64,000 nt of DNA from a bacterium. Lineage in GTDB: Bacteria > UBA8248. This document shows, piece by piece, positions 1 to 64,000 of this stretch. The DNA is taken from assembly GCA_965219955.1 (NCBI GenBank), contig OZ244799.1, positions 1,216,001 through 1,280,000 on the forward strand. Reading direction: 5' to 3'. The position numbers and the translations under genes are program-made. Below the pieces are notes generated by a model, which was given only the letters and a program-made list of their open reading frames with translations, did no database searches and was not told the origin of the DNA. The stretch's first letter is position 1. Every line of letters starts with the position of its first letter.

Positions 1-2
1 TC

Positions 3-710
3 GAAATAGAGAGAAATTTCCGCCTCAGGCTCTCCTCCGTGGAGCCGGGGGAATTCACGCGCGAGCTCATCCGCGTCGTCGCCGGCGAGGCGTACGGTGC
101 GGGTTCATCGAACGGGGGAAGCTACGTCTGCCGCCATTTCCACATACCCGTCCAGAGCGGGGACGATGAAACGCTCGCGGCGATGAACCGCAATTACACC
201 GCCGCGCGCTGCGCGAGCCGGTTCGATGAAATCGCGAAGAAAATAGACGGGGCGTGCCTCGGTGGAGATTTCATCGTCGGTTTTCCCGGCGAGAGCAGAG
301 AGGCGTTCGAACGGACCCTGGAATGGGTGCGGGAATCTCCTCTGGCGTATCTGCACGTTTTCCCCTATTCGCCGCGTGAGGGCACGGCGGCCATCGAATT
401 GTCCGGGCAAGTTTCAAAGACCGAGCAAAAGGCCCGCGCGCGCTCTCTCCAGGAATTGGGATGCAGGAAATGGACGGCGTTCGTCTCCTCACAAACGGGG
501 AGGGAAACGGACGTGTTGTTCGAGAGCCGCCGCACGGAAGACGGCTTTCTCACGGGCTTGTCGGACAACTACATCCGCGTGTTGGCGTCCGGGCCTGACG
601 AGTGGATAGGCCGAACGGTTCGGATGCGACTCGCGCCCTTGCCCGAGAAGAATGGATTTGCCCGCATCGCCGCAAGGTTGGATGCCTTATGGGGGGAGTT
701 TACGCCATGA
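3..710 (+). CDS. mtaB: tRNA methylthiotransferase MtaB (MiaB-like radical SAM), 5'-truncated by the window edge
   Basis: Frame is open from position 3. Motifs RLSSVEP, HFHIPVQSGDD, DFIVGFPGE, HVFPYSPREGT and C-terminal G-x-S-D-N-Y. Confidence 0.85.
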   Translation, partial: EIERNFRLRLSSVEPGEFTRELIRVVAGEAYGAGSSNGGSYVCRHFHIPVQSGDDETLAAMNRNYTAARCASRFDEIAKKIDGACLGGDFIVGFPGESREAFERTLEWVRESPLAYLHVFPYSPREGTAAIELSGQVSKTEQKARARSLQELGCRKWTAFVSSQTGRETDVLFESRRTEDGFLTGLSDNYIRVLASGPDEWIGRTVRMRLAPLPEKNGFARIAARLDALWGEFTP

Positions 711-1594
711 CGGACGGTCAATCGCGCCCGAATCCTTTTCACGAGGGCGCGCCCGATTTCGAAGAGGAAAGCGACGCGCAGCCTATCGTCACGCTCCTCA
801 CGGATTTCGGCAGCGATGAGCACTACGTCGGAGTGATGAAGGGCGTCGTGATGGCGGTAAACCCGGTGGCCCGCATCGTCGATATTTCGCATTCCGTTAA
901 GCCATATGACGTTAAGGCCGCGTCGTTGATCCTGGGTTCCTCGTCGCATTATTTTCCGCGCGGGACGATTCACGTGGCGGTCGTGGACCCGGGCGTGGGC
1001 AGCAGCCGCAGGGGAGTCATCGCGGCCACGGAAAACTATTATTTCGTGGGGCCGGACAACGGCCTGTTCTCCTGCGTGTATGACGACCCGCTCTACATGT
1101 GGACGAGAGAACTCGAGGAAGATGCGTTTTTCCTGAACGAGGTGAGTTCCACTTTCCACGGCAGGGACATCTTCGCCCCCGTTGCGGGACATCTCTCCTG
1201 CGGGGTTCCGCCTGAGGATTTCGGCTCCATCATCACCGACCCGGTGCATTTCGATTTCCCGGCGGTGGAATTCGAGGACGCCGACACCATCTCCGGCGAG
1301 GTCATCTACGTCGATCATTACGGGAACCTGGTAACGAACATCGACACCACGACTTTCTGGCGTTTCGAATACGGGGAAGACGACGACGCGCACCTGCCGA
1401 TCATCGAAATCGGCGGTCACGTGATCAGCGGGGTGAGCGAATACTACCAGGCGGTGAAGGCGGGCGACCTCGGGGCGCAGTTCAACAGCTGGACGCGGCT
1501 GGAGATTTTCGTGCCCGAGGGAAACGCCGCACAGTTCCTGGAAGCGGGGGTCGGCGAGAAGGTGAAGGTGCATATGCGGCACATGAGACTGTAG
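707..1594 (+). CDS. SAM hydroxide adenosyltransferase (DUF62; chlorinase/fluorinase superfamily)
   Basis: Motifs LLTDFG, VVDPGVGSSRR, STFHGRDIFAP, DHYGNLVTN. ATG overlaps the mtaB stop (ATGA) and follows a G-rich RBS. Confidence 0.9.
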   Translation: MTDGQSRPNPFHEGAPDFEEESDAQPIVTLLTDFGSDEHYVGVMKGVVMAVNPVARIVDISHSVKPYDVKAASLILGSSSHYFPRGTIHVAVVDPGVGSSRRGVIAATENYYFVGPDNGLFSCVYDDPLYMWTRELEEDAFFLNEVSSTFHGRDIFAPVAGHLSCGVPPEDFGSIITDPVHFDFPAVEFEDADTISGEVIYVDHYGNLVTNIDTTTFWRFEYGEDDDAHLPIIEIGGHVISGVSEYYQAVKAGDLGAQFNSWTRLEIFVPEGNAAQFLEAGVGEKVKVHMRHMRL

Positions 1595-1650
1595 TCACGG
1601 TTTATCAACCGGCTCCGGCGCCATTCGCCCGGAGCCAGAGGAGAGAGATA

Positions 1651-2307
1651 ATGGATAACGCCCCTGTGCGGTTCACGGTGTACAGCGATTTCTTGTGACC
1701 CTGGTGCTTTAACTCGGCCGTGCGCCTGAAGAAGGTAAAAGAGGAATATGGCGACAAAGTAGATATTCAGTACCGGGTTTTCATGCTGAGACCCGAGCCG
1801 GACCCCACGGCGGTCTTTAACGATTACCGCAGAAACCACTGGACGAACGCGAACTCACAACCCGATTCCGGCGATTTCACCCTGTGGGAGAGCGAGGAGG
1901 AGTTTCCGAACTGCTCGATGCCGTCTGCGGAAGCGGGGTTGGCCGCGAGATTCCAGGGGCCCGGGGAGTGGGAGAAATTCCACGACAACCTTCTGGCCGC
2001 CTTCTTCACGGAGAACCGCAACATCTCGGACCCCGAGGTGGTGAGCGACGTGGCCGAGGAGAGCGGCCTGGACATGGACAGATACCGCGACGCTCTCGAA
2101 AGCGGGGGCTTGAGGGAAAAGGCCGTCAAGGAATACATGGAGGCCACGAATCTGGGCATCACGGGTATTCCCTCCGTCGTCGTGAACGATCGCGCCGTCA
2201 TGGTCGGCGCGGTGCCTGCGGAACAGTACCGATACGTTATCGACAGCATCCTCGAAACCGGCGATTTGCCCGGCCGCCCGCCCGGCGAGCTGCCCGTCGC
2301 GGACTGA
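1651..2307 (+). CDS. DsbA/FrnE-family thioredoxin-fold selenoprotein (U-P-W-C)
   Basis: RBS GAGGAG and ATG at 1651 give MDNAPVRFTVYSDFL-TGA(1696-1698)-PWCFNS, in frame with the 1720..2307 ORF. cis-Pro motif GITGIPS near the C-terminus. Confidence 0.88.
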
Positions 2308-2349
2308 TAAGGGGTCCCTGGATGCGCGAGGAAACGAGGAGTTTCTCTT

Positions 2350-3342
2350 CTGAATCTCTCTGACCTCAAGGGCTGTATAACCGACGTTCCGGGTTTTTAT
2401 CTCGGCCACGCGCAGGATGATGAGGCGAGAACGGGCGTCTCCGTGGTGCTTTGTCCTCCCGGAACCGTCGGAGCTTGCGAGTTGCGCGGCACGGCGACGG
2501 CCACGCGCGGCATGGATGCGCTGCGCGCCGAGCACCTCGTCGGAGGCGTGGACGCCATCGTTCTGACGGGAGGGAGCGCATTCGGGCTCGCCTCGGCAGA
2601 CGGCGTCATGGCTTTCCTGGAAGAACGGGGCAGGGGATTTCCCACCGGACGCTTCAACGTGCCCACGGTCGCCGCCGGCGTGCTGTTCGACCTCCATTTC
2701 GGAGACGGCCGGGTTCGCCCTGACGCCGCGATGGGGTGCGCCGCGTGCGATGCCGCCTCGAACGAAGAAGGCCCCCAGGGGAGCGTGGGAGCGGGCATGG
2801 GCGCCACGATCGGAAAACTCTTCGGCCAGGAGCGCGCCATGAAAGGCGGCTTCGGCACGGCGAGCATGAAGCTGCCGGGGGGCGGCGTCGTGGGCGCTGT
2901 CGCCGCGGTGAACGCCTTTGGCGGGGTATATGAACCCGGGACCGGGAAACCCGTCGCAGGGCCCAGAGCGATGCCCCCCGAGAAGGGCATCGTGGATACG
3001 GAAGAGCACCTGAGAATCCACGGAAGGCCTTTCGAGGGATTCTCCAACACTTCAGAGAACACGACGCTGGTCGCCGTGGCGACGAACGCCCGGCTCACGA
3101 AAACAGAAACCCACAAACTCGCCCAACTGGCGACGAACGGACTCATCCGCACCGTGCGCCCCTCCTATACCACGGTGGATGGGGATATGGTTTTCGCTTT
3201 ATCCCACGGGGAGCGCGAGGCGGCCCTTGACGTCGTCGGGGCGGCGGCGACCGAAGCCGTGGGCCATGCGATTTGCCGCGCCGTGATGGAGGCCGACGGG
3301 GGAGGCATCGTTCCCGCCTGGCGAGACCTGCCCGCTTCGTAA
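2350..3342 (+). CDS. P1/S58 (DmpA/NylC-like) self-cleaving hydrolase; probable CTG start
   Basis: Family N-terminus ITDVPGFYLGHA lies upstream of the first GTG. Motifs LTGGSAFGL, GSVGAGMGA, EN|TTL cleavage site, DGDMVF. Confidence 0.85.
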   Translation: MNLSDLKGCITDVPGFYLGHAQDDEARTGVSVVLCPPGTVGACELRGTATATRGMDALRAEHLVGGVDAIVLTGGSAFGLASADGVMAFLEERGRGFPTGRFNVPTVAAGVLFDLHFGDGRVRPDAAMGCAACDAASNEEGPQGSVGAGMGATIGKLFGQERAMKGGFGTASMKLPGGGVVGAVAAVNAFGGVYEPGTGKPVAGPRAMPPEKGIVDTEEHLRIHGRPFEGFSNTSENTTLVAVATNARLTKTETHKLAQLATNGLIRTVRPSYTTVDGDMVFALSHGEREAALDVVGAAATEAVGHAICRAVMEADGGGIVPAWRDLPAS

Positions 3343-4571
3343 TGACCTCTCATGCGGAAAAGCCGTCCTGGAGACTCGGCGATTATTTCGATCTGAGCGT
3401 CATCGGCCTGACCCACGGGCTGAGCGACGGGTTCTCCAACATGCTCGTTCCCGTTCTCGCGCTCATCGTCATGGATCTCGACCTCTCACCCTTCGAAGTG
3501 GGGGCTTTGCTCAGCGCTTTCAGTCTGGGGCAGATGATCTTCCAATACCCGCTCTCCATACTGGCGGATAATACGGGTAGAAGAAAGCTGATGCTCCTGG
3601 TGGGCATGGGCCTCTCCGCCGCGTCTTTCATCGCGATGATGTGGGTGAGCCGTTTCTTGCCGATGTGCGTCCTGGCGTTTCTGGCGGGCGCGGGAAATTC
3701 CGTCTACCACCCTTGTGGAACCGCGCTGGCGGCGAATCGCTTCGAGCGCGACCGCGCATTCGCCATTTCCTGGCACAGCCTGGGCGGCAACCTCGGAACC
3801 AGCATCCTCCCGCTGGCCCAGGCGGCCGTGGCCGCGGCGGCCGGCTGGCGCGCGGCGGTCGGCGCCTGCGCGGCGCCCGCCATTGCGCTCCTCCCCCTGG
3901 TGAACGCGCGGTTTGTCGAGGGAAAGAGCGAGAGCGAACGTGAGGCGGGGAAAGCGGCGGAACTGAAAGTTTTCTCCATCGTAAAGCGGGTCGTGGAGAA
4001 CAGGAACACGGTGTGGCTGGCGGCGACCTACACGTTGCGCGGCATGTGCACCAAGGGAATGATTGGTTTTCTCCCCCTGCTGGCGACCTCGAAGCTGGGG
4101 ATGACCACTGCGCAAATCGGCGTGGCCGTATCGCTCCATTTCGGTTTCGGCATGTTGGCCAAACCGCTGATGGGCATCCTGTATAACCGCTGGGGGGCGC
4201 GGGCCGCTCTGTTCTGGCCCATGACGCTGCTGGGGGTCTTCGTTCTCGCCCTGCCGTTCATGGGGTGGCGAACGGGTTTTTATATCCTGTCCGCATTGAC
4301 GGGCGTCGTCGGGTTCGTGAGCCCGATTATCCTCACCGCGGCGGCGGATTTCTCGGAAAAGGACATTCTGGCTTCATCCGTCGGCTTTATCTATACCTGC
4401 CACGGCTTGAGTTTCCTTGCTCCCCTGCTGGGGGGATGGCTCGCCGGGCAGGTGAATCTGGATGCGAGCTATTTCTGTTTTGCGATCATGAGCTGGCTGG
4501 CCGTTTCGACATCGATGCAATTAAGAGGCAAAAAGCAGATATCCGATAACCCGGGGAGGGAGGAGACATGA
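3342..4571 (+). CDS. MFS transporter (Fsr-like)
   Basis: About 12 hydrophobic segments, motif A-like LADNTGRR, GNSVYHP. TAATG overlap with the upstream gene. Confidence 0.88.
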   Translation: MTSHAEKPSWRLGDYFDLSVIGLTHGLSDGFSNMLVPVLALIVMDLDLSPFEVGALLSAFSLGQMIFQYPLSILADNTGRRKLMLLVGMGLSAASFIAMMWVSRFLPMCVLAFLAGAGNSVYHPCGTALAANRFERDRAFAISWHSLGGNLGTSILPLAQAAVAAAAGWRAAVGACAAPAIALLPLVNARFVEGKSESEREAGKAAELKVFSIVKRVVENRNTVWLAATYTLRGMCTKGMIGFLPLLATSKLGMTTAQIGVAVSLHFGFGMLAKPLMGILYNRWGARAALFWPMTLLGVFVLALPFMGWRTGFYILSALTGVVGFVSPIILTAAADFSEKDILASSVGFIYTCHGLSFLAPLLGGWLAGQVNLDASYFCFAIMSWLAVSTSMQLRGKKQISDNPGREET

Positions 4572-4960
4572 CGCGAGAGTATTTCAAGGGAACCTGGCAG
4601 CAGGATCGCTCGTTTTCGCCTGCGGTGAAGACGAAGGGCGGCGAGCACGTCTGGCTGGCCGGCGTGGGGGCGTGGCGCGACGAGCGGGGGAACGTGCTGG
4701 CGGGGGATTTCGACGCGCAGGTGCACGCCACTTTCCGCCAGATAGAACGCACGCTGGAACGGGCGGGCGGTAAGCTGCAGGACATCGTGACGATGACGGT
4801 GTTCATTCTCGACGGGGCGAACGGGGACAGGTTCGTCGAACTCAGAAAGCAGTATTTTCCGGACGGATATCCCGGCAGCGCGTTGATCACGACGGCCGGC
4901 TTCGCAAAGGCTGAGATGATGGTCGAGATACAGGCCATCGCCGTCATCGGCGAGGAATAG
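4568..4960 (+). CDS. RidA/YjgF family protein lacking the catalytic Arg
   Basis: Motifs FSPAV, LAG, AGGKLQDIVTMTVF, VEIQAIA. YPGSAL replaces the usual PAR motif. Confidence 0.85.
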   Translation: MTREYFKGTWQQDRSFSPAVKTKGGEHVWLAGVGAWRDERGNVLAGDFDAQVHATFRQIERTLERAGGKLQDIVTMTVFILDGANGDRFVELRKQYFPDGYPGSALITTAGFAKAEMMVEIQAIAVIGEE

Positions 4961-5162
4961 GGAAGGGGGGCGCGAAACCCCATATTTGCCGCTTCATCTA
5001 AAGGGTGCTAATCTCGCGAAACCATTGAAACGCTTCTGGATGGTGAGCGGGCGTCGCGTTATTCATGATACGTCTGACCCGTGGCCCTCATTCGCGCGGC
5101 GAATCGTCCGCCATCCGAACGAAGCGTATGCAGCCGCTTTCTCGACGGGAATCTTTGTATCC

Positions 5163-5972
5163 ATGTCCTCATCCGACAACGGCACGAATCCGACTTTGCG
5201 CCTCCAGGGCGTCGGGAAATGGTTCGGCTCCCTGCACGTGCTCGACGACATCGACATCGACGTGAAGACGCAGGAGATTCTGACCGTCCTCGGCCCCAGC
5301 GGGTGCGGGAAGACGACGCTTCTTCGCATCGTGAACGGACTCATTCTCTGCGAGAGGGGCGAGGTTTCCTTCAAGGGCGAGGCGGTGGACGGCCCGAGGC
5401 CCGAGATGGCCATGGTGTTCCAGAATTTCGGGCTCTTCCCCTGGAAGCGCCTGGATCAGAACATCGGCTACGCGCTCAGGATACAGGGCAGGGACAAGAA
5501 CGAAATCGACCGCCTGGTGAGCCATTACACGGAACTTGTGGGCCTGGGCGGTTTCGAGGCGAACTACCCCTCTCAGCTTTCGGGCGGGATGCAGCAACGA
5601 GCGGGCCTGGCGCGTGCGCTCGCCGCCCAGCCCGACGTTTTGTTGATGGATGAGCCCTTCGGCGCTCTCGATGCGCTGACGCGTGAAACCCTGCAGGAGG
5701 AGTTGCTGCGCATCAACGAGGCGGAGCCCAAGGCGATGATCTTCATCACCCACAGCATCGACGAGGCGCTCCTCCTCGGCGACCGCGTTCTGGTGATGAC
5801 GCCCAGGCCGGGCAGGATACGCTTTCAGTTCGAAACCGGCTTCGGACGGGGCAGGGACCTGGAAAAAATTCGGGGCGGCAAGCGCTTCCAGGCGCTGCGC
5901 CATTATCTCTGGGAAGCCATGCGCAATCCGGAGGAAGAGCCGGAACCCATCCCCGATCTCGTTATTGAATAG
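5163..5972 (+). CDS. NitT/TauT-family ABC transporter ATP-binding protein
   Basis: Walker A GPSGCGKT, signature LSGGMQQR, Walker B LLMDEPF, H-loop ITHS. Start is approximate. Confidence 0.92.
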   Translation: MSSSDNGTNPTLRLQGVGKWFGSLHVLDDIDIDVKTQEILTVLGPSGCGKTTLLRIVNGLILCERGEVSFKGEAVDGPRPEMAMVFQNFGLFPWKRLDQNIGYALRIQGRDKNEIDRLVSHYTELVGLGGFEANYPSQLSGGMQQRAGLARALAAQPDVLLMDEPFGALDALTRETLQEELLRINEAEPKAMIFITHSIDEALLLGDRVLVMTPRPGRIRFQFETGFGRGRDLEKIRGGKRFQALRHYLWEAMRNPEEEPEPIPDLVIE

Positions 5973-6810
5973 GAGGCACCACCCTTTGGCTACAGACGCA
6001 CCGGCGGCACCAGGCGTATCGACGAATGAGAAGGCGTTCTGGGAGCGCATCAAGGAACCCGCCATATATGTGCGCCTCATATCACTGGTGGTCGTCATCG
6101 GCGGGTGGGAGTTGATGGGGCAGACCGGCAACATCGATCCGGTCACGTTCAGCTACCCGAGCGCCATATGCGTCGCCTTCTGGGATTTGATCGCCAGCGG
6201 ACAGATGACGGCCGCCGCTTATGAGAGTTCCCAAATCCTGGTGGCGGGCCTTTTGATAGCAATACCGCTCGGCATCGTGCTGGGGATCCTCATGGGGCGC
6301 TTCCAGCTATTCGAGTACGCCGTGGACACCTACGTGTTCGCGCTCTACGCGACGCCGGTGGTCGCGCTTGCGTTCCCGATAGCCATGGTCCTGGGCGTCG
6401 ATTTCGTCGGCAAGACGACCATCGTCGTCTTCTTCGCCATCATGCCTATCATCGTGAACGTCTATCACGGCGTGCGGAACGTGGACCTCTCGCTTTTGGA
6501 AGTGACGCGCTCGTTCTGCTCCACGGAGAGCCAGCGCTGGCGGGACCTGATCTTCCCGAGCGTGGTCCCCTATCTCGTGGCGGGGCTGGGGCTCGCTTGC
6601 GGGCGCGCCCTCGTCGGGATGGTCGTCGCGGAGTTTCTGATGAGCATCTCTGGACTCGGCGCGCTGAGCCAGGACTACATCGCTGATCTGGAACTGGACA
6701 AGGGCCTCGCGCCTGTTGTCTTGTTGATGGTAGTCGGTATAGCTTTAACGAAAGTGGTGAACATCTGTGAAACGAAGTTTTCATCCTGGAGGGTTCGGCA
6801 GGAGTCCTGA
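5965..6810 (+). CDS. NitT/TauT-family ABC transporter permease
   Basis: Multi-TM protein with an EAA-like loop (VDLSLLEVTRSF) and VVAEF. Lies between the ATPase and binding-protein genes. Confidence 0.9.
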   Translation: MNRRHHPLATDAPAAPGVSTNEKAFWERIKEPAIYVRLISLVVVIGGWELMGQTGNIDPVTFSYPSAICVAFWDLIASGQMTAAAYESSQILVAGLLIAIPLGIVLGILMGRFQLFEYAVDTYVFALYATPVVALAFPIAMVLGVDFVGKTTIVVFFAIMPIIVNVYHGVRNVDLSLLEVTRSFCSTESQRWRDLIFPSVVPYLVAGLGLACGRALVGMVVAEFLMSISGLGALSQDYIADLELDKGLAPVVLLMVVGIALTKVVNICETKFSSWRVRQES

Positions 6811-6864
6811 TTGCGGGCATCTTGCCGGGACATCAATTTTCCTTTCTATTTTAAGGAGTTTGAA

Positions 6865-7878
6865 ATGAAAAAGACGTGGATGGTATTGACCGCGGCGTTC
6901 GTTCTTGCCGCAGCGCTGTGGAGCGCGCCGGCGCAGTCCGTAGCCGCCGACAAGATCGTGCTCGGCATGCCCGTGCGTCCGCCGGTCATGGTGCACCTGC
7001 CGGTGTTCTACGCGCTCGATAACGATATCTTCAAGAAACACGGCCTCGACGTGGAGATCAAATTCTTCCGCGGCGGCGTCGCCACGCACCGGGCGATCAC
7101 GAGCAAGAAGAGCGGCCTGGACGCCGCCTGGGTGCCGGCCCCGATCGCCATGGTGGGCATCACCAAGGGCAGCGGCATGAAGTTCTTCCACTCCATGGCG
7201 TATCTCAACGAAGCGCAGATGGCCGCGAACGATCAGGTGAAAAAACCCGCCGACCTCAAGGGCAAGACCATCGGCATCGAGGGGCGCGGCGGATACAGCC
7301 ACCTGGGCGCGCTCGCCGTGCTGGCGACCGCCGGTTTGACCGACAAGGACGTGAAATACATCAAGACCCCGCCGCCGGCGCGCGTTCCGTTCCTGCTCAA
7401 GGGCAAGGCCGACGCCGTGGTCATCCACGTCGAGCAGGTTCTCGTCGTCAAGAAGAGAAAGCCCAACTTCAACAAGCTGATGGACTTGTGGAAAGCCATG
7501 CCGAACTTCTTCTACGGGGCGTTCATCGCGCCCTCATCGAAGATCAACTCGAACAAGGACGCCTACGTGCGTTTCGCCATGGCGATGATGCAGTCCAACC
7601 GCTCCATCTACAAGGACAAGGCGGGCTACCTCAAATCGGCGAACAAGTGGGTGCGTCCCGTGTACAAGAAAAACCCCGAAATCATGTCGAAGACCTACGA
7701 CGTCTTCGTGGCGGAGAAAATCTGGGGCGTGAACAACGGCATCCCCAAGGCTTCGGTCGCCTTCACGGCGGACTACATGAAGCGCCTCGGAAAGATCAAG
7801 GGCAAGGTTCCTTCGTATGAGGACATCGTCGACACCAGCGTGACGAAAGCGGCGCTCGCCAAGGCCGGCAAGATTTAG
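6865..7878 (+). CDS. ABC transporter substrate-binding protein (NMT1/THI5/SsuA-like)
   Basis: RBS AAGGAG, signal peptide, motifs FKKHGLDVE and DLKGKTIG. Confidence 0.88.
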   Translation: MKKTWMVLTAAFVLAAALWSAPAQSVAADKIVLGMPVRPPVMVHLPVFYALDNDIFKKHGLDVEIKFFRGGVATHRAITSKKSGLDAAWVPAPIAMVGITKGSGMKFFHSMAYLNEAQMAANDQVKKPADLKGKTIGIEGRGGYSHLGALAVLATAGLTDKDVKYIKTPPPARVPFLLKGKADAVVIHVEQVLVVKKRKPNFNKLMDLWKAMPNFFYGAFIAPSSKINSNKDAYVRFAMAMMQSNRSIYKDKAGYLKSANKWVRPVYKKNPEIMSKTYDVFVAEKIWGVNNGIPKASVAFTADYMKRLGKIKGKVPSYEDIVDTSVTKAALAKAGKI

Positions 7879-7899
7879 ACGTTTCAACGCGAAAGATAC

Positions 7900-7939
7900 G
7901 GGGCCGTCGCGCTCGCAAGGTGCGGCGGCCCTGTTCTTT
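7900..7939 (+). terminator. Probable intrinsic terminator of the ABC operon
   Basis: GC-rich hairpin gggccgtcgcgct / ggtgcggcggccc followed by tgttcttt. Confidence 0.55.
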
Positions 7940-7962
7940 GATGCCGGAAAGGGAGTATCAAC

Positions 7963-8086
7963 GTGAAGATTGTTCTGTATTCCGACATCCACGCCCGGCT
8001 TGCGCCTCCGGACGCCTCACGGCGAGCGAATCGCCAAAATGGTGCGGACCGGGGAGTTCCGGGACCCCGTCTATATGCCCCACTAG
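7963..8086 (+). pseudogene. Internally deleted metallophosphoesterase remnant
   Basis: RBS GGGAG and GTG give MKIVLYSDIHA, the DxH start of the calcineurin-like family. This is joined out of frame to a C-terminal-like piece LRTPHGERIAKMVRTGEFRDPVYMPH*. Confidence 0.55.
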
Positions 8087-8093
8087 GTCGACC

Positions 8094-8843
8094 ATGCTCG
8101 TAACCGTTCACGGCGCGAAGCCGAGGGCGTGGAAAGAGCAGGTGAAATCCTACGTCAGAAAACGCTACGCCCATCTGGCGGAGGCCGATGCCTTCCCCGA
8201 AGGCGGGGCGGAGAGGGCGCGGGGCGCCGGCTACCCCGCCCGCTTCATCGACGGGCTTCCCGGGCGCGTTTCGGCCTCTTATTGCGGCTGTGGCTATCTG
8301 CTCGAGGGGGTCGATCTCGATGGCGTGCGGACGGCCGTGGAACTCGGATGCGGCGCGGGATTGGACGCACGCCTCGTGAGCGAGAGGTTGACGGAGGATG
8401 CCGCTCTGTTCGCGCTGGATATGGCGCCCCAGATGCTTCATCGCGCGCGCGAGGCGGTCGATGGCGTCGATGGAGGTGCGCGCCTGCATCTGCTGGCAGG
8501 CGACATGGAGAACATCCCCTTGGCTGCCGGCGTCGCCGATATCGTGCTGGCGAACGCTTCGCTCAATCTCACGGTGGATAAGCAGAAAGTGCTCGCCGAG
8601 GCGCACAGGATTCTGAGGCCGGGCGGCCGCCTCGTGGCCCGCGAGTTGATACGCGAGGGTGAACTGCCCGCCGAGATCGCACGTGACCCCCAGGCGTGGA
8701 ACGCCTCGCTCGGCGGCGTCTGCGAGGAGGCCGAATGGGAGTCCCTGCTGGCGGGCGCGGGGTTTTGCGATATCGATATTTCCGGCCACGCTCCGTTTCG
8801 TCCGGTGGTTTCGGTTCGGGTCCATGCCCGAAGGAGGTGTTGA
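8094..8843 (+). CDS. Class I SAM-dependent methyltransferase, ArsM-like
   Basis: Motifs VRKRYA, SYCGCG, ELGCGAGLD, LDMAPQML, GDMENIPL, RILRPGGRL. Confidence 0.82.
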   Translation: MLVTVHGAKPRAWKEQVKSYVRKRYAHLAEADAFPEGGAERARGAGYPARFIDGLPGRVSASYCGCGYLLEGVDLDGVRTAVELGCGAGLDARLVSERLTEDAALFALDMAPQMLHRAREAVDGVDGGARLHLLAGDMENIPLAAGVADIVLANASLNLTVDKQKVLAEAHRILRPGGRLVARELIREGELPAEIARDPQAWNASLGGVCEEAEWESLLAGAGFCDIDISGHAPFRPVVSVRVHARRRC

Positions 8844-9204
8844 GGAAGTCCTCGCCCGACTTTCGAGATTGTTCGCCGTAGGGACAGGTCGCGACCTTGG
8901 GCCGTTCACAAGAACGGCCCACTACAATAGGCGGTGTGGTTTTGTTCGTCATTCCGGCGAAAGCCGGAATCCATTTTCGCCTTTGCCTTTTCGCCTCCTT
9001 GCTCGGACATCTTTACTTCTGGCGGGAAGGAGCCGAATCGAACACAAAAACGAAAGGCGACTTCTCTGAATTCCGCATCTGGGCGCCGCGCAACAACAAG
9101 GTCGTGGCCGCCCCGCCCGGTGAAAAGTCAAAATGGATTCCGGCTTTCGCCGGAATGACGGCAGTGGTCAATTCCGATCGACGAGGGCTTTTTCAACAAC
9201 CCCC
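8833..9204. mobile_element. MITE-like shell with a GTAG-type REP pair and a dRS3/RPE-like inverted pair
   Basis: Degenerate left end ggtgttgaggaag and right end ctttttcaacaacccc. Perfect 31-bp inverted repeat cgtcattccggcgaaagccggaatccatttt at 8947-8977 and 9130-9160. Confidence 0.65.
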
Positions 9205-9242
9205 GGATAACCGGAATGGAGCCGGACGAATCGCTGGAGCCC

Positions 9243-9270
9243 TTGACTCTCGATGCGAGTCGGGTAAACT
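9243..9270 (+). promoter_or_regulatory. sigma70-type promoter of the tRNA gene
   Basis: TTGACT, 16 bp spacer, TAAACT, ending 14 bp before the tRNA. Confidence 0.6.
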
Positions 9271-9284
9271 TTCCGGCGTTGTAA

Positions 9285-9359
9285 GCGGGAATAGCTCAGT
9301 GGTAGAGCACAACGTTGCCAACGTTGGGGTCGCGGGTTCAAATCCCGTTTCCCGCTCCA
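9285..9359 (+). tRNA. tRNA-Gly (GCC)
   Basis: GCGGGAA/TTCCCGC acceptor stem, anticodon arm caacg-TTGCCAA-cgttg, T-loop GGTTCAAATCC, encoded CCA. Confidence 0.97.
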
Positions 9360-9373
9360 CTTATCCATAACGA

Positions 9374-9405
9374 AGCGGGGGTCGCGAATGCGGTCCCCGC
9401 TATTT
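9374..9405. terminator. Hairpin between the convergent tRNA and NIPSNAP genes
   Basis: agcgggggtcgc-gaat-gcggtccccgct followed by attt. Confidence 0.55.
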
Positions 9406-10029
9406 CATGGGCGAATACGCCACCGGATACCAGATTTCGGAAGTCTCGCTCCGAAGATATGGTCTATAACTTTTTCCCCAGTCGGGAAGTTCCTCGGCTT
9501 GCCGTTGCACCTCGGCCCAGTGGTTCATGTCCCGGTAGGGCCAGATGTGCAGAAACTCGTTCAGGATGCCGGATTCGAACTCTCCCGCCGGGTTGGCGAA
9601 CGCAGCCGCGAGGGGTGAGAGGCGCTCCCTTTCGGGCAGGTTCTTCTCCCACGCCGCGCTGATGTCCCGCATCTTGCCGGTGATTATCACGTCGCTCCTG
9701 ATCTCGTATACGCTCCCCATCTCTCCCGCCCGAGGCCTGGGGCAAAACGGCGCCGCCCGCATGATGCGCGTCTGCTGGTAGAGGATTTTATCCACCTTAA
9801 GCGGCGGCCACCACGGCTGGGCGAGGGCTTCTGCGCGCGCTTGTTCCCGGTGGGCGGAGTTCTCGTATTCCCAGATGTGGAGAATCCGGTTCAGCCCGCC
9901 GATGGCGGAGATGAAGAACCCGATTAAAGGGGATATGGCGGTTCTTTTTTCGATAATCCTGCCGAAATCCTCGACGCCTTCCTGAGCGAATCCCGAGGGG
10001 AACGTGTACGCGCGAACTTCATAGATCAT
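9400..10029 (-). CDS. NIPSNAP family protein (two domains)
   Basis: Duplicated YEVRxY...HIWxY motifs and C-terminal YSPMK. Confidence 0.85.
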   Translation of the reverse strand: MIYEVRAYTFPSGFAQEGVEDFGRIIEKRTAISPLIGFFISAIGGLNRILHIWEYENSAHREQARAEALAQPWWPPLKVDKILYQQTRIMRAAPFCPRPRAGEMGSVYEIRSDVIITGKMRDISAAWEKNLPERERLSPLAAAFANPAGEFESGILNEFLHIWPYRDMNHWAEVQRQAEELPDWGKSYRPYLRSETSEIWYPVAYSPMK

Positions 10030-10230
10030 TTGATATGAACTCCAGGCTGTCGATATGCAAGGTTTCCTGACAAGGAACGTCGTAAAATAACCTCACATTA
10101 CGAGTTATTGGAACATGGAAAATCAATATACTTGACGCGCACCATTCCGTGAAGCATGTTGTTTCGTTATGGACACACGCTCTTTTATATATCGAAAGCC
10201 CTGCAAGCGCTCAAGAGAGAGGGAAGCCCG

Positions 10231-10656
10231 GTGAACGACGATACCCCGCGCTGGCGATACCGATTCGAGAATTACAAGCGCGCTTTTTCCCTGCTGCGCG
10301 AGGCCATCGAAATGATGGACGAAAGAGAACCGAGCCAGCTTGAAAAGGAAGGGATCGTCCAGCGGTTTGAATATACGACCGAACTTGCCTGGAACCTCAT
10401 GAAGGACTATCTGGAGAGTGAGAATGTCGCATTTAAGCAGGTAACGCCCAGGGTCGTCATACGGAAAGCCTTCGAAACGAATCTGCTGGAGGATGGACAG
10501 ACGTGGATGGACGCACTCGATGCGCGCAACAAGATGTCGCACAACTATGACCCCAAAAGGTTCGAGGCCGTCATCGAAGAGATCAGAAAAGACTACCTTC
10601 GCGCCTTCGACGCATTGCACACCCTGTTTCTTGATAAAAGCGGGGAGCGGCCATGA
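10231..10656 (+). CDS. HEPN-domain toxin (HI0074-like nucleotidyltransferase substrate-binding protein)
   Basis: Motifs RWRYRFENY, GIVQRFEYTTELAW and R-x4-H RNKMSHNY. GTG start follows GAGGGA. Confidence 0.88.
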   Translation: MNDDTPRWRYRFENYKRAFSLLREAIEMMDEREPSQLEKEGIVQRFEYTTELAWNLMKDYLESENVAFKQVTPRVVIRKAFETNLLEDGQTWMDALDARNKMSHNYDPKRFEAVIEEIRKDYLRAFDALHTLFLDKSGERP

Positions 10657-11000
10657 ACCACGGACTCTCGGACCGCCAACTCGCGGTTTTGAAACAAATT
10701 CTGGCGCTCTACGCCGAGGAGATCGCCTCGGTCGAACTGTTCGGGTCACGCGCCACGGGCGATTATCGCCCGAATTCGGACGTCGACCTGGTGCTGCGGG
10801 GCGGCATCAAGGAAAAGCAGATTGATCGCCTCTGGACCCTGTTTCATGAGAGCAATTTGCCGATCAGCGTGGACGTGAAGAGCTATGAACTGACGACCTA
10901 CCCGCCGCTCAAGGCGCACATGGACAAGGTCTGCAAGACCCTCTTTACCCAGCAGGACCTGAAGGAAGTGGTTCGAAAACCAGAGGCGTCGGGAGTGTAG
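10653..11000 (+). CDS. MNT minimal nucleotidyltransferase antitoxin
   Basis: GS-x10-DxD motif (FGSRATGDYRPNSDVD). ATGA overlap with the HEPN gene. Confidence 0.88.
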   Translation: MNHGLSDRQLAVLKQILALYAEEIASVELFGSRATGDYRPNSDVDLVLRGGIKEKQIDRLWTLFHESNLPISVDVKSYELTTYPPLKAHMDKVCKTLFTQQDLKEVVRKPEASGV

Positions 11001-11068
11001 GTGAGGCGAAACCGGCGGCCTTCGCATTACCTTCATCCATAAATCATTTTCACAATCGGAGGCGGGAC

Positions 11069-11788
11069 ATGGACAGGGCGGTGTGGGCGATCATCTACGA
11101 TCTGCCCGAGGAAGGGCGGGATGAATACATGGAGTGGTTTCACGGGGTGCACATCCCCGAAAAGCTATCGCGTCCCGGCTACGTCTGGGCGGCGCACTAT
11201 GAGGTGAAACACCCTGGGAAACGTTTCGAGGAGATCGCTGCGCGCCTGAACCGCACCGACGACCCGGAGCTTGCCTCGGGTGCGGGGTTCATCGCGCTCT
11301 TCGGCGGGGTGACCACCCGCGTTTTCTACGATCCGAGTCCTGCGCAGCTGAAAGAGCGCCAGAACCAAGAGACCCGCGAAATGACGGGGATGCGGATTCA
11401 GGCGAGGGGACTCATCCTCTGCGAGGAGTGGCGGGTGGAAGGCCCGGACGCGGGGAAGAGGGAAGCCCCCGGCGTCATGGCGCCCGCGATCCAGATGGGC
11501 CGCTACGATGCGCAGGGAAACGATGAGGACCTCCAGGCCTGGTACGCCCAGGAGCGCATGGCGCGGGTCGCGGATACGCCGGGCTGCATGGGCGCGAGAA
11601 AATACCTGGTGGCCACGGCTTCGCCCAAGCATTCCGTTCTGTATGAGTACACATCTTTAGAGGCGCGCGAGGCGAACTACATCGCGCTCGAGGAGACCGA
11701 AGGGACGAAGCGCGTGCACGGCTATCTCGTCCATCCACCCGGCTCGCCCCTGGCGGCAAGCCGCATCTGGCCGCCGCAGGGTGGGTAG
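11069..11788 (+). CDS. Hypothetical protein, probably two EthD/DUF4286-like alpha-beta barrel domains
   Basis: Repeated EWFHGVHIPEKLSRPG / AWYAQERMARVADTPG pattern. RBS GGAGG. Confidence 0.6.
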   Translation: MDRAVWAIIYDLPEEGRDEYMEWFHGVHIPEKLSRPGYVWAAHYEVKHPGKRFEEIAARLNRTDDPELASGAGFIALFGGVTTRVFYDPSPAQLKERQNQETREMTGMRIQARGLILCEEWRVEGPDAGKREAPGVMAPAIQMGRYDAQGNDEDLQAWYAQERMARVADTPGCMGARKYLVATASPKHSVLYEYTSLEAREANYIALEETEGTKRVHGYLVHPPGSPLAASRIWPPQGG

Positions 11789-12006
11789 GGTGGCGTTGCG
11801 GTCATCGCTCACCACAATTATCCCGGCCGCGAGACCTGCGTCGGCGCCAAAAGCGCTGAGCAGTGGAAGTCGTGCATCATGCATCTTAAGGAGCATCGCC
11901 TCCGGGCGGAATCAATGCTGCGGCATCATTGGCTTCAAGATGAAACGCCCGGGCCGTGACTCATCCATGAAAGACACCCCATGAACCTCTCGGGAGGCCT
12001 TTCGCC

Positions 12007-13044
12007 ATGAAGTTCCACTTGGCCATCAACATGGAACGCATGACGCCCGACTTGGACATGAGCGAAGTCGAGCGCCATACGCTGGAGATGGTGCAGATGG
12101 CCGACGAGGGTGGCTTCGCAATCGCATGGGCCGCCGAACACCATGCGTTGGAAATGACCATTGCGCCCAATCCGTTCCAGATACTGACCTGGTGGGCCGC
12201 CCACACGTCCCGCATCCGGCTCGGCTCGGCGGTGGTCGTGGCGGCGTACTGGCATCCGCTCAAGGCCGCGGGCGAGGCTGCGCTGCTGGATCTATACAGC
12301 GGCGGGCGTCTCGAGTTCGGCATCGGCTCCGGCGCTTACCAGCGCGAGTTCGACCGTATGCATCCCGGCTTGCAGCGCAACGATGGATTCCGGTACATGT
12401 TCGAGATGCTGCCGGTGGTGAAGGCGCTATGGCAGGGCGACTACGAGCACGAGGGCGAGTTCTGGTCCTTTCCGGCGGCGGCTTCTGTGCCGAAGCCGCT
12501 GCAGAAACCCCACCCGCCGATCTGGATTGCGGCGCGTTCGCCGGACACCTACGACTTTGCGGTGAAGCACGGGTGCAACATCCTCTCCTGGCCCCTGACC
12601 CGCCCTATGTCGGAGGTCGAGCTCTACATGGGGCGCCTTGAGACAGCGCTCGCCGGGAACCCCGGCAAGCCGCGGCCGATATTCGCCACCATGCGGCACA
12701 CGGTGGTTTACGACCGCAAAGAGGATTGGGAGATTCCGGTGAAGGCCGCGATACGCCAGTTCGGTCAGTTCGAAAACCTGTTCAAGAATCTCGGAGACGT
12801 TGCCGACGGTTTTCCCCGGACGGTCGACCTGTCGGAGTTGGAAAACCGGGATGAGTATGATCCGAAAATGCTCCATCGCAACCTGCTGTTCGGCACCCCG
12901 GAAGAGGTGACCGAGAAGCTCAAGGCCTACGAAGCGCTCGGCGTCGACCACTTCACGTACTACGCGAGCCTGGGCCTCGGAATGAAGGAGCAGAAGCGGT
13001 CGCTGGAACTGTTCATCAAGGAAGTGATGCCGGCGTTCGCGTGA
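12007..13044 (+). CDS. LLM-class (luciferase-like) flavin-dependent oxidoreductase
   Basis: Motifs WAAEHH, TSRIRLGS, SGGRLEFGIGSG, PKPLQKPHPPIW, GTPEEV, EVMPAF. Confidence 0.92.
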   Translation: MKFHLAINMERMTPDLDMSEVERHTLEMVQMADEGGFAIAWAAEHHALEMTIAPNPFQILTWWAAHTSRIRLGSAVVVAAYWHPLKAAGEAALLDLYSGGRLEFGIGSGAYQREFDRMHPGLQRNDGFRYMFEMLPVVKALWQGDYEHEGEFWSFPAAASVPKPLQKPHPPIWIAARSPDTYDFAVKHGCNILSWPLTRPMSEVELYMGRLETALAGNPGKPRPIFATMRHTVVYDRKEDWEIPVKAAIRQFGQFENLFKNLGDVADGFPRTVDLSELENRDEYDPKMLHRNLLFGTPEEVTEKLKAYEALGVDHFTYYASLGLGMKEQKRSLELFIKEVMPAFA

Positions 13045-13081
13045 TGAAGCGAACGCACACTATCTCCCATGGAGCGCAGGT

Positions 13082-13882
13082 TTGAATCGTACTGAAAGCG
13101 GGAGCGAAACGGCCTGGGAACTGCATGGAAGCGGGCCGACGATAGTCCTGGTTCACGGCTTCGGGCTGAGCCGCGCGATGTGGCAATGGCAACTCCCGGC
13201 GCTCACGCCGCATTTCAGCGTACTGACCTACGATCTGCTCGGACATGGGGAGAGCGCGCCGCCTGCGGGCGCGCCCGACCTCGCCATGTTCTCCAGGCAA
13301 CTGCTCGGGCTCATGGACCGATGCGGCATCGAGCGAGCTGCCGTTGTCGGGTTCTCGCTCGGCGGCATGATTGCGCGCCGTTTCGCGCTGGATCATCCAG
13401 GTCGGCTCTCTGCGCTCGCAATACTGCATTCGCCGCACGATCGCAGCCCCGCCGAACGAGAGGCAGTCCGTGAGCGCGTGCTTCAGACACAATTGCACGG
13501 ACCTTCGGCGAACGTGGACTCCGCCCTCGAGCGCTGGTTCACGCCGGAGTGCCGCTCCCGGGCGCCGGAACTGATCGACCAGGTCCGCAGATGGATCACG
13601 CGAAACGACCCGGCAGTCTATTCGCGGATATACCGGGTGCTCGCCGAGGGTGACGCAGAGATCGTTCAGGGTCTGGAGCGGATCGGCTGCCCGACACTCG
13701 TCATGACGGGCGAGGACGATCCGGGGAATACGCCCGCCATGGCGAGGGGCATGGCCGAACTCATTCCCGGAGCCCGTCTCGTCGTACTGCCCGGACTCAG
13801 GCATATGGCGCTCGCCGAATCGCCGCCGTCGGTCAACGAGCCGCTATGCGCGTTCCTTCGCGACGCACCAGGGACGGTGTGA
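13082..13882 (+). CDS. Alpha/beta hydrolase (3-oxoadipate enol-lactonase-like)
   Basis: Motifs LVHGFG, YDLLGHGES, nucleophile GFSLGG, catalytic Asp in GEDD and His in LRH. Confidence 0.88.
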   Translation: MNRTESGSETAWELHGSGPTIVLVHGFGLSRAMWQWQLPALTPHFSVLTYDLLGHGESAPPAGAPDLAMFSRQLLGLMDRCGIERAAVVGFSLGGMIARRFALDHPGRLSALAILHSPHDRSPAEREAVRERVLQTQLHGPSANVDSALERWFTPECRSRAPELIDQVRRWITRNDPAVYSRIYRVLAEGDAEIVQGLERIGCPTLVMTGEDDPGNTPAMARGMAELIPGARLVVLPGLRHMALAESPPSVNEPLCAFLRDAPGTV

Positions 13883-14064
13883 CCGGGAAAGCAATCGTCT
13901 GTTTGCTTGTGATCGAGCTATTATCTTGTCTGAACGTGACGCCCCACACCTTTCGATGAATTCGAGGAGATTCTCTGTCGCAGACCCTCCTGGCGGTGCT
14001 GTCGCTGGTTTTCATGTCGATATTCCGCCAGTGCGCCTCTGCATGGGCCTGGACATCCTCTTTT

Positions 14065-14343
14065 GAGGGATTGTTGAAAAACCAATTTCGCACGGAATTC
14101 CCCACCACCGGCGCGGCGACAGGCTTCACGGAACCGTAGACGCCCTTATCCCGGGTAGGCGCGTAAGCGCCGTATCGAAGGATGGGGGCCACATCTCTCC
14201 GGCGAGCACGAATTTCGCCCTTCGATACGCGGCTTCGCCGCTACTCAGGGTGAGGCGGAGCGGCGGGCCGCGCGGGACAAGGAGGAGGATTGCGCGCCTG
14301 CTCGGGATGAGTGTAGTGTGTTGTCTCGGGTCGAACCAACCCC
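14065..14343. repeat. MITE-like left end plus a REP pair of the cctgagtag/tatcgaagg family
   Basis: gagggattgttgaaaaa at 14065. Pair gtaggcgcgtaagcgccgtatcgaagg ... ccttcgatacgcggcttcgccgctactcagggtgagg at about 14144-14256. Right end is degenerate. Confidence 0.65.
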
Positions 14344-14413
14344 GCTTCATTGAGGTATTCTCGTCCGCTTTCCGCTATAATCCCCATAAATCCACGTATC
14401 GGAGACTGCGCGC

Positions 14414-15259
14414 ATGATGGGAAAAACAGCCGGAATCTGGATGCTCGTTTTCATCCTGCTGGCGGCGGCTCTTACGGAAACGGCCCACGCCGCCTCTGCC
14501 CCGAAGATGGGCAAGGGCAGGTACGCAGGGATGGTGCTCATCCCCGCCGGCCCTTTCACTATGGGCAGAAACGACGGCCCCGATGAGGAAAAGCCCGCGC
14601 ACCGCGTGTTTCTACCCTCCTATTACATAGACCGGAACTTGGTGACGTGGGCGGATTACCTGCCCTTCATCCAGGCGAAAGGCCCCACCGGGCCTCAAGG
14701 AGAGATGTATTTGGATACGGATGATGCCGATACCAAGATCGTCCCCCAAGGCGACACCTGGGTCGTCGAGAAGGGATTTGAAAAATTCCCGGCGAGCGAG
14801 ATGGCCTGGGCGGGTGCTCTGGCCTACTGCCGCTGGAAGAGGAAGAAGCTGCCCACCGAAGCGCAATGGGAAAAGGCCGCGCGCGGAGCCGACGGCCGCC
14901 TCTATCCGTGGGGCAACCAGAAGCCTTCGGCGGAATATCTGCTCCTGGGGGATTTCAGGGGCCAGACGGCGGTCGTGGGCAGCTACCCCAGGGGCGCGAG
15001 CCCATACGGCGTGAACGACATGGCGGGGCAGGTCTGGGAGTGGACGGCCTCGCTGGCGGTGCCCTATCCCTACAAGCCCAAGGACGGGCGTGAGAACCTG
15101 GGCGCGGTGGATGCGCGCGTGGTGCGCGGTGGCAACTCGGCGAGCCTGCCCGAAGGCATGACGGCCACGAACCGCGAAGTCGTGATGCCCGGCAGGCAGG
15201 CGACGGGACACGGCTACCTCGGCTTCCGCTGCGCCGCCCAGCCGCCCCATTCGACTTGA
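14414..15259 (+). CDS. Secreted FGE-sulfatase-fold (SUMF1/EgtB/PvdO family) protein
   Basis: Signal peptide. Motifs IPAGPFTMG, LPTEAQWEKAARG, DMAGQVWEW, RGG, GFRC. The FGE catalytic cysteines are absent. Confidence 0.88.
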   Translation: MMGKTAGIWMLVFILLAAALTETAHAASAPKMGKGRYAGMVLIPAGPFTMGRNDGPDEEKPAHRVFLPSYYIDRNLVTWADYLPFIQAKGPTGPQGEMYLDTDDADTKIVPQGDTWVVEKGFEKFPASEMAWAGALAYCRWKRKKLPTEAQWEKAARGADGRLYPWGNQKPSAEYLLLGDFRGQTAVVGSYPRGASPYGVNDMAGQVWEWTASLAVPYPYKPKDGRENLGAVDARVVRGGNSASLPEGMTATNREVVMPGRQATGHGYLGFRCAAQPPHST

Positions 15260-15762
15260 TGGGCGCATCTTGGTGAAATTCCGCCAAAACCAGAACGAAG
15301 CAATTCGGTTCTAATGAATTAAAGAGCGTACCTTGGGCATAGAGGAACATTGGTTCGCGAGACGCCCCCGCCGAAAGCCCGGCGACCTTGAAAAAATGCT
15401 CCCCAAAATTGCGGTCAAGTTCTACAAGGTTTAATCATATGGCAATGTAAGGTTATGATGAAGTAATTCGTACCCTAGACTCACATGGAACGATTTCCCG
15501 TCAAGCGAGGGTGATGGGGAACAAAATCCGCATTTGTCAACACGCACGCCTCCCAAGAACAATTTTACTCCGGTTACAAACCCCAGAAACAGGCGAAGCA
15601 AGCGCGTATGTGCGCCCATGAGGACGATAGTCCTTGGACCGCCCGCTAACGAGTGCGGCTGCGTCTTCGCGAGGAGGGCAGCGTGGAAAGGCAGGTACAT
15701 GACGTCGACTGCAATAGCGATACGTCACGAAGAGTTTTTTGGTTCAGATAAGGGGAACTGAC

Positions 15763-16755
15763 ATGAAATATATTCCTGCAATGCTCGTTATGGCGTTTCT
15801 GCTGACCGCCTGCATGGGAAGCGGCGGCGGCACGCCTGAAGGAGTTCCTATCAAGCTCGAGAGGAATACCGAGTTCGACGGCGAGAGCTTGAGGTTATTC
15901 GTGAGGCTGCGCGACGGAACCGAGGAATCCGTCAACACGACTGACGATGTCATCGGGGTACAGCCCGGGATGACGCCCATGCCCGGCCATCAGGCGCGGG
16001 CCTGGACGTTCCTGCAGATAACGGATGACGCCACATCGGTAGCCCACGCCCTGGTGAGCTGGAACCCGGACGACCCGGCGGACTACCTCGTGGCCGGCTG
16101 GTGGGCGCGGTTCCCCGATCAGGAGCCGCCGCTTTCGTTCGAGGATTTTATGCCGTTCGGGATTATCGACGGGCCGGAACTCGACCATGGCGTCGCACCG
16201 CAACTGCCGGTCGACGGAACGGCCTCATACGCGGGTCCGGCCGGGGGCCTCTACGCATACGAGTTCGGCAGCGGCTGGGGAGAGAATGAGGGCGAATTCG
16301 TGCTCGAAGAGTACCAGGGAACGGTCACCCTCACGGCGGACTTCGAAGACGGCACCCTGAAGGGCTGCATCGGGTGCGTGGGCGATCTCGTTACGCAGCG
16401 CGGGCACTTCGGCGTTTTCCTGGGCCAGGAGGTGAGCGACGTGCAGGGCGTCGCCAGGGACTACGAGCTTCACCTCGCCACTGCGATTATCAGGGAAGAC
16501 GGCATGTTCGATCGAGACAGAGTGACGCTGAAACACCCGGAGCGCACAATCACGCTAGCGGAGGGGTACTGGGGCGGGGCCCTGTCCAGCCGCCAGGACA
16601 CGGACGGGAACCCCCGGTTGGTAATGGGCTTCAGCAGTGTCGGTTTCGAGGAGAGCGACGGCAGCGCGGGCGCGTTGGTCGGGTCTTTTCTGGCGCTGAG
16701 CGAGCGCTTCCGGGAGAACGGGATGTCTCGTTTCCCACCCGCTCAAGACAAGTGA
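15763..16755 (+). CDS. Lipoprotein with TbpB-like C-terminal beta-barrel
   Basis: Lipobox LTA-C followed by a Gly/Ser linker. LPVDGTASYAG...VTLTADF...G motif typical of TbpB-like barrels. Confidence 0.65.
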   Translation: MKYIPAMLVMAFLLTACMGSGGGTPEGVPIKLERNTEFDGESLRLFVRLRDGTEESVNTTDDVIGVQPGMTPMPGHQARAWTFLQITDDATSVAHALVSWNPDDPADYLVAGWWARFPDQEPPLSFEDFMPFGIIDGPELDHGVAPQLPVDGTASYAGPAGGLYAYEFGSGWGENEGEFVLEEYQGTVTLTADFEDGTLKGCIGCVGDLVTQRGHFGVFLGQEVSDVQGVARDYELHLATAIIREDGMFDRDRVTLKHPERTITLAEGYWGGALSSRQDTDGNPRLVMGFSSVGFEESDGSAGALVGSFLALSERFRENGMSRFPPAQDK

Positions 16756-16966
16756 GCGGTTCGTAATATTGATTTGGCAAAATGGCAATGGAGTGCAACA
16801 TGCTTCCATCATGCTAAACACACCTTGAGGCCTGCAAATCCTGGCCGTCCGTGGAATACAAGACCGCTCTTCTGCGGGAATAGACGGAAACCCCACACAA
16901 TTAGGGTGTGTTTAGTGACCGACCCGGCCAGTAGGGCCGGGCATTCGCTGAGGGGAGGGGCGTAAG

Positions 16967-18223
16967 ATGAAACGCCTTATCGCAACTTTCGTGCTGATTG
17001 TTTTGGTTGGTTGCGTTCAAGTAGCAGTTGCAGCCATATCAAAAGGCTTGGAGCTTCCAAGCAAGGAACGGGTTGCCGAATATCTGTGGACGCACGCCAG
17101 CGGTGGGCCGTGGCAAAGCGGGCCAAATTATAGTCTTACCCATCCTCCGGGCTTGGTTCGCTTCGCCGTGCCCCCAAGTGTGCGCCTTGCTGCTGGAATG
17201 AGTAAGCGTGAAAGAGCCATAGCAATGCACGCAATCGCGCTCGTAAATCGTGCGTTGCCATACGAGCATCACGTTCTGCTCGGCCCGGATGCTCTTGCTG
17301 GCGTGGCGTGGGACTGGAAAGGGGGACTCCCGGATATCCCGGACGGGCAAATTTTTATCGAGTTTGTTAAAGGAAATCCCAACAGTGCTCGGCCTGGTTC
17401 TTCGGCGGTATCGCACCAAGCTACGATTCGAAAATATGATGCGTTGCAAGGACGATGGGAAAAGAAACATTTGCGGGCGTCTGCGGTTGAAATGAGTTCT
17501 GTTTTCTTTCGCGGGAGACCGGATTGGCAAGCTGTTTCTGTTCTCGTGCATGAACTGTTGCACGGGCTAGGATTTGCTGGGCATCCGGGAAAGGACTTTG
17601 CGGATTCAATCATGGAGAACGCATGGTTCCGTCTTGACGGCTCCCTGCCGGATATTGATATAGACGCCCTGCAAGTCCTGTACACGAAACTCTCGGAAGA
17701 TACGGAACCGGAAGAGTTATCAGCCCTTGATTTGGGCGCATGGAATGACGAAAGCACCGATATCACAGACGTTCTTGGCCCTGTTTCCTTCGGTGTGCGC
17801 CATGCAAACAATGTCAGTGTGCCGTTTACTTCGGGGCCTGAACCATCAAAGCCGCTTGCAGAGAGCGGGTTGTCCAAAACAAGGGTGGTGACTTGGCGCG
17901 GGGAGTTGCTCGGATTGACCCCGAAATTGCGGACGGTGGCGGGGACAGCTACGGTCAGCGTGGCTCTTTTCACCATGTGCGGAACCGCCAAGTTCACGAA
18001 CCTGAGGTCTTTTCCTGTCTTGTCCACACCAACACGCAGGGGAGGGGTGAGGTGGGGTGACGGGACGCTTGATTATGATATCCGGGTCGGAAGCAATTAC
18101 CTGTATTCGACCGGCGGTGATGCTGGCGCAGTTTCGGGCTCGTTTTACGGCGACAATCATCGCTATGTTGGCGGTACCGTTGAGCGTTCAGACCTTACCG
18201 CCGCGTTTGGAGCCAGACGGTAA
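16967..18223 (+). CDS. Secreted metzincin-like Zn protease fused to a TbpB-like beta-barrel
   Basis: Signal peptide, HELLHGLGFAGH, Met-turn SIM, C-terminal GSFYG..H..VGGTVERSDLTAAFGA. More AT-rich than its neighbours. Confidence 0.65.
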   Translation: MKRLIATFVLIVLVGCVQVAVAAISKGLELPSKERVAEYLWTHASGGPWQSGPNYSLTHPPGLVRFAVPPSVRLAAGMSKRERAIAMHAIALVNRALPYEHHVLLGPDALAGVAWDWKGGLPDIPDGQIFIEFVKGNPNSARPGSSAVSHQATIRKYDALQGRWEKKHLRASAVEMSSVFFRGRPDWQAVSVLVHELLHGLGFAGHPGKDFADSIMENAWFRLDGSLPDIDIDALQVLYTKLSEDTEPEELSALDLGAWNDESTDITDVLGPVSFGVRHANNVSVPFTSGPEPSKPLAESGLSKTRVVTWRGELLGLTPKLRTVAGTATVSVALFTMCGTAKFTNLRSFPVLSTPTRRGGVRWGDGTLDYDIRVGSNYLYSTGGDAGAVSGSFYGDNHRYVGGTVERSDLTAAFGARR

Positions 18224-18243
18224 TGGTGGAACGCCGGGTGTTT

Positions 18244-18975
18244 TCACCAGAGCGCGCGGGTGAGAGTGCTCAGGGCGCATTTCTGGCGGCCGGCGGCGTC
18301 GAAATTCTCCGGCGCGAGCCAGCGGGCGTGCGCCTCGCGGACGGCGGGCCATTCCTCCTGCGTCAGGGAGAACCAGGCCGTGTCGCGGCTGCGTCCCTTG
18401 ATGATCATGTGGTTCAGGAAAATCCCTTCGTAGCGGAAGCCCAGGCGCAGGGCCGCCGCGCGCGATGCCGCGTTCAGGGCGTCGCATTTCCACTCCAGGC
18501 GGCGGTAGCCCAGGGTGTCGAGGACGTGGCGCATCTTGAGTGACAGGACTTCCGTGGCCCGGGCGTCGCGCTGCCAGGCGCGGCCGAACCAGATGTGGCC
18601 GATTTCGGCGACCCCGATATGGGAGCGGATCTCCATGAAGCTGCCCATTCCGCCGAGGAGGCCCGTCTCGTTGTCGCGGTAGACGACGAAGGCCGGGTCT
18701 TGAGAGGCCTGGCGTTCCACGAGCAGGTCATGCACTTGCGCTTCCGTGGAGAAGGGCCCCACGTTCATGTAATCGAATATCCGATCGGTATCTTCGCCTT
18801 CGGTCGCGGCCAGGAAGATGCCGGCCGTGTCGCGATCCGCATCGACCGGCTCCAGAGAAGCTCTGGCCCCCGAGAGACTGACGCCATCGAAACCCTCCCA
18901 GCGCCTTGGGGCGACTTGTTGGTTGCCTACCGGGCGTCTGTTGGCCGCGCTGGCGAGTTCGTTATCCGTAGCCAT
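18244..18975 (-). CDS. GNAT acetyltransferase (RimJ/RimL family)
   Basis: Motifs EIGHIW, LGYRRLEWKCDALNAASRAAALRLGFRYEG, KGRSRDTAWFS. Confidence 0.9.
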   Translation of the reverse strand: MATDNELASAANRRPVGNQQVAPRRWEGFDGVSLSGARASLEPVDADRDTAGIFLAATEGEDTDRIFDYMNVGPFSTEAQVHDLLVERQASQDPAFVVYRDNETGLLGGMGSFMEIRSHIGVAEIGHIWFGRAWQRDARATEVLSLKMRHVLDTLGYRRLEWKCDALNAASRAAALRLGFRYEGIFLNHMIIKGRSRDTAWFSLTQEEWPAVREAHARWLAPENFDAAGRQKCALSTLTRALW

Positions 18976-19059
18976 GAAGGCTCCTTTCATTTCTGAACAA
19001 TCCGGAAGCGCGCGAATAAAATCGAATGCGCCTTTCGAAGGTACGAACCCGAGCGATAA

Positions 19060-19292
19060 GTGTTGTTGAAAAACCCCGTTTTGGTGCGGTCGGTATTGGG
19101 GGTTACGCGGCGGTCCTCCTTCCTACCGCGCAGGTGGCCTCAAAACCTCATCCTGAGTAGGCGCGAAAGCGCCGTATCGAAGGATGGGTGGCGCCTCCCG
19201 GCGTGCGAAAGGGCATCCTTCGATACGCGGCTCCGCCGCTACTCAGGATGAGAGAGATGTGATGACTTTTTCAACAGCCCCTCAAGGGGGGA
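19060..19292. mobile_element. MITE-like element containing a REP pair
   Basis: Ends tgttgttgaaaaa and tttttcaacagcccc enclose ctcatcctgagtag...tatcgaaggatg / catccttcgata...ctactcaggatgag (19147-19254). Confidence 0.7.
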
Positions 19293-19317
19293 GCGGCTCC
19301 TCTCTCATCGCAGGCTC

Positions 19318-19610
19318 CTACCCTCCGGCGATCGCTCCCACGATGAGAAACGGCTCGGCGCCTGATGCGATGGCTTCGGGCAGCGGCGTGTCCGGCGGGT
19401 CGTGGGTGACGTCCTCCCGGCAGGCGAAGAAGCGCACCAGCGGCCGCCGCCGGCCCGTGTCGTGATCGCGGAGCGTACCGCGGAGCATCGGGTAGCGGGC
19501 TTCGAGCGCATCCAGCACGCTGCCGAGCGTCACGGCGCCGTCCACCGTCAGCGTCACTTCGGCGTCGACGCCGGCGAGCGTTCGCAGGTGGTAGGGAAGT
19601 TCGACGCGGA

Positions 19611-19614
<4 letters not shown>
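19318..19614 (-). CDS. MoaD/ThiS family ubiquitin-like protein
   Basis: GTG overlaps the upstream stop (GTGA). Reads [14 protein letters not shown]...RPLVRFF...AIAGG* with a C-terminal diglycine. The 378-aa ORF call is over-extended. Confidence 0.88.
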
Positions 19615-20813
<1,199 letters not shown>

Positions 20814-21375
20814 TGCCGCTCTCCCGTACAGAACGCGTCAAGTGGTGGCAGACGTGCCAAGGCGGCCTAAAGTCAGGACGGCGCGTCCCCGCATCCGATG
20901 TTGCGCGCCGGGTTCGGTCGACCTCTCCATGCGCGATATCGAACCCATGCCGGTATATCCCTGGGACACGGGATTCGCCATGGCCTGTGTCGTCGACGCA
21001 AAGTATAGGTCTGTTTCCGGCAACCTGGCAATGTTCCCGCAAACGCCGGGGACATGGCATTCCGCAAGCCGTATCGGTGCGGGTTCGGTGGGGGTCGATG
21101 AGGAATCGCAGAAATGAGTGAGAGATGCCGCGCTGCGCATCGGCCGGCTTCAGAGAGGTTCCCGGGCCGGAGAAGCTCTCCCGGCGGCTCGACTTCTTCG
21201 TTGCCGATGGGCGTCTGGTCACCGCGCCGGCGAGCTCTTGCTCCGCAGCCGTGAAGAGCCGTCATCATTTCTGAAAAATTCGATAAATATGGATAAATTC
21301 ACGGAGTTTTTCGATAAATTAAATCAGGCAAGGGAGGATGAAGTAACACATTAAATATCTCCCGTAACCATCTGC

Positions 21376-21879
21376 CTAAAAACCCTTGTTCAGCGCAAGA
21401 CCGAAGAAGATGGCGAACAGGGCGAGTATTGCGTTCCCGAGGTTCACATGCTCGAGCGTTTTGAGCAATCTGATGCGCTCGCCCGTCGTGTCGCCTATCG
21501 GACGCCCGTTCCCGGCGGGGCCCGTCCCCCGCGTGAGCCTGAGTCCCACCGCGAAAAACTGAAAGCTGATCCCCAGCATCATCAGGAAAACCGTCAGTAA
21601 TTTCAGGCCTAATGGCACGAAGAGTTTCCCGAATGCGGGCCCCATCGCCATCTTGAGGCCCGTGAGATACCACGCGCCCGTCATGATGAGCACGCCCATG
21701 CAGATGAGCACGAAGGGGTGGTAGAAACGAAGGATGGAGACGATCTCGCCCGCGTATTCCTCAGGCTCCAGTCGCCTCCTCAAGTGGCCCATGAGGAGCC
21801 AGAAGAATACGAGCGCGCCCTCGTACAGACAGGCCGCCAGTATATGGACGTATAGGAGCCAGAAATAGGTATTCGACAT
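21376..21879 (-). CDS. Four-TM membrane protein (CopD/DUF4149-like)
   Basis: His in TM1 (YVHILAA), LIMTG and LGLKL motifs. Confidence 0.6.
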   Translation of the reverse strand: MSNTYFWLLYVHILAACLYEGALVFFWLLMGHLRRRLEPEEYAGEIVSILRFYHPFVLICMGVLIMTGAWYLTGLKMAMGPAFGKLFVPLGLKLLTVFLMMLGISFQFFAVGLRLTRGTGPAGNGRPIGDTTGERIRLLKTLEHVNLGNAILALFAIFFGLALNKGF

Positions 21880-21913
21880 GCGTATCTTCTAGGCAGGAGA
21901 AAAATGTCATGTG

Positions 21914-21943
21914 AAAAACACCCCCCGGTACGCCGGGGGGTGT
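21914..21943 (-). terminator. Intrinsic terminator after the nitrilase-family gene
   Basis: Perfect 11-bp stem acaccccccgg-tacg-ccggggggtgt followed by a T run on the minus strand. Confidence 0.7.
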
Positions 21944-21951
21944 ATGCGTCA

Positions 21952-22809
21952 CTAACTGGCCGCGCCTTCTTTGGGGAAGAACTTGTCGTACAACTCGGGC
22001 CGTTGCCACTGCCTCAGCACGCCGGCCTTGGCCGCGTTTTGCCCCGATGAGGTCACCTCGTCGTTTTGCTCGCGAAGCTCGCGCATTCTCTCCAGATCCA
22101 CGTCGACCATGAACAGGCCGGCCTTCGTGCTCTCGAAAATGACTTCCTCAGGCGTCGCCACCATCGCCAGACCGCGCTGGCTCTTGTCGAAGAGGTTCTG
22201 CGTGGTGATGACGACCGCGAGGTTTTCGATCGCCCGCGACCAGATGAGGTTCCGCCAGGTGCCCCACAGCCTCTTCTTGTCCACCCCTGCAGGCAGGAAG
22301 ATGATTTCCGCCCCGCGCAGCGAGAGCGCGCGCGTCACTTCCGGCATGTAGACTTCGCTGCACATCGCCATGCCGACCTGGCCGTACTGGGTCTCGAAAA
22401 CGGGGTATTCGTTCCCCGCGACGTACTGGAATTCCCAGATGCCGCCGCCGGTGTAGATCCAGGGACCGGGTGGGTGGGTCCTGCGGTAGCGTCCCGAGGG
22501 ACCGCCTGTGGGGCGTGCGAGGTTCAGCAGGTTGTGGGCCGTTTTCTTCTCGTTGTCCAGCGGTTCGAGCGTTCCGTATTGAACATAAACCCCGCAGCGC
22601 TTGGCCACTTCCTCCATCGCCTCGGTGGGGTCGAACGTCGCCGGCATCCGCCAGGGACCCGGATACGATTCGGGGAAGGCGACGAAATCGGCTCCCTGCG
22701 CGGCTGCGTCTTCGACGTAGCGGACGGCGTCGGCCACGTTTTTTTCATCCTCGGGTGGGGGATACCCCATCGGCTGCACGAGTGCGAGCCTGAAGTTATC
22801 GGCGCTCAT
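21952..22809 (-). CDS. Carbon-nitrogen hydrolase (nitrilase superfamily)
   Basis: Motifs FPES, YRRTH, GMAMCSE, GAEIIFLP, SRAIEN. Confidence 0.88.
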   Translation of the reverse strand: MSADNFRLALVQPMGYPPPEDEKNVADAVRYVEDAAAQGADFVAFPESYPGPWRMPATFDPTEAMEEVAKRCGVYVQYGTLEPLDNEKKTAHNLLNLARPTGGPSGRYRRTHPPGPWIYTGGGIWEFQYVAGNEYPVFETQYGQVGMAMCSEVYMPEVTRALSLRGAEIIFLPAGVDKKRLWGTWRNLIWSRAIENLAVVITTQNLFDKSQRGLAMVATPEEVIFESTKAGLFMVDVDLERMRELREQNDEVTSSGQNAAKAGVLRQWQRPELYDKFFPKEGAAS

Positions 22810-22842
22810 CTCACTTCCTCCTCGTAAAAGGGATACTCGCCG

Positions 22843-23028
22843 CTACCGGTCTTCGAAGAGCGTTCCGCCCGCCGCCCAGGAGTCAGTACCGACATCTTGA
22901 AAGATGACCGTGATGACGTCTTTGGGGGCGCCTGAATGCTTGTGGACCGTCTCTGTAATCTCATCCGCCATCGCGCTTTTCTGCTCTTTCGACCTCCCGG
23001 ACAGCAGACTTACTTGAACAACGGGCAT
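22843..23028 (-). CDS. 4-oxalocrotonate tautomerase family protein
   Basis: 61 aa with Pro1 after Met, GRSKEQK, WAAGG. RBS GGAGGT. Confidence 0.9.
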   Translation of the reverse strand: MPVVQVSLLSGRSKEQKSAMADEITETVHKHSGAPKDVITVIFQDVGTDSWAAGGTLFEDR

Positions 23029-23075
23029 CGGAATACCTCCTTTTGGATGGGAAGTGAATTTCTGAAGCGTAACAC

Positions 23076-24710
23076 CTAGAGTTTCGGGCCTGCAGCCGCG
23101 ACGTCCGGCGTCACTCGATCCGCGAACTGCTCGAAATTCTCCCGGAACGCTCCCGCGAGCTCACGTATTTTCTCGTCGTATTTATCGGCGCTTGCCCAAA
23201 GATTTCTGGGGATCATGTATTCCTGCGGCACTCCGGGGCAGCTTGTGGGAACGTGGAGGTCGAATATCGGCACGTCCTGGGTGGGAACTTTGGCCAGTTC
23301 GCCCGTCAGGGCGGCCGTCAGAAGCGCGCGTGTATGATGCAGTGGCATTCTGTCGACCTCGCCTGCGGCTCCGCCGATCCAGCCCGTGTTGACAAGCCAG
23401 ACCTGCGCTTCGTGCTTCCCGAGTCTGTCCCTGAGCATCTCGCCGTATTCGGCGGGATGCAAGGCCAGAAAAGGCGCCCCGAAACAACTGCTGAACGTGG
23501 CCATCGGCTCATCGATACCTGCTTCGGTGCCGGCCACCTTCGCCGTATAGCCCGAGAGGAAATGATAGGCGGCCTGCTCGGGCGTGAGCTTGCTGATGGG
23601 AGGCAGGACGCCGAAAGCGTCGCAGGTGAGGAAGAAGATGTTCTTCGGATGCCCGCCCATGCCCGAGAGCACGCAGTTGTCGATGAAATGCGTGGGGTAG
23701 GTGGCGCGCGTGTTTTCGGTTATCGACATGTCGTCATAGTCGATCTCCCGCGTGTCGTGGTCGACGATGACGTTTTCGAGAACGGAACCGAAGCGTATCG
23801 CATCCCAAATCTGGGGTTCTTCCTCCCTCGTGAGATTGATGGTTTTCGCGTAGCACCCGCCTTCGAAATTGAAGATGCCCGAATCCGACCAGCCGTGTTC
23901 GTCGTCGCCGATAAGCTTTCGGTTCTCATCGGCGGACAGTGTGGTCTTGCCTGTGCCGGAGAGGCCGAAGAAAAGAGCCGTATCCCCGTCGTGGCCCATG
24001 TTCGCCGAACAGTGCATCGGGAAAACGCCTTGTTGCGGAAGGAGGTAATTCATGATGAAAAAAGCGGATTTCTTCATCTCCCCTGCGTATTCAGAGCCGC
24101 CGATGAGCGCCATGTTCTTCTCGAAGTTCACCAGCGTAAAATTCTCCTGCCGGAGTCCCTCGGCCGGGCCTGCTCCCAGGAACCTGCCCATGTCGATGAC
24201 CGTGAAGGGGTTTGTGTGATTGTCGAGTTCCCCGGGCTTGGGCCGGACGAGCAGCGTCTGGCAGAACATCGAATGCCAGGCAAGTTCGGAAATCACCCGC
24301 ACGGGGAGTTTATATCTCGGGTCGTTGCCCACGAAACCATCGAAGATGAAAAGATCGCGTTTCTGGGCATAGCTGGCGATTTTCTGAAAGATGTTGTCCC
24401 AGTTTTCGGTCGATATCTTCTGGTTGATGGGTCCCCACCAGATCTTCTCGCTGGAAGGCTCCTGGTCTACGGTGAACTTGTCCTTGGGCGAGCGGCCCGA
24501 GAATTTGCCCGTATGGACAACGAGCGCGCCATTGGTGGCGAGGTACCCTTCGCCCCGCGCGACCGCCATTTCGTTCAACTCGGCGATGGGAAGATTCCGG
24601 TAGACCGTTCCGATATTTTTAAGGCCCAGTTTGTCGAGGCCGAAAGTCTTTTCCGTTCCGATGTTCGCACGTGAGGAGGCTCCTTTTCCTCCCTCCTTGG
24701 CTTGTGCCAT
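23076..24710 (-). CDS. pckA: Phosphoenolpyruvate carboxykinase (ATP)
   Basis: Motifs GRSPKDKF, YAGEMKKS, MHCSAN, FFGLSGTGKTTLS, IGDDEHGW, NFEGGCYAK, TENTRA. Confidence 0.96.
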   Translation of the reverse strand: MAQAKEGGKGASSRANIGTEKTFGLDKLGLKNIGTVYRNLPIAELNEMAVARGEGYLATNGALVVHTGKFSGRSPKDKFTVDQEPSSEKIWWGPINQKISTENWDNIFQKIASYAQKRDLFIFDGFVGNDPRYKLPVRVISELAWHSMFCQTLLVRPKPGELDNHTNPFTVIDMGRFLGAGPAEGLRQENFTLVNFEKNMALIGGSEYAGEMKKSAFFIMNYLLPQQGVFPMHCSANMGHDGDTALFFGLSGTGKTTLSADENRKLIGDDEHGWSDSGIFNFEGGCYAKTINLTREEEPQIWDAIRFGSVLENVIVDHDTREIDYDDMSITENTRATYPTHFIDNCVLSGMGGHPKNIFFLTCDAFGVLPPISKLTPEQAAYHFLSGYTAKVAGTEAGIDEPMATFSSCFGAPFLALHPAEYGEMLRDRLGKHEAQVWLVNTGWIGGAAGEVDRMPLHHTRALLTAALTGELAKVPTQDVPIFDLHVPTSCPGVPQEYMIPRNLWASADKYDEKIRELAGAFRENFEQFADRVTPDVAAAGPKL

Positions 24711-24926
24711 GTGTTGCTTCCTCCCGGGAATCGAAATTTCAGTGCAACCGTTCCGCTCGCATGAAGAGCATTTTTCTGAATTGTCTTGCGAATCTCGTAC
24801 GAATCCGCCCAAAGAAGGCCGCAATATGCCTCGCAGAGTAGAAGAAGTCAAAAGCAAACCGGGGTCGTTTTCACCTTATCCGCCGCCCGGATTTCCTTTG
24901 ATTTTATCGCGTATCCGCCTCTTGTT

Positions 24927-26003
24927 TTATCCGATGGCTTCGTTGTCTTTGCGGTAAATGGGCAGGCTCTCGACCGTCGCTTTCGCATCGCCGCCCCGGC
25001 AAGCGACTCTTACCTCGGTGCCAGGCTCCATCTGGGCGCGCGGGAGATAGGAAAAAGCCAGGACCGCGTCGACCGTCGGGCAATATGCAGCGCGGGTGAT
25101 GGAACCGATGGTTTCCTCACCGGACTGGACGGCGGCTCCCGGCTCGGGCGTGATATCTCCGCTGACCTTAAGCCCCATGAGCCCGCGGTTCACCTGGCCG
25201 AGATACTTGATCTTCGCGATGACTTCCTGCCCGATGTAGCAGCCCTTCTCGAAGTCGATCGCCTTTTCCTCGAGCCCCGACTGCATGGGATTGACGGCCG
25301 AAGTCATGTCCTTGCCAAACAAGGGCACACCGGCCTCCAAAGTGAGCGATTCGAATGCCGCGATGCCCGCCGGATTTGCTCCTGCATCCGACAATGCGCG
25401 CCAAACGGAATCCGCGTTCTCGCGAGGCCCCACGAGCAGATAGCCGTTTTCTCCCGTCCATAGTTCTCGTGCTATCATCATGTTGCCCGAAGTCGTATGG
25501 CCGTGTTCCTCGGGAGAGGGCTCGCCCATTCCAGCTTTGGCGATGATCTCCTGTGATTCGGGGCCGAAAAGACCGAAGCAGAACGAATTTTCCGTCTCGT
25601 TCGCCACTTCCACCTGATCCATGATGATGAACCTGTCGATCTCCTCTGCGAGCGTATCCGCCATTCCGGAAGCCACCGAGGCGAGGATGGAGGTTTCTCC
25701 TTTGTACATGTACATATCGGAGATAAACTTTCCCTGCCGAGTCAGGAAGGTGTTGTACGCACCCTCTCCGGGCTTCAGTTCTTTCACGCGGTTGGAGAGC
25801 ATGCGGTGGAGAAATTCCTCGGTGTCAGGGCCGCTGAAGCGCAGGAAGCCCCTGTGCGATAAGTCGACTAGGATGGCGCTTTCCCGGCACGCGAGATGCT
25901 CGGCTACCGCGTCTCCATACGATACCGGGATTCGCCATCCCGTTTCCTCAATGAACTCGGCGTTTGCCGCCTGATGCAAAGAAAGCAGGGGAATGGCTGA
26001 CAT
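24927..26003 (-). CDS. YgfZ/GcvT folate-binding aminomethyltransferase family protein
   Basis: YgfZ signature KGCYIGQE and a GcvT-like N-terminus. Confidence 0.88.
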   Translation of the reverse strand: MSAIPLLSLHQAANAEFIEETGWRIPVSYGDAVAEHLACRESAILVDLSHRGFLRFSGPDTEEFLHRMLSNRVKELKPGEGAYNTFLTRQGKFISDMYMYKGETSILASVASGMADTLAEEIDRFIIMDQVEVANETENSFCFGLFGPESQEIIAKAGMGEPSPEEHGHTTSGNMMIARELWTGENGYLLVGPRENADSVWRALSDAGANPAGIAAFESLTLEAGVPLFGKDMTSAVNPMQSGLEEKAIDFEKGCYIGQEVIAKIKYLGQVNRGLMGLKVSGDITPEPGAAVQSGEETIGSITRAAYCPTVDAVLAFSYLPRAQMEPGTEVRVACRGGDAKATVESLPIYRKDNEAIG

Positions 26004-26159
26004 TGGTTTCCCTCTCCGGGTATTGTCTGGTTGAATGCAGCAAATGAATCGTCCAACGAAATTTCAACGCTTTTTTATTCTACGCCCTATCCGAGGGCTA
26101 AAGGAACCGAATAAAGCATATCAATTTTTTTCTTTTCATACCGGGAGGCGAGACGAAAT

Positions 26160-27035
26160 ATGGGAGAGAAACTCGGATTCATCGGTCTGGGCAAGATGGG
26201 AACGCCGTTGACCCAAAATCTCCTGGCCGATGGTCATGAGGTGTCGGGGTTCGACGTAGACCCGACGCGAATGGAACAGTTGAGGCAAGCAGGCGGTACG
26301 CCCTGCGCGAAAGCAAAAGAAGTTGCCGAGCGTTCGGACGTGGTTTTCACCATGCTGCTCAAGCCCGAACACATCGAGATGAACACCATCGGGCCGGAAG
26401 GTGTCGCCGCTGCGGGGAAGGAAGGTCTCATTCTTGTCGAGATGAGCACGATGAACCCGACCTGGTCGGCAGGGCTGGCGAGGAAGCTCGAAGCCAGAAA
26501 CGTGGAGATGGTCGATGCTCCCGTCTCGGGAACCGTGCCGCACGTGGAGTCGAGGACGCTGGCGTATATGGTGGGCGGGAAGAGGGAAATTTTCGAGCGC
26601 ATCAAGCCCATCATCGAGCCGCTGGCGAAAAGCGTCCTCCATACCGGACCCAACGGGACGGGTTGCTCCATGAAGCTTGTGACGAACCTGATTGTGAACG
26701 CGGGCGTCGCCCTGCTGACAGAGGGTCTGCTCCTGGGCGAGCGTTCGGGTTTGTCGCACGATACGATCATGTCCTGTCTGCGCTCGGGGGCAGCAGCAGG
26801 AGTTCTCCTGGATTTGAAGGGAGAAAAGATTCTCTCGCGCGATTTCACCCCTCACGGTGCCTTGAGCATATATGTGAAAGATCTCGGCCTCTGCGTTGAC
26901 CTCGCGAGAGAAAAAGGATTTGATGCGACTTTAGCGGAAGCTGGACTGACGATGTTCCGACGTGCGCAAGAGGCAGGCTGGGCGGAGGATGACTGCGCGC
27001 GCGTGGTGGAAGTGTATGAGGGGAAGGATCGCTAG
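26160..27035 (+). CDS. NAD(P)-dependent beta-hydroxyacid dehydrogenase (3-HIBDH family)
   Basis: Motifs GFIGLGKMG, DAPVSG, MVGG, catalytic KLVTN, KDLG. Confidence 0.9.
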   Translation: MGEKLGFIGLGKMGTPLTQNLLADGHEVSGFDVDPTRMEQLRQAGGTPCAKAKEVAERSDVVFTMLLKPEHIEMNTIGPEGVAAAGKEGLILVEMSTMNPTWSAGLARKLEARNVEMVDAPVSGTVPHVESRTLAYMVGGKREIFERIKPIIEPLAKSVLHTGPNGTGCSMKLVTNLIVNAGVALLTEGLLLGERSGLSHDTIMSCLRSGAAAGVLLDLKGEKILSRDFTPHGALSIYVKDLGLCVDLAREKGFDATLAEAGLTMFRRAQEAGWAEDDCARVVEVYEGKDR

Positions 27036-27076
27036 GTTCATGGTTGGCTTCACGACGAATGCACAGGAGACGGACA

Positions 27077-28258
27077 ATGGCGAAAGGCGCACCGGCTGAA
27101 TCGAAGAATTTCAAACTTATAGGGCACGATCAGGACGCGGCGTGGGGAGGGGGCAGCATCGTCGAGGTGAAAAACGGATACGCCTATGTGGGTGCGGTGG
27201 GAACGGCGAGCTATGACGGGCCCGAGGGCTGGACCGTCCACGACGTATCCGACCCAAGCAAGCCGAGACGCATCGCCGAGGTGTTCGCGCCTCCCGGCCT
27301 GCACAATCACAAGGTTCGCATCGTGGGGGACGACCTGCTCTACGTGAATCACGAGCGACTCAAGACGCCCGAAGGAGAAGCGGCGAGGGCGGGCCTGTGC
27401 ATTTTCGATATCTCGAATCCGGCGGAGCCCAAAGAAGTCGGCTTTTTCGATCTGCCCGGCACGGGGCCGCACAGATTCGGCGTGGACAACGAACGCGGGC
27501 TTGCGTTCCTGCCGAACCATGCCGAGGGGTGGCGGAACCGGGTCATGTGGACTCTCGACATCACGAATCCTCTCAAGCCCGAGGTGCTCAACATCGTCGG
27601 CCTCCCGCAGCAGGATTTGAGCCTCGGTTACGAGTACGAAGAGCCTGAGGATTTCTCGCGTTCGTGGACGTGCCACGGCCCCGCCACCATTCGCGGAGAT
27701 CGCATGTACTGCGGTTTCTGGGGGGCGGGCATGGGCATTTTCGATTGCGCAGATATGCGAAACATCGAGTGCGTGGGGCGCCTTTGCTGGTCGCCGCCCT
27801 TCGTCGGTTCCACGCATACCGTGTGGCCGCTCGGCGACAGGCCGTACGTGGTGGTGACGGACGAGGCGAACTCGCAGGCGAACTACGAACACAGCCAGTT
27901 CATGTGGGTGGTGGACATCCGGGACGAGACGAACCCGATACCCGTCTCCACCTACATCCCCGACAGGGAAGAGAACATGAACCGCGGAGGGCGATTCGGG
28001 GCGCACAATATCCTGGAATATCTCCCTGCGGACGGTCCCTGGAAGGACCTTGTCTTCCTCACGTACTTCAATTCGGGGCTTCGGGCCATCGATCTGTCGG
28101 ACCCGTTCAAGCCTGAGGAAGTCGGACACTACATCCCCGAACTGAACTTCGGGAAGGACTACGCCCAGTCGAACGACATCGGCATGGACGAGAACGGCCT
28201 GCTCTATCTGATCGACCGGAACGGAGCGGGGATGCACATCCTGGAGTACACCGGGTAG
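27077..28258 (+). CDS. LVIVD-repeat beta-propeller protein
   Basis: Repeated (V/I)xDxSxPxxP units with His-rich positions (HNHK, GPH, CHG, THT, GAHN). Confidence 0.8.
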   Translation: MAKGAPAESKNFKLIGHDQDAAWGGGSIVEVKNGYAYVGAVGTASYDGPEGWTVHDVSDPSKPRRIAEVFAPPGLHNHKVRIVGDDLLYVNHERLKTPEGEAARAGLCIFDISNPAEPKEVGFFDLPGTGPHRFGVDNERGLAFLPNHAEGWRNRVMWTLDITNPLKPEVLNIVGLPQQDLSLGYEYEEPEDFSRSWTCHGPATIRGDRMYCGFWGAGMGIFDCADMRNIECVGRLCWSPPFVGSTHTVWPLGDRPYVVVTDEANSQANYEHSQFMWVVDIRDETNPIPVSTYIPDREENMNRGGRFGAHNILEYLPADGPWKDLVFLTYFNSGLRAIDLSDPFKPEEVGHYIPELNFGKDYAQSNDIGMDENGLLYLIDRNGAGMHILEYTG

Positions 28259-28322
28259 GCGGCGTGAGGGTGTGCTCAGGGCCCGCTTCTGTGGGCGGAT
28301 TCTTTGAAGCGAGGGGAGTGTC

Positions 28323-28760
28323 ATGAACCCGGGTGACTTTTTCGTCGTCTGCGCGGCCTCTTTTCTGGCCACCTACGCGCATCTCGTCTTCGCCCTGGTC
28401 GCGGACAAGATTGGCATGGTGAAGCTCGACTTCGGCAAGGGGGTGTCGATGCTCCTGTTCGGCGAGGCGTACGAGGGGAATCCGCCTTATGCGCTCGGTT
28501 TCATCGCCGTGCATCTGAACGGGGTCATATTCGGCTTGCTATACGCCACCTGGGCGGCGGGATGTCTTCCCGGGCCAAACGTCGTGCGCGGCTTGATCTG
28601 GGGCGGGGCGCTCCTGATTTTCTCGCAATGCGTCTTCAACCCGCTCATCACGGGGCACGGTTTTTTCAGCCGAAAGTTCCATCCCAGGGCGTGGCAGACC
28701 GCCGTGATCGCCCACGCCGTCTACGGCGGCCTGCTGGGCTGGCTCTCACCGATACCCTGA
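28323..28760 (+). CDS. Small four-TM membrane protein
   Basis: Intramembrane His motifs VHLNG and AHAVYG. RBS GGGGAG. Confidence 0.65.
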   Translation: MNPGDFFVVCAASFLATYAHLVFALVADKIGMVKLDFGKGVSMLLFGEAYEGNPPYALGFIAVHLNGVIFGLLYATWAAGCLPGPNVVRGLIWGGALLIFSQCVFNPLITGHGFFSRKFHPRAWQTAVIAHAVYGGLLGWLSPIP

Positions 28761-28774
28761 GTCCAGGCCTCGTT

Positions 28775-29614
28775 CTATCTTCTCGCCCTGCTCGTCCTGG
28801 GCGCTTTCCTTTGTGACGCCCAGCACTTCGCCACGTCGACGGGTGCGGCGATCCAGGCGTCGCCCTTCGCGAGAATGTGCTGAATCAGCCTCTCCAGCAT
28901 CCGCATCCGGTGGTGCTGGCCGATGATCTGGGGGTGGCACATGATGTTGATGTATCCGCCTTCCTCATACGTACCCTCGAACTCCTCCACCCATATCGAA
29001 TAGACCGATTCGGGGTCGCGGATTCCGTGGCCGAGCGGCGGATTCGTGCTGTGGGCGAAGAAGATGAAATCATCGAGGCTCCACTTGGTGGGCAACTCGA
29101 CGAGGCCGCAATCGTGATAATAAGGCCAGTCGTCGTCCATCATGTTCGAGTGGTACAAAAGCCCGTATTTTTTGAGCAGCCCCATCGTGTGGACGCTCGG
29201 GTCCGCCGAGGGGGTGCGGGAACCCAGGATTTCCTGCCCCGTATCGCGTTTCAATATCTCGAGGGCGCGCACGAGCAACTCCTCTTCGCGCTCGGCGTCG
29301 CACATCTGGTAGGGCTTTTCGTGAATGTGGCCGTGGTGGCCGATTTCATGGCCCGCCTTCACGATGGATTCCGTCATCTTCGGCCATTTCTCCACCGTCC
29401 AGCTGGGGATGTAGAAAGCGCCGGGCAGGCTGTATTTCTTCAGCAGCTTGAGTATCCGCGGAATCCCCACCTTGGGGCCGTAGGCCCCCATGGAGTTGTG
29501 GATGGGGCGGCCCCCCAGCGAGGGGTCCCGGCCCATCCAGACCGTCTCGCCGTCCACGTCGAAAGTCAGACACACGGCGCATCGCGCCCCGTTTTCCCAT
29601 TTTACTCTAGGCAT
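28775..29614 (-). CDS. Polysaccharide deacetylase family (PuuE/PgdA-like) protein
   Basis: Motifs LTFDVD, GHEIGHHGHIH, RTP, MCHPQIIG. Confidence 0.88.
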   Translation of the reverse strand: MPRVKWENGARCAVCLTFDVDGETVWMGRDPSLGGRPIHNSMGAYGPKVGIPRILKLLKKYSLPGAFYIPSWTVEKWPKMTESIVKAGHEIGHHGHIHEKPYQMCDAEREEELLVRALEILKRDTGQEILGSRTPSADPSVHTMGLLKKYGLLYHSNMMDDDWPYYHDCGLVELPTKWSLDDFIFFAHSTNPPLGHGIRDPESVYSIWVEEFEGTYEEGGYINIMCHPQIIGQHHRMRMLERLIQHILAKGDAWIAAPVDVAKCWASQRKAPRTSRARR

Positions 29615-29645
29615 TCGTTTCCCCTCATGCGTTCTTATGAAAAGT

Positions 29646-30869
29646 CTATGAATCGGCCATTTTCAGCAATGTGCGCGCCAGGACGTCGCAGCCCCTGCAG
29701 GCGTCCTCCCAGTCCATGTCCTCTTCCTCGGAGTGACTCTTTCCGGCGACGCAGGGTACGAAAATCATGGCCGTGGGCCCCAAGTCTGCCGCATAGCGGG
29801 CGTCGTGCCCGGCGGCGCTCCACATGGATCGATGGCTGTAGCCTGAATCTTCACACGCGCTTCTGACGGCCTGCGCGACGCTTGCGTCGAACGCGGTGGG
29901 AGTAGAGCCGCCGACTTCCTGAATCTCGATATCGAGATTTTCTTTCTCCGCCTCTCTGTGCGCGGCCTCCTCGATGAGCTTTCGCGCCTCAGCGATCAGT
30001 TCCGGCTCGCTGTGCCTGAAATCGACCGAGAAGGTCACGTCATCGGGAATGACGTTAATCGCATTGGGGGAGAGGGAGAACTCTCCCACCGTGGCGACGA
30101 ATTCGGGATGCAGTTTTCCCGGGATTTCACGGATGGCCGCGATCGTGCGCGCGGCGCCCACCAGGGCGTCGCGCCGCATGTGCATGGGCGTGGGGCCGGC
30201 GTGGTCGCGCTCTCCCTTCATGGTGACCCGGAGCCAGGTCAGGCCGAAAATCCCCTCCACGACGCCTACCTGGATACCCTCGCTCACGAGGACGGGGCCT
30301 TGTTCGATGTGGAGTTCGAGGTATGACCCGACAGGCCCGGGGGTGCAGGGCGCATCTCCCCGATAGCCGATGCGCTCGAGTTCATCGATAAACGTCGCAC
30401 CATCAGCGTCTTTTGCCTCATAGGCGATCTCGAGCGGTATCGCGCCCGCGAACACGCCGCTTCCCATCATGGACGGAGGGAATCGGGGACCTTCTTCATT
30501 CGTCCAGTTCACGATCTCTACCGGGCGTCTCGTTGATATGTTCTTGTCGTTCAGTGCCCTTACGGCTTCGAGAGCGGCCAGCACGCCCAGCGAACCATCG
30601 AAGCGCCCTCCATTGGGCACGCTGTCGAGGTGGCTGCCCGCCATGGCGGGAGGGGCGTCGTTTTCCCGGCCTGCTCTCCTGGCGAACATGTTTCCCATCT
30701 CGTCAATCCGCGACTCAAGGCCGGCGTCGTCTGCCCACCCGGCGAATAGATCCCGCGCCTGTTTATCGGCGTCTGAGAGCGTGAGGCGGTTTACGCCGCC
30801 TCCTTTTGTCGCTCCGATGCGGGCCATCTCCTCCATGGACTGGCGAAAACGATCAGGATTGATTAGCAA
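29646..30869 (-). CDS. M20 Zn-dependent amidohydrolase (allantoate / N-carbamoyl-amino-acid hydrolase type)
   Basis: Motifs GSHLDS, GGRFDG, NEEG, ELHIEQGP, HAG, AGHDA, SHSEEE. Confidence 0.92.
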   Translation of the reverse strand: MLINPDRFRQSMEEMARIGATKGGGVNRLTLSDADKQARDLFAGWADDAGLESRIDEMGNMFARRAGRENDAPPAMAGSHLDSVPNGGRFDGSLGVLAALEAVRALNDKNISTRRPVEIVNWTNEEGPRFPPSMMGSGVFAGAIPLEIAYEAKDADGATFIDELERIGYRGDAPCTPGPVGSYLELHIEQGPVLVSEGIQVGVVEGIFGLTWLRVTMKGERDHAGPTPMHMRRDALVGAARTIAAIREIPGKLHPEFVATVGEFSLSPNAINVIPDDVTFSVDFRHSEPELIAEARKLIEEAAHREAEKENLDIEIQEVGGSTPTAFDASVAQAVRSACEDSGYSHRSMWSAAGHDARYAADLGPTAMIFVPCVAGKSHSEEEDMDWEDACRGCDVLARTLLKMADS

Positions 30870-30944
30870 TTCGAACCCTCGGGTGTTGGTTGTGGGAAAT
30901 GGAAAGCAAGCGGGGATGCCCGGTCTGCGATTCCCGCCGGGCGG

Positions 30945-33900
30945 TCACTTGTTCGCAACTACGATTTTCTCATAAACCTCTCGCACGCGGTCCGTATTTT
31001 CTTCATACCGGGCCAGCAACTTGGCATGGGCGCTACCGTCCATATCATCCACGAAATTCATCCGACGCGCCAACATGTCCATCGCCCGCCGCGTTTTCAA
31101 AAAAATGTTGATCGACTGTGCATTGCCGATGCGGAGCCGGTTCTCGACGAGGCGCAAGAAGCGGTATCCATCGAGTAGCGCGCCGGTGTCCTCGTCCGCA
31201 AGCAACCCCGCTTTGTTCAGCGCTTGCAATGCAAGGTAGGTGTTCGGAACCCGGAGTTCAGGATGCGCCCCGCCATTTCCTATCAGTAGATACTGCGTCA
31301 AGAACTCGATGTCGATGATCCCCCCGCGACCGAGCTTGATGTCGGCGATTCCCTCGTCCTCAGCGGAGAGTTCTTTTTCGATGCGCCCGCGCATGTGGCG
31401 AACCTGATCGACGAGGTCTGCGGGCGCTTCGCTCTCATATACGAAATCATTCACAAGCGCCATGAATTCCGCGCCGAACTCCTGCGATCCCGCAACATGC
31501 CTTGATCTTGTAAGCGCTTGTCTCTCCCATATCTCAGCCCGGTTCTCAAAGTAATCCATGAATACATCTATCGGCGCGGCCAGTGCGCCTTTTTCACCTT
31601 CGGGCCGCAGGCGCAGGTCCATTTCGTAGGTCCTCTCGCGCGTGGCCGATGCGGCGAGGCCGTCGCGGAGGCATGTGGCGACCTTGATGTAGAATTCATG
31701 ATTCGAGACGGATTTGTATTCTGCGGGTTTTCCGTCGATTTGTCCGCTCGTGTTGCCGGCGGCGCTGTAGACGAATATCAGGTCCAGATCCGAGCCATAG
31801 TTCATCTCCCCGCTTCCCATCTTGCCGAGTCCGATAATGGCGAACCGGGCTTCCGCCCCCGTTTCCGCCTCCATCGGGACGCCGTAGAGTTTGAGCATTC
31901 TCTCACGGGCAATCGCGTAGCCGCTCTTGAGCGTGGCTTCGGCAAGCTGGGAGAGGGAGGAGAGGGTCTCCAGGATGTCCGCCGCCCCGAGAATGCTTCT
32001 GATGCCTATGGCGAGTTCTTCGCTTTTTTTGACCCAATGCAGACGGGTGAATTTTTCTTCCGCCGAGATTTGCGCGTCGGTTATTTTTTTTAGTTCCCCG
32101 GCAAGCGCCTCCTTGGAGCGCGGTTCGGAGAGGGTTTCCCTCTGAAAGAGCGTTTCGAGTAGGCCTGGTTGTTCGATCAGAACCTCGGCCAGGTAATTGC
32201 TCGAGGCGAAGAGCTTGAGAATGATTTCCAGCGATTCTTCCTGCTGGGCCATGAAGCCCAGGATGGATTCGCGGCCGCCTCCTCGCTCCACGAATTTATT
32301 GAGGTGCGCGATGGCTCTGTCCGGTTCCGGGAGGTCGAGCGTTTGATACAGCAGGCGCGGGAGGAGTTCGTCGAAAATCCGTTTCGCCTTGGCGCTGACG
32401 TGCTCGAGTGATGCGCCGTTTCTCAGGAGCTTGAGGTGCGTACTGACGCCTTCGGGGTCCACGAAGCTGTATGTAGCCAGATCCTCGGCGGATAATGAAT
32501 CCCCCAGGGTAGGCGCCGGGGTCGGCCGCCCGCCCGCCGCTTCCACTTCCTCCTCCCCGTCTTCGCTTTGGAACATATTTTCAAAAATCCTCGATACGTT
32601 GTTCTGGTGATACGCCAGCCGGGTTTTCAGTTCGTTGCTCTCGGCGCAGTCCATCTTGCGCGCCAGCACGTTCAAACTCTTCTCGTCAGCAGGAACCTCA
32701 TGCGTCTGAAGCCCGTGCGTGACCTGCACGCGGTGTTCCACGTCTCTCAGGAACACGTAGGCGTTCGAGAGTTGGTCGCACTCATGCGGGGGCAGGAGGC
32801 CGAGCGCCTCGATGATGGAGAGACCCTCGAGCGTGCTCGGGTTCTGTAGGAGCGTTTCGCGGCCGCCATAGATGAGTTGCAGGGCCTGGGTGATGAATTC
32901 AATCTCCCGGATGCCGCCTTCGCCGAGCTTCACGTTTCGCGTCGCGGCGTCTTCGCCTTTCAGATTTTCGTTGATGCGGTTCTTGATGCGGCCGATCTCC
33001 TCGAGCACGCTGATGTCCATCGTCCGCCGATACACGAATGGGCGAATCATTTTCATGAAATCATCGCTCAAGGCGGCGGAACCCGCGCAATGGCGGGATT
33101 TGATGAGGGCCTGCCGCTCCCACGTCTCGCCCCAGGATTCGTAATAGACTTCGCAGCTTCTGAGCGAATAGGCCAGTGCGCCCTGCGAACCCTCGGGCCT
33201 GAGACGCGTGTCGATGCGGAACACATGACCCTCTTCGGTATTTTTCGCCATCAGGGATATGAGGCGCCGGGAGAGATGGGCAAAGAATTCGTGGTTGGAG
33301 ATGCTCCTTTTCGTCCTGCCCGTGATCGCGTCCGTCACGCCGGTCGTCTGTCCTTCGTCGGATGAATACACGAAGATCAGATCGATGTCCGAGCTGAAGT
33401 TGAGTTCCAGCCCGCCGAGCTTGCCCATCCCGATCACGCTGAATTCGGTGTTTCGCCACCTCCCGTCCGGGTTCTTGTGACGTGGTTTCCCGTATTTCTC
33501 TTCGAGTTCGGCTCTCGCGATCCGGACAGCCGCCTCCAGGCAGGCGTCCGCCAGATGGGAGAGGTTCGTGGTGATCTCCATGAGAGACGCCCGCCGCATC
33601 AGGTCCAACACGGCGATTCTCAGGTATTCGCGCTGGCGAAAGCGGCGCATGGCATTTTCCGGCCCGTTGGGCGCATCCTGACTCTCACGCACCCACTGCC
33701 ACAGTTCGGCGACCATTTTTTCTTTCGTGCGGGCAGCCCGCAACGTGCCGGGCCGCAGGAGCCAGTCGAGGAAGTTGGGATGCCTGAGAATCGTTTCGAT
33801 CAGGAACTGGCTCCCGCCGGCCAGCGCGAAGAATTCCGCTCTGCGCTCATCGGATCGGGTGAGGGCTTTCAGGAGCAAATCCGGTTTCTCCCGGGTTCCC

Positions 33901-34160
33901 AGAATGCGCTCGAAGTTGCTCAGGGCGCGCTCCGGGTCGAACGTATCGCGCAGAGATGAGAGCAGTTGGAGCAGGAACTCTGAATTGTTGCGCGGGAACG
34001 CAGGGTGCAAGGCCAGGGACTGGAGATTTCTGGTTACACCCAGAGGGTCGCTGACTCCGATCAGTCCGAGCAGGTCTTTCGCCGCCGGGGTGGGGGCGCC
34101 CCCCGGCAAGAGTTTTTCGATATGAGAAAACCCCGGGTGCACATCAATCCGATCGCTCAT
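30945..34160 (-). CDS. glnE: Bifunctional glutamine synthetase adenylyltransferase/deadenylase
   Basis: Two nucleotidyltransferase domains: MGKLGGLELNFSSDIDL...DTRLRPEG...WERQAL...KLGEGGIREIEF and a second copy of these motifs. Confidence 0.95.
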   Translation of the reverse strand: MSDRIDVHPGFSHIEKLLPGGAPTPAAKDLLGLIGVSDPLGVTRNLQSLALHPAFPRNNSEFLLQLLSSLRDTFDPERALSNFERILGTREKPDLLLKALTRSDERRAEFFALAGGSQFLIETILRHPNFLDWLLRPGTLRAARTKEKMVAELWQWVRESQDAPNGPENAMRRFRQREYLRIAVLDLMRRASLMEITTNLSHLADACLEAAVRIARAELEEKYGKPRHKNPDGRWRNTEFSVIGMGKLGGLELNFSSDIDLIFVYSSDEGQTTGVTDAITGRTKRSISNHEFFAHLSRRLISLMAKNTEEGHVFRIDTRLRPEGSQGALAYSLRSCEVYYESWGETWERQALIKSRHCAGSAALSDDFMKMIRPFVYRRTMDISVLEEIGRIKNRINENLKGEDAATRNVKLGEGGIREIEFITQALQLIYGGRETLLQNPSTLEGLSIIEALGLLPPHECDQLSNAYVFLRDVEHRVQVTHGLQTHEVPADEKSLNVLARKMDCAESNELKTRLAYHQNNVSRIFENMFQSEDGEEEVEAAGGRPTPAPTLGDSLSAEDLATYSFVDPEGVSTHLKLLRNGASLEHVSAKAKRIFDELLPRLLYQTLDLPEPDRAIAHLNKFVERGGGRESILGFMAQQEESLEIILKLFASSNYLAEVLIEQPGLLETLFQRETLSEPRSKEALAGELKKITDAQISAEEKFTRLHWVKKSEELAIGIRSILGAADILETLSSLSQLAEATLKSGYAIARERMLKLYGVPMEAETGAEARFAIIGLGKMGSGEMNYGSDLDLIFVYSAAGNTSGQIDGKPAEYKSVSNHEFYIKVATCLRDGLAASATRERTYEMDLRLRPEGEKGALAAPIDVFMDYFENRAEIWERQALTRSRHVAGSQEFGAEFMALVNDFVYESEAPADLVDQVRHMRGRIEKELSAEDEGIADIKLGRGGIIDIEFLTQYLLIGNGGAHPELRVPNTYLALQALNKAGLLADEDTGALLDGYRFLRLVENRLRIGNAQSINIFLKTRRAMDMLARRMNFVDDMDGSAHAKLLARYEENTDRVREVYEKIVVANK

Positions 34161-34190
34161 ATCAAATCCCCCCAGACGAATCATGAAGGA

Positions 34191-35405
34191 CTAGCGCGCA
34201 GAATCTCCCGGATTCGCCGCTGCCTGGTGAAGGGGCGAATTTTCTTCCGTTCTGGGCAACCATGAGAAGGCGATCAGACTTCCCAGACACGCTATGCCGA
34301 TTGCTCCGAAAACGAACTCCAAGCCGTATGCATCCGCCAGTATACCCAGAAAAAACAATCCAAGGCCAACAAAAATCTGGTTCGCCGTGAAAATAACGCC
34401 GACGACGCTGCCGGCCAGCCTGGGCGGACTGACCTCGAAGCCGTATGCGAAAATCACCGAGCGCATGGAGATGAGAAAAACGCCGACCGACGCGACGCAG
34501 ACGTACAGGGAAATGCCCGTGCCCGCGTGGGGGATCAGGAACATCGCGATTCCGCCGCCGGCGGTCCCGATGAAGAGGATCACTTTTCGGGAAACTCTGT
34601 CGGAGAGATAGCCGACGATCGTTTCGGGAAATATGGAGGCCGCCGAGTACACGCCGAGCGCAAGGCCCAGGGTGCTCGGACCCACGCCGTATTTTCTCAC
34701 CAGCAGGATGGCCAGAAATATCGAGACGACGTTGTGCGCCAGCGTCCGCACGCCCGAGAGCACGCAAGCCCCCATCATCCCGGGATTCTTGATAAGCGCA
34801 TCAACGAAATTGCGGGGCGTGATCGAGGAGCCGGTTTTTTGCTTTCCGCTGATCTGGAACGGCTCCAGAAAAATCCACAGGAGCATCGCCGTGGCGAAAA
34901 GCGGTATCGTGTTCACCATCAAAACGCCCCGCCAGCTCATGACGAGGAGCAGGTAGCCCGCGATGATGGGCGCCAGGGTCTGCCCCAGGTTGGCGCCCGT
35001 GCCGTGCACGCCCAGGGCGAAACCCTTGCGGTTGTCGAAGCGCATCCCCAGCAGCCCCATGGAGGGAGGGTGCCAGGTGTGCGTCGCCAAACCGCTCAGC
35101 CAGATGATGGGGGCAAGCGTCAGGAACCCCGTGGCGAAGCCCGCCCCGCCGTAGAACAGGGCGGCAGAAGCCATGCAGCCGACCAGCAGCCATTTCCCGC
35201 CGCCGTAGACGTCGATGACGTAGCCCGTGCCCACGCTACTGAAGGCGCTCATCACCGCTCTGCCGGTGAAGAGAAGCCCCACCTGGGTGAGGGTCAGCCC
35301 CAAGTCCGCCGCGAGAAAGGGAATGACGGGTCCCAGTACGCCCTGGAACCAGTGTTCACAGGCGTGGCCGGTGGTGAGCAGGGCGAGGATTTGCCATTTC
35401 TTCAA
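34191..35405 (-). CDS. MFS transporter (Fsr-like)
   Basis: About 12 TM segments, WHPP, GYLSDRVSRK. TTG start is approximate. Confidence 0.85.
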   Translation of the reverse strand: MKKWQILALLTTGHACEHWFQGVLGPVIPFLAADLGLTLTQVGLLFTGRAVMSAFSSVGTGYVIDVYGGGKWLLVGCMASAALFYGGAGFATGFLTLAPIIWLSGLATHTWHPPSMGLLGMRFDNRKGFALGVHGTGANLGQTLAPIIAGYLLLVMSWRGVLMVNTIPLFATAMLLWIFLEPFQISGKQKTGSSITPRNFVDALIKNPGMMGACVLSGVRTLAHNVVSIFLAILLVRKYGVGPSTLGLALGVYSAASIFPETIVGYLSDRVSRKVILFIGTAGGGIAMFLIPHAGTGISLYVCVASVGVFLISMRSVIFAYGFEVSPPRLAGSVVGVIFTANQIFVGLGLFFLGILADAYGLEFVFGAIGIACLGSLIAFSWLPRTEENSPLHQAAANPGDSAR

Positions 35406-35652
35406 GGTATTCCATCTTTCATAGAGAAGATGATGAGGCAAAATTGAAGACGGGAAATCCTAGCATCACGGCGTCCGGGCGAAAAGGCGAGGGGAGTTTT
35501 CCCCGTTTCCATGCGGGAGCCCCTTCGCCTTCTCGCCTCGTTTCGGCGCCGGAGCGGACGGAGGGGGAGGGAACCCCGGAATCCGGGTCGGACGGGGGCG
35601 GGCGAAGGGAACGAACCCGGCGGCGCCCGGCGCGCCAATGCGGGCTGTTGTT

Positions 35653-36137
35653 GGGAAATGCGGGGGAGCCGAATAATTTTTTCCGCCGCCAAATCTGAAT
35701 CCATGACGCTAAGTATTGAACATAACTAACTGAATCATAATAATTTATCAGGAAATATAGGTTCAGTAATTTATCGAAAAACCCCGTGAATTTATCCAAT
35801 TTTACGGAAAATATCATTATTTTCATTATCCTCTCCGCGTTCGGCTCCACCGGCATTTCTTCTCGCCCCGCGCCGCATGCCGAAGATGGCGTGGTTGGGG
35901 GTGAAACGCGAGTGAGGAGCGAGCGTCTGCGGCCTGCGCGGAAGAATTCGCCGACATCATTCCCGCCCCCTCGCCCGGTTCCATGAGATGGCCTCCTCTC
36001 CTTTTCGTTCCGTTCCAGGTGAAGCGGGAAAACCGTCTTTCCGCTTCGCGCGCACGATACCGAATCCCTGAAGCTTCGCGGCATCGCAAATGCGGGCGAA
36101 TGCGCGGAAATGCGTGAGCGACCCCCGACCGGGGAGG
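35653..36137 (-). repeat. AT-core dispersed element, copy 1
   Basis: Both ends and the AT-rich core resemble the reverse complement of 62088-62454. A 32-bp core segment matches 21290-21321 with 1 mismatch. Confidence 0.6.
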
Positions 36138-36190
36138 TCAATCGCGACTCGTTTTTGCTCGTCATTCCGACATTATTCCCGACTGAGAAA

Positions 36191-36547
36191 GGGGTTGTTG
36201 AAAAAGTCCTGATTCCGTGATTTGGAGTATGGAGCCAACCGGGGAAAGAGGAGGCTTCACTCCCCCCTTGAGGGGGATGTTGAATAACCCCCTCGATGTG
36301 GGAAAACCACCGTCATTCCGGTATCAGTCCCCGACTGATAATGGAGGGATTGATGCCGGAATGACGAACCAGAACCGCACCGCCTCACCCTGAGTAGCGG
36401 CGAAGCCGCGTATCGAAGGGCGAGGCCCCGCACCTGCCGGGGGACGTTCGTCCCTCCTCCTTCGATACGGCGCTGACGCGCCTACTCAGGATGAGGAGGT
36501 TGGGGCGCCTGCGCGCCCGTCCCGAAATCGGCTTTTTCAACAGCCCC
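36191..36547. mobile_element. MITE-like element with nested repeats
   Basis: ggggttgttgaaaaag ... ctttttcaacagcccc, enclosing cactccccccttgaggggg, a gtcattccgg/ccggaatgac pair and a cctgagtag REP pair (36383-36497). Confidence 0.72.
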
Positions 36548-36755
36548 GAGAAAGGAGGGATTGCGGAATCCAGGGTTTCGCCTTTTTGTTTTTTGTAGGG
36601 GCCGCGTATACGCGGCCCGTCGCCGGAGGGCGAAAAAACAGGGTCGCATGGTATGCGACCCCTACACGCGGATGCTTGCCCTTCGCAGATCACCGAACGC
36701 CGCGAAGGCGATCAAATGCCGCACCCGCCCGACTGGCTGCAATCCCTCATTCTTC

Positions 36756-37118
36756 GGGCCTGTTGAAAAACCCTGTTTCGGGATCGGCGGCATGGAGGTT
36801 CATACGGGGCAGGCGCGATGGTTTTGTAGTGACAACCCCTCCTCAAGGTTGTCCCACAGGTCGCGACCTGGCCCTGCGGAACCACCGCGCCAGTCAGTAA
36901 TCACTCCCCCCTTGAGGGGGAGTCGAAGAGGCCGAGCGTTTTTTGCGAAGGCCGATTCGGTGGGGGGTAAAATGCGTTTTACCGCCACCCGAATTATCCC
37001 CCCCCACCGAGTCAGCCTTCACCTGTCGGTTCGGCTTCCTCGTCTGGCTTTCCCCTCGGGAAGCCAGACCCTCAAGGGGGGAGTGATTCCTCTCTCCTCT
37101 GACTTTTTCAACCGTCTC
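36756..37118. mobile_element. MITE-like element containing a ~185-bp palindromic unit
   Basis: ctgttgaaaaa ... tttttcaaccg. The inner unit at 36900-37087 is an inverted near-copy of 50632-50818. Confidence 0.72.
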
Positions 37119-37279
37119 TGCAAGGCATTGCGCCTTCGTTGCTCCCCGGGGACAGCGAAATGCGCGGAATCGGGGCGGGCTGGCGCATGCGTATCCATGA
37201 AAAAGTGAGAAAAAACCCGCAAAATTCCGCCGATTTCCGCATGTTTGCCCCCAAATCCCGTATTCGCCCGCATTTACGG

Positions 37280-37325
37280 TTGACACCTCCCGGAAACGGA
37301 CGTAAATTTACTGGTAGGACAATCC
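37280..37325 (+). promoter_or_regulatory. sigma70 promoter with an adjacent FadR-family operator candidate
   Basis: TTGACA, 17 bp spacer, TAAATT, immediately followed by actGGTagGACaat, which resembles the PdhR/LldR TGGT-N3-ACCA box. Confidence 0.6.
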
Positions 37326-37374
37326 CATAAGGTGATGAGCCTCTCTGTGAGGCGCGTATTCGGGAGTTTGAAGC

Positions 37375-38082
37375 GTGGCCATCAGCGACAGACTGCAGAC
37401 GGTGAAGAAGACGCGCGTCTACGAGGCCATCGTCGCGCAGCTCACCTCCTTGATCCTGGAGGGAGAGATAAGGCCGGGCGAGAAACTGCCGTCGGAACGG
37501 GAGTTGTGCGAGCAATTCGGCGTCGGGAGAAACTCCGTTCGCGAGGCGACGCGCTCGCTCGAATCCGCAAGATTAGTGGAGACGAGGCAGGGGGAGGGCA
37601 CGTTCGTCACGGCGCATCCTGAATCCATGGTTCATGTGATTTCCGAAAAAGTCTCCTCCGATGCGGAGAGCGGCATCCATCACCTCTTCGAGGCGCGTAT
37701 GGTTCTGGAGCCTCAAATCGCCGCCCTGGCCGCCGAGCGTGTGACGGGCGCGGAACTCGAATATCTGGAAGACACGCTTCGCCGGCAGCATGGCGCAGTA
37801 GAAGACGGCGGTTTGGGCCTCGAAGAAGATACCCGGTTTCACTTGGGGCTCGCCGAGGCCGCCAGGAATCAATTCCTGCATCATCTGCTCAGCAGCCTGC
37901 TCAATTCGCTGAGCGAGATGCGCGAACGCTCGCTTCGTCGTGACGAAAGCGTGCGCCTGCGCTCGTGGGAGGCGCACCGGAAGATTCTGAAGGCCGTTTC
38001 GGACAAGGACAGGAACAGGGCGACGGCAGGGATGATCAGCCACCTTGTCGATATCAAAGGCAGCGAAGTCGAATCCGGTTGA
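37375..38082 (+). CDS. GntR/FadR family transcriptional regulator
   Basis: wHTH PGEKLPSERELCEQFGVGRNSVREA and an FCD domain (EARMVLE, DTRFH, EAHRKI). Confidence 0.93.
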   Translation: MAISDRLQTVKKTRVYEAIVAQLTSLILEGEIRPGEKLPSERELCEQFGVGRNSVREATRSLESARLVETRQGEGTFVTAHPESMVHVISEKVSSDAESGIHHLFEARMVLEPQIAALAAERVTGAELEYLEDTLRRQHGAVEDGGLGLEEDTRFHLGLAEAARNQFLHHLLSSLLNSLSEMRERSLRRDESVRLRSWEAHRKILKAVSDKDRNRATAGMISHLVDIKGSEVESG

Positions 38083-38190
38083 AACCGGGATATCGAAGAA
38101 AAATGAAATTCTTGTGAACCGAATTTGAGGAAATTCCGTCTTTCAGTTAAAAAGTCAGCTTCTTCAACTCCAAAGTGGGGGGTACCGAAT

Positions 38191-39381
38191 GTGAGTGTCA
38201 TATCGTTTGAAGTGATTTACAGAGGAATTTTTCAGAAAAGCCTTGCGGTGAAAATTTCGCGGACGTTGATTCTCGCGGCCGTGAAAGAAGGAAAGCCGGG
38301 CATCTCCTTCGGGCGCTACAGCGATTCGCCCGAGCGCAACGGGATTCCGGCCAAGCAGTTCGGCTACATCGCGGACAACGAGGAAGAGCTCGAGACCGTG
38401 GCGGCGCAGTACGAGCCGAAACAGGTGGACATCTCCATCTGCGTGGACGACACGCTGTGCAAGGGCGTGGAATCGTGGGCATGGTACGGGCTTCAGCCCA
38501 TCAACGCCGTCACCAAGCCCGGCGGCACGCTCATCGTCACGTCGAACCAGAAAGAAGACGAACTCGTCCAGCACATCCACCGCAGAGAAACGCCCTACAA
38601 ACTCGCGATCATCCCGGGCGAGGCGAGCTTCGCGGGTCTTTGGGTCTACAAGGACGACGGCACCGACGCGCGCTGTCTGGCGGCGGCCCTCAAGGCCGAG
38701 CCCACCATGTGCTCCATCGCGTCTCTGGAGTCGGCCATCCGCGAGAACATCGGCTCCGAAACGCACATCGAAGCCGCGCGGGAGGTGTATGAAGACCTGC
38801 GTCCCGTCGAGATCGAACCGGGCCAGGGCAACGACGAGGTTCCCTTCACGTTCGAACTCCTCAAGTGGCACGAAATGCGCCAGGGCGTCGTCATCGACGG
38901 CGTGGGCGGCCACGAGGGCTTCCGGGGCGGCGAAGGCGGCTACGAGCCGGGGAGAAACCCCTACTTCAAGAAGTGGTCGACCCGCACCATGCGTCCGGTC
39001 GTGTCTTTTGACAAATGCACGAAATGCACCCTTTGCTGGGTTGCATGCCCGGACACCTGTTTCGACGTCACGCCGGACGGCTTCTTCGACGCCAACATGG
39101 AGGCCTGCTGCGGCTGCGGCGTGTGCGAGGCCATCTGCCCCGTCAAGGACTGCATCACGATGGTGAACGAGGTCGTCTTTGAAGAGCGCGACAGCCAGTG
39201 GCAGATGTGGCAGGAGAACAAGGAAGATTACGACAAGTACATGGACGAGAAGATCAGCGTCGGCAAAATAGAGGGTCGTCACCCCATCACCGGTCTCGGG
39301 CAGGCGTTCTCCGGCATCGGCATCGAGATGGGTCACAACCCCGAAACGGCCCAGGTCAAATCTCTTCAAGACCTCAAATAG
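38191..39381 (+). CDS. 2-oxoacid:ferredoxin oxidoreductase fused gamma/delta subunit (oxalate oxidoreductase delta-like)
   Basis: N-terminal gamma domain (YSDSPERNG) plus a 2x[4Fe-4S] domain: CTKCTLCWVACP and CCGCGVCEAICP. Confidence 0.85.
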   Translation: MSVISFEVIYRGIFQKSLAVKISRTLILAAVKEGKPGISFGRYSDSPERNGIPAKQFGYIADNEEELETVAAQYEPKQVDISICVDDTLCKGVESWAWYGLQPINAVTKPGGTLIVTSNQKEDELVQHIHRRETPYKLAIIPGEASFAGLWVYKDDGTDARCLAAALKAEPTMCSIASLESAIRENIGSETHIEAAREVYEDLRPVEIEPGQGNDEVPFTFELLKWHEMRQGVVIDGVGGHEGFRGGEGGYEPGRNPYFKKWSTRTMRPVVSFDKCTKCTLCWVACPDTCFDVTPDGFFDANMEACCGCGVCEAICPVKDCITMVNEVVFEERDSQWQMWQENKEDYDKYMDEKISVGKIEGRHPITGLGQAFSGIGIEMGHNPETAQVKSLQDLK

Positions 39382-39399
39382 GATAATAGGAGCGAACTG

Positions 39400-40617
39400 A
39401 TGGCGACAGCAACCGAACAACAACAAGGTGCGGGAGTTCATCTCCTCACCGGAAGCGAGGTCATGGCCCACGTTTGCCGCCTCGCCGACGTGGATGTCAT
39501 CACGGCGTATCCGATCCGGCCGTATGACACCGTGATGCAGTACGTTTCAAAATTCATCGCCGAGGGCGATTTCGACGCCGACTACATTCCGGCGGAGAGC
39601 GAGCACGGCCAGTTCGAGATCGTCAAACACGCCTCGGCCTGCGGCGCGCGGGTGTTCACCGGTTCGAGCGGCGTGGGCTGGCTCTATGCGATGGAGCCCC
39701 TGGCCGTTACGGCGGGCCTCAGGCTGCCCATGGTGGCCCTGGTCGGCTGCCGCGCGTTGGACGACCCCGGCGCTTTCGGCACCGAGCACAACGACGCCAT
39801 GCTCGTCCGCGACCTGGGCTGGATGATCAACTTCCCCGACACGGCGCAGGAAGTCGTCGAGCTCGGGCTTCTGTCCTACCGCGTCGCCGAGGACCCGAGA
39901 GTCTACCTGCCGTGCGCCATCGCGATGGACGGCGCGTTCCTGACGCACAGCCAGGCGACGGTGCGACTGCCCGGCCAGGAGGAAGTCGATGCGTTCCTCC
40001 CGCCCTACGACAGGGGCGACCTGCTTCTTCACCCCGACAACCCCATCACCATCGCGCCCCAGGCGAACGAGGACTGGCTGATGGAGGTGAGGCGGCAGAG
40101 CAGCGAGGCGGCGAAAAACGCCTACACCGTGCTCAAGGAAGCCCACGCCGATTTCAGCAAGACTTTCGGCGTGGATACGGACCCCTTCCTCGATGAGTAC
40201 ATGACCGAGGATGCCGACGTCGTGCTGTGCGGCATGGGGACGCTGAGCCTGCCGGTGAAGGTCGCCATCCGCGAAATGCGCAAGGAAGGCAAGAAGGTCG
40301 GCATGGTTCGCCTCAAGTGGTTCCGCCCCTTCCCGACGGAAGAGTTGCGCGCGTCGCTCTCGCGATTCAAGGCGGTGGGCGTCATCGACCGCGACTACTC
40401 GTTTGGTTCTCCCTATCATGGTGGTATAGTGTTCAACGAAGTGAAAGCCGCCATGTACGGGGCGGACAAGGTGCCTCACATGAAAGGATTCGTCTGCGGC
40501 CTCGGTGGCCGTGAGGTGCTGCTCGAAGACGTCAAACAGATGGCCGACAAGGTCATTTCCATGGGTCAGAACGATGCGGCCGACAACGAAGTCGACTGGA
40601 TCGGAGTGAGGGACTAA
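39400..40617 (+). CDS. 2-oxoacid:ferredoxin oxidoreductase alpha subunit (oxalate oxidoreductase-like)
   Basis: Motifs AYPIRP, ESEH, GARVFTGSSGVG, RALDDPGAFG, FRPFP, GLGG. Confidence 0.9.
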   Translation: MATATEQQQGAGVHLLTGSEVMAHVCRLADVDVITAYPIRPYDTVMQYVSKFIAEGDFDADYIPAESEHGQFEIVKHASACGARVFTGSSGVGWLYAMEPLAVTAGLRLPMVALVGCRALDDPGAFGTEHNDAMLVRDLGWMINFPDTAQEVVELGLLSYRVAEDPRVYLPCAIAMDGAFLTHSQATVRLPGQEEVDAFLPPYDRGDLLLHPDNPITIAPQANEDWLMEVRRQSSEAAKNAYTVLKEAHADFSKTFGVDTDPFLDEYMTEDADVVLCGMGTLSLPVKVAIREMRKEGKKVGMVRLKWFRPFPTEELRASLSRFKAVGVIDRDYSFGSPYHGGIVFNEVKAAMYGADKVPHMKGFVCGLGGREVLLEDVKQMADKVISMGQNDAADNEVDWIGVRD

Positions 40618-40620
40618 ATC

Positions 40621-41649
40621 ATGGCTGAAACCTCTGAATACAACATCGGAACACAGGAACTTCCCTTGATGGGGAAGGTGAACGCCATTCCCGAGAAAGC
40701 GGTGGAGGAGTATTTCACCAGCGGACACAGGACGTGCCAGGGTTGTGAGAGCGCCCTCATCATGCGCCTCATGGCCAAGGCGGCGGGCCCCCGCTCCATC
40801 ATCCTGGGCAGCACGGGCTGCATGTACGTGGCGAACACCACCTACTACAGCACCCCCTGGGTGGTGCCGTGGATGCACACGCAGCTGGGCTCTTCGGGCT
40901 CGGCGGCCACGGGAACGGCGGCGGCGCTCCGCGCGCTCATGCGCAAGGGCAAGATGAAGGAAGAGCCCATCAACGTCATCGCCTTCTGCGGCGACGGCGG
41001 CGGCATCGACATGGGCGTCTCGTCCATCTCGGCGGCGCTCATGCACGCGAAGTACAATCTGGCGATCATCTGCTACGACAACGAGTCGTACGCCAACACC
41101 GACATCCAGATTTCAGGCGCGTCTCCCTGGGGCGCCAACACGACGTTCACGCCTCCGGGCAAGAAATTCCGGATCATGCACGACTGCTGGAAGAAGAACA
41201 TCGCCGCCATGTACGCCGTGGGCCACACGCGCTGCAACTACGTGGCGACGGCGGATGCTTCCTACCCGGCGGATCTGATCGACAAGGTCCGCAAGGCGCT
41301 GGCCGTGAAGGGGCCCGCGTTCGTGCACACGCTCGACCCGTGCCCGAAGGGATGGGACTACGACCCGTTCTACTCCCACAAGCTCGGCGAACTGGCCGTG
41401 GAAACCGGCCTGTTCCCGCTCTGGGAGATGACGGACGGGGCGCTCACCTACACGGGCATTTCCGCCCGGCAGGTGTACGGCAAGCGTGGCCGCAAGCCGG
41501 TGCGCGAATACCTGGAGACGCAGGGCCGCTTCCACCATTTCGTGGAGGAAGACTACGAATACTTCCAGAGCGAAGTGGACAAGATGTGGGACGACTGGAT
41601 GGTTCCCGGCGTCATCCCCTTCAAGGTGAACGACCCGAGCAAGAAGTAG
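40621..41649 (+). CDS. 2-oxoacid:ferredoxin oxidoreductase beta subunit (TPP-binding)
   Basis: Motifs GHRTCQGC, TGCMYVAN, GDGG...YDNESYANT, PCPKGW. Confidence 0.9.
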   Translation: MAETSEYNIGTQELPLMGKVNAIPEKAVEEYFTSGHRTCQGCESALIMRLMAKAAGPRSIILGSTGCMYVANTTYYSTPWVVPWMHTQLGSSGSAATGTAAALRALMRKGKMKEEPINVIAFCGDGGGIDMGVSSISAALMHAKYNLAIICYDNESYANTDIQISGASPWGANTTFTPPGKKFRIMHDCWKKNIAAMYAVGHTRCNYVATADASYPADLIDKVRKALAVKGPAFVHTLDPCPKGWDYDPFYSHKLGELAVETGLFPLWEMTDGALTYTGISARQVYGKRGRKPVREYLETQGRFHHFVEEDYEYFQSEVDKMWDDWMVPGVIPFKVNDPSKK

Positions 41650-41678
41650 GGATACGGGAACGAAGAGCCGGCAAGTCC

Positions 41679-41710
41679 AGGGCGGGGCCCTTCGGGGTCC
41701 CGCTCTTTTT
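41679..41710 (+). terminator. Intrinsic terminator of the oxidoreductase operon
   Basis: agggcggggccc-ttcg-gggtcccgctct followed by tttt. Confidence 0.7.
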
Positions 41711-41746
41711 CGCTCACCCCTGATCCACGGACCCGAAGAGACGAAG

Positions 41747-42643
41747 ATGAACGAAATGAAGGAAATGAAAAAAGGGAAAGACGAGGCCTCGATGGTGTAC
41801 GTGCCCGCCGGTTCTTTCCGGATGGGGTCTGAGGTCGGGAATGCGGACGAACGACCCCAGCGCGAGGTCACTCTCGACGCTTTCTGGATGGATAAATATT
41901 GCGTGACGAACGCACAGTACCGCGCCTTCCTGGAAGAAACCGAGGCATTCTCGCCGCCGCCCTCATTCTCGAGGGATGATTTCGTGGGGCCGGAGCAGCC
42001 CATCGTCAGCATCAGCTGGGAGGAGGCGAACGCATACGCCCGGTGGGTGGGCAAGCGCCTGCCGACCGAGGCGGAGTGGGAGAAGGCGGCGCGCGGAACG
42101 GACGGGCGCAAGTATCCATGGGGCGAGGATGAACCCTCTCCCGGGCGGGCCGTCTACGCGAGTACGGAAACCGATATTCACTGTCCCGCCAACGTGGGCG
42201 AGTTCGAAGAGAGCGCCTCTCCCTACAATTGCGTGCAGATGGCCGGAAACGTCTTCGAGTGGGTCTCGGACTGGTTTGACGGGTTTTATTACCAGACGGG
42301 CCCGGCGGAGAATCCGCAAGGGCTCGAGAAGCCGACCTTCGAGGTGGCGATGGCGAAGGTGCCCGTATTCGCCGTTCCGGGCGGGGGAAATCTGAGCCTG
42401 GGCGAAGTCAAGCGCGGCGAGCGCTACGAAATCCTGCACCGCGACGAGGACAGCTACAGGATCCGCTTCGGGAACACCGAGGGCTGGCTCCCGCGCAGGG
42501 CGGGCTACGCCTGGACGGCCAAGGTCGCCCGCGGCTGCGGCTGGGACTACATCGAAGACAGCCTCAGGTGCTCGGCCAGAGAGGGCTTCGAGCCCTGGTA
42601 CAAGAATTTCAACATCGGCTTCCGGTGCGCGATGGACGCCTGA
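41747..42643 (+). CDS. FGE-sulfatase-fold protein with an inserted SH3b-like segment
   Basis: Motifs VPAGSFRMG, RLPTEAEWEKAARG, MAGNVFEW, GFRC. About 55 extra residues lie between NPQG and KVARG. Confidence 0.8.
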   Translation: MNEMKEMKKGKDEASMVYVPAGSFRMGSEVGNADERPQREVTLDAFWMDKYCVTNAQYRAFLEETEAFSPPPSFSRDDFVGPEQPIVSISWEEANAYARWVGKRLPTEAEWEKAARGTDGRKYPWGEDEPSPGRAVYASTETDIHCPANVGEFEESASPYNCVQMAGNVFEWVSDWFDGFYYQTGPAENPQGLEKPTFEVAMAKVPVFAVPGGGNLSLGEVKRGERYEILHRDEDSYRIRFGNTEGWLPRRAGYAWTAKVARGCGWDYIEDSLRCSAREGFEPWYKNFNIGFRCAMDA

Positions 42644-43185
42644 AGTTCATTTCTCGAAATCTGCAGGGCTCAACTACCTTCGACTGAAGAATGCTTCGGG
42701 TGTGAGAACCACGCGCCGAAGGGCGTCGTCCACCCGCTTCCTGGCCAACCAGGCGACCGCGCACTGCAAACTATTGCAGGACGGCTCCGCCCAAGATGCA
42801 AGGAGGGCCTGACTGCTCCACAGAGTTCCTCTCTGCCGGATCCGGTGACGCCCGCCGCGACCTGATGGAACGCTTGCTCGGAGGTCGCCAGTTATCGCCG
42901 CCGTTCCGGCTTCCCCAGTGGACACACGGGAGCGCGGAGTGGAAAACATCTGATCCCTGCATGAAGACATCTGGAGAATGAAAAAGGAAATCCATCGCTA
43001 TATAATGATTCATTGAGAAAACCGAGCAAACAAGACAACGGCGGCGACGGTCCATCTCATTCCCGAAACATTGCCGGCGATCAGCTCTGCCGCAAGTCAC
43101 AATCGGGATATCCGGGCCTCGAACTTGCCGCCAAAGGCGGGGCTGGTATTCTGCCGTGGTTGCGCACCCGTTTTGGAGGGGCGAG

Positions 43186-43767
43186 TTGAGAATTCATCTG
43201 AAGAGGTTCCTGAAGGTTCTTCACACGATTGCCGCTTGTGGCCTCATCGGCGGTCTGTTGACCATCGTCAGCGCAAAGGCCTGTGCCGCTGCCGAACAGC
43301 ATCTGCGCCTCATCGACCGCCTCGACCGGCCGCGGGACGGCTATTGCATCGACATTCCGGGCACCCCCGGCAATCTGCGCACGGATATCCCGCTGTTCGC
43401 CCACAATTGTAAGGTCGGGCTGCCGCCGGACGCGGCCGTCGTGTTTACACCGGAAGGCTATATCCGGTTTCCGGCGCCCAACAAGTGCGTGACCATTGCC
43501 GGCGTGAATCGGGGCGCCCTGCCGGGCGCCGCCGCGATGCTCGCCGATTGCGGCGCCTCGTCCATCTTCTTCAGCGCCGCCAATTTTCAGCGTTTCGAGC
43601 TGAAAGCCGACGGCAAGCTGGTCCTCAAGAATTCCAACCTGTGCCTCGCGGTCGGCGCCGTCTCCGCCGCCACCTACTCAAGCGCCGACCGCTGGCGAAC
43701 CCTGTTTGTGGACGATTGCGATAGGGCGGATCCCAAGCTTTCCCGCTGGGAGTTCATTACGCCGTAA
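43186..43767 (+). CDS. Exported ricin-type beta-trefoil lectin-like protein
   Basis: Hydrophobic N-terminus. Three Cys-paired repeats (YCIDI..HNC, KCVT..ADC, LCLA..DDC). RBS GGAGG before TTG. Confidence 0.65.
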   Translation: MRIHLKRFLKVLHTIAACGLIGGLLTIVSAKACAAAEQHLRLIDRLDRPRDGYCIDIPGTPGNLRTDIPLFAHNCKVGLPPDAAVVFTPEGYIRFPAPNKCVTIAGVNRGALPGAAAMLADCGASSIFFSAANFQRFELKADGKLVLKNSNLCLAVGAVSAATYSSADRWRTLFVDDCDRADPKLSRWEFITP

Positions 43768-43841
43768 GGTGGCTTGCCGCCCGAAAGCGGGCGCCAGCCG
43801 GAAGTGCATCAGCGATGCGTCCGGTGTGAAACCTCACCCGA

Positions 43842-45368
43842 TCAGGCCGAAGTGCCCGCCCGGGAAACCCTGAATCGGAAGATCATCGGCACGATCGGAA
43901 GGACGAACAGGACGACGGAAACCATCATCAGCACCGCCGCGATGGGGTGGCCTGCGAAGTCGAAGAAGATCCCGGGGTCTCCGTGGCTCATGATCATGCT
44001 CTGGCGGAAGGTGCGCTCCGTGAGTCCCCCCAATACCAGCGCCAGCACCATCGGGGCGAGGGGATAGTCGAGCTTGCGGAATATGTAGCCGACCGCGCCG
44101 AATATGAACATGAGATACACGTCGAACATGTCCTGCGTCGGCGAGAACCCGCCCACCGCGCAGACGACCAGGATGATCGGCGCCAGGATCGTCATGGGCA
44201 TCCTGAGCATCCAGATGAAGATGGGGACGGCGAAGATGGCGACGATGACCGCCATCGTGTTTGCGATGTAGAGGCTCCCCGTAAGCCCCCAGACGAACTC
44301 CGCGTTTTCGACGAACAGCCGGGGTCCCGGCACGAGCCCCCAAACGAACAGGGCGCCGAGCATGACCGCCGTGGTCGGGGAGCCCGGGATTCCCAGCGTC
44401 AGCATGGGGAGCATGGAGCCCGTGCTCGCCGCGTTGTTGGCGCACTCGGGCGCGGCCACCCCTTCGAGGGCGCCCTTGCCGAATTCCTCCGGATTTTTCG
44501 CAAACCGCTTCGCGATGCTGTAGCTCATGAAACTCGCGGGCGTGGCGCCCGCGGCGGGCAGCATGCCCACGAAAAACCCGAGCAGGGAGCCTCTCACGAT
44601 CGTGGGGGCGCATTTCGTGAGGTTCCTGAGCGTCGAGATGATCTCGCTGACGCCGAGTTTCGCCTGGTATCTCTCTTTCGTCTTGAACCCTTCTTCCAGG
44701 GTGTAGAAAATTTCCCCGACGCCGTAGATGCCGATGGCCAGCACCAGGAAATTGATGCCGTGGTAAAAACCCGTGATGCCCCCGAATATCAGGCGCGGCG
44801 AGCCGCTCACGATGTCGGTGCCCACGGTGGACATGAGCAGGCCCAGCATGGTGGCGATGATGGTCTTGAGCGGGCTTTCCCCGCCCAGCCCCGCAAAGGT
44901 GGCGTACGCCAGAAGCACGACGGCGAACTCCTCGGGCGGGCCGAAGCGCAGGGCGAACTCGGCCAGGGGCGGGGCGAAGAAGGTGAAGAGGACGATGGAC
45001 AGGGTGCCGCCGATGAAACTGGCCACCGCGGCCGTCACAAGGGCATCGGCGGCTTTTCCCCTCCTCGCCAGCGGGTAGCCGTCGAACGTCGTCGCGACGG
45101 CCGTGGACGCGCCCGGAATGTTCAGCGTGATCGAACTGATGGCGCCGCCGTACATGGCCCCGTAGTAGATGGCCGCCAGGAAGATGATGGCGCTCGTGGG
45201 CGGGACGGCGAACGTGATGGGCAAAAGGATGGCGACGCCGTTCACCGAACCCAGGCCCGGCATCGCGCCGATGGCGACGCCCAGCACGACGCCGAACAGC
45301 GCCATCAAGAGGTTTTGCGGCGAGAGCGCAATACCAAGACCGTAGAATAGGTTTCCAAGAATCTCCAA
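43842..45368 (-). CDS. tctA: Tripartite tricarboxylate transporter large permease
   Basis: Motifs GAMPGLG, YYGAMYGG, NIPG, TTFDGYP, PECANNA, LTLGIPGS. Confidence 0.93.
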   Translation of the reverse strand: MEILGNLFYGLGIALSPQNLLMALFGVVLGVAIGAMPGLGSVNGVAILLPITFAVPPTSAIIFLAAIYYGAMYGGAISSITLNIPGASTAVATTFDGYPLARRGKAADALVTAAVASFIGGTLSIVLFTFFAPPLAEFALRFGPPEEFAVVLLAYATFAGLGGESPLKTIIATMLGLLMSTVGTDIVSGSPRLIFGGITGFYHGINFLVLAIGIYGVGEIFYTLEEGFKTKERYQAKLGVSEIISTLRNLTKCAPTIVRGSLLGFFVGMLPAAGATPASFMSYSIAKRFAKNPEEFGKGALEGVAAPECANNAASTGSMLPMLTLGIPGSPTTAVMLGALFVWGLVPGPRLFVENAEFVWGLTGSLYIANTMAVIVAIFAVPIFIWMLRMPMTILAPIILVVCAVGGFSPTQDMFDVYLMFIFGAVGYIFRKLDYPLAPMVLALVLGGLTERTFRQSMIMSHGDPGIFFDFAGHPIAAVLMMVSVVLFVLPIVPMIFRFRVSRAGTSA

Positions 45369-45449
45369 TTTACTCGGCCCTTAGGACAAGCCTTGCCCCA
45401 CGATTACCGGGATTTCCCTGACGGATGGGCAAAGGAAACGGTGAAATCA

Positions 45450-45941
45450 TCAGTTCCAGTAAAACAAAAACTCCGCATACCCCTTCGGCAGGGGGATGAT
45501 CAGGAATTTTTCGAAAATGTAATACACCACGACGGGCACGCCAATCGACACGCCGAGGCTCGTCTTGAGGTTGTGCCCCCCGACCAGAAACAAGCAATAG
45601 AAGATGAAAAGGGCCGCCGAGAAATAGACCGAGATAACGCCGATCAGGAGAATCATGATCATGCCGGGCAGGCCGACGCGCATCAGGTCGCGCAAGCCTT
45701 CCCGGCTCATGAATACTCCCGCGCCGGCCGTGGCGGATTTGTCGCGCCGTGAGGAAGCCAGCGACTGGATCAGCACCATCAACGCCACGGCGGCGATTCC
45801 CAGAGAGAGCCAGAAGGGGAGGAAGCCCCCTCCCGGCCCTTCTTTGGGAAGAATGCCGACGGGTAGTTCCGTAGCTTTCCAGGCGACGCTAAGGGACACG
45901 AAAATCAGTCCGATGGCGACTATCCTATCCGCCCGTTGCAT
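45450..45941 (-). CDS. tctB: Tripartite tricarboxylate transporter small permease
   Basis: Motifs GPGGGFLP and FEKFLIIPLPKG. Lies between tctC and tctA. Confidence 0.88.
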   Translation of the reverse strand: MQRADRIVAIGLIFVSLSVAWKATELPVGILPKEGPGGGFLPFWLSLGIAAVALMVLIQSLASSRRDKSATAGAGVFMSREGLRDLMRVGLPGMIMILLIGVISVYFSAALFIFYCLFLVGGHNLKTSLGVSIGVPVVVYYIFEKFLIIPLPKGYAEFLFYWN

Positions 45942-45960
45942 CTAAAGTCTTCTCCACAAA

Positions 45961-46965
45961 CTAATTCTTCAGCAATCCCATGCCCATGAGCAGCTTCTTG
46001 TGCTTCACGTCCTCATCGGCGAAGAATTTGCCCAGCGGAGCGCCGCTCAGGCAGGCGCGGTTCAGCGCCTTCTTGGACGTATAGTCTTTCCACTCCTTGG
46101 AATTGCACAGCATGTTGAACAGGTTCGTATACCATGCCAGGGCGTCCTTGGGGATGCCGCCGGGCGCGTTGATGCTGCGCTGCATGAAGTACACGAGTTG
46201 CGGCTGGCCCAGTTCCTTGAACGTGGGCACTTCCTTGAACGCCGGGATGCGCTCGGGCGTCAGCGCGGCGATCGGCTTCATCTTGCCGGGATAGTGCGGC
46301 AGACCCTCGGAGGGGTTGTTCACCGTCGAATCGACGTGGCCGCCGGCGAGGTTTTTCGCCACGGTGCCGCCGCCCCGGAAGGGCACGTAGGTAATCATGC
46401 CCTTGAGGCCATAGGCCTGCATGAGCATGTTGGTGACGAGCTGGTCCTCCTGCATCTTGCCCGTGCCGCCCATCGTCCATTTCCCTTTCTTGGCCTTCAC
46501 GGCCTTCACGAAATCATCCATGTTCTTGATTCCGGATTTCGTGTTGACCCAGAGCAGGAACGTGTCCATGGCCAGGCGGTAGACCGGCGTGAGCTTCGTG
46601 TAGTTCACCGGCAGCTTCCGCAGGGCAGGGGTCGTGAAGAAGCTGTTCAGCGTCACGAGGATGACGTGCGGGTTCCCTTTTTTCGATAGCAGATAGAGCA
46701 TCGCCTCGGCGCCCGAGCCGCCTTTCTTGTTGATCGGAACCAGGGGCTGCGGCGACCACTTGTTCTGGGTGACGATCTTCTGCATGAGGCGGGCGATGCG
46801 GTCCGCGCCGCCGCCCTTGCCCGCCATGATGACGAATTCAATCGGGCGCGTGGGCTTCCATGCAGCGAGGGCCTGTGTGGTCCCCAGCGCAACGACGATG
46901 AGCAAACTCAGCGCAAGGGTGAGGAACGGAATAGCGCGTTTCGATGGTTTCAGCGATTTCATCAT
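45961..46965 (-). CDS. tctC: Tripartite tricarboxylate transporter substrate-binding protein (Bug/TctC)
   Basis: Signal peptide. Motifs WKPTRPIEF, GGGADRIAR, NKKGGSG, VPFRGGG, VPTFKELG. Confidence 0.92.
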   Translation of the reverse strand: MMKSLKPSKRAIPFLTLALSLLIVVALGTTQALAAWKPTRPIEFVIMAGKGGGADRIARLMQKIVTQNKWSPQPLVPINKKGGSGAEAMLYLLSKKGNPHVILVTLNSFFTTPALRKLPVNYTKLTPVYRLAMDTFLLWVNTKSGIKNMDDFVKAVKAKKGKWTMGGTGKMQEDQLVTNMLMQAYGLKGMITYVPFRGGGTVAKNLAGGHVDSTVNNPSEGLPHYPGKMKPIAALTPERIPAFKEVPTFKELGQPQLVYFMQRSINAPGGIPKDALAWYTNLFNMLCNSKEWKDYTSKKALNRACLSGAPLGKFFADEDVKHKKLLMGMGLLKN

Positions 46966-47228
46966 ATTCCCTCCTGTTTATGCTGCGGAATGCTGTGCCT
47001 GCTACAGCGAAAATGATCCCACGACTGGTTTATGATTTGAAGATGACGAATGCCCCCCACTCTCGTCAAAGCTGGAATTTTTCGAAAAGCATAACTTTCA
47101 CAGCGGTTGCGAATTCCCGGATTTTACCATGAAGCAGCGCGCTTCTCAACGATGCGATTTTCGCCGGTGGGCGGGAATTGGCCGCATTTGCATTGCCCGG
47201 GGCGTATGAAGCGTCAAATCGCCTGCGT

Positions 47229-47672
47229 TTAGGTTTCCTCGATATCCTCTCTCGATTCGAACTCCCTGACGGCGCGGCGGATGTAGGGAGGCACGCGGAC
47301 GGGCTTTTGCGACTCCCTGTCGATGATCACATAGGCCGTCTGCGACCTGGCGACGAAGCGCTCCGACTCCGCCTCGTAGATCTCATAGTCCATCCTGATA
47401 CTCGTGTTCCCGATGTCATGGATGCGCGCGTAGACGTGGAGCACCTCGTCGAAATGGGCGGGTGCGAGAAACTGGACCGAGGCGTCGACGATGACGATGT
47501 CGTACCCGCGCTCGAGCATGTCGAAGTAGGGGACGCCGATGGTGCGCAGGTAATCCATCTGCGCGGTATCGACGTAGAGGAGGTAGTTGGCGTTGAACAC
47601 CACGCCTTGCAAGTCGGTCTCGCCGAAGCGGACGCGCATTTCACTCTTGTAGCTGTACTGGTCTTTGGGCAT
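47229..47672 (-). CDS. Acyl-CoA thioesterase (YbgC/4HBT hotdog fold)
   Basis: Motif RVRFGETDLQGVVFNANY. Confidence 0.9.
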   Translation of the reverse strand: MPKDQYSYKSEMRVRFGETDLQGVVFNANYLLYVDTAQMDYLRTIGVPYFDMLERGYDIVIVDASVQFLAPAHFDEVLHVYARIHDIGNTSIRMDYEIYEAESERFVARSQTAYVIIDRESQKPVRVPPYIRRAVREFESREDIEET

Positions 47673-47725
47673 AGGGCCTTTCTAATGAAAACGCCCGGAA
47701 TTCGCAAACGCGCGCGCGGCGTCAA

Positions 47726-48050
47726 GAGGCTGTTGAAAAATGTATCCTCGAGGGAATACGGCCTGTTGCGCATACGCCGTCCTTGCCCGCAATACCCTCC
47801 TCATCCCGAGTAGGCGCGCTTGCGCGCCGTATCGAGGGAGCGCCTCTTCGACAGGCCCAGGCAAGACCCTTCGATACAAACGCTCCTTTCTCAGTCGCGT
47901 TTACCTTCGGCGGCTACTCAGGGTGAGGCAGATATGTTGGCATGCAAGACGAGAGTTTGACGCGAACGATGGGGCCAGTTCCGACCAAGAAAAAAAGAAC
48001 TGCTTTGATTGCGCCCGCCCGGAGATGCTGTTTTTTTTTTCAATAACCCC
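47726..48050. mobile_element. MITE-like element containing a REP pair
   Basis: gaggctgttgaaaaa ... tttttcaataacccc, enclosing ctcatcccgagtagg...tatcgaggg / cccttcgata...ctactcagggtgagg. Confidence 0.68.
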
Positions 48051-48147
48051 TTCAAATGTGGCCTTCGGCTTGTTCCCTCACAGGCGTCGGTTATAATAGC
48101 GGCGGCCGGGATGGGGCCGGTCGGTTATCAATCACTCGGAGTCGTTC

Positions 48148-49416
48148 ATGATCAGCGTGGAAGAGGCTCGTAACTCGATACTGGAGATGATACGCCCGAT
48201 GGGGCGCGAGCGGGTGGGCCTGCTCGATTGTCCAGGCAGGGTGCTGGCTGAGGATGTCCAATCCTCACGGCCCGTTCCGCCGTGGAACAACTCCGCGATG
48301 GACGGCTACGCCCTGCGGGCGGAAGACGTGACGGGCGCGAGCCGCGAGACGCCCAGGACGCTGAAAGTGGTCGAGGAGATCCAGGCGGGCGTCGTGTCGA
48401 CCCGCACGCTCGGCCCGGGCGAGGCCATCAAGATCATGACGGGCGCGCCCATCCCGGACGGGGCGGACGCCGTCGTGTTGGTGGAGGAGACGGAGCGAAC
48501 CTCCGAGGAGGAGGTGGAGATATTCCTCGCTGTGCGCGAGGGAGAAGCGATCCGGCTTGCCGGTGAGGACGTCCAGCCCGGCGAGACGGTTCTCTCGCAA
48601 GGAACCCGCCTTGGCGCGGCATCCGCCGGCATGCTGGCGAACATCGGCCGGGCGCGGGTGTACGTGTACCAGAAACCGAAGGTGGCCATCCTCGCGACGG
48701 GAGAGGAACTCGTCGATCTGGGAGACGCCCCAGATGTGGGGCAGATATTCAACTCCAACTCCTACGCCCTGGCCGCCCAGGTGCTCGAAGCGGGCGGCGA
48801 GCCGGTTCTCCTGGGCATCGCCCGCGACAACGCAGAAGACCTGACCCGCCACATCAATGACGGCTTGGCCGCCGACTTGCTCATCACGAGCGGCGGCGTG
48901 TCGGTGGGTGATTTCGATCTCGTGAAATCCACGCTGGGCGGGCTGGGGAACGATATGCGCTTCTGGCGCGTGCGCATGAAGCCGGGCAAGCCGATGGCCT
49001 TCGGCGTCCTGAACGGCAAGCCCGTGTTCGGCCTGCCGGGGAACCCCGTCTCCACGATGGTCAGCTTCGAGCTTTTCGTGCGGCCGTCGCTGCTCAAGAT
49101 GCAGGGCTTTGAGAACCTCTTCCGCCCGAGCGTGGAGGCGCGCCTCCTGCACCCGCTCACGAAATCCCCCGAGCGGCGCCACTACGTGCGCTCGGTCGCA
49201 TACCGCGACGGGGACGAATGGGCGGTACAGGCCATCGAGGCGCAGGGCTCCAACATCCTGCACTCCATGGTGCGGGCGAACGCCCTGGTCGTATTCCCCG
49301 AATACGAGACCGAACTCGCCGCCGGGAGCCGCGTACAGGTGATTTTGCTGGGGGAGACGCCCTCTCAAAAACCCGAGCACCTCGAGATGTCTACCCCGGA
49401 GCGGGTGCACTCCTGA
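48148..49416 (+). CDS. moeA: Molybdopterin molybdotransferase
   Basis: Motifs NSAMDGYA, IMTGAPIP, TGEEL, TSGGVSVGDFD, MKPGKP, LPGNPVS. Confidence 0.95.
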   Translation: MISVEEARNSILEMIRPMGRERVGLLDCPGRVLAEDVQSSRPVPPWNNSAMDGYALRAEDVTGASRETPRTLKVVEEIQAGVVSTRTLGPGEAIKIMTGAPIPDGADAVVLVEETERTSEEEVEIFLAVREGEAIRLAGEDVQPGETVLSQGTRLGAASAGMLANIGRARVYVYQKPKVAILATGEELVDLGDAPDVGQIFNSNSYALAAQVLEAGGEPVLLGIARDNAEDLTRHINDGLAADLLITSGGVSVGDFDLVKSTLGGLGNDMRFWRVRMKPGKPMAFGVLNGKPVFGLPGNPVSTMVSFELFVRPSLLKMQGFENLFRPSVEARLLHPLTKSPERRHYVRSVAYRDGDEWAVQAIEAQGSNILHSMVRANALVVFPEYETELAAGSRVQVILLGETPSQKPEHLEMSTPERVHS

Positions 49417-49459
49417 AGAAATTGTTTTTCGACAACCGACTCTTCCTCGAGTGTTCTGC

Positions 49460-50083
49460 ATGAGTCCCGAAACAGCGCCCGAACTTCCCTATTCCGCCGC
49501 CATTTTGGCGGGCGGCCGGAGCCGCCGCATGGGGCGGGACAAATCCATGCTGGAGATAGGCGGCGTTCCCGTCATCAGGCGCATCGCGGACACTTTGGGC
49601 GGGATGTTCAGGGATGTGTTCGTCGTGGCGAACGAGAAAGCAGAATACGAGCGCATGGGTCTCGATGTGGTGGGGGACATTCATCCGGGCAACGATTCGT
49701 TGGGCGGCCTCCATACCGCCGTGGCGACGGCGAAAGGCTCGCACGTCTTCGTGGCGGGATGCGACATGCCGCTCTTGCAACCCGCGCTCATCCGCGGCCT
49801 CGCCTCGATGGTGGAGGACTGGGACGTAATCATCCCGATCAAGGACGATTACCCCGAGCCGCTTTGCGCGTTCTACGGAAAGAATTGTGCGCCCCACATC
49901 GAGGAGTCGATTTCGAGAGGGCGTCTTAAGATGATAGGGTTTCACGAACGTGTGTGCGTAAAGCTGGTGGAAGAGGCGCTCTGGAGAGAGTGGGACGCTG
50001 AAGGCGCCTCTTTCCTGAACGCGAACACGCCCGAGGAATTCGAAAAAATCAAAGCCGTTTCCATGGGGGGAGAGCCGAAATGA
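49460..50083 (+). CDS. mobA: Molybdenum cofactor guanylyltransferase
   Basis: Motifs ILAGGRSRRMGRDK, CDMP, EPLCAFY, NANTPEE. Confidence 0.92.
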   Translation: MSPETAPELPYSAAILAGGRSRRMGRDKSMLEIGGVPVIRRIADTLGGMFRDVFVVANEKAEYERMGLDVVGDIHPGNDSLGGLHTAVATAKGSHVFVAGCDMPLLQPALIRGLASMVEDWDVIIPIKDDYPEPLCAFYGKNCAPHIEESISRGRLKMIGFHERVCVKLVEEALWREWDAEGASFLNANTPEEFEKIKAVSMGGEPK

Positions 50084-50538
50084 GCATTGCCGAGCGAATG
50101 AGTGAACTGGGAATCGAACTGCCGGATGCGCCCGCGCCCGTCGGGGCGTATGTGCCGTACGTCATCTCCGGGTCCTTGATGTTCATCTCGGGGCAGATCC
50201 CCATCAGGGACGGCAAAATGATCCATGAGGGAAAAGTGCCGCTCGACGTCACGGTCGAGCAGGGCCAGGAGTGCGCGGCGCTCTGTTTCCTGAACGCCAT
50301 CGCGCAGGCGAAAGCGGCCCTGGGCGATCTGGAGCGCGTGGAGAGGATCGTGCGGATGAGCGGGTACGTGGCCGTTGCGCCGGATTTCACCGCCCAGCCC
50401 CTCGTCGTGAACGGCGCGTCCAATCTGGCCGCCGAGATTTTCGGGGACAAGGGTTTGCACGCGAGAGTGGCGGTCGGCGTGACGGAACTGCCCCTGGGAG
50501 CGCCCGTGGAACTTGAAGTGATACTTGAGGTCAGGTGA
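50080..50538 (+). CDS. RidA/YjgF family protein (Arg-containing)
   Basis: Motifs ISGQIP, NGAS, HARVAVG, LPLGAPVELE. Confidence 0.9.
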   Translation: MSIAERMSELGIELPDAPAPVGAYVPYVISGSLMFISGQIPIRDGKMIHEGKVPLDVTVEQGQECAALCFLNAIAQAKAALGDLERVERIVRMSGYVAVAPDFTAQPLVVNGASNLAAEIFGDKGLHARVAVGVTELPLGAPVELEVILEVR

Positions 50539-50577
50539 GTTATGTGGGCCTGTATTAAGGGAGTACAGCCGTCGTGT

Positions 50578-50927
50578 GGAGAGTTGATAAAGACCCGTGG
50601 AGCGATTTTGCTTGAGCGTACGTTTTTGAAGTTCACTCCCCCCTTGAGGGTCTGGCTTCCCGAGGGGAAAGCCAGACGAAGAGCTAAGGGCGCAAGCCCG
50701 AAAGCGATTCGGTGGGGGGTATAACTCGGACTGGCGATAAAACGCATTTTACCCCCCACCGAGTCAGCCTTCGCACAAACCGCTCGGCTTCCTCGACTCC
50801 CCCTCAAGGGGGGAGTGGTTGGTTGACGCTCTGCAAGGGAGGAATAAAGTTTCATCCCTCCATGGTCGGCTCCATACGTGGAATCACGAAATCAAGGCTT
50901 TCCAACAGCCCTCTCAAAGGGGAGTGA
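50578..50927. mobile_element. MITE-like element with a ~185-bp palindromic unit
   Basis: The left part gtggagcgatttt...ttttgaagttcactccccc is shared with 53613-53680. The inner unit is the inverse of 36900-37087. Right end tttccaacagccc. Confidence 0.68.
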
Positions 50928-51037
50928 ATTTCTTCTTTACTCGGTCGGGTTTGACCCCGACGCTTACAATGCCCGGGCATCCCTGTATAATCCTGCAGGA
51001 TAACAAGTCGCCGGTGAAACAAAATGGTGGGGGTTCA

Positions 51038-52459
51038 ATGAATTATCGCTTCATCCCGTCGATGCTTCTGATTTTGTCCATGAGTTTCGCCGCGCCTGCG
51101 CAGGCGAACCCGGACATCGATTTCATGAAAAAAATCGAGAGGGCGTTCACGCAGATAGCGCAAGGCGTCAAGCCGACGGTGGTGAGCATACGGGTCGAGA
51201 GAAAAAAGGGGACCGCGCAGCAAAATCCCCAGTCGCCCCATCCGAACATGCCGCAGTTCTCCTCGGGCTCGGGCGTCATCATCGATCCGGCGGGATATAT
51301 TCTCACGAACAATCACGTGATCAGCAATGCGCGAAGACTGCGCGTGCGCCTCTCGGACGAGTCCGCCTACTGGGGGAAAGTCGTCGGCACGGATCGTTAT
51401 ACCGATCTCGCGCTCATCAAAATCGAGCCGCACCGCAAGCTGCCCGTGGCGACGCTCGGAGATTCCGACAAGGTGAAGGTGGGCCAGTGGTCGATAGCCG
51501 TGGGCGATCCGTTCGGCATTACGAGGACGTTCACGGTGGGCGTCGTGAGCGGCATCGGGCGCAGCGGCGTCGGCATCGCGCGCTATGAGCACTTCATCCA
51601 GACGGACGCCGCCATCAACCGGGGCAACAGCGGCGGGCCTCTCGTGAACATCGACGGGGAGGTCATCGGCATCAACACGGCGATTCCGGCCCCCGGCAGC
51701 GGCATCGGGTTCGCCATTCCCGTCAACATGGCGAAAGGCGTCGTCAAATACCTGAGAAGAAGCGGAAATTTCCCGCGCGGTTACCTGGGCGTGACCATCC
51801 AGCCGGTCAGCCGGGACATGGCCTATCTGCTGGGACTTTCCCGCGCGAAAGGCGCGCTCGTGGGTTCCCTGCTCAAAGACGGGCCGGCGGAGGGAGCGGG
51901 CATCCGCATGGGGGACGTCATCGTCCGCCTCGGCGGCACGAGCGTCGTGGATACCTCCCATCTGCAGCGGCTCGTGGGCTGGACGCCGCCGGGAGAAGCC
52001 GTGGCCGTGGAGGTGATGCGCGACGCCCGGAGAAAAAAATTCATGGTCAAGCTGGTCCGCCTGCCGGAACCGGAAACGACGGGCAAGGCCGCAGGGAACA
52101 CCGGGGTCGATGAACCCGAGACCAGGAAAAGCTACGGCGTGGCGCTCGAGAACCTGACCGATGAGCTGAAGCAAAAAAGCAACTTGCAGACGGACGGCGG
52201 CGTGTACATCAGCGACGTGGAAGAGGGCAGCAGGGCCTATTACGACGGTTTGCGCGAGGGCATGGTGATACGCGGGCTGACGTATCGGCTGCCCGGAAAC
52301 GGGAAAACGCCGGTCCGCGTCGTGATCGAAAAGCTGGAGGACGTCGAAGGGTTGCTGAAAGAAATTCCCGCCGGTACGAACGTCCTTGGCCAGGTCGTGC
52401 GCGGGACCGACCGCGGGGAGCGGACATTTTTCACGGTGCTTCATGGCTTCAAACGCTAG
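51038..52459 (+). CDS. Do/HtrA family serine protease with PDZ domains
   Basis: Signal peptide. Motifs GSGVII, TNNHV, DLALIK, QTDAAINRGNSGGPL and two PDZ-like regions. Confidence 0.93.
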   Translation: MNYRFIPSMLLILSMSFAAPAQANPDIDFMKKIERAFTQIAQGVKPTVVSIRVERKKGTAQQNPQSPHPNMPQFSSGSGVIIDPAGYILTNNHVISNARRLRVRLSDESAYWGKVVGTDRYTDLALIKIEPHRKLPVATLGDSDKVKVGQWSIAVGDPFGITRTFTVGVVSGIGRSGVGIARYEHFIQTDAAINRGNSGGPLVNIDGEVIGINTAIPAPGSGIGFAIPVNMAKGVVKYLRRSGNFPRGYLGVTIQPVSRDMAYLLGLSRAKGALVGSLLKDGPAEGAGIRMGDVIVRLGGTSVVDTSHLQRLVGWTPPGEAVAVEVMRDARRKKFMVKLVRLPEPETTGKAAGNTGVDEPETRKSYGVALENLTDELKQKSNLQTDGGVYISDVEEGSRAYYDGLREGMVIRGLTYRLPGNGKTPVRVVIEKLEDVEGLLKEIPAGTNVLGQVVRGTDRGERTFFTVLHGFKR

Positions 52460-52493
52460 CTAACGGCTCAGGCCGCCTGAGGAGAGCATTCTT

Positions 52494-53576
52494 ATGCCGC
52501 AGATGAGAAGCGTCCTTTTCGCCTTGATCATCCTTGCCTTTCCGGCTCTTTCCGGCGCGAGCCCTGAAACCGAGATCCGCACCCTGCTGCCCAAAGACGG
52601 CATTCCCGCCATCGATGCACCCGAATACGCGAGCGTAAAAGATGCCGAGGGGTTCATGCAGCCGGGTGAGATGGTCATCGGCATCAACATCAACGGAGAG
52701 AAGCGGGCCTATTCCGTGCCCCTGCTCAGTTCACACGAGATCGTGAACGACGTCGTGGGAGGAAGCGCCGTCTCCGTGACGTGGTGACCGCTCTGCTATA
52801 CGGCCATCGTGTATGACCGTAACCTGGGCGGCAGGAAACTCTCTTTCGGCGTTTCGGGAAAACTCTGGAAAAACGTACTCATCATGTACGACCGCCAGAC
52901 GGACACGCTCTGGAGCCACCTGACGGGGGAAGGCCTCATCGGACCGCTCAAGGGGGAGCGCCTGGGGACGTTCCCCGCCGCCATGATGCGCTATTCGGAA
53001 TGGACGCAGCTCTATCCCGATACCCTGGTGCTCAAAAAAAAGCTGAAGGGGATGGGCGGCATGTTCCGCAGCTCCTCCCGGGACCCGTATGAGGGCTACT
53101 ACTACAGCGGGCAGACCGGCGTGATCCCCGAGAAATACCGGGACAACCGCTTGCATCCCAAAACCCTTCTGGTCGCCCTTGCGCTCGATTCCCCGGAAAA
53201 GAAAGGCGAGCAAATCGCCAAGGTGTATCCCTTCGCCGATCTGAACCGCGCCGGCGTGGTGAACGACCGCTTCGCAGGGCGTGACGTTCTGGTCACGTAC
53301 TGCGAGGGGGCGGGCACGGGGGTCGTTTTCGACCGCGTCCTGAAGGGCGAGACGCTGGAGTTCGAACTCATCACGAGCAAGGGAGCGAAGGGCGCCGCCG
53401 CCTGCCGGTTCATGAAGGACAGGAAAACGGGTTCGCGCTGGCAGCGCCTGACCGGCCTCGCCGTGGACGGGCCGATGAAAGGCGCCAGATTGAACCAGCT
53501 TTCCACGACGCTCGCGTTCTGGTTCGGCTGGAAGGATTATTTTCCCAAGAGCGTGATCTACCGCCACCCGAAATAG
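52494..53576 (+). CDS. DUF3179 family exported selenoprotein (U-P-L-C)
   Basis: Signal peptide, KDGIPAID, HEIVND, then VTW-TGA(52785-52787)-PLCYT in frame with FGVSGKL and MYDRQTDTLWS. Joins two ORFs of the track. Confidence 0.9.
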
Positions 53577-53612
53577 TGGGATGAACCTGAAGCCCATGAG
53601 CCGGACGCCTGC

Positions 53613-53874
53613 GGGATTGTTGAAAAAGCCCTGTGGAGCGATTTTGGCTGATCGCAAGCTTTTGAAGTTCACTCCCCCCTCAAGGGGGGAGTGATTTTTC
53701 TCTCCTTGGGCTTTTTCAATAGCCCCTCAAGGGGAGGGAATCCCGATTATCGAATTGTTTGCCGTAGGGACAGGCCTCCGTGCCTGTCCTGACGAAGGAC
53801 AACCACGGAGGGCAGGACAACCCTTTTAGGTTGTTCTGCTACAAAATCATCACGAAGGTTTTTCAGCAGCCCCC
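53613..53874. mobile_element. Short MITE-like element plus a GTAG-type REP pair
   Basis: gggattgttgaaaaagccc ... gggctttttcaatagcccc (53613-53726), then gtagggacaggc...aggacaacc and a second right end at about 53857-53874. Confidence 0.68.
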
Positions 53875-53939
53875 ATGTTGTGCAGCTCATTTGAAACGCT
53901 TGCGCACGACCCACAGCCGCCTGGTAAGGAAACAGAAAT

Positions 53940-54710
53940 TTGAACCCCGTCATATTCGAAATCGGACCGTTCGCGCTTCGCTGGTATGGACTCATGTACG
54001 TCGCCGCCGTGCTGGCCGGCGTCTGGCTGGTGCGGAGGGAAGCCGCGCGCAAGGGGATGCCCATCACGCCGGATGAGGTGATGAACTTCGGCCTCCTCGT
54101 CATGTTCGCCGGCATCCTGGGCGGGAGAGCCTATTACGTCCTCTTCAACTGGGAGTTTTACCAGAGCGCCTTGTGGGAGGTCTTCGCCATCTGGAAAGGG
54201 GGCCTCGCCATACACGGCGGCCTCGTCGGGGGCGTGCTGGCCGGCTATCTTTACTTGAGGAACCACGCCGTATCCACCTGGGAGTTCGCCGACGCGGTGG
54301 CGCCCGCCGTCATGCTCGGCCAGGTGTTCGGGCGCTTCGGCAACTTCATGAACGGCGATGCGCACGGCGTGCCGACGTCGATGCCCTGGGGCGTGGAGTT
54401 TCCGATGACCTCCATCGCGGGCCGGGAATTCCCCGGACAGGCGACGCACCCCGTGATGATATACGAGCTTCTCCTGAACCTCCTGTGGTTCTTCATCCTG
54501 AGACGCTTGCGGCTCACGAACCACAAAGCGGGCTTCATCTTCTGCCTCTACTTCGTTCTCTACTCCCTCGGGCGCGCCGCCGTGAGCGGTTTCCGCGCGG
54601 ACAGCCTCTGGTTCGGCCCGGTGCGCGCCGCCTATCTCGCGAGCGCAGTGCTCGTCGTGGTGTTCGGGGCGATCATCGTGCGGTGGCGGATGTGGGAGCG
54701 GGAGGGATAG
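53940..54710 (+). CDS. lgt: Prolipoprotein diacylglyceryl transferase
   Basis: Motifs RWYGLMY, GGRAYYV, IWKGGLAIHGG, GRFGNFMNG, HPVMIYE. Confidence 0.95.
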   Translation: MNPVIFEIGPFALRWYGLMYVAAVLAGVWLVRREAARKGMPITPDEVMNFGLLVMFAGILGGRAYYVLFNWEFYQSALWEVFAIWKGGLAIHGGLVGGVLAGYLYLRNHAVSTWEFADAVAPAVMLGQVFGRFGNFMNGDAHGVPTSMPWGVEFPMTSIAGREFPGQATHPVMIYELLLNLLWFFILRRLRLTNHKAGFIFCLYFVLYSLGRAAVSGFRADSLWFGPVRAAYLASAVLVVVFGAIIVRWRMWEREG

Positions 54711-54819
54711 AATTCGTGAAAATTTTACGCAGTATCGCCTGCGCTATATTGACTGATTGGATAAATATATGGGATACTTCCTTTCCTGATACGTTAGACC
54801 ACGAAAGGAGATGCCGAGG

Positions 54820-55092
54820 ATGCAGGTATTTGTAGCCTTCAACATCTCTGACCCGGCACTGGTAAGAAAGAAACTGGAACAGCGGTATAGCGGCCGGTAT
54901 TATGACGATGACAATACTTTTTTTGTTGCTACGGAGGGGGAAACTACCCGACAGCTGGCTTCAAAAATTGGCCTCGGAGATGAAGAACCTGCAACTTCGG
55001 GAATCGTTATTCCTGTAACAAATTATTGGGGACGCTATAACTCGGAAGTTTGGGAATGGATCAGCGTGAAGTTGAGCGCCAATGGAAGGTAA
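54820..55092 (+). CDS. Small hypothetical protein, possible Cas2/VapD-like ferredoxin fold
   Basis: RBS AAAGGAG 9 nt before the ATG. 90 aa, AT-rich codons, C-terminal YWG...WEW. Confidence 0.55.
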   Translation: MQVFVAFNISDPALVRKKLEQRYSGRYYDDDNTFFVATEGETTRQLASKIGLGDEEPATSGIVIPVTNYWGRYNSEVWEWISVKLSANGR

Positions 55093-55336
55093 GGGTAGTG
55101 TCAGCCCGGAAAATATCGGGCCCAGACAGCCGACAACTCCACCTCCGAATGACTCAAATTGGGTTATGCACGCCATCAGTCAGCTTAATGGAAGGATTGA
55201 TAAAATAGACGAACGGCTGCGCGCCGTCGAAAACAAGATCAGCAAAGCCATGGGCTGGGGAACGGCAATGTTTCTCTTGTTGATTGTGATTCAAATTGTA
55301 TTGAAATTCGCCAACATCTCAATTTCTGTCAATTAA
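55082..55336 (+). CDS. Small coiled-coil protein with a C-terminal TM helix (XhlA-like architecture)
   Basis: Heptads LNGRIDKIDERLRAVENKI followed by a hydrophobic helix. Overlaps the upstream gene. Confidence 0.55.
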   Translation: MEGKGSVSPENIGPRQPTTPPPNDSNWVMHAISQLNGRIDKIDERLRAVENKISKAMGWGTAMFLLLIVIQIVLKFANISISVN

Positions 55337-55453
55337 ACCGCAATTCTCGCCGAGCATATTCGAGGCATTCCCTGAGAAAGCCGGATTCGCCGGCAAATGG
55401 ATAAAACTTTCAGGTCCGAGCAAGATTCCTGCGAGATGAAAGATTTGCGAACC

Positions 55454-55681
55454 GTAGGGACAACCCTCCGTGGTTGTCCTTTTTCAGGATGGATGCAATC
55501 AGCGTAGGCACGGGGGCCTTTCCCTACGGGACCCCAATCCCCTCATCCTGAGCAGGCGCGCGAGCGCCGTATCGAAGGATGCTCGTTGCCTCTTTCCTCG
55601 GTGCGCGCCCTTCGATACGCGGCTTCGCCGCTACTCAGGGTGAAGGGTGTCGGGAGGCGGATTTCGGAAGTGCGCCCCTAC
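55454..55681. repeat. Cluster of GTAG-type and cctgag/tatcgaagg-type REP pairs
   Basis: gtagggacaacc...tccctac, then ctcatcctgagcagg...tatcgaagg / ccttcgata...ctactcagggtga. Confidence 0.7.
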
Positions 55682-55809
55682 GGGATCCATTATTCTCTTA
55701 CAAAAAATTTTCACCTTATCCCGGGAGATTTATCGAACATTTTTGGGTAAGATTACGCAAATTTCCCCTTTTCAACCCATCACCCGAGTCAAAACTGGAG
55801 AGCAAAGAC

Positions 55810-56529
55810 ATGGCAATTCGCATCGTGGATTTATCGCAGGAGATTTATGACGGCATGCCCGTCTATCCCGGGCACCAGCGGACGGGGGTGTTCCCCAACA
55901 AGACGCACGCGGAGACGGCCAAGGCCTATGCGAATTCGCCCTCGGGCCATACCTCGACGACGAACTGCCTCGTGATGAGCGACCACGGCCCCACGCACGT
56001 GGACGCCTTCTACCACATCGACAAGGACGGGGAGACCATCGACGAACTGGGCCTCGAGTGGTTCTACAACGAGGCGATTTGCCTGGACTTGTCGAAATTC
56101 TGCAACACCGAGGACTGGATGGAGCCGGCCGATCTGGAAAAGGCGTGCGCGGAGGCGAATCTGGAAGTCCCCGACAAGGGCAGCGTACTCATCTGGACGG
56201 GCCACTACGAGGCGAACTACGGCGGCGATTTTCACACCTGGCTCCACACGTATCCGGGCTTGAGTGAGGCGGCGATGGACTGGCTTGCGGACAGGGGCTG
56301 CATCAACGTGGGCATCGATTCGCCCAGCATCGATTCTTCCCAGGCCTTCCGAGACAAGGGCTACTGGGCGCACAAAGTCTGCCGGGAGCGCAAGGTGCTG
56401 AACGTGGAGAACCTCGGGAACCTGAAAGAGGTGGTGAACACGAAATTCATCTTCTCCTGCCTGCCGCTCAAGATTCGGGGCGGAACTGGTTCGCCCATTC
56501 GCGCCGTGGCGATTTATCACGGCGAGTGA
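55810..56529 (+). CDS. Cyclase family metal-dependent amidohydrolase (kynurenine formamidase-like)
   Basis: Motifs DLSQ, HGPTHVDAFYH, GIDSPSID, VENL, LPLKIRGGTGSPIRA. Confidence 0.9.
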   Translation: MAIRIVDLSQEIYDGMPVYPGHQRTGVFPNKTHAETAKAYANSPSGHTSTTNCLVMSDHGPTHVDAFYHIDKDGETIDELGLEWFYNEAICLDLSKFCNTEDWMEPADLEKACAEANLEVPDKGSVLIWTGHYEANYGGDFHTWLHTYPGLSEAAMDWLADRGCINVGIDSPSIDSSQAFRDKGYWAHKVCRERKVLNVENLGNLKEVVNTKFIFSCLPLKIRGGTGSPIRAVAIYHGE

Positions 56530-56530
56530 T

Positions 56531-57949
56531 ATGACGGCATTCCTGCGCGCGGCGGCGAACGTTCTCGTTCACGCTCCCGATCTGGTTCGCTACGGCTCGA
56601 AGCCCTGGCGCGAAACGTTAAGCAGCAATCAGGCTCCGGGTGACGTATTCGCCGATCTGCGCACTTTTGACGAGGTGGCCGGCTACCCGCCGAACCAGGC
56701 ATTCATCGGCAATCTGCCGCCCGAAAATCTGGGCGAAATACCGGCTCCGTGGTACGAGAATCCCCTCGCAGGCGCTTCGCCCGAGGGCCATTTTGGGGAA
56801 ATCCTCCCGCAGGATGCTTTCTACGCGCTTCTGGAAGCCGCCGATCAGTTCGGGTTGATCATGCTCGATAAGGAGCGCCCCGTTCCGGGCGCCATGGGTT
56901 CTGAGGCGGTCGCTGCGCTTCTCGAAAGGGAAAAACCTCCCAGGGAATACAAGCAAGCAGAGGTTTCAGGGCGCATCGAGGGAGGCGAGGCCCTGCCGCT
57001 TTTTCAGGATGGGGATCTAATAGGGTGCGTTCGGCGCGATCACGATTCGGACGAGTCGCTGGATGCCCGGATTCTCCTGGAAAACCTCTCGGCCAAGGCA
57101 AGCGGCGCGTATGCGCTCAGTCATCTTCTCGTGAAGGAAAAGGTCGCTCCTGATGCGATTGAGTATGTCATCAGTTGCTCGGAGGAGGCGGTCGGGGATC
57201 GCTACAATCGCGGCGGCGGCAATCTCGCCAAAACCATCGCCGAGATGGCGGGCTGCGCCAATGCGGCCGGCGTGGATGTGAAGTCCTTCTGCGCGGCGCC
57301 GGTGTATGCGCTCGTGCACGCGGCGGCCCTCATAGAGTCAGGCGTCGTTGAAAACGCCGTCGTCGTCGGAGGCGGTTCGATGGCGAAGCTCGGCATGAAG
57401 GCGTATTTCCACCTCGAAAAGGGGGTGCCCGTCCTGGAAGACGTACTGGGTGGTGTGGCGTTCTTGCTCACGAAAAACCCGGAAGACGGCCCCCGTGTGA
57501 ATCTCGAAGTCGCAGGACGCCACGCGGCGGGCAGGCCCTCCACGCCGCAAGGGCTGGCGGAGGCGCTCGTGCGCGACCCGCTGGCGCGAGCCGGGCGCAA
57601 GATAAGCAGCGTCGATAAGTACGCCGTCGAACTGCATAATCCCGAAATCATGCTGCCGGCGGGGGCGGGAGACGTGGCGGCTACGAACTACAGGATGCTG
57701 GCCGCCATGGCGGTCATGGGCGGGGAGATCGCCCGCGAGGAGATACCGGATTTCGTCGAAACGCACGGGATGCCCGGTTTCGCGCCCACGCAGGGGCACA
57801 TTCCCGCGGGCGTTCCCTTTCTCGGCCATGCGCTCGAGAGGATGCGGGCAGGAAGCCTACGGAGTACAATGGTCGTCGCCAAAGGGAGTCTGTTTCTGGG
57901 CCGGATGTCCCGGCAGGCCGACGGGGCTTCGGTGCTGATAGAAGCGTGA
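56531..57949 (+). CDS. grdC: Glycine/sarcosine/betaine reductase component C beta subunit
   Basis: Motifs [60 protein letters not shown]. Confidence 0.9.
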
Positions 57950-57984
57950 TTCATTCGTTTTTTGTAAGAAAGTGGAGGAAATCC

Positions 57985-58437
57985 ATGTTCGAAGGAAAGA
58001 AGGTGATCGCGCTGGGCGAGCGCGACGGCGTTCCCGGCCCGCTGATCGCCGAGTGCCTCGAGGCGGCGGGTGCGGAGGTCGTATTCCAGAAGACGGAGTG
58101 TTTCGTCTGAACCTCCGCGGGCGCCATGGACCTGGAGAACCAGGCCGCCATCAAGTCGATCGCGGATGATATCGGGTCGGAGAACCTGATGGTGGTATTG
58201 GGAATGCCCGGTGAAGGCCTTCGGCTCGCCGTCGAAACGCTGACCACCGGAGACCCGAGCTGGGCCGGGCCCCTGGCGGGAGTCTCGTTGGGACTCCCCG
58301 TTTATCATATCCTGGAAGAAAGGGTGCGAACCGGGATTCCCGAAGACGTTTACGCCGATAAGCTGCTCATGATGGAGATGGTGCTCGATTTGCCGCAGAT
58401 AGAAAGCGACCTCGCCGATATGCGCGCGGCCGGGTAG
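57985..58437 (+). CDS. grdA: Glycine/sarcosine/betaine reductase selenoprotein A
   Basis: RBS GGAGG. Reads [18 protein letters not shown]...TECFV-TGA(58108-58110)[11 protein letters not shown]...[16 protein letters not shown]. Confidence 0.95.
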
Positions 58438-58446
58438 AGGGAGAGG

Positions 58447-59730
58447 ATGTCCATGCGACTCGAAATGGGTTTATTTCCCGTTTCCAGAATCATCATCGGG
58501 AAGTGCTTCGATTACAAAGACGAAACGCTCACCGTGGACGCCGATGAACTCCGCGAACTGGCGCTCGAAGAAGGCGACCTCAAGGACGCGCGCTTTCACG
58601 CCGCCATGCCGGGCGATTCCGCCCGCATCACGAACGTCCTGGACGCTGTGGAGCCGCTCTACAAGGTGAGCGGGCGATCGTGCGCATTTCCGGGGTTTCT
58701 CGGCCCGGCGAAGACCGCAGGAGAGGGCCGCACCCACAAGCTGGCCGGCATGTGCGTCATCAGCTCCACCCGTTTTCTCGGCCCCATGACGGGCATCATG
58801 ACTTTCCGGGAAGGGATCATCGACATGTCCGGTCCCGGAGCGACCCACTGCACGAATTCGGAAACCGCGAACCTCGTCGCCTGCTACGAGCCGCTGGAGA
58901 ACGCATCGAACGAAGCGCACGACGACGCCGTCCGCCTGGCGACGCTTAAAATCGCGTCCCGGCTGGCCGAGCGCACGGCGGAGCTCGAACCCGTCAGGCT
59001 TGAAACCTTCGAACTTGGCGACGTTGACCCCGATCTCCCCCGGGTCGTCTTCGTCGATCAGGTCATGCACCAGGCGTCCATGGTGCAGACGTTCATGTAC
59101 GGCAAGAACCTGGGGGATTCGCTGCCCACGCTCATTCACCCCAACGAGATGCTCGACGGCGCGGTGGTGGGGGCGAACTACAAGACGCAGCAGAAGGCGC
59201 CGACCTACCTCCACTGCAACATGCCGCTCATCTACGAACTCTACCGCCGCCACGGGGTGGACCTGAATTTCGCGGGGGTGATCATCACGCGCGGCCACCA
59301 CGACAACCAGGCACTCAAGGAGCGCTCGGGGCAGTACGTGGCCAAGCTCGCCACCTTACTCAAGGCGGACGGCGCGGTCCTCGCCTTCGAGGGCGGCGGG
59401 AACTCCACGGTGGACTATTGGCTCACCGTTCAGGCGCTCGAGCAAATGGGCGTGCGCGCCGTTCCGATCATCTACGAGGTGGGCCGGCCCGGTTCGGGCG
59501 AGTTCCCGCTCGTCTTTCACGTGCCCGAGGCCGACGCCGTCATCTCCAAGGGCATGCAGGGGGAGCGCATCGACGCCCCGGCGATGGAGCGGGTCATCGG
59601 CTCCGAAGTCGTCGAGTTCTATAACGGCAAGAGCGTCAACACCCGCGAGGCCTTCACCCTGGCCGACAGTGACTACTACGCCAGCGAGTGGGCGAAGGAC
59701 ATCAACAACATGGTGGGCAAGGATTATTGA
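58447..59730 (+). CDS. Reductase component B proprotein subunit (GrdE/GrdG/GrdI-like)
   Basis: Motifs MRLEMG, PGDSARI, GEGRTH, EGIIDMSGPGA, PTLIHPNEMLDGA, HGVDLNF, EGGGN. Confidence 0.88.
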   Translation: MSMRLEMGLFPVSRIIIGKCFDYKDETLTVDADELRELALEEGDLKDARFHAAMPGDSARITNVLDAVEPLYKVSGRSCAFPGFLGPAKTAGEGRTHKLAGMCVISSTRFLGPMTGIMTFREGIIDMSGPGATHCTNSETANLVACYEPLENASNEAHDDAVRLATLKIASRLAERTAELEPVRLETFELGDVDPDLPRVVFVDQVMHQASMVQTFMYGKNLGDSLPTLIHPNEMLDGAVVGANYKTQQKAPTYLHCNMPLIYELYRRHGVDLNFAGVIITRGHHDNQALKERSGQYVAKLATLLKADGAVLAFEGGGNSTVDYWLTVQALEQMGVRAVPIIYEVGRPGSGEFPLVFHVPEADAVISKGMQGERIDAPAMERVIGSEVVEFYNGKSVNTREAFTLADSDYYASEWAKDINNMVGKDY

Positions 59731-59827
59731 GGCGGGAGCTTTGTCCAGCGAGATATTCGCCCAAACGGGTGTCCGCCATGTTCACTGAGATATTGATTGG
59801 AATGAATTCATATCAGGAGGCCAGGCC

Positions 59828-61144
59828 ATGAGCGCTAAACTTCGGGTCGTTCACTACTTGAACCAGTTCTTCGCAGGCGTCGGGGGCGAGGAGAGGAGCG
59901 ATCATCCCGTATCCGCCCGGCCGGGCCCCGTCGGCCCCGGCGTATTGCTCGATAAAATCCTGGGCGAGGACGCAGAAGTCGTCGGCACCGTCTTCGCGGG
60001 GGACGGCCTTTTCGCCGAAAACGAAAAGTCTTGCGCCGCCGAGGCCATCGCGCGGATTCAGGAGTTTTCTCCCGATCTCCTGCTCGCAGGACCCGCCTTC
60101 AACGCCGGACGATTCGGGCTCGCCTGCGCCGCCGTCTGCCGCGCAGCGGAGGAAGCAGGAATGCCCGTCGTCACCGCCATGCACCCGGAAAATCCGGGTT
60201 TTGCCGCCGCGGGAACCAAAGTCCACACCGTTCCCGCCGCCGATTCCGCCGTCGGCATGGAAGAGGCCCTGGAAGCCGCCGCACGGCTGGGGCTCAAGCT
60301 CGCCCGCGGGGATAAGATCGGAAGCGCCGCTGACGAGGGCTACCTCCCTCGGGGGATCCGCTACAACGAAGTCGCAGAACTCCCGACTTCGCGGCGCGCC
60401 GTCGACATGGTTCTCCGGAAAATCAGGGGCGAGCCCTACCGGACCGAACTCGACGTTCCGACGCTCGAGGAGATAGCGCCGCCTAAGCCCGTCGCCGATC
60501 TCAAGAAAGCCCGCATCGCCATCGTATCCGAAGGCGGCATGGTGCCTCCCGGCAACCCGGACCGCTTCTCCGGGTCGAGGAACGGGAACTGGGCCACGTA
60601 TTCCTTCGAGGGGAAAGACGCGCTTCCGGGCGGCGCGTTCATCTCGATCCACGGGGGCTTCAACACCGTGTTCGTGAACGAGGAGCCCGACCGCATGCTC
60701 GCCGTGGATGCCTTCCGCAGGCTTGCGGACGAGGGCGAGATCGCCGAGCTTTACGATGATTTCTTGAGCACCTGCGGGAACGGCGGCGCCTTCGTCGAGA
60801 TGGACGGCATCGGCCGTGCCTGGGCGGTGGAACTCAAAAAGGGCGGGGTCGAGGGCGTCGTCCTCCCCGCCACGTGAGGCACCGGCACGCGCAGCGGGGC
60901 TGCGCTGGCGAGAGCTTTGGAGCGCGAAGGCATCCCCACCGTCATCGTCACCTGCCTGCCCGACGTGGCGCGCGACATCGGGGTCAACCGCATCGTCAAC
61001 AACCGCGCCGGGCACTTCCACCATCCTTTCGGCGACCCCTCCCGAACGCCCGAGGCCGAGCGCGAATGGCGTCTCGGCGCCGCCCGCGCCGCCGTCAAGA
61101 CGCTCGCCGAAAGAGTGGACGGCCCCACGGTGTTCGAATACTAA
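59828..61144 (+). CDS. Reductase component B selenoprotein (GrdB/GrdF/GrdH-like)
   Basis: Motifs VVHYLNQFFAGVGGEE, GPAFNAGR, GNPD, HGG, then LPAT-TGA(60875-60877, codon 350)-GTGTRSG...EREGIP...HPFGDP...TVFEY. Confidence 0.92.
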
Positions 61145-61289
61145 GGGGGCAGGTGACGCTTCCAGACCCGGCCAGATCGGAATTCAGCAACTTTCGTGCC
61201 AGTTCCGGACATGCGCCAGGATGGTTTTAGCGAGTCCTGAATCTCGAAGATAGATTTGCGTTTCCATGAGGTTTTCATCAATACCTGTT

Positions 61290-61440
61290 GGGTTGTTGAA
61301 AAACCTTGCAATACCGGGATTGTCGTCATTCGCCGGAATGACGAACGAAATCGCACTCGCCCGTAGGGGCGGTTCGCGAACCGCCCCTACAATCACATCG
61401 CGTCAAACCCTCATTAGTCAGGGGTCTTTCAATAATTTCT
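61290..61440. mobile_element. Short MITE-like element with two REP-type hairpins
   Basis: gggttgttgaaaaacc ... ggtctttcaataa, enclosing cgtcattcgccggaatgacg and gtaggggcggttcgcgaaccgcccctac. Confidence 0.65.
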
Positions 61441-61563
61441 TCGAGGGCGAGTGGTTTCGGAGTGTGTGGAAGTCTGTTCTTCCGTTGTTTTGACATCTCC
61501 TCGCGCACTGGGTGAAACTGGTTTGGCTTGCTATCTCCACGAGAAATGACAGGAGAGAACCGT

Positions 61564-62016
61564 ATGACGGAATTCGAAACTGCAAGCCTCGCCGTCCAGC
61601 AAGCCGCCCTTGCCCTGCAAAAAGACACGCTTGAACTGCAACAGGCCTCCCTGGCCCTTCAACAAGCCTCGCTGGCATTGCATCGCGCCTCCGTATGGGT
61701 CGCAGCGCTCGTCGGCGCCGCGCAATGCAGCCTGATAGGGTATGGACTCTACATCATGCGCCAGGCCGCAAAGCAACGCGACGCCCAGCACCGGGAAAAC
61801 ATGGCCCAGCATCAAGAGACCATGAAGGCGCTGGACAGCCGGCATCAAGAAGCCATGGCGACGCTGAAAGGTCAGCAAGAAGCGCAAAGCGACCAGCACC
61901 GGGAAACGATGGCGGCCATAGAAAGCCGGCACCGGGAAAACATGGAGGCGATCAAGGTCCAGAGCGAGTCGCTGAGGGAACTCATCCGCCGCACGTCCGC
62001 ACCGCAGGACGGTTGA
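61564..62016 (+). CDS. Hypothetical single-TM coiled-coil repeat protein
   Basis: RBS AGGAG. Heptad repeats SLAxQQA, one TM helix, then five H-x-E-x-M repeats. Confidence 0.65.
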   Translation: MTEFETASLAVQQAALALQKDTLELQQASLALQQASLALHRASVWVAALVGAAQCSLIGYGLYIMRQAAKQRDAQHRENMAQHQETMKALDSRHQEAMATLKGQQEAQSDQHRETMAAIESRHRENMEAIKVQSESLRELIRRTSAPQDG

Positions 62017-62087
62017 TGGTGTCGGGGCGCCGCTTGCGCCCGTCCTGACGAAGGACAACCACAGGGGGTTGTCCCTGCGAATCCTCC

Positions 62088-62454
62088 ATCCCCCGCTCGG
62101 GGTCATTCCTCCCGCATTTGCCCGCATTTGCTAGGACCCCTCCCTCCGCGCCTGCGCTATCCTCCAAACGCGCTTTCGTGAAGGCGAGGTGAGAAAATCT
62201 AAGAAATTCCCGTGATTCGCATGGAGGGCTGGAAGCATGGAATTTTCTGGATTCGGAATGAGCGGCACGGATTTCGGATTACTGAACAATTCGAAAAATA
62301 TCGATAAATTCAGGAAAAGGTTTATGGCTCGAACTAACATGACATAGATCATATATTTAATAAGTTACAACATATAATTAAAGTTATACATTAATAAATT
62401 ACCGAAATGTATCGAATTAAATTTTTTTCGCTCCCCCGCATTTCCCCGCATTTG
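62088..62454 (+). repeat. AT-core dispersed element, copy 2
   Basis: cccgcatttgcccgcatttgc ... AT-rich core ... ctcccccgcatttccccgcatttg. Homologous to 35653-36137 in reverse orientation. Confidence 0.6.
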
Positions 62455-62658
62455 TATGAACCGCAAACCATCCTCCTGGCGCATCCGTTCTCCGGTTCGG
62501 CGGGCATCCTCTCCTGGTGAACTTGAACCCCCGCTCCCGATTGCGAACAAAGGTGCGAGCGGATACTATCAGGTACGCAGACATCATGGCTGAGCCTGGA
62601 CACAGTACTACGGGAGTTTCTCCGGCTGGTGGCGAAGCTTCATAAACAGAGGACGAAT

Positions 62659-63834
62659 ATGGATTTTACACTCACTTCCGAACAGAAAAAACTGCAAAAA
62701 ACGGCGCATGACTTCGCCGCGCAGGAGATACGCCCCGTCGCGGCGGCGCTGGACAGAGAGCCCGACCCGATGAAGCGCTTCCCCTGGGACGTGCTGGAGA
62801 AGGGGAGCAGGCTGGGCTTGCGAACCCTCGCGCTGCCAGAAGAGTTGGGCGGCGGGGGTTGCGATATCCTCACGCTTTGCCTCGTGGGCGAGGAACTGGC
62901 CTGGGGCGATCTGGGCACGGCGGTCACGTTTGATCAGACCTGGAAGATATCTCACCTGTTCGAAAAACTCACGAATCAGGCTCAGAAAGAGCGTTACCTG
63001 AAGGCTTTTCTGGAAGACCACCACTTCCACCTGGCCGTCGGAATGACGGAGGAAACCGGCGGAACGGACAACATCATCCCCTACGACAGCCCCGACGCCG
63101 GCGTTCGGACGACCGCCGTGCGCGAGGGGGACCACTGGATCGCCAACGGGAAGAAGCGATACATCAGCAACGGCGGAATCGCCAAGCTCTGTATCGTCGC
63201 CATGAGAACGGATACGACGAAGGGCGTGTCCGAGGGGATGACGTACTTCATCATCACGCCGGACATGGAAGGTTTCCGCTACGGGAAGATTCACGACAAG
63301 ATGGGACAGCGGCTCTCCCTGAACGCGGAGCTCATTTTTGAGAACTGCAGAGTCCCGGAAGAAAACCGCGTCTCGGAAGTGAACCGCGCCACGGAAGCGC
63401 GCCGCATGTTCGTTCCGGGCTCGAACATCGAAGCCGCCGCCACCGTTCTCGGCACCGCCAGAGCGGCCTATGAGGACGCCTTGGCGCACGCCAAAACCCG
63501 GATACAGGGGGGCAGGCCGATCGTCGAACATCAGGCGGTAGGCTTCATGCTGGCGGATTGTTTCGCCGAGTATGAAGCGAGCAGGCGACTGCTCCACTAC
63601 GCCGCCTGGACGGCCGGCCAGAAAGGCCTCTACGACCCCAAAATGGGTTTCATGACCAAGTGTTTCGTGTCCGAATCTTCCTACCGGATCGCTACGCACG
63701 CACTGGAAGTATGGGGCGGCACCGGGTACATGACGGATGCGCCGATGGAGAAATACCTGAGAGACGTGACCAGCTTCTTACACTCCGACGGAACGAACCA
63801 GGCCATGCGTATTCGCTCGATGAAATTTTTATAA
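62659..63834 (+). CDS. Acyl-CoA dehydrogenase family protein
   Basis: Motifs MDFTLTSEQ, LPEELGGGG, MTEETGGTD, NGKKRYISNG, KMGQR, GGTGYM, EKYLRD, DGTNQ. Confidence 0.92.
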   Translation: MDFTLTSEQKKLQKTAHDFAAQEIRPVAAALDREPDPMKRFPWDVLEKGSRLGLRTLALPEELGGGGCDILTLCLVGEELAWGDLGTAVTFDQTWKISHLFEKLTNQAQKERYLKAFLEDHHFHLAVGMTEETGGTDNIIPYDSPDAGVRTTAVREGDHWIANGKKRYISNGGIAKLCIVAMRTDTTKGVSEGMTYFIITPDMEGFRYGKIHDKMGQRLSLNAELIFENCRVPEENRVSEVNRATEARRMFVPGSNIEAAATVLGTARAAYEDALAHAKTRIQGGRPIVEHQAVGFMLADCFAEYEASRRLLHYAAWTAGQKGLYDPKMGFMTKCFVSESSYRIATHALEVWGGTGYMTDAPMEKYLRDVTSFLHSDGTNQAMRIRSMKFL

Positions 63835-63919
63835 GCGAGAGATGATAATGCCAAAATTGAAAATACGCTCACTCGAGGCGCTTCCCCTCAAGGTGCCCCT
63901 CAAAAAAATATTTCAAAGC

Positions 63920-64000
63920 TCACTCGGCGTGTATAGGCATCTCGACGTCGTCGTGGTGCATCTTCACACCGAAGGCGGCCCGAGTGGTACGGGTTTCACG
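63920..64000 (-). CDS. 3' end of an unidentified gene entering from the right edge
   Basis: 27 open codons (RETRTTRAAFGVKMHHDDVEMPIHAE*) with genome-typical codon usage, converging on the acyl-CoA dehydrogenase gene. Confidence 0.4.
   Translation of the reverse strand, partial: RETRTTRAAFGVKMHHDDVEMPIHAE

Follow-up and report, generated by a model that had tools for sequence, protein, structure and literature searches.

A selenium-dependent Grd-type gene cassette with altered protein B subunits and no GrdD in a Nitrospinota bacterium

[quoted passage not shown] In C. difficile, the labelled pyruvoyl peptide of GrdE was assigned to residues 242-266 (available portion of PMC9908766), and a second carbonyl, located on GrdB, had been put forward in earlier studies cited there. 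Evolution of Grd-type protein B modules has also yielded an enzyme that breaks a non-amine C-X bond, the fluoroacetate reductase FarB/FarE of Cloacibacillus, whose modules feed the ordinary GrdA and protein C components of the host (PMC10838667, in excerpt). A Grd-type locus from a Nitrospinota bacterium, which is marine or sponge-associated, was compared with these systems. Reference loci were taken from A. noterae for glycine reductase (L074) and from Enterococcus gilvus (L075) and A. noterae (L081) for betaine reductase.

The locus lies in the window, the whole stretch of 64,000 nucleotides that was analysed, and the window genes were compared with the whole genome, which is a single contig. 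Five ORFs, all on the + strand, were confirmed. The first encodes a cyclase-family metal hydrolase (55810..56529; PF04199, 111 bits), whose stop codon ends at 56529, 1 nt before the grdC ATG at 56531. grdC (56531..57949) encodes the thiolase-like beta subunit of protein C in a short form of 472 aa that lacks the C-terminal tail, and grdA (57985..58437; PF04723) encodes selenoprotein A. Both products exceeded the cut-offs of curated equivalog models (GrdC, 577 bits versus 450 for NF040746; GrdA, 201 bits versus 130 for NF040748). They are followed by a grdE-like gene (58447..59730; PF09338, 355 bits) and a grdB-like selenoprotein gene (59828..61144; PF07355, 388 bits), whose product scored 406 bits with the subfamily model TIGR01918 (cut-off 65). 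In-frame TGA codons at 58108-58110 and 60875-60877 specify Sec42 in the CFVU motif of GrdA and Sec350 in PATUGTGTRSGA of the GrdB-like protein. The Sec machinery of the host genome is complete, with tRNA-Sec, SelA, SelB and SelD all recovered. Predicted folding of the hairpins 3' of the two UGA codons did not surpass that of shuffled sequences (z -1.64 and -0.61). The ORF positions and the 1-nt spacer bear out the tightly packed run given in the preliminary description, and the family scores, in-frame TGAs and Sec machinery bear out its assignment to a selenium-dependent Grd-type system.

Both protein B subunits are altered, as had been proposed. In the GrdE-like protein, Tyr245 (codon 59179-59181, read directly) occupies the position of the pyruvoyl-forming Cys, so that the window protein has GANYK where GrdE and GrdG have SGNC and GrdI has SGSF. 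N-Y-K was present in 24/24 aligned ortholog rows, and the pyruvoyl Cys is gone from all of them. In the GrdB-like protein, UxxGxxS replaces UxxCxxC. None of the curated NCBIfam substrate-specific models (glycine, sarcosine, betaine, fluoroacetate) reached its cut-off in the window protein B subunits. The GrdE-like protein scored 255 with the GrdG model (cut-off 780) and 128 with the FarE model NF053623 (675), and the GrdB-like protein scored 385 with TIGR01917 (602), 412 with the GrdF model (800) and 344 with the GrdH model NF040795 (775), whereas the control, Acetoanaerobium GrdB, reached 946 bits against 602. Moreover, five of the six GrdB and GrdF motif blocks given in the accessible part of PMC9751293 fail in the window protein, and HGGxD is changed to HGGFN. 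In IQ-TREE phylogenies, the UxxGxxS proteins formed one clade (SH-aLRT 99) apart from the GrdB/F/H references (SH-aLRT 97), and the GrdE tree was congruent with the GrdB tree, so that the window proteins fall into none of the characterised GrdB/F/H and GrdE/G/I groups.

A missing pyruvoyl site does not by itself point to a new substrate, because the Cys is absent from the GrdI subunit of betaine reductase as well. This likeness would suit a betaine-type reductase that converts glycine betaine, or a similar quaternary ammonium acetate, to trimethylamine in marine or sponge-associated hosts meeting abundant osmolytes, and near-identical DNA was found in sponge, coral and marine metagenomes (five studies, the likely source study not counted). 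However, the GrdH score is less than half its cut-off, and the reference GrdH/GrdI pair falls in a separate, well-supported clade. GrdH also retains UxxCxxC and HAGFDP, whereas the corresponding motifs of the focal proteins read UxxGxxS and HGGFNT, and a BCCT transporter stood beside 0/25 focal loci, unlike in the E. gilvus and P. acidaminophilum clusters. We consider a betaine-type reductase unlikely. Among the loci compared, no conserved transporter or regulator that might hint at the substrate was found beside the cassette.

The conserved unit is grdC-grdA-grdE-grdB, which was present in 29 of the 51 genomes of the phylum; orthologs in the 28 further genomes were 66-96% identical, and the relatives counted are kin, so that the counts overstate independence. 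The C-A-E-B order was kept in 24/26 loci, the remaining two being interrupted by contig ends. TGA was found at the homologous grdB codon in 26/26 orthologous loci and CFVU in all 24 that hold grdA. The four genes are all under purifying selection, with dN/dS of 0.08-0.16 against the loci L098 and L100; the values were 0.13-0.16 for grdA and 0.07-0.10 for the part of grdB 3' of the Sec codon. The GrdE Cys, the GrdB cysteines and GrdD are likewise lost in loci of Entotheonella, Proteobacteria, Desulfobaccales, Dehalococcoidia, Acidobacteriota and Hydrogenedentota. These results bear on whether the genes are decaying remnants. In the part of PMC6778437 available, a protein B without UxxCxxC was treated as a likely pseudogene, and the motif is said to be required for protecting Sec from oxidation. 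One ortholog (L051/L102) does diverge from the motif immediately 3' of the Sec codon, and four loci carry an insertion of toxin-antitoxin or methylase genes that separates grdE from grdB. Against decay, the low dN/dS extends to codons 3' of the TGA, the ORFs are intact in 25/26 loci, and the same substitutions are fixed in at least seven phylum-level lineages, which makes decay hardly credible.

A 162-aa ORF without a Pfam match (61528..62016, + strand) lies 3' of grdB in the window and in four relatives (cluster c31: L088, L089, L090, L092 and the window). Its place after grdB is the same in either genomic context, and it may move together with the cassette; for the DNA of this region, the genome contains up to 12 similar stretches. 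Dispersed repeats were observed on both sides of the run, namely an intergenic repeat 5' of the cyclase gene (55440..55661; up to 178 blastn copies in the genome) and a palindromic repeat 3' of grdB (61314..61412; up to 75 copies). Within the former lies one arm of a 52-nt inverted repeat, the other arm being at 62028-62079, and metagenome contig depth spiked at both repeats.

The preliminary description had placed the cyclase gene at the head of the operon and suggested that the hydrolase liberates a compound that is then reductively cleaved. The short spacer, of 1 nt in the window and of 4 nt in both L034 and L037, agrees with such a pathway, and an RNA-library contig (X20, 56332-56537) reaches the junction but extends only 7 nt into grdC. 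However, the cyclase gene adjoins grd in only 3/26 orthologous loci. Within the genus, 18/22 relatives carry its ortholog (84-97% identity), in most cases separated from grd by hundreds of kb or located on a different contig, and in one of these genomes (G029) no grdE-like match was found. In 4/4 relatives examined, the gene order is htrA, DUF3179, lgt, cyclase, ACAD, MR_MLE, FAH, c109 and SDR-like, indicating that the ancestral context of the cyclase is directly 5' of an acyl-CoA dehydrogenase/enolase/FAH/SDR set. Because this backbone is kept in all four, the grd cassette was inserted in this lineage, separating the cyclase from the genes that normally lie 3' of it. In other relatives, the genes 5' of grd are different, being SDR, multicopper oxidase, PrpD and LeuA, or ADH, cupin and peroxiredoxin. 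The genome has 14 paralogs of the cyclase, and the window cyclase itself scored 69 bits with the arylformamidase model TIGR03035 (cut-off 223). The cyclase is a chance neighbour of the cassette and not part of the conserved unit. A joint pathway is thus very improbable and already largely refuted by synteny; the lack of a conserved link in relatives was an outcome that the preliminary description itself had named as speaking against it.

The earlier claim that grdD and thioredoxin genes are missing in and beside the cluster was upheld. No grdD, trxA or trxB was found within the window. In the genome, the sole PF02504 match was plsX, located beside fabH and fabD, NF040747 scored 21 bits on plsX, and a GrdD protein probe gave no tblastn match at E<=1e-3. 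GrdD above cut-off was found in 0/51 phylum genomes and in 0/5 genomes of other phyla with UxxGxxS proteins, while the positive control of the search found 4/5. With the tblastn probe, 15/134 loci matched, none from Nitrospinota. trxB (3480283-3481179) and trx (1105085-1105303) lie far from the cassette, and thus no standard grdD and trx set occurs elsewhere in the genome. The window GrdC retains the CSEEA cysteine and has 12 aa after KGSLFLGRM. This tail measured 12-20 aa in 32/32 loci without GrdD and 46-49 aa in 13/14 loci with GrdD, the 14th being a 381-aa GrdC-GrdD fusion; the window GrdC thus lacks a tail of roughly 35 residues that is present wherever GrdD exists. AckA (acetate kinase) and PTA_PTB (phosphotransacetylase) were each found in 0/23 genomes of the genus, with 9/14 and 10/14 named control genomes positive, respectively. 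AckA is present in 2/5 carriers from other phyla, and absence of an acetyl phosphate route is therefore not general.

A drifted but ordinary glycine or sarcosine reductase could be considered, in which another carbonyl replaces the pyruvoyl group and PlsX or GrdC replaces GrdD. PlsX, a GrdD homologue, is present, and it or another enzyme could be a stand-in for GrdD. GrdA and GrdC pass their equivalog models, protein B comes closest to GrdF/GrdG and GrdB in its partial scores, and the second carbonyl proposed for GrdB leaves some room for glycine as substrate. Nevertheless, the uniform loss of the pyruvoyl Cys, the failed GrdB and GrdF motif blocks, the position outside the reference clade and a genus without AckA or Pta to use acetyl phosphate argue against this explanation, which appears rather doubtful.

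On balance, we lean towards a working Grd-type reductase of a widespread, uncharacterised branch, acting on a substrate other than glycine or sarcosine and probably making no acetyl phosphate. No published description of a GrdD-less UxxGxxS variant was found in the literature. The genes present and absent, their motifs, conservation, selection and synteny are observed, whereas the chemistry, substrate class and product that follow are inferred. By analogy with Grd, the Sec of the GrdB-like protein, held with the GrdE-like subunit, would attack the alpha-carbon of X-CH2-COO- and expel X, and the carboxymethyl group would be transferred to the GrdA Sec. The CxxU pair of GrdA would reduce this group and be re-reduced by the housekeeping thioredoxin system, and the resulting acetyl group would be passed to the cysteine of GrdC, the thiolase-like subunit. 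With Tyr in place of the precursor Cys, no pyruvoyl group is expected, and therefore the substrate would not be held as a Schiff base. This argues against glycine and sarcosine and would favour a substrate that can shed its leaving group without an imine, for example a betaine-like onium compound or a different substituted acetate. Since GrdD is missing and neither acetate kinase nor phosphotransacetylase occurs in the genus, GrdC itself probably discharges the acetyl-thioester, giving acetyl-CoA or acetate rather than acetyl phosphate.

Compared with glycine reductase, the window shares CxxU in selenoprotein A, Sec at the homologous selenoprotein B codon, a GrdE-family partner, a thiolase-like GrdC with the CSEEA cysteine, and the families PF04723, PF07355, PF09338 and DUF5940. 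It differs in Tyr245, in UxxGxxS, in the TIGR01917 score, in a GrdC without the C-terminal tail, and in the lack of GrdD genome-wide and of adjacent trx; its genus has no AckA/Pta, and its host encodes heme-copper oxidase subunit I. With betaine reductase it shares a GrdE-family subunit without a cleavable Cys, and a pyruvoyl Schiff base is expected in neither. In contrast, GrdH keeps UxxCxxC, belongs to a separate clade and has a model that the window protein does not satisfy, and the reference cluster has trxB, trx, grdD and a BCCT transporter, which the window cassette is without. The window also differs from Far in its low FarE score and in having no MFS antiporter or radical-SAM gene, yet FarB/FarE, as described in that excerpt of PMC10838667, provide a precedent for a Grd-type protein B acting on a substituted acetate.

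The gene run was defined by profile search. Five tightly packed ORFs were found on the + strand between 55810 and 61144, and the coordinates and profile scores bore out the preliminary description as written. The run consists of a PF04199 cyclase-family hydrolase gene identified by profile match (55810-56529), grdC (56531-57949), grdA (57985-58437), a GrdE-family gene (58447-59730; PF09338, 355 bits) and a GrdB-family gene (59828-61144), with only 1 nt between the cyclase stop and the grdC start. GrdC passed its model (NF040746, 577.4 bits versus a cut-off of 450), and GrdA passed the selenoprotein A test (NF040748, 201.4 versus 130), with an in-frame TGA at 58108 and the CxxU motif present as CFVU. 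The GrdB-family gene carries a second in-frame TGA at 60875. On the same strand, 3′ of grdB, lies an ORF of 162 aa (61528-62016) with no match in Pfam; inspection by eye showed a repetitive, Gln/Ala-rich N-terminal part and one hydrophobic stretch, and up to 12 DNA stretches resembling it were seen in the genome.

The window lies on one contig of 4.28 Mb (G+C content 61%), and the host was placed in Nitrospinota/Nitrospinaceae by the names on its close relatives. DNA near-identical to the window was present in sponge, coral and marine metagenomes. The genome encodes tRNA-Sec, SelA, SelB and SelD, the SelD gene itself containing a TGA, as well as heme-copper oxidase subunit I. The best score for NarG/NxrA-like proteins in the genome was only 26.8 bits, thus the organism was not called a nitrite oxidiser. 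A whole-window Rfam scan at the gathering threshold gave tRNA only, and no riboswitch or SECIS family. Another in-frame TGA was observed in a DUF3179 gene (52494-53576, + strand), at codon 98 within the motif W-U-P-L-C. With this TGA read as Sec the protein scored 299 bits on PF11376, and because the full-length match was retained in relatives (75-94% identity), a selenoprotein form of DUF3179 is probable.

The two protein B subunits were then compared with references taken from public replicons: P. acidaminophilum GrdG/GrdF (two copies), a Photobacterium cluster, and the E. gilvus and A. noterae clusters, which are ordered trxB-trx-grdA-grdC-grdD-grdI-grdH-BCCT and grdE-grdA-grdB-grdC-grdD, respectively. 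The GrdB-like protein belongs to the Grd/Prd selenoprotein B superfamily (TIGR01918, 405.9 versus 65.45; PF07355, 388 versus 22), and its U350 aligned with the Sec of the GrdB, GrdF and GrdH references. The window proteins failed the defining tests of glycine, sarcosine, betaine and fluoroacetate reductases and of the GrdC/GrdD protein C. The GrdB equivalog TIGR01917 gave 385.5 bits versus a cut-off of 602.2 (the A. noterae GrdB control scored 945.7), the sarcosine reductase models GrdF (NF040794) and GrdG (NF040793) gave 411.6 versus 800 and 255.5 versus 780, the betaine reductase model GrdH (NF040795) gave 343.6 versus 775, and the fluoroacetate reductase model FarE (NF053623) gave 128.5 versus 675.

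The motif UxxCxxC after Sec is cited as a hallmark of GrdB/F/H (Wagner 1999, via passages of PMC6778437 and PMC13188914). All six reference B selenoproteins read TSTUGTCTRCGA at this place; the window protein and 25 of 26 orthologs read PATUGTGTRSGA, both cysteines being gone (UxxGxxS). In genome G036 (L051/L102) the grdB ortholog diverges directly after the Sec codon, a frameshift or an assembly error. The GrdB/GrdF motif blocks set out in PMC9751293 are YxNx6GGE, CGD, GPxF[NF]AGRYG, AHGGxD[QTAP] or IHGGYDR, RV[IL]PxD, and TxGNxTxV or TTGTGT. Only the first is present in the window protein, where the others read AGD, RFG, IHGGFNT, RMLAVD and TCGNGGAF. Most orthologs retain CGD and RYG, and the other three departures are common to them. 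In the HGGxD block, Asp is changed to Asn in the focal clade (HGGFNT), unlike all amine-cleaving references. In GrdE, cleavage at a Cys gives an N-terminal pyruvoyl group, and in C. difficile the labelled peptide with this group was mapped to aa 242-266 (PMC9908766). The column of the pyruvoyl Cys reads SGNC in GrdE/GrdG, SGSF in GrdI and GANYK in the window, where it is occupied by Tyr245 (TAC at 59179-59181); Tyr was found in this column in 24/24 tabulated GrdE-like orthologs. A sequence search returned no solved structure for either protein B subunit.

To place both subunits in their families, a pattern scan with one genome per species was carried out, yielding 79 loci; its seed was the focal GrdE-like alignment, hence the set is biased to similar proteins. 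UxxGxxS selenoproteins paired with Asn-Tyr GrdE-like proteins were found in Nitrospinota, Entotheonella (Tectomicrobia), Beta- and Gammaproteobacteria, Desulfobaccales, Dehalococcoidia, Acidobacteriota and Hydrogenedentota. Trees were built with FastTree (97 rows, three rows dropped for length) and with IQ-TREE (57 rows, after near-identical focal and Bacillota rows were thinned and a few duplicates removed). In the IQ-TREE phylogeny the UxxGxxS proteins formed one clade (SH-aLRT 99) with the focal Nitrospinaceae group inside it (99), while the GrdB, GrdF and GrdH references fell elsewhere (97). The GrdE-family tree was congruent (partner clade 98, references 99), and in both trees the focal protein B subunits fell outside the GrdH/GrdI clade. 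These phylogenies uphold the earlier proposal of a non-canonical protein B. Four other members of the UxxGxxS branch were scored, and none reached a curated equivalog. Separately, a large Bacillota clade (L137-L166; MAGs and Alkaliphilus peptidifermentans) was observed in which the GrdE-like protein has Tyr for the pyruvoyl Cys (SGNYVW) and UxxCxxC is kept. In about a dozen of these loci trxB, trx and grdD adjoin, and the clade reaches no curated substrate-specific model (the best, in L152, being 475 versus 800). It looks like another unassigned protein B type.

Absence of UxxCxxC is taken as a sign of a pseudogene in a passage of PMC6778437. The dN/dS was estimated against two orthologs at useful divergence, more distant pairs being saturated. 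It was 0.08-0.16 for all four cassette genes and 0.07-0.10 over the 88 codons that follow Sec in grdB, and both TGA codons, in grdA and grdB, were conserved in orthologs. Predicted hairpins in the 60 nt after each UGA did not outperform shuffled sequences (z -1.64 and -0.61), which gives support neither way. Contigs of three metatranscriptome libraries from two studies (sponge, coral) matched all genes in part, with 88-100% likeness, over stretches of the cyclase, grdC, grdE and grdB and over the grdC-grdA-grdE junctions. Such libraries can contain DNA, the contigs give neither level nor operon structure, and uncovered stretches are uninformative; the matches are no more than a hint that relatives are expressed.

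The preliminary description had made the cyclase the head of the operon and had suggested that the hydrolase may release the substrate of the reductase. The GrdE-like protein was searched in all 51 genomes of the phylum, and orthologs with 66-96% identity were found in 28 further genomes, plus one fragment. In the 26 orthologous loci fetched for comparison, the order grdC-grdA-grdE-grdB was kept in 24, the other 2 being cut by contig ends, and the cyclase adjoined grdC in only three (L034, L037 and L039). Of 22 relatives in the genus, 18 had a cyclase ortholog (84-97% identity), mostly on another contig than grd or hundreds of kb away, and in G029 it was present with no grdE-like match found. 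Four cyclase loci (L167-L170) all showed the order htrA, DUF3179, lgt, cyclase, acyl-CoA dehydrogenase, MR_MLE (an enolase-superfamily protein), FAA hydrolase, small ORF and SDR-like gene. The window has the identical backbone, except that grdC-grdA-grdE-grdB and the 162-aa ORF stand between the cyclase and the dehydrogenase. This shared order indicates that the cyclase goes with the downstream catabolic genes and that the cassette is an insertion in between. Synteny therefore refutes the cyclase as operon head, and a tempting but false hydrolase-reductase pathway is removed for the window.

Identity of the cyclase as an arylformamidase/kynurenine formamidase was also considered and rejected (TIGR03035, 69 bits versus a cut-off of 223), only the broad PF04199 family being matched. 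The genome's own contig (G000:C1) encodes 14 PF04199-like paralogs with 24-39% identity to the window copy, an unusual expansion of this hydrolase family. In one relative the cyclase ortholog has an internal TAG (G024:C15:308160-308870).

Flanks of the cassette vary between sublineages. Seven loci have it downstream of LeuA-like, PrpD-family, multicopper-oxidase and SDR genes and four downstream of ADH, cupin and peroxiredoxin genes, and no transporter, regulator or hydrolase was conserved beside it among the orthologous loci compared. Insertions of 1.8-2.5 kb between grdE and grdB were seen in L090 and L094 (about 10300-12000) and in L096 and L105 (about 10600-12000); two of these loci hold an unknown ORF and a PIN-domain gene, the two others a DNA-methylase-like gene and an unknown ORF. 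Separation of the two protein B genes is thus tolerated. Short dispersed, partly palindromic intergenic repeats occur at 55440-55661, 61314-61412, 62028-62079 and 53782-53812, with up to 178 and 75 genome copies, and may have mediated the move of the cassette. In metagenome contigs, such repeats show up as spikes in depth and as spurious joints. A joint of 55529 to 61326, seen in one DNA and one RNA run, was considered as excision of the cassette; dispersed repeats at both places explain it better.

The preliminary description had also reported no grdD, thioredoxin or thioredoxin reductase in or beside the cluster, and the genome-wide check agreed. GrdD is the subunit converting the acetyl-thioester to acetyl phosphate. 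Its model NF040747 gave at best 21 bits in the own genome, on plsX (GrdD and PlsX have a common Pfam family, PF02504), versus a cut-off of 350, and tblastn gave none. A canonical grd operon includes trxA/trxB and often grdX; the window has none of these, and the trxB and trx of this genome are encoded outside it. GrdD was over the cut-off in 0/51 genomes of the phylum and in 0/5 genomes of other phyla with UxxGxxS modules, 4 of which have GrdC. In positive controls GrdD was found in 4/5, the fifth being split by contig ends, and a search with a GrdD protein probe agreed with these results. Alignment of GrdC revealed 46-49 residues after KGSLFLGRM in 13 of 14 GrdD-holding loci, the 14th (L165) running into a fused GrdD, and only 12-20 residues in 32/32 loci without GrdD. 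A short GrdC tail with no GrdD is a clean rule here, in loci that are kin and whose counts amount to only a few independent lineages. L165 (a Bacillota MAG) and L121 (an Acidobacteria MAG) each have GrdC and GrdD as one fused ORF of ~840 aa, and the joint of the fusion is the C-terminal tail that is missing from GrdC of GrdD-less loci.

Acetate kinase and PTA_PTB were each found in 0/23 genomes of the genus (of 14 named control genomes, 9 and 10 were positive, respectively). AckA was present in 2/5 carriers from other phyla, so its absence is not general. From the lack of GrdD, the short GrdC tail and the lack of AckA/Pta in the genus together, we infer that the acetyl group leaves GrdC by a route other than acetyl phosphate. 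CoA thiolysis on GrdC would yield acetyl-CoA and would suit a thiolase-like enzyme; alternatively, the acetyl group could be released by hydrolysis.

Leads on the substrate came from related clusters. Three genomes of the same genus (L131-L133, in G030, G035 and G032) carry a second Grd-type cluster, 41-47% identical, at about 6268-14906 in each. It runs TauE (divergent), IclR, grdA, grdC, grdE, grdB, TctC, TctB, TctA, and its motifs are SGNYK in the GrdE-like and PATUGSGTRSGA in the GrdB-like protein. The flanking sulfite-exporter gene TauE and carboxylate-transporter genes TctCBA suggest an anionic carboxylate substrate from which sulfite is released, such as sulfoacetate. A long cluster in L116-L120, from Desulfobaccales and delta MAGs, has a single GrdC, GrdA and Trx for two protein B modules and also encodes a B12-binding protein, a URO-D-like methyltransferase, a four-rhodanese protein, a molybdopterin oxidoreductase, and SSF and DASS symporters. 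Both contexts hint, as a lead and not a finding, that the UxxGxxS branch acts on carboxylates whose substituents contain sulfur or are of another non-amine kind.

The window system is a member of the superfamily and is predicted to work like a Grd reductase. A tentative reading, to which we give a rather low probability, is that the UxxGxxS/Tyr branch, with its tail-less GrdC and its lack of GrdD, constitutes a distinct system of oxygen-respiring and other environmental bacteria. It would reductively cleave acetates that carry either a non-amine or an onium substituent and deliver the C2 unit to CoA (or to water) rather than to phosphate, in an assimilatory or detoxifying rather than a fermentative, ATP-yielding role, and sister modules might take anionic leaving groups.

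Among the papers listed by the literature searches, none described a GrdD-less or UxxGxxS form, and none linked Nitrospinota or Entotheonella with glycine reductase; in the main text of PMC10839748 the terms selen-, betaine, sarcosine, grd and Stickland are all absent. The complete Grd tree of PMC9751293 (Fig. S6, in its supplement) might hold related sequences, although that study filtered by a GrdB motif that the window proteins fail. New here are the synteny refutation of the cyclase link, the GrdC-tail/GrdD rule, the lack of AckA and Pta throughout the genus, and a Nitrospinota host from marine or sponge habitats. Should the branch be active, the reaction scope of the selenoenzyme family would be wider, a new fate would be implied for the acetyl-thioester intermediate, and a widespread gene set that now carries the annotation 'glycine/betaine reductase' would be misread in marine, sponge, soil and groundwater metagenomes. 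GrdC tail length offers a practical rule, a short tail marking the absence of GrdD.

In textbooks, Grd enzymes exemplify how strict anaerobes ferment amino acids in a process that depends on selenium and yields ATP. The Grd catalytic core described here, which is without the glycine-binding cofactor site, the acetyl-phosphate-making subunit and any acetyl phosphate-using enzyme, is conserved and under purifying selection in bacteria encoding a heme-copper oxidase.
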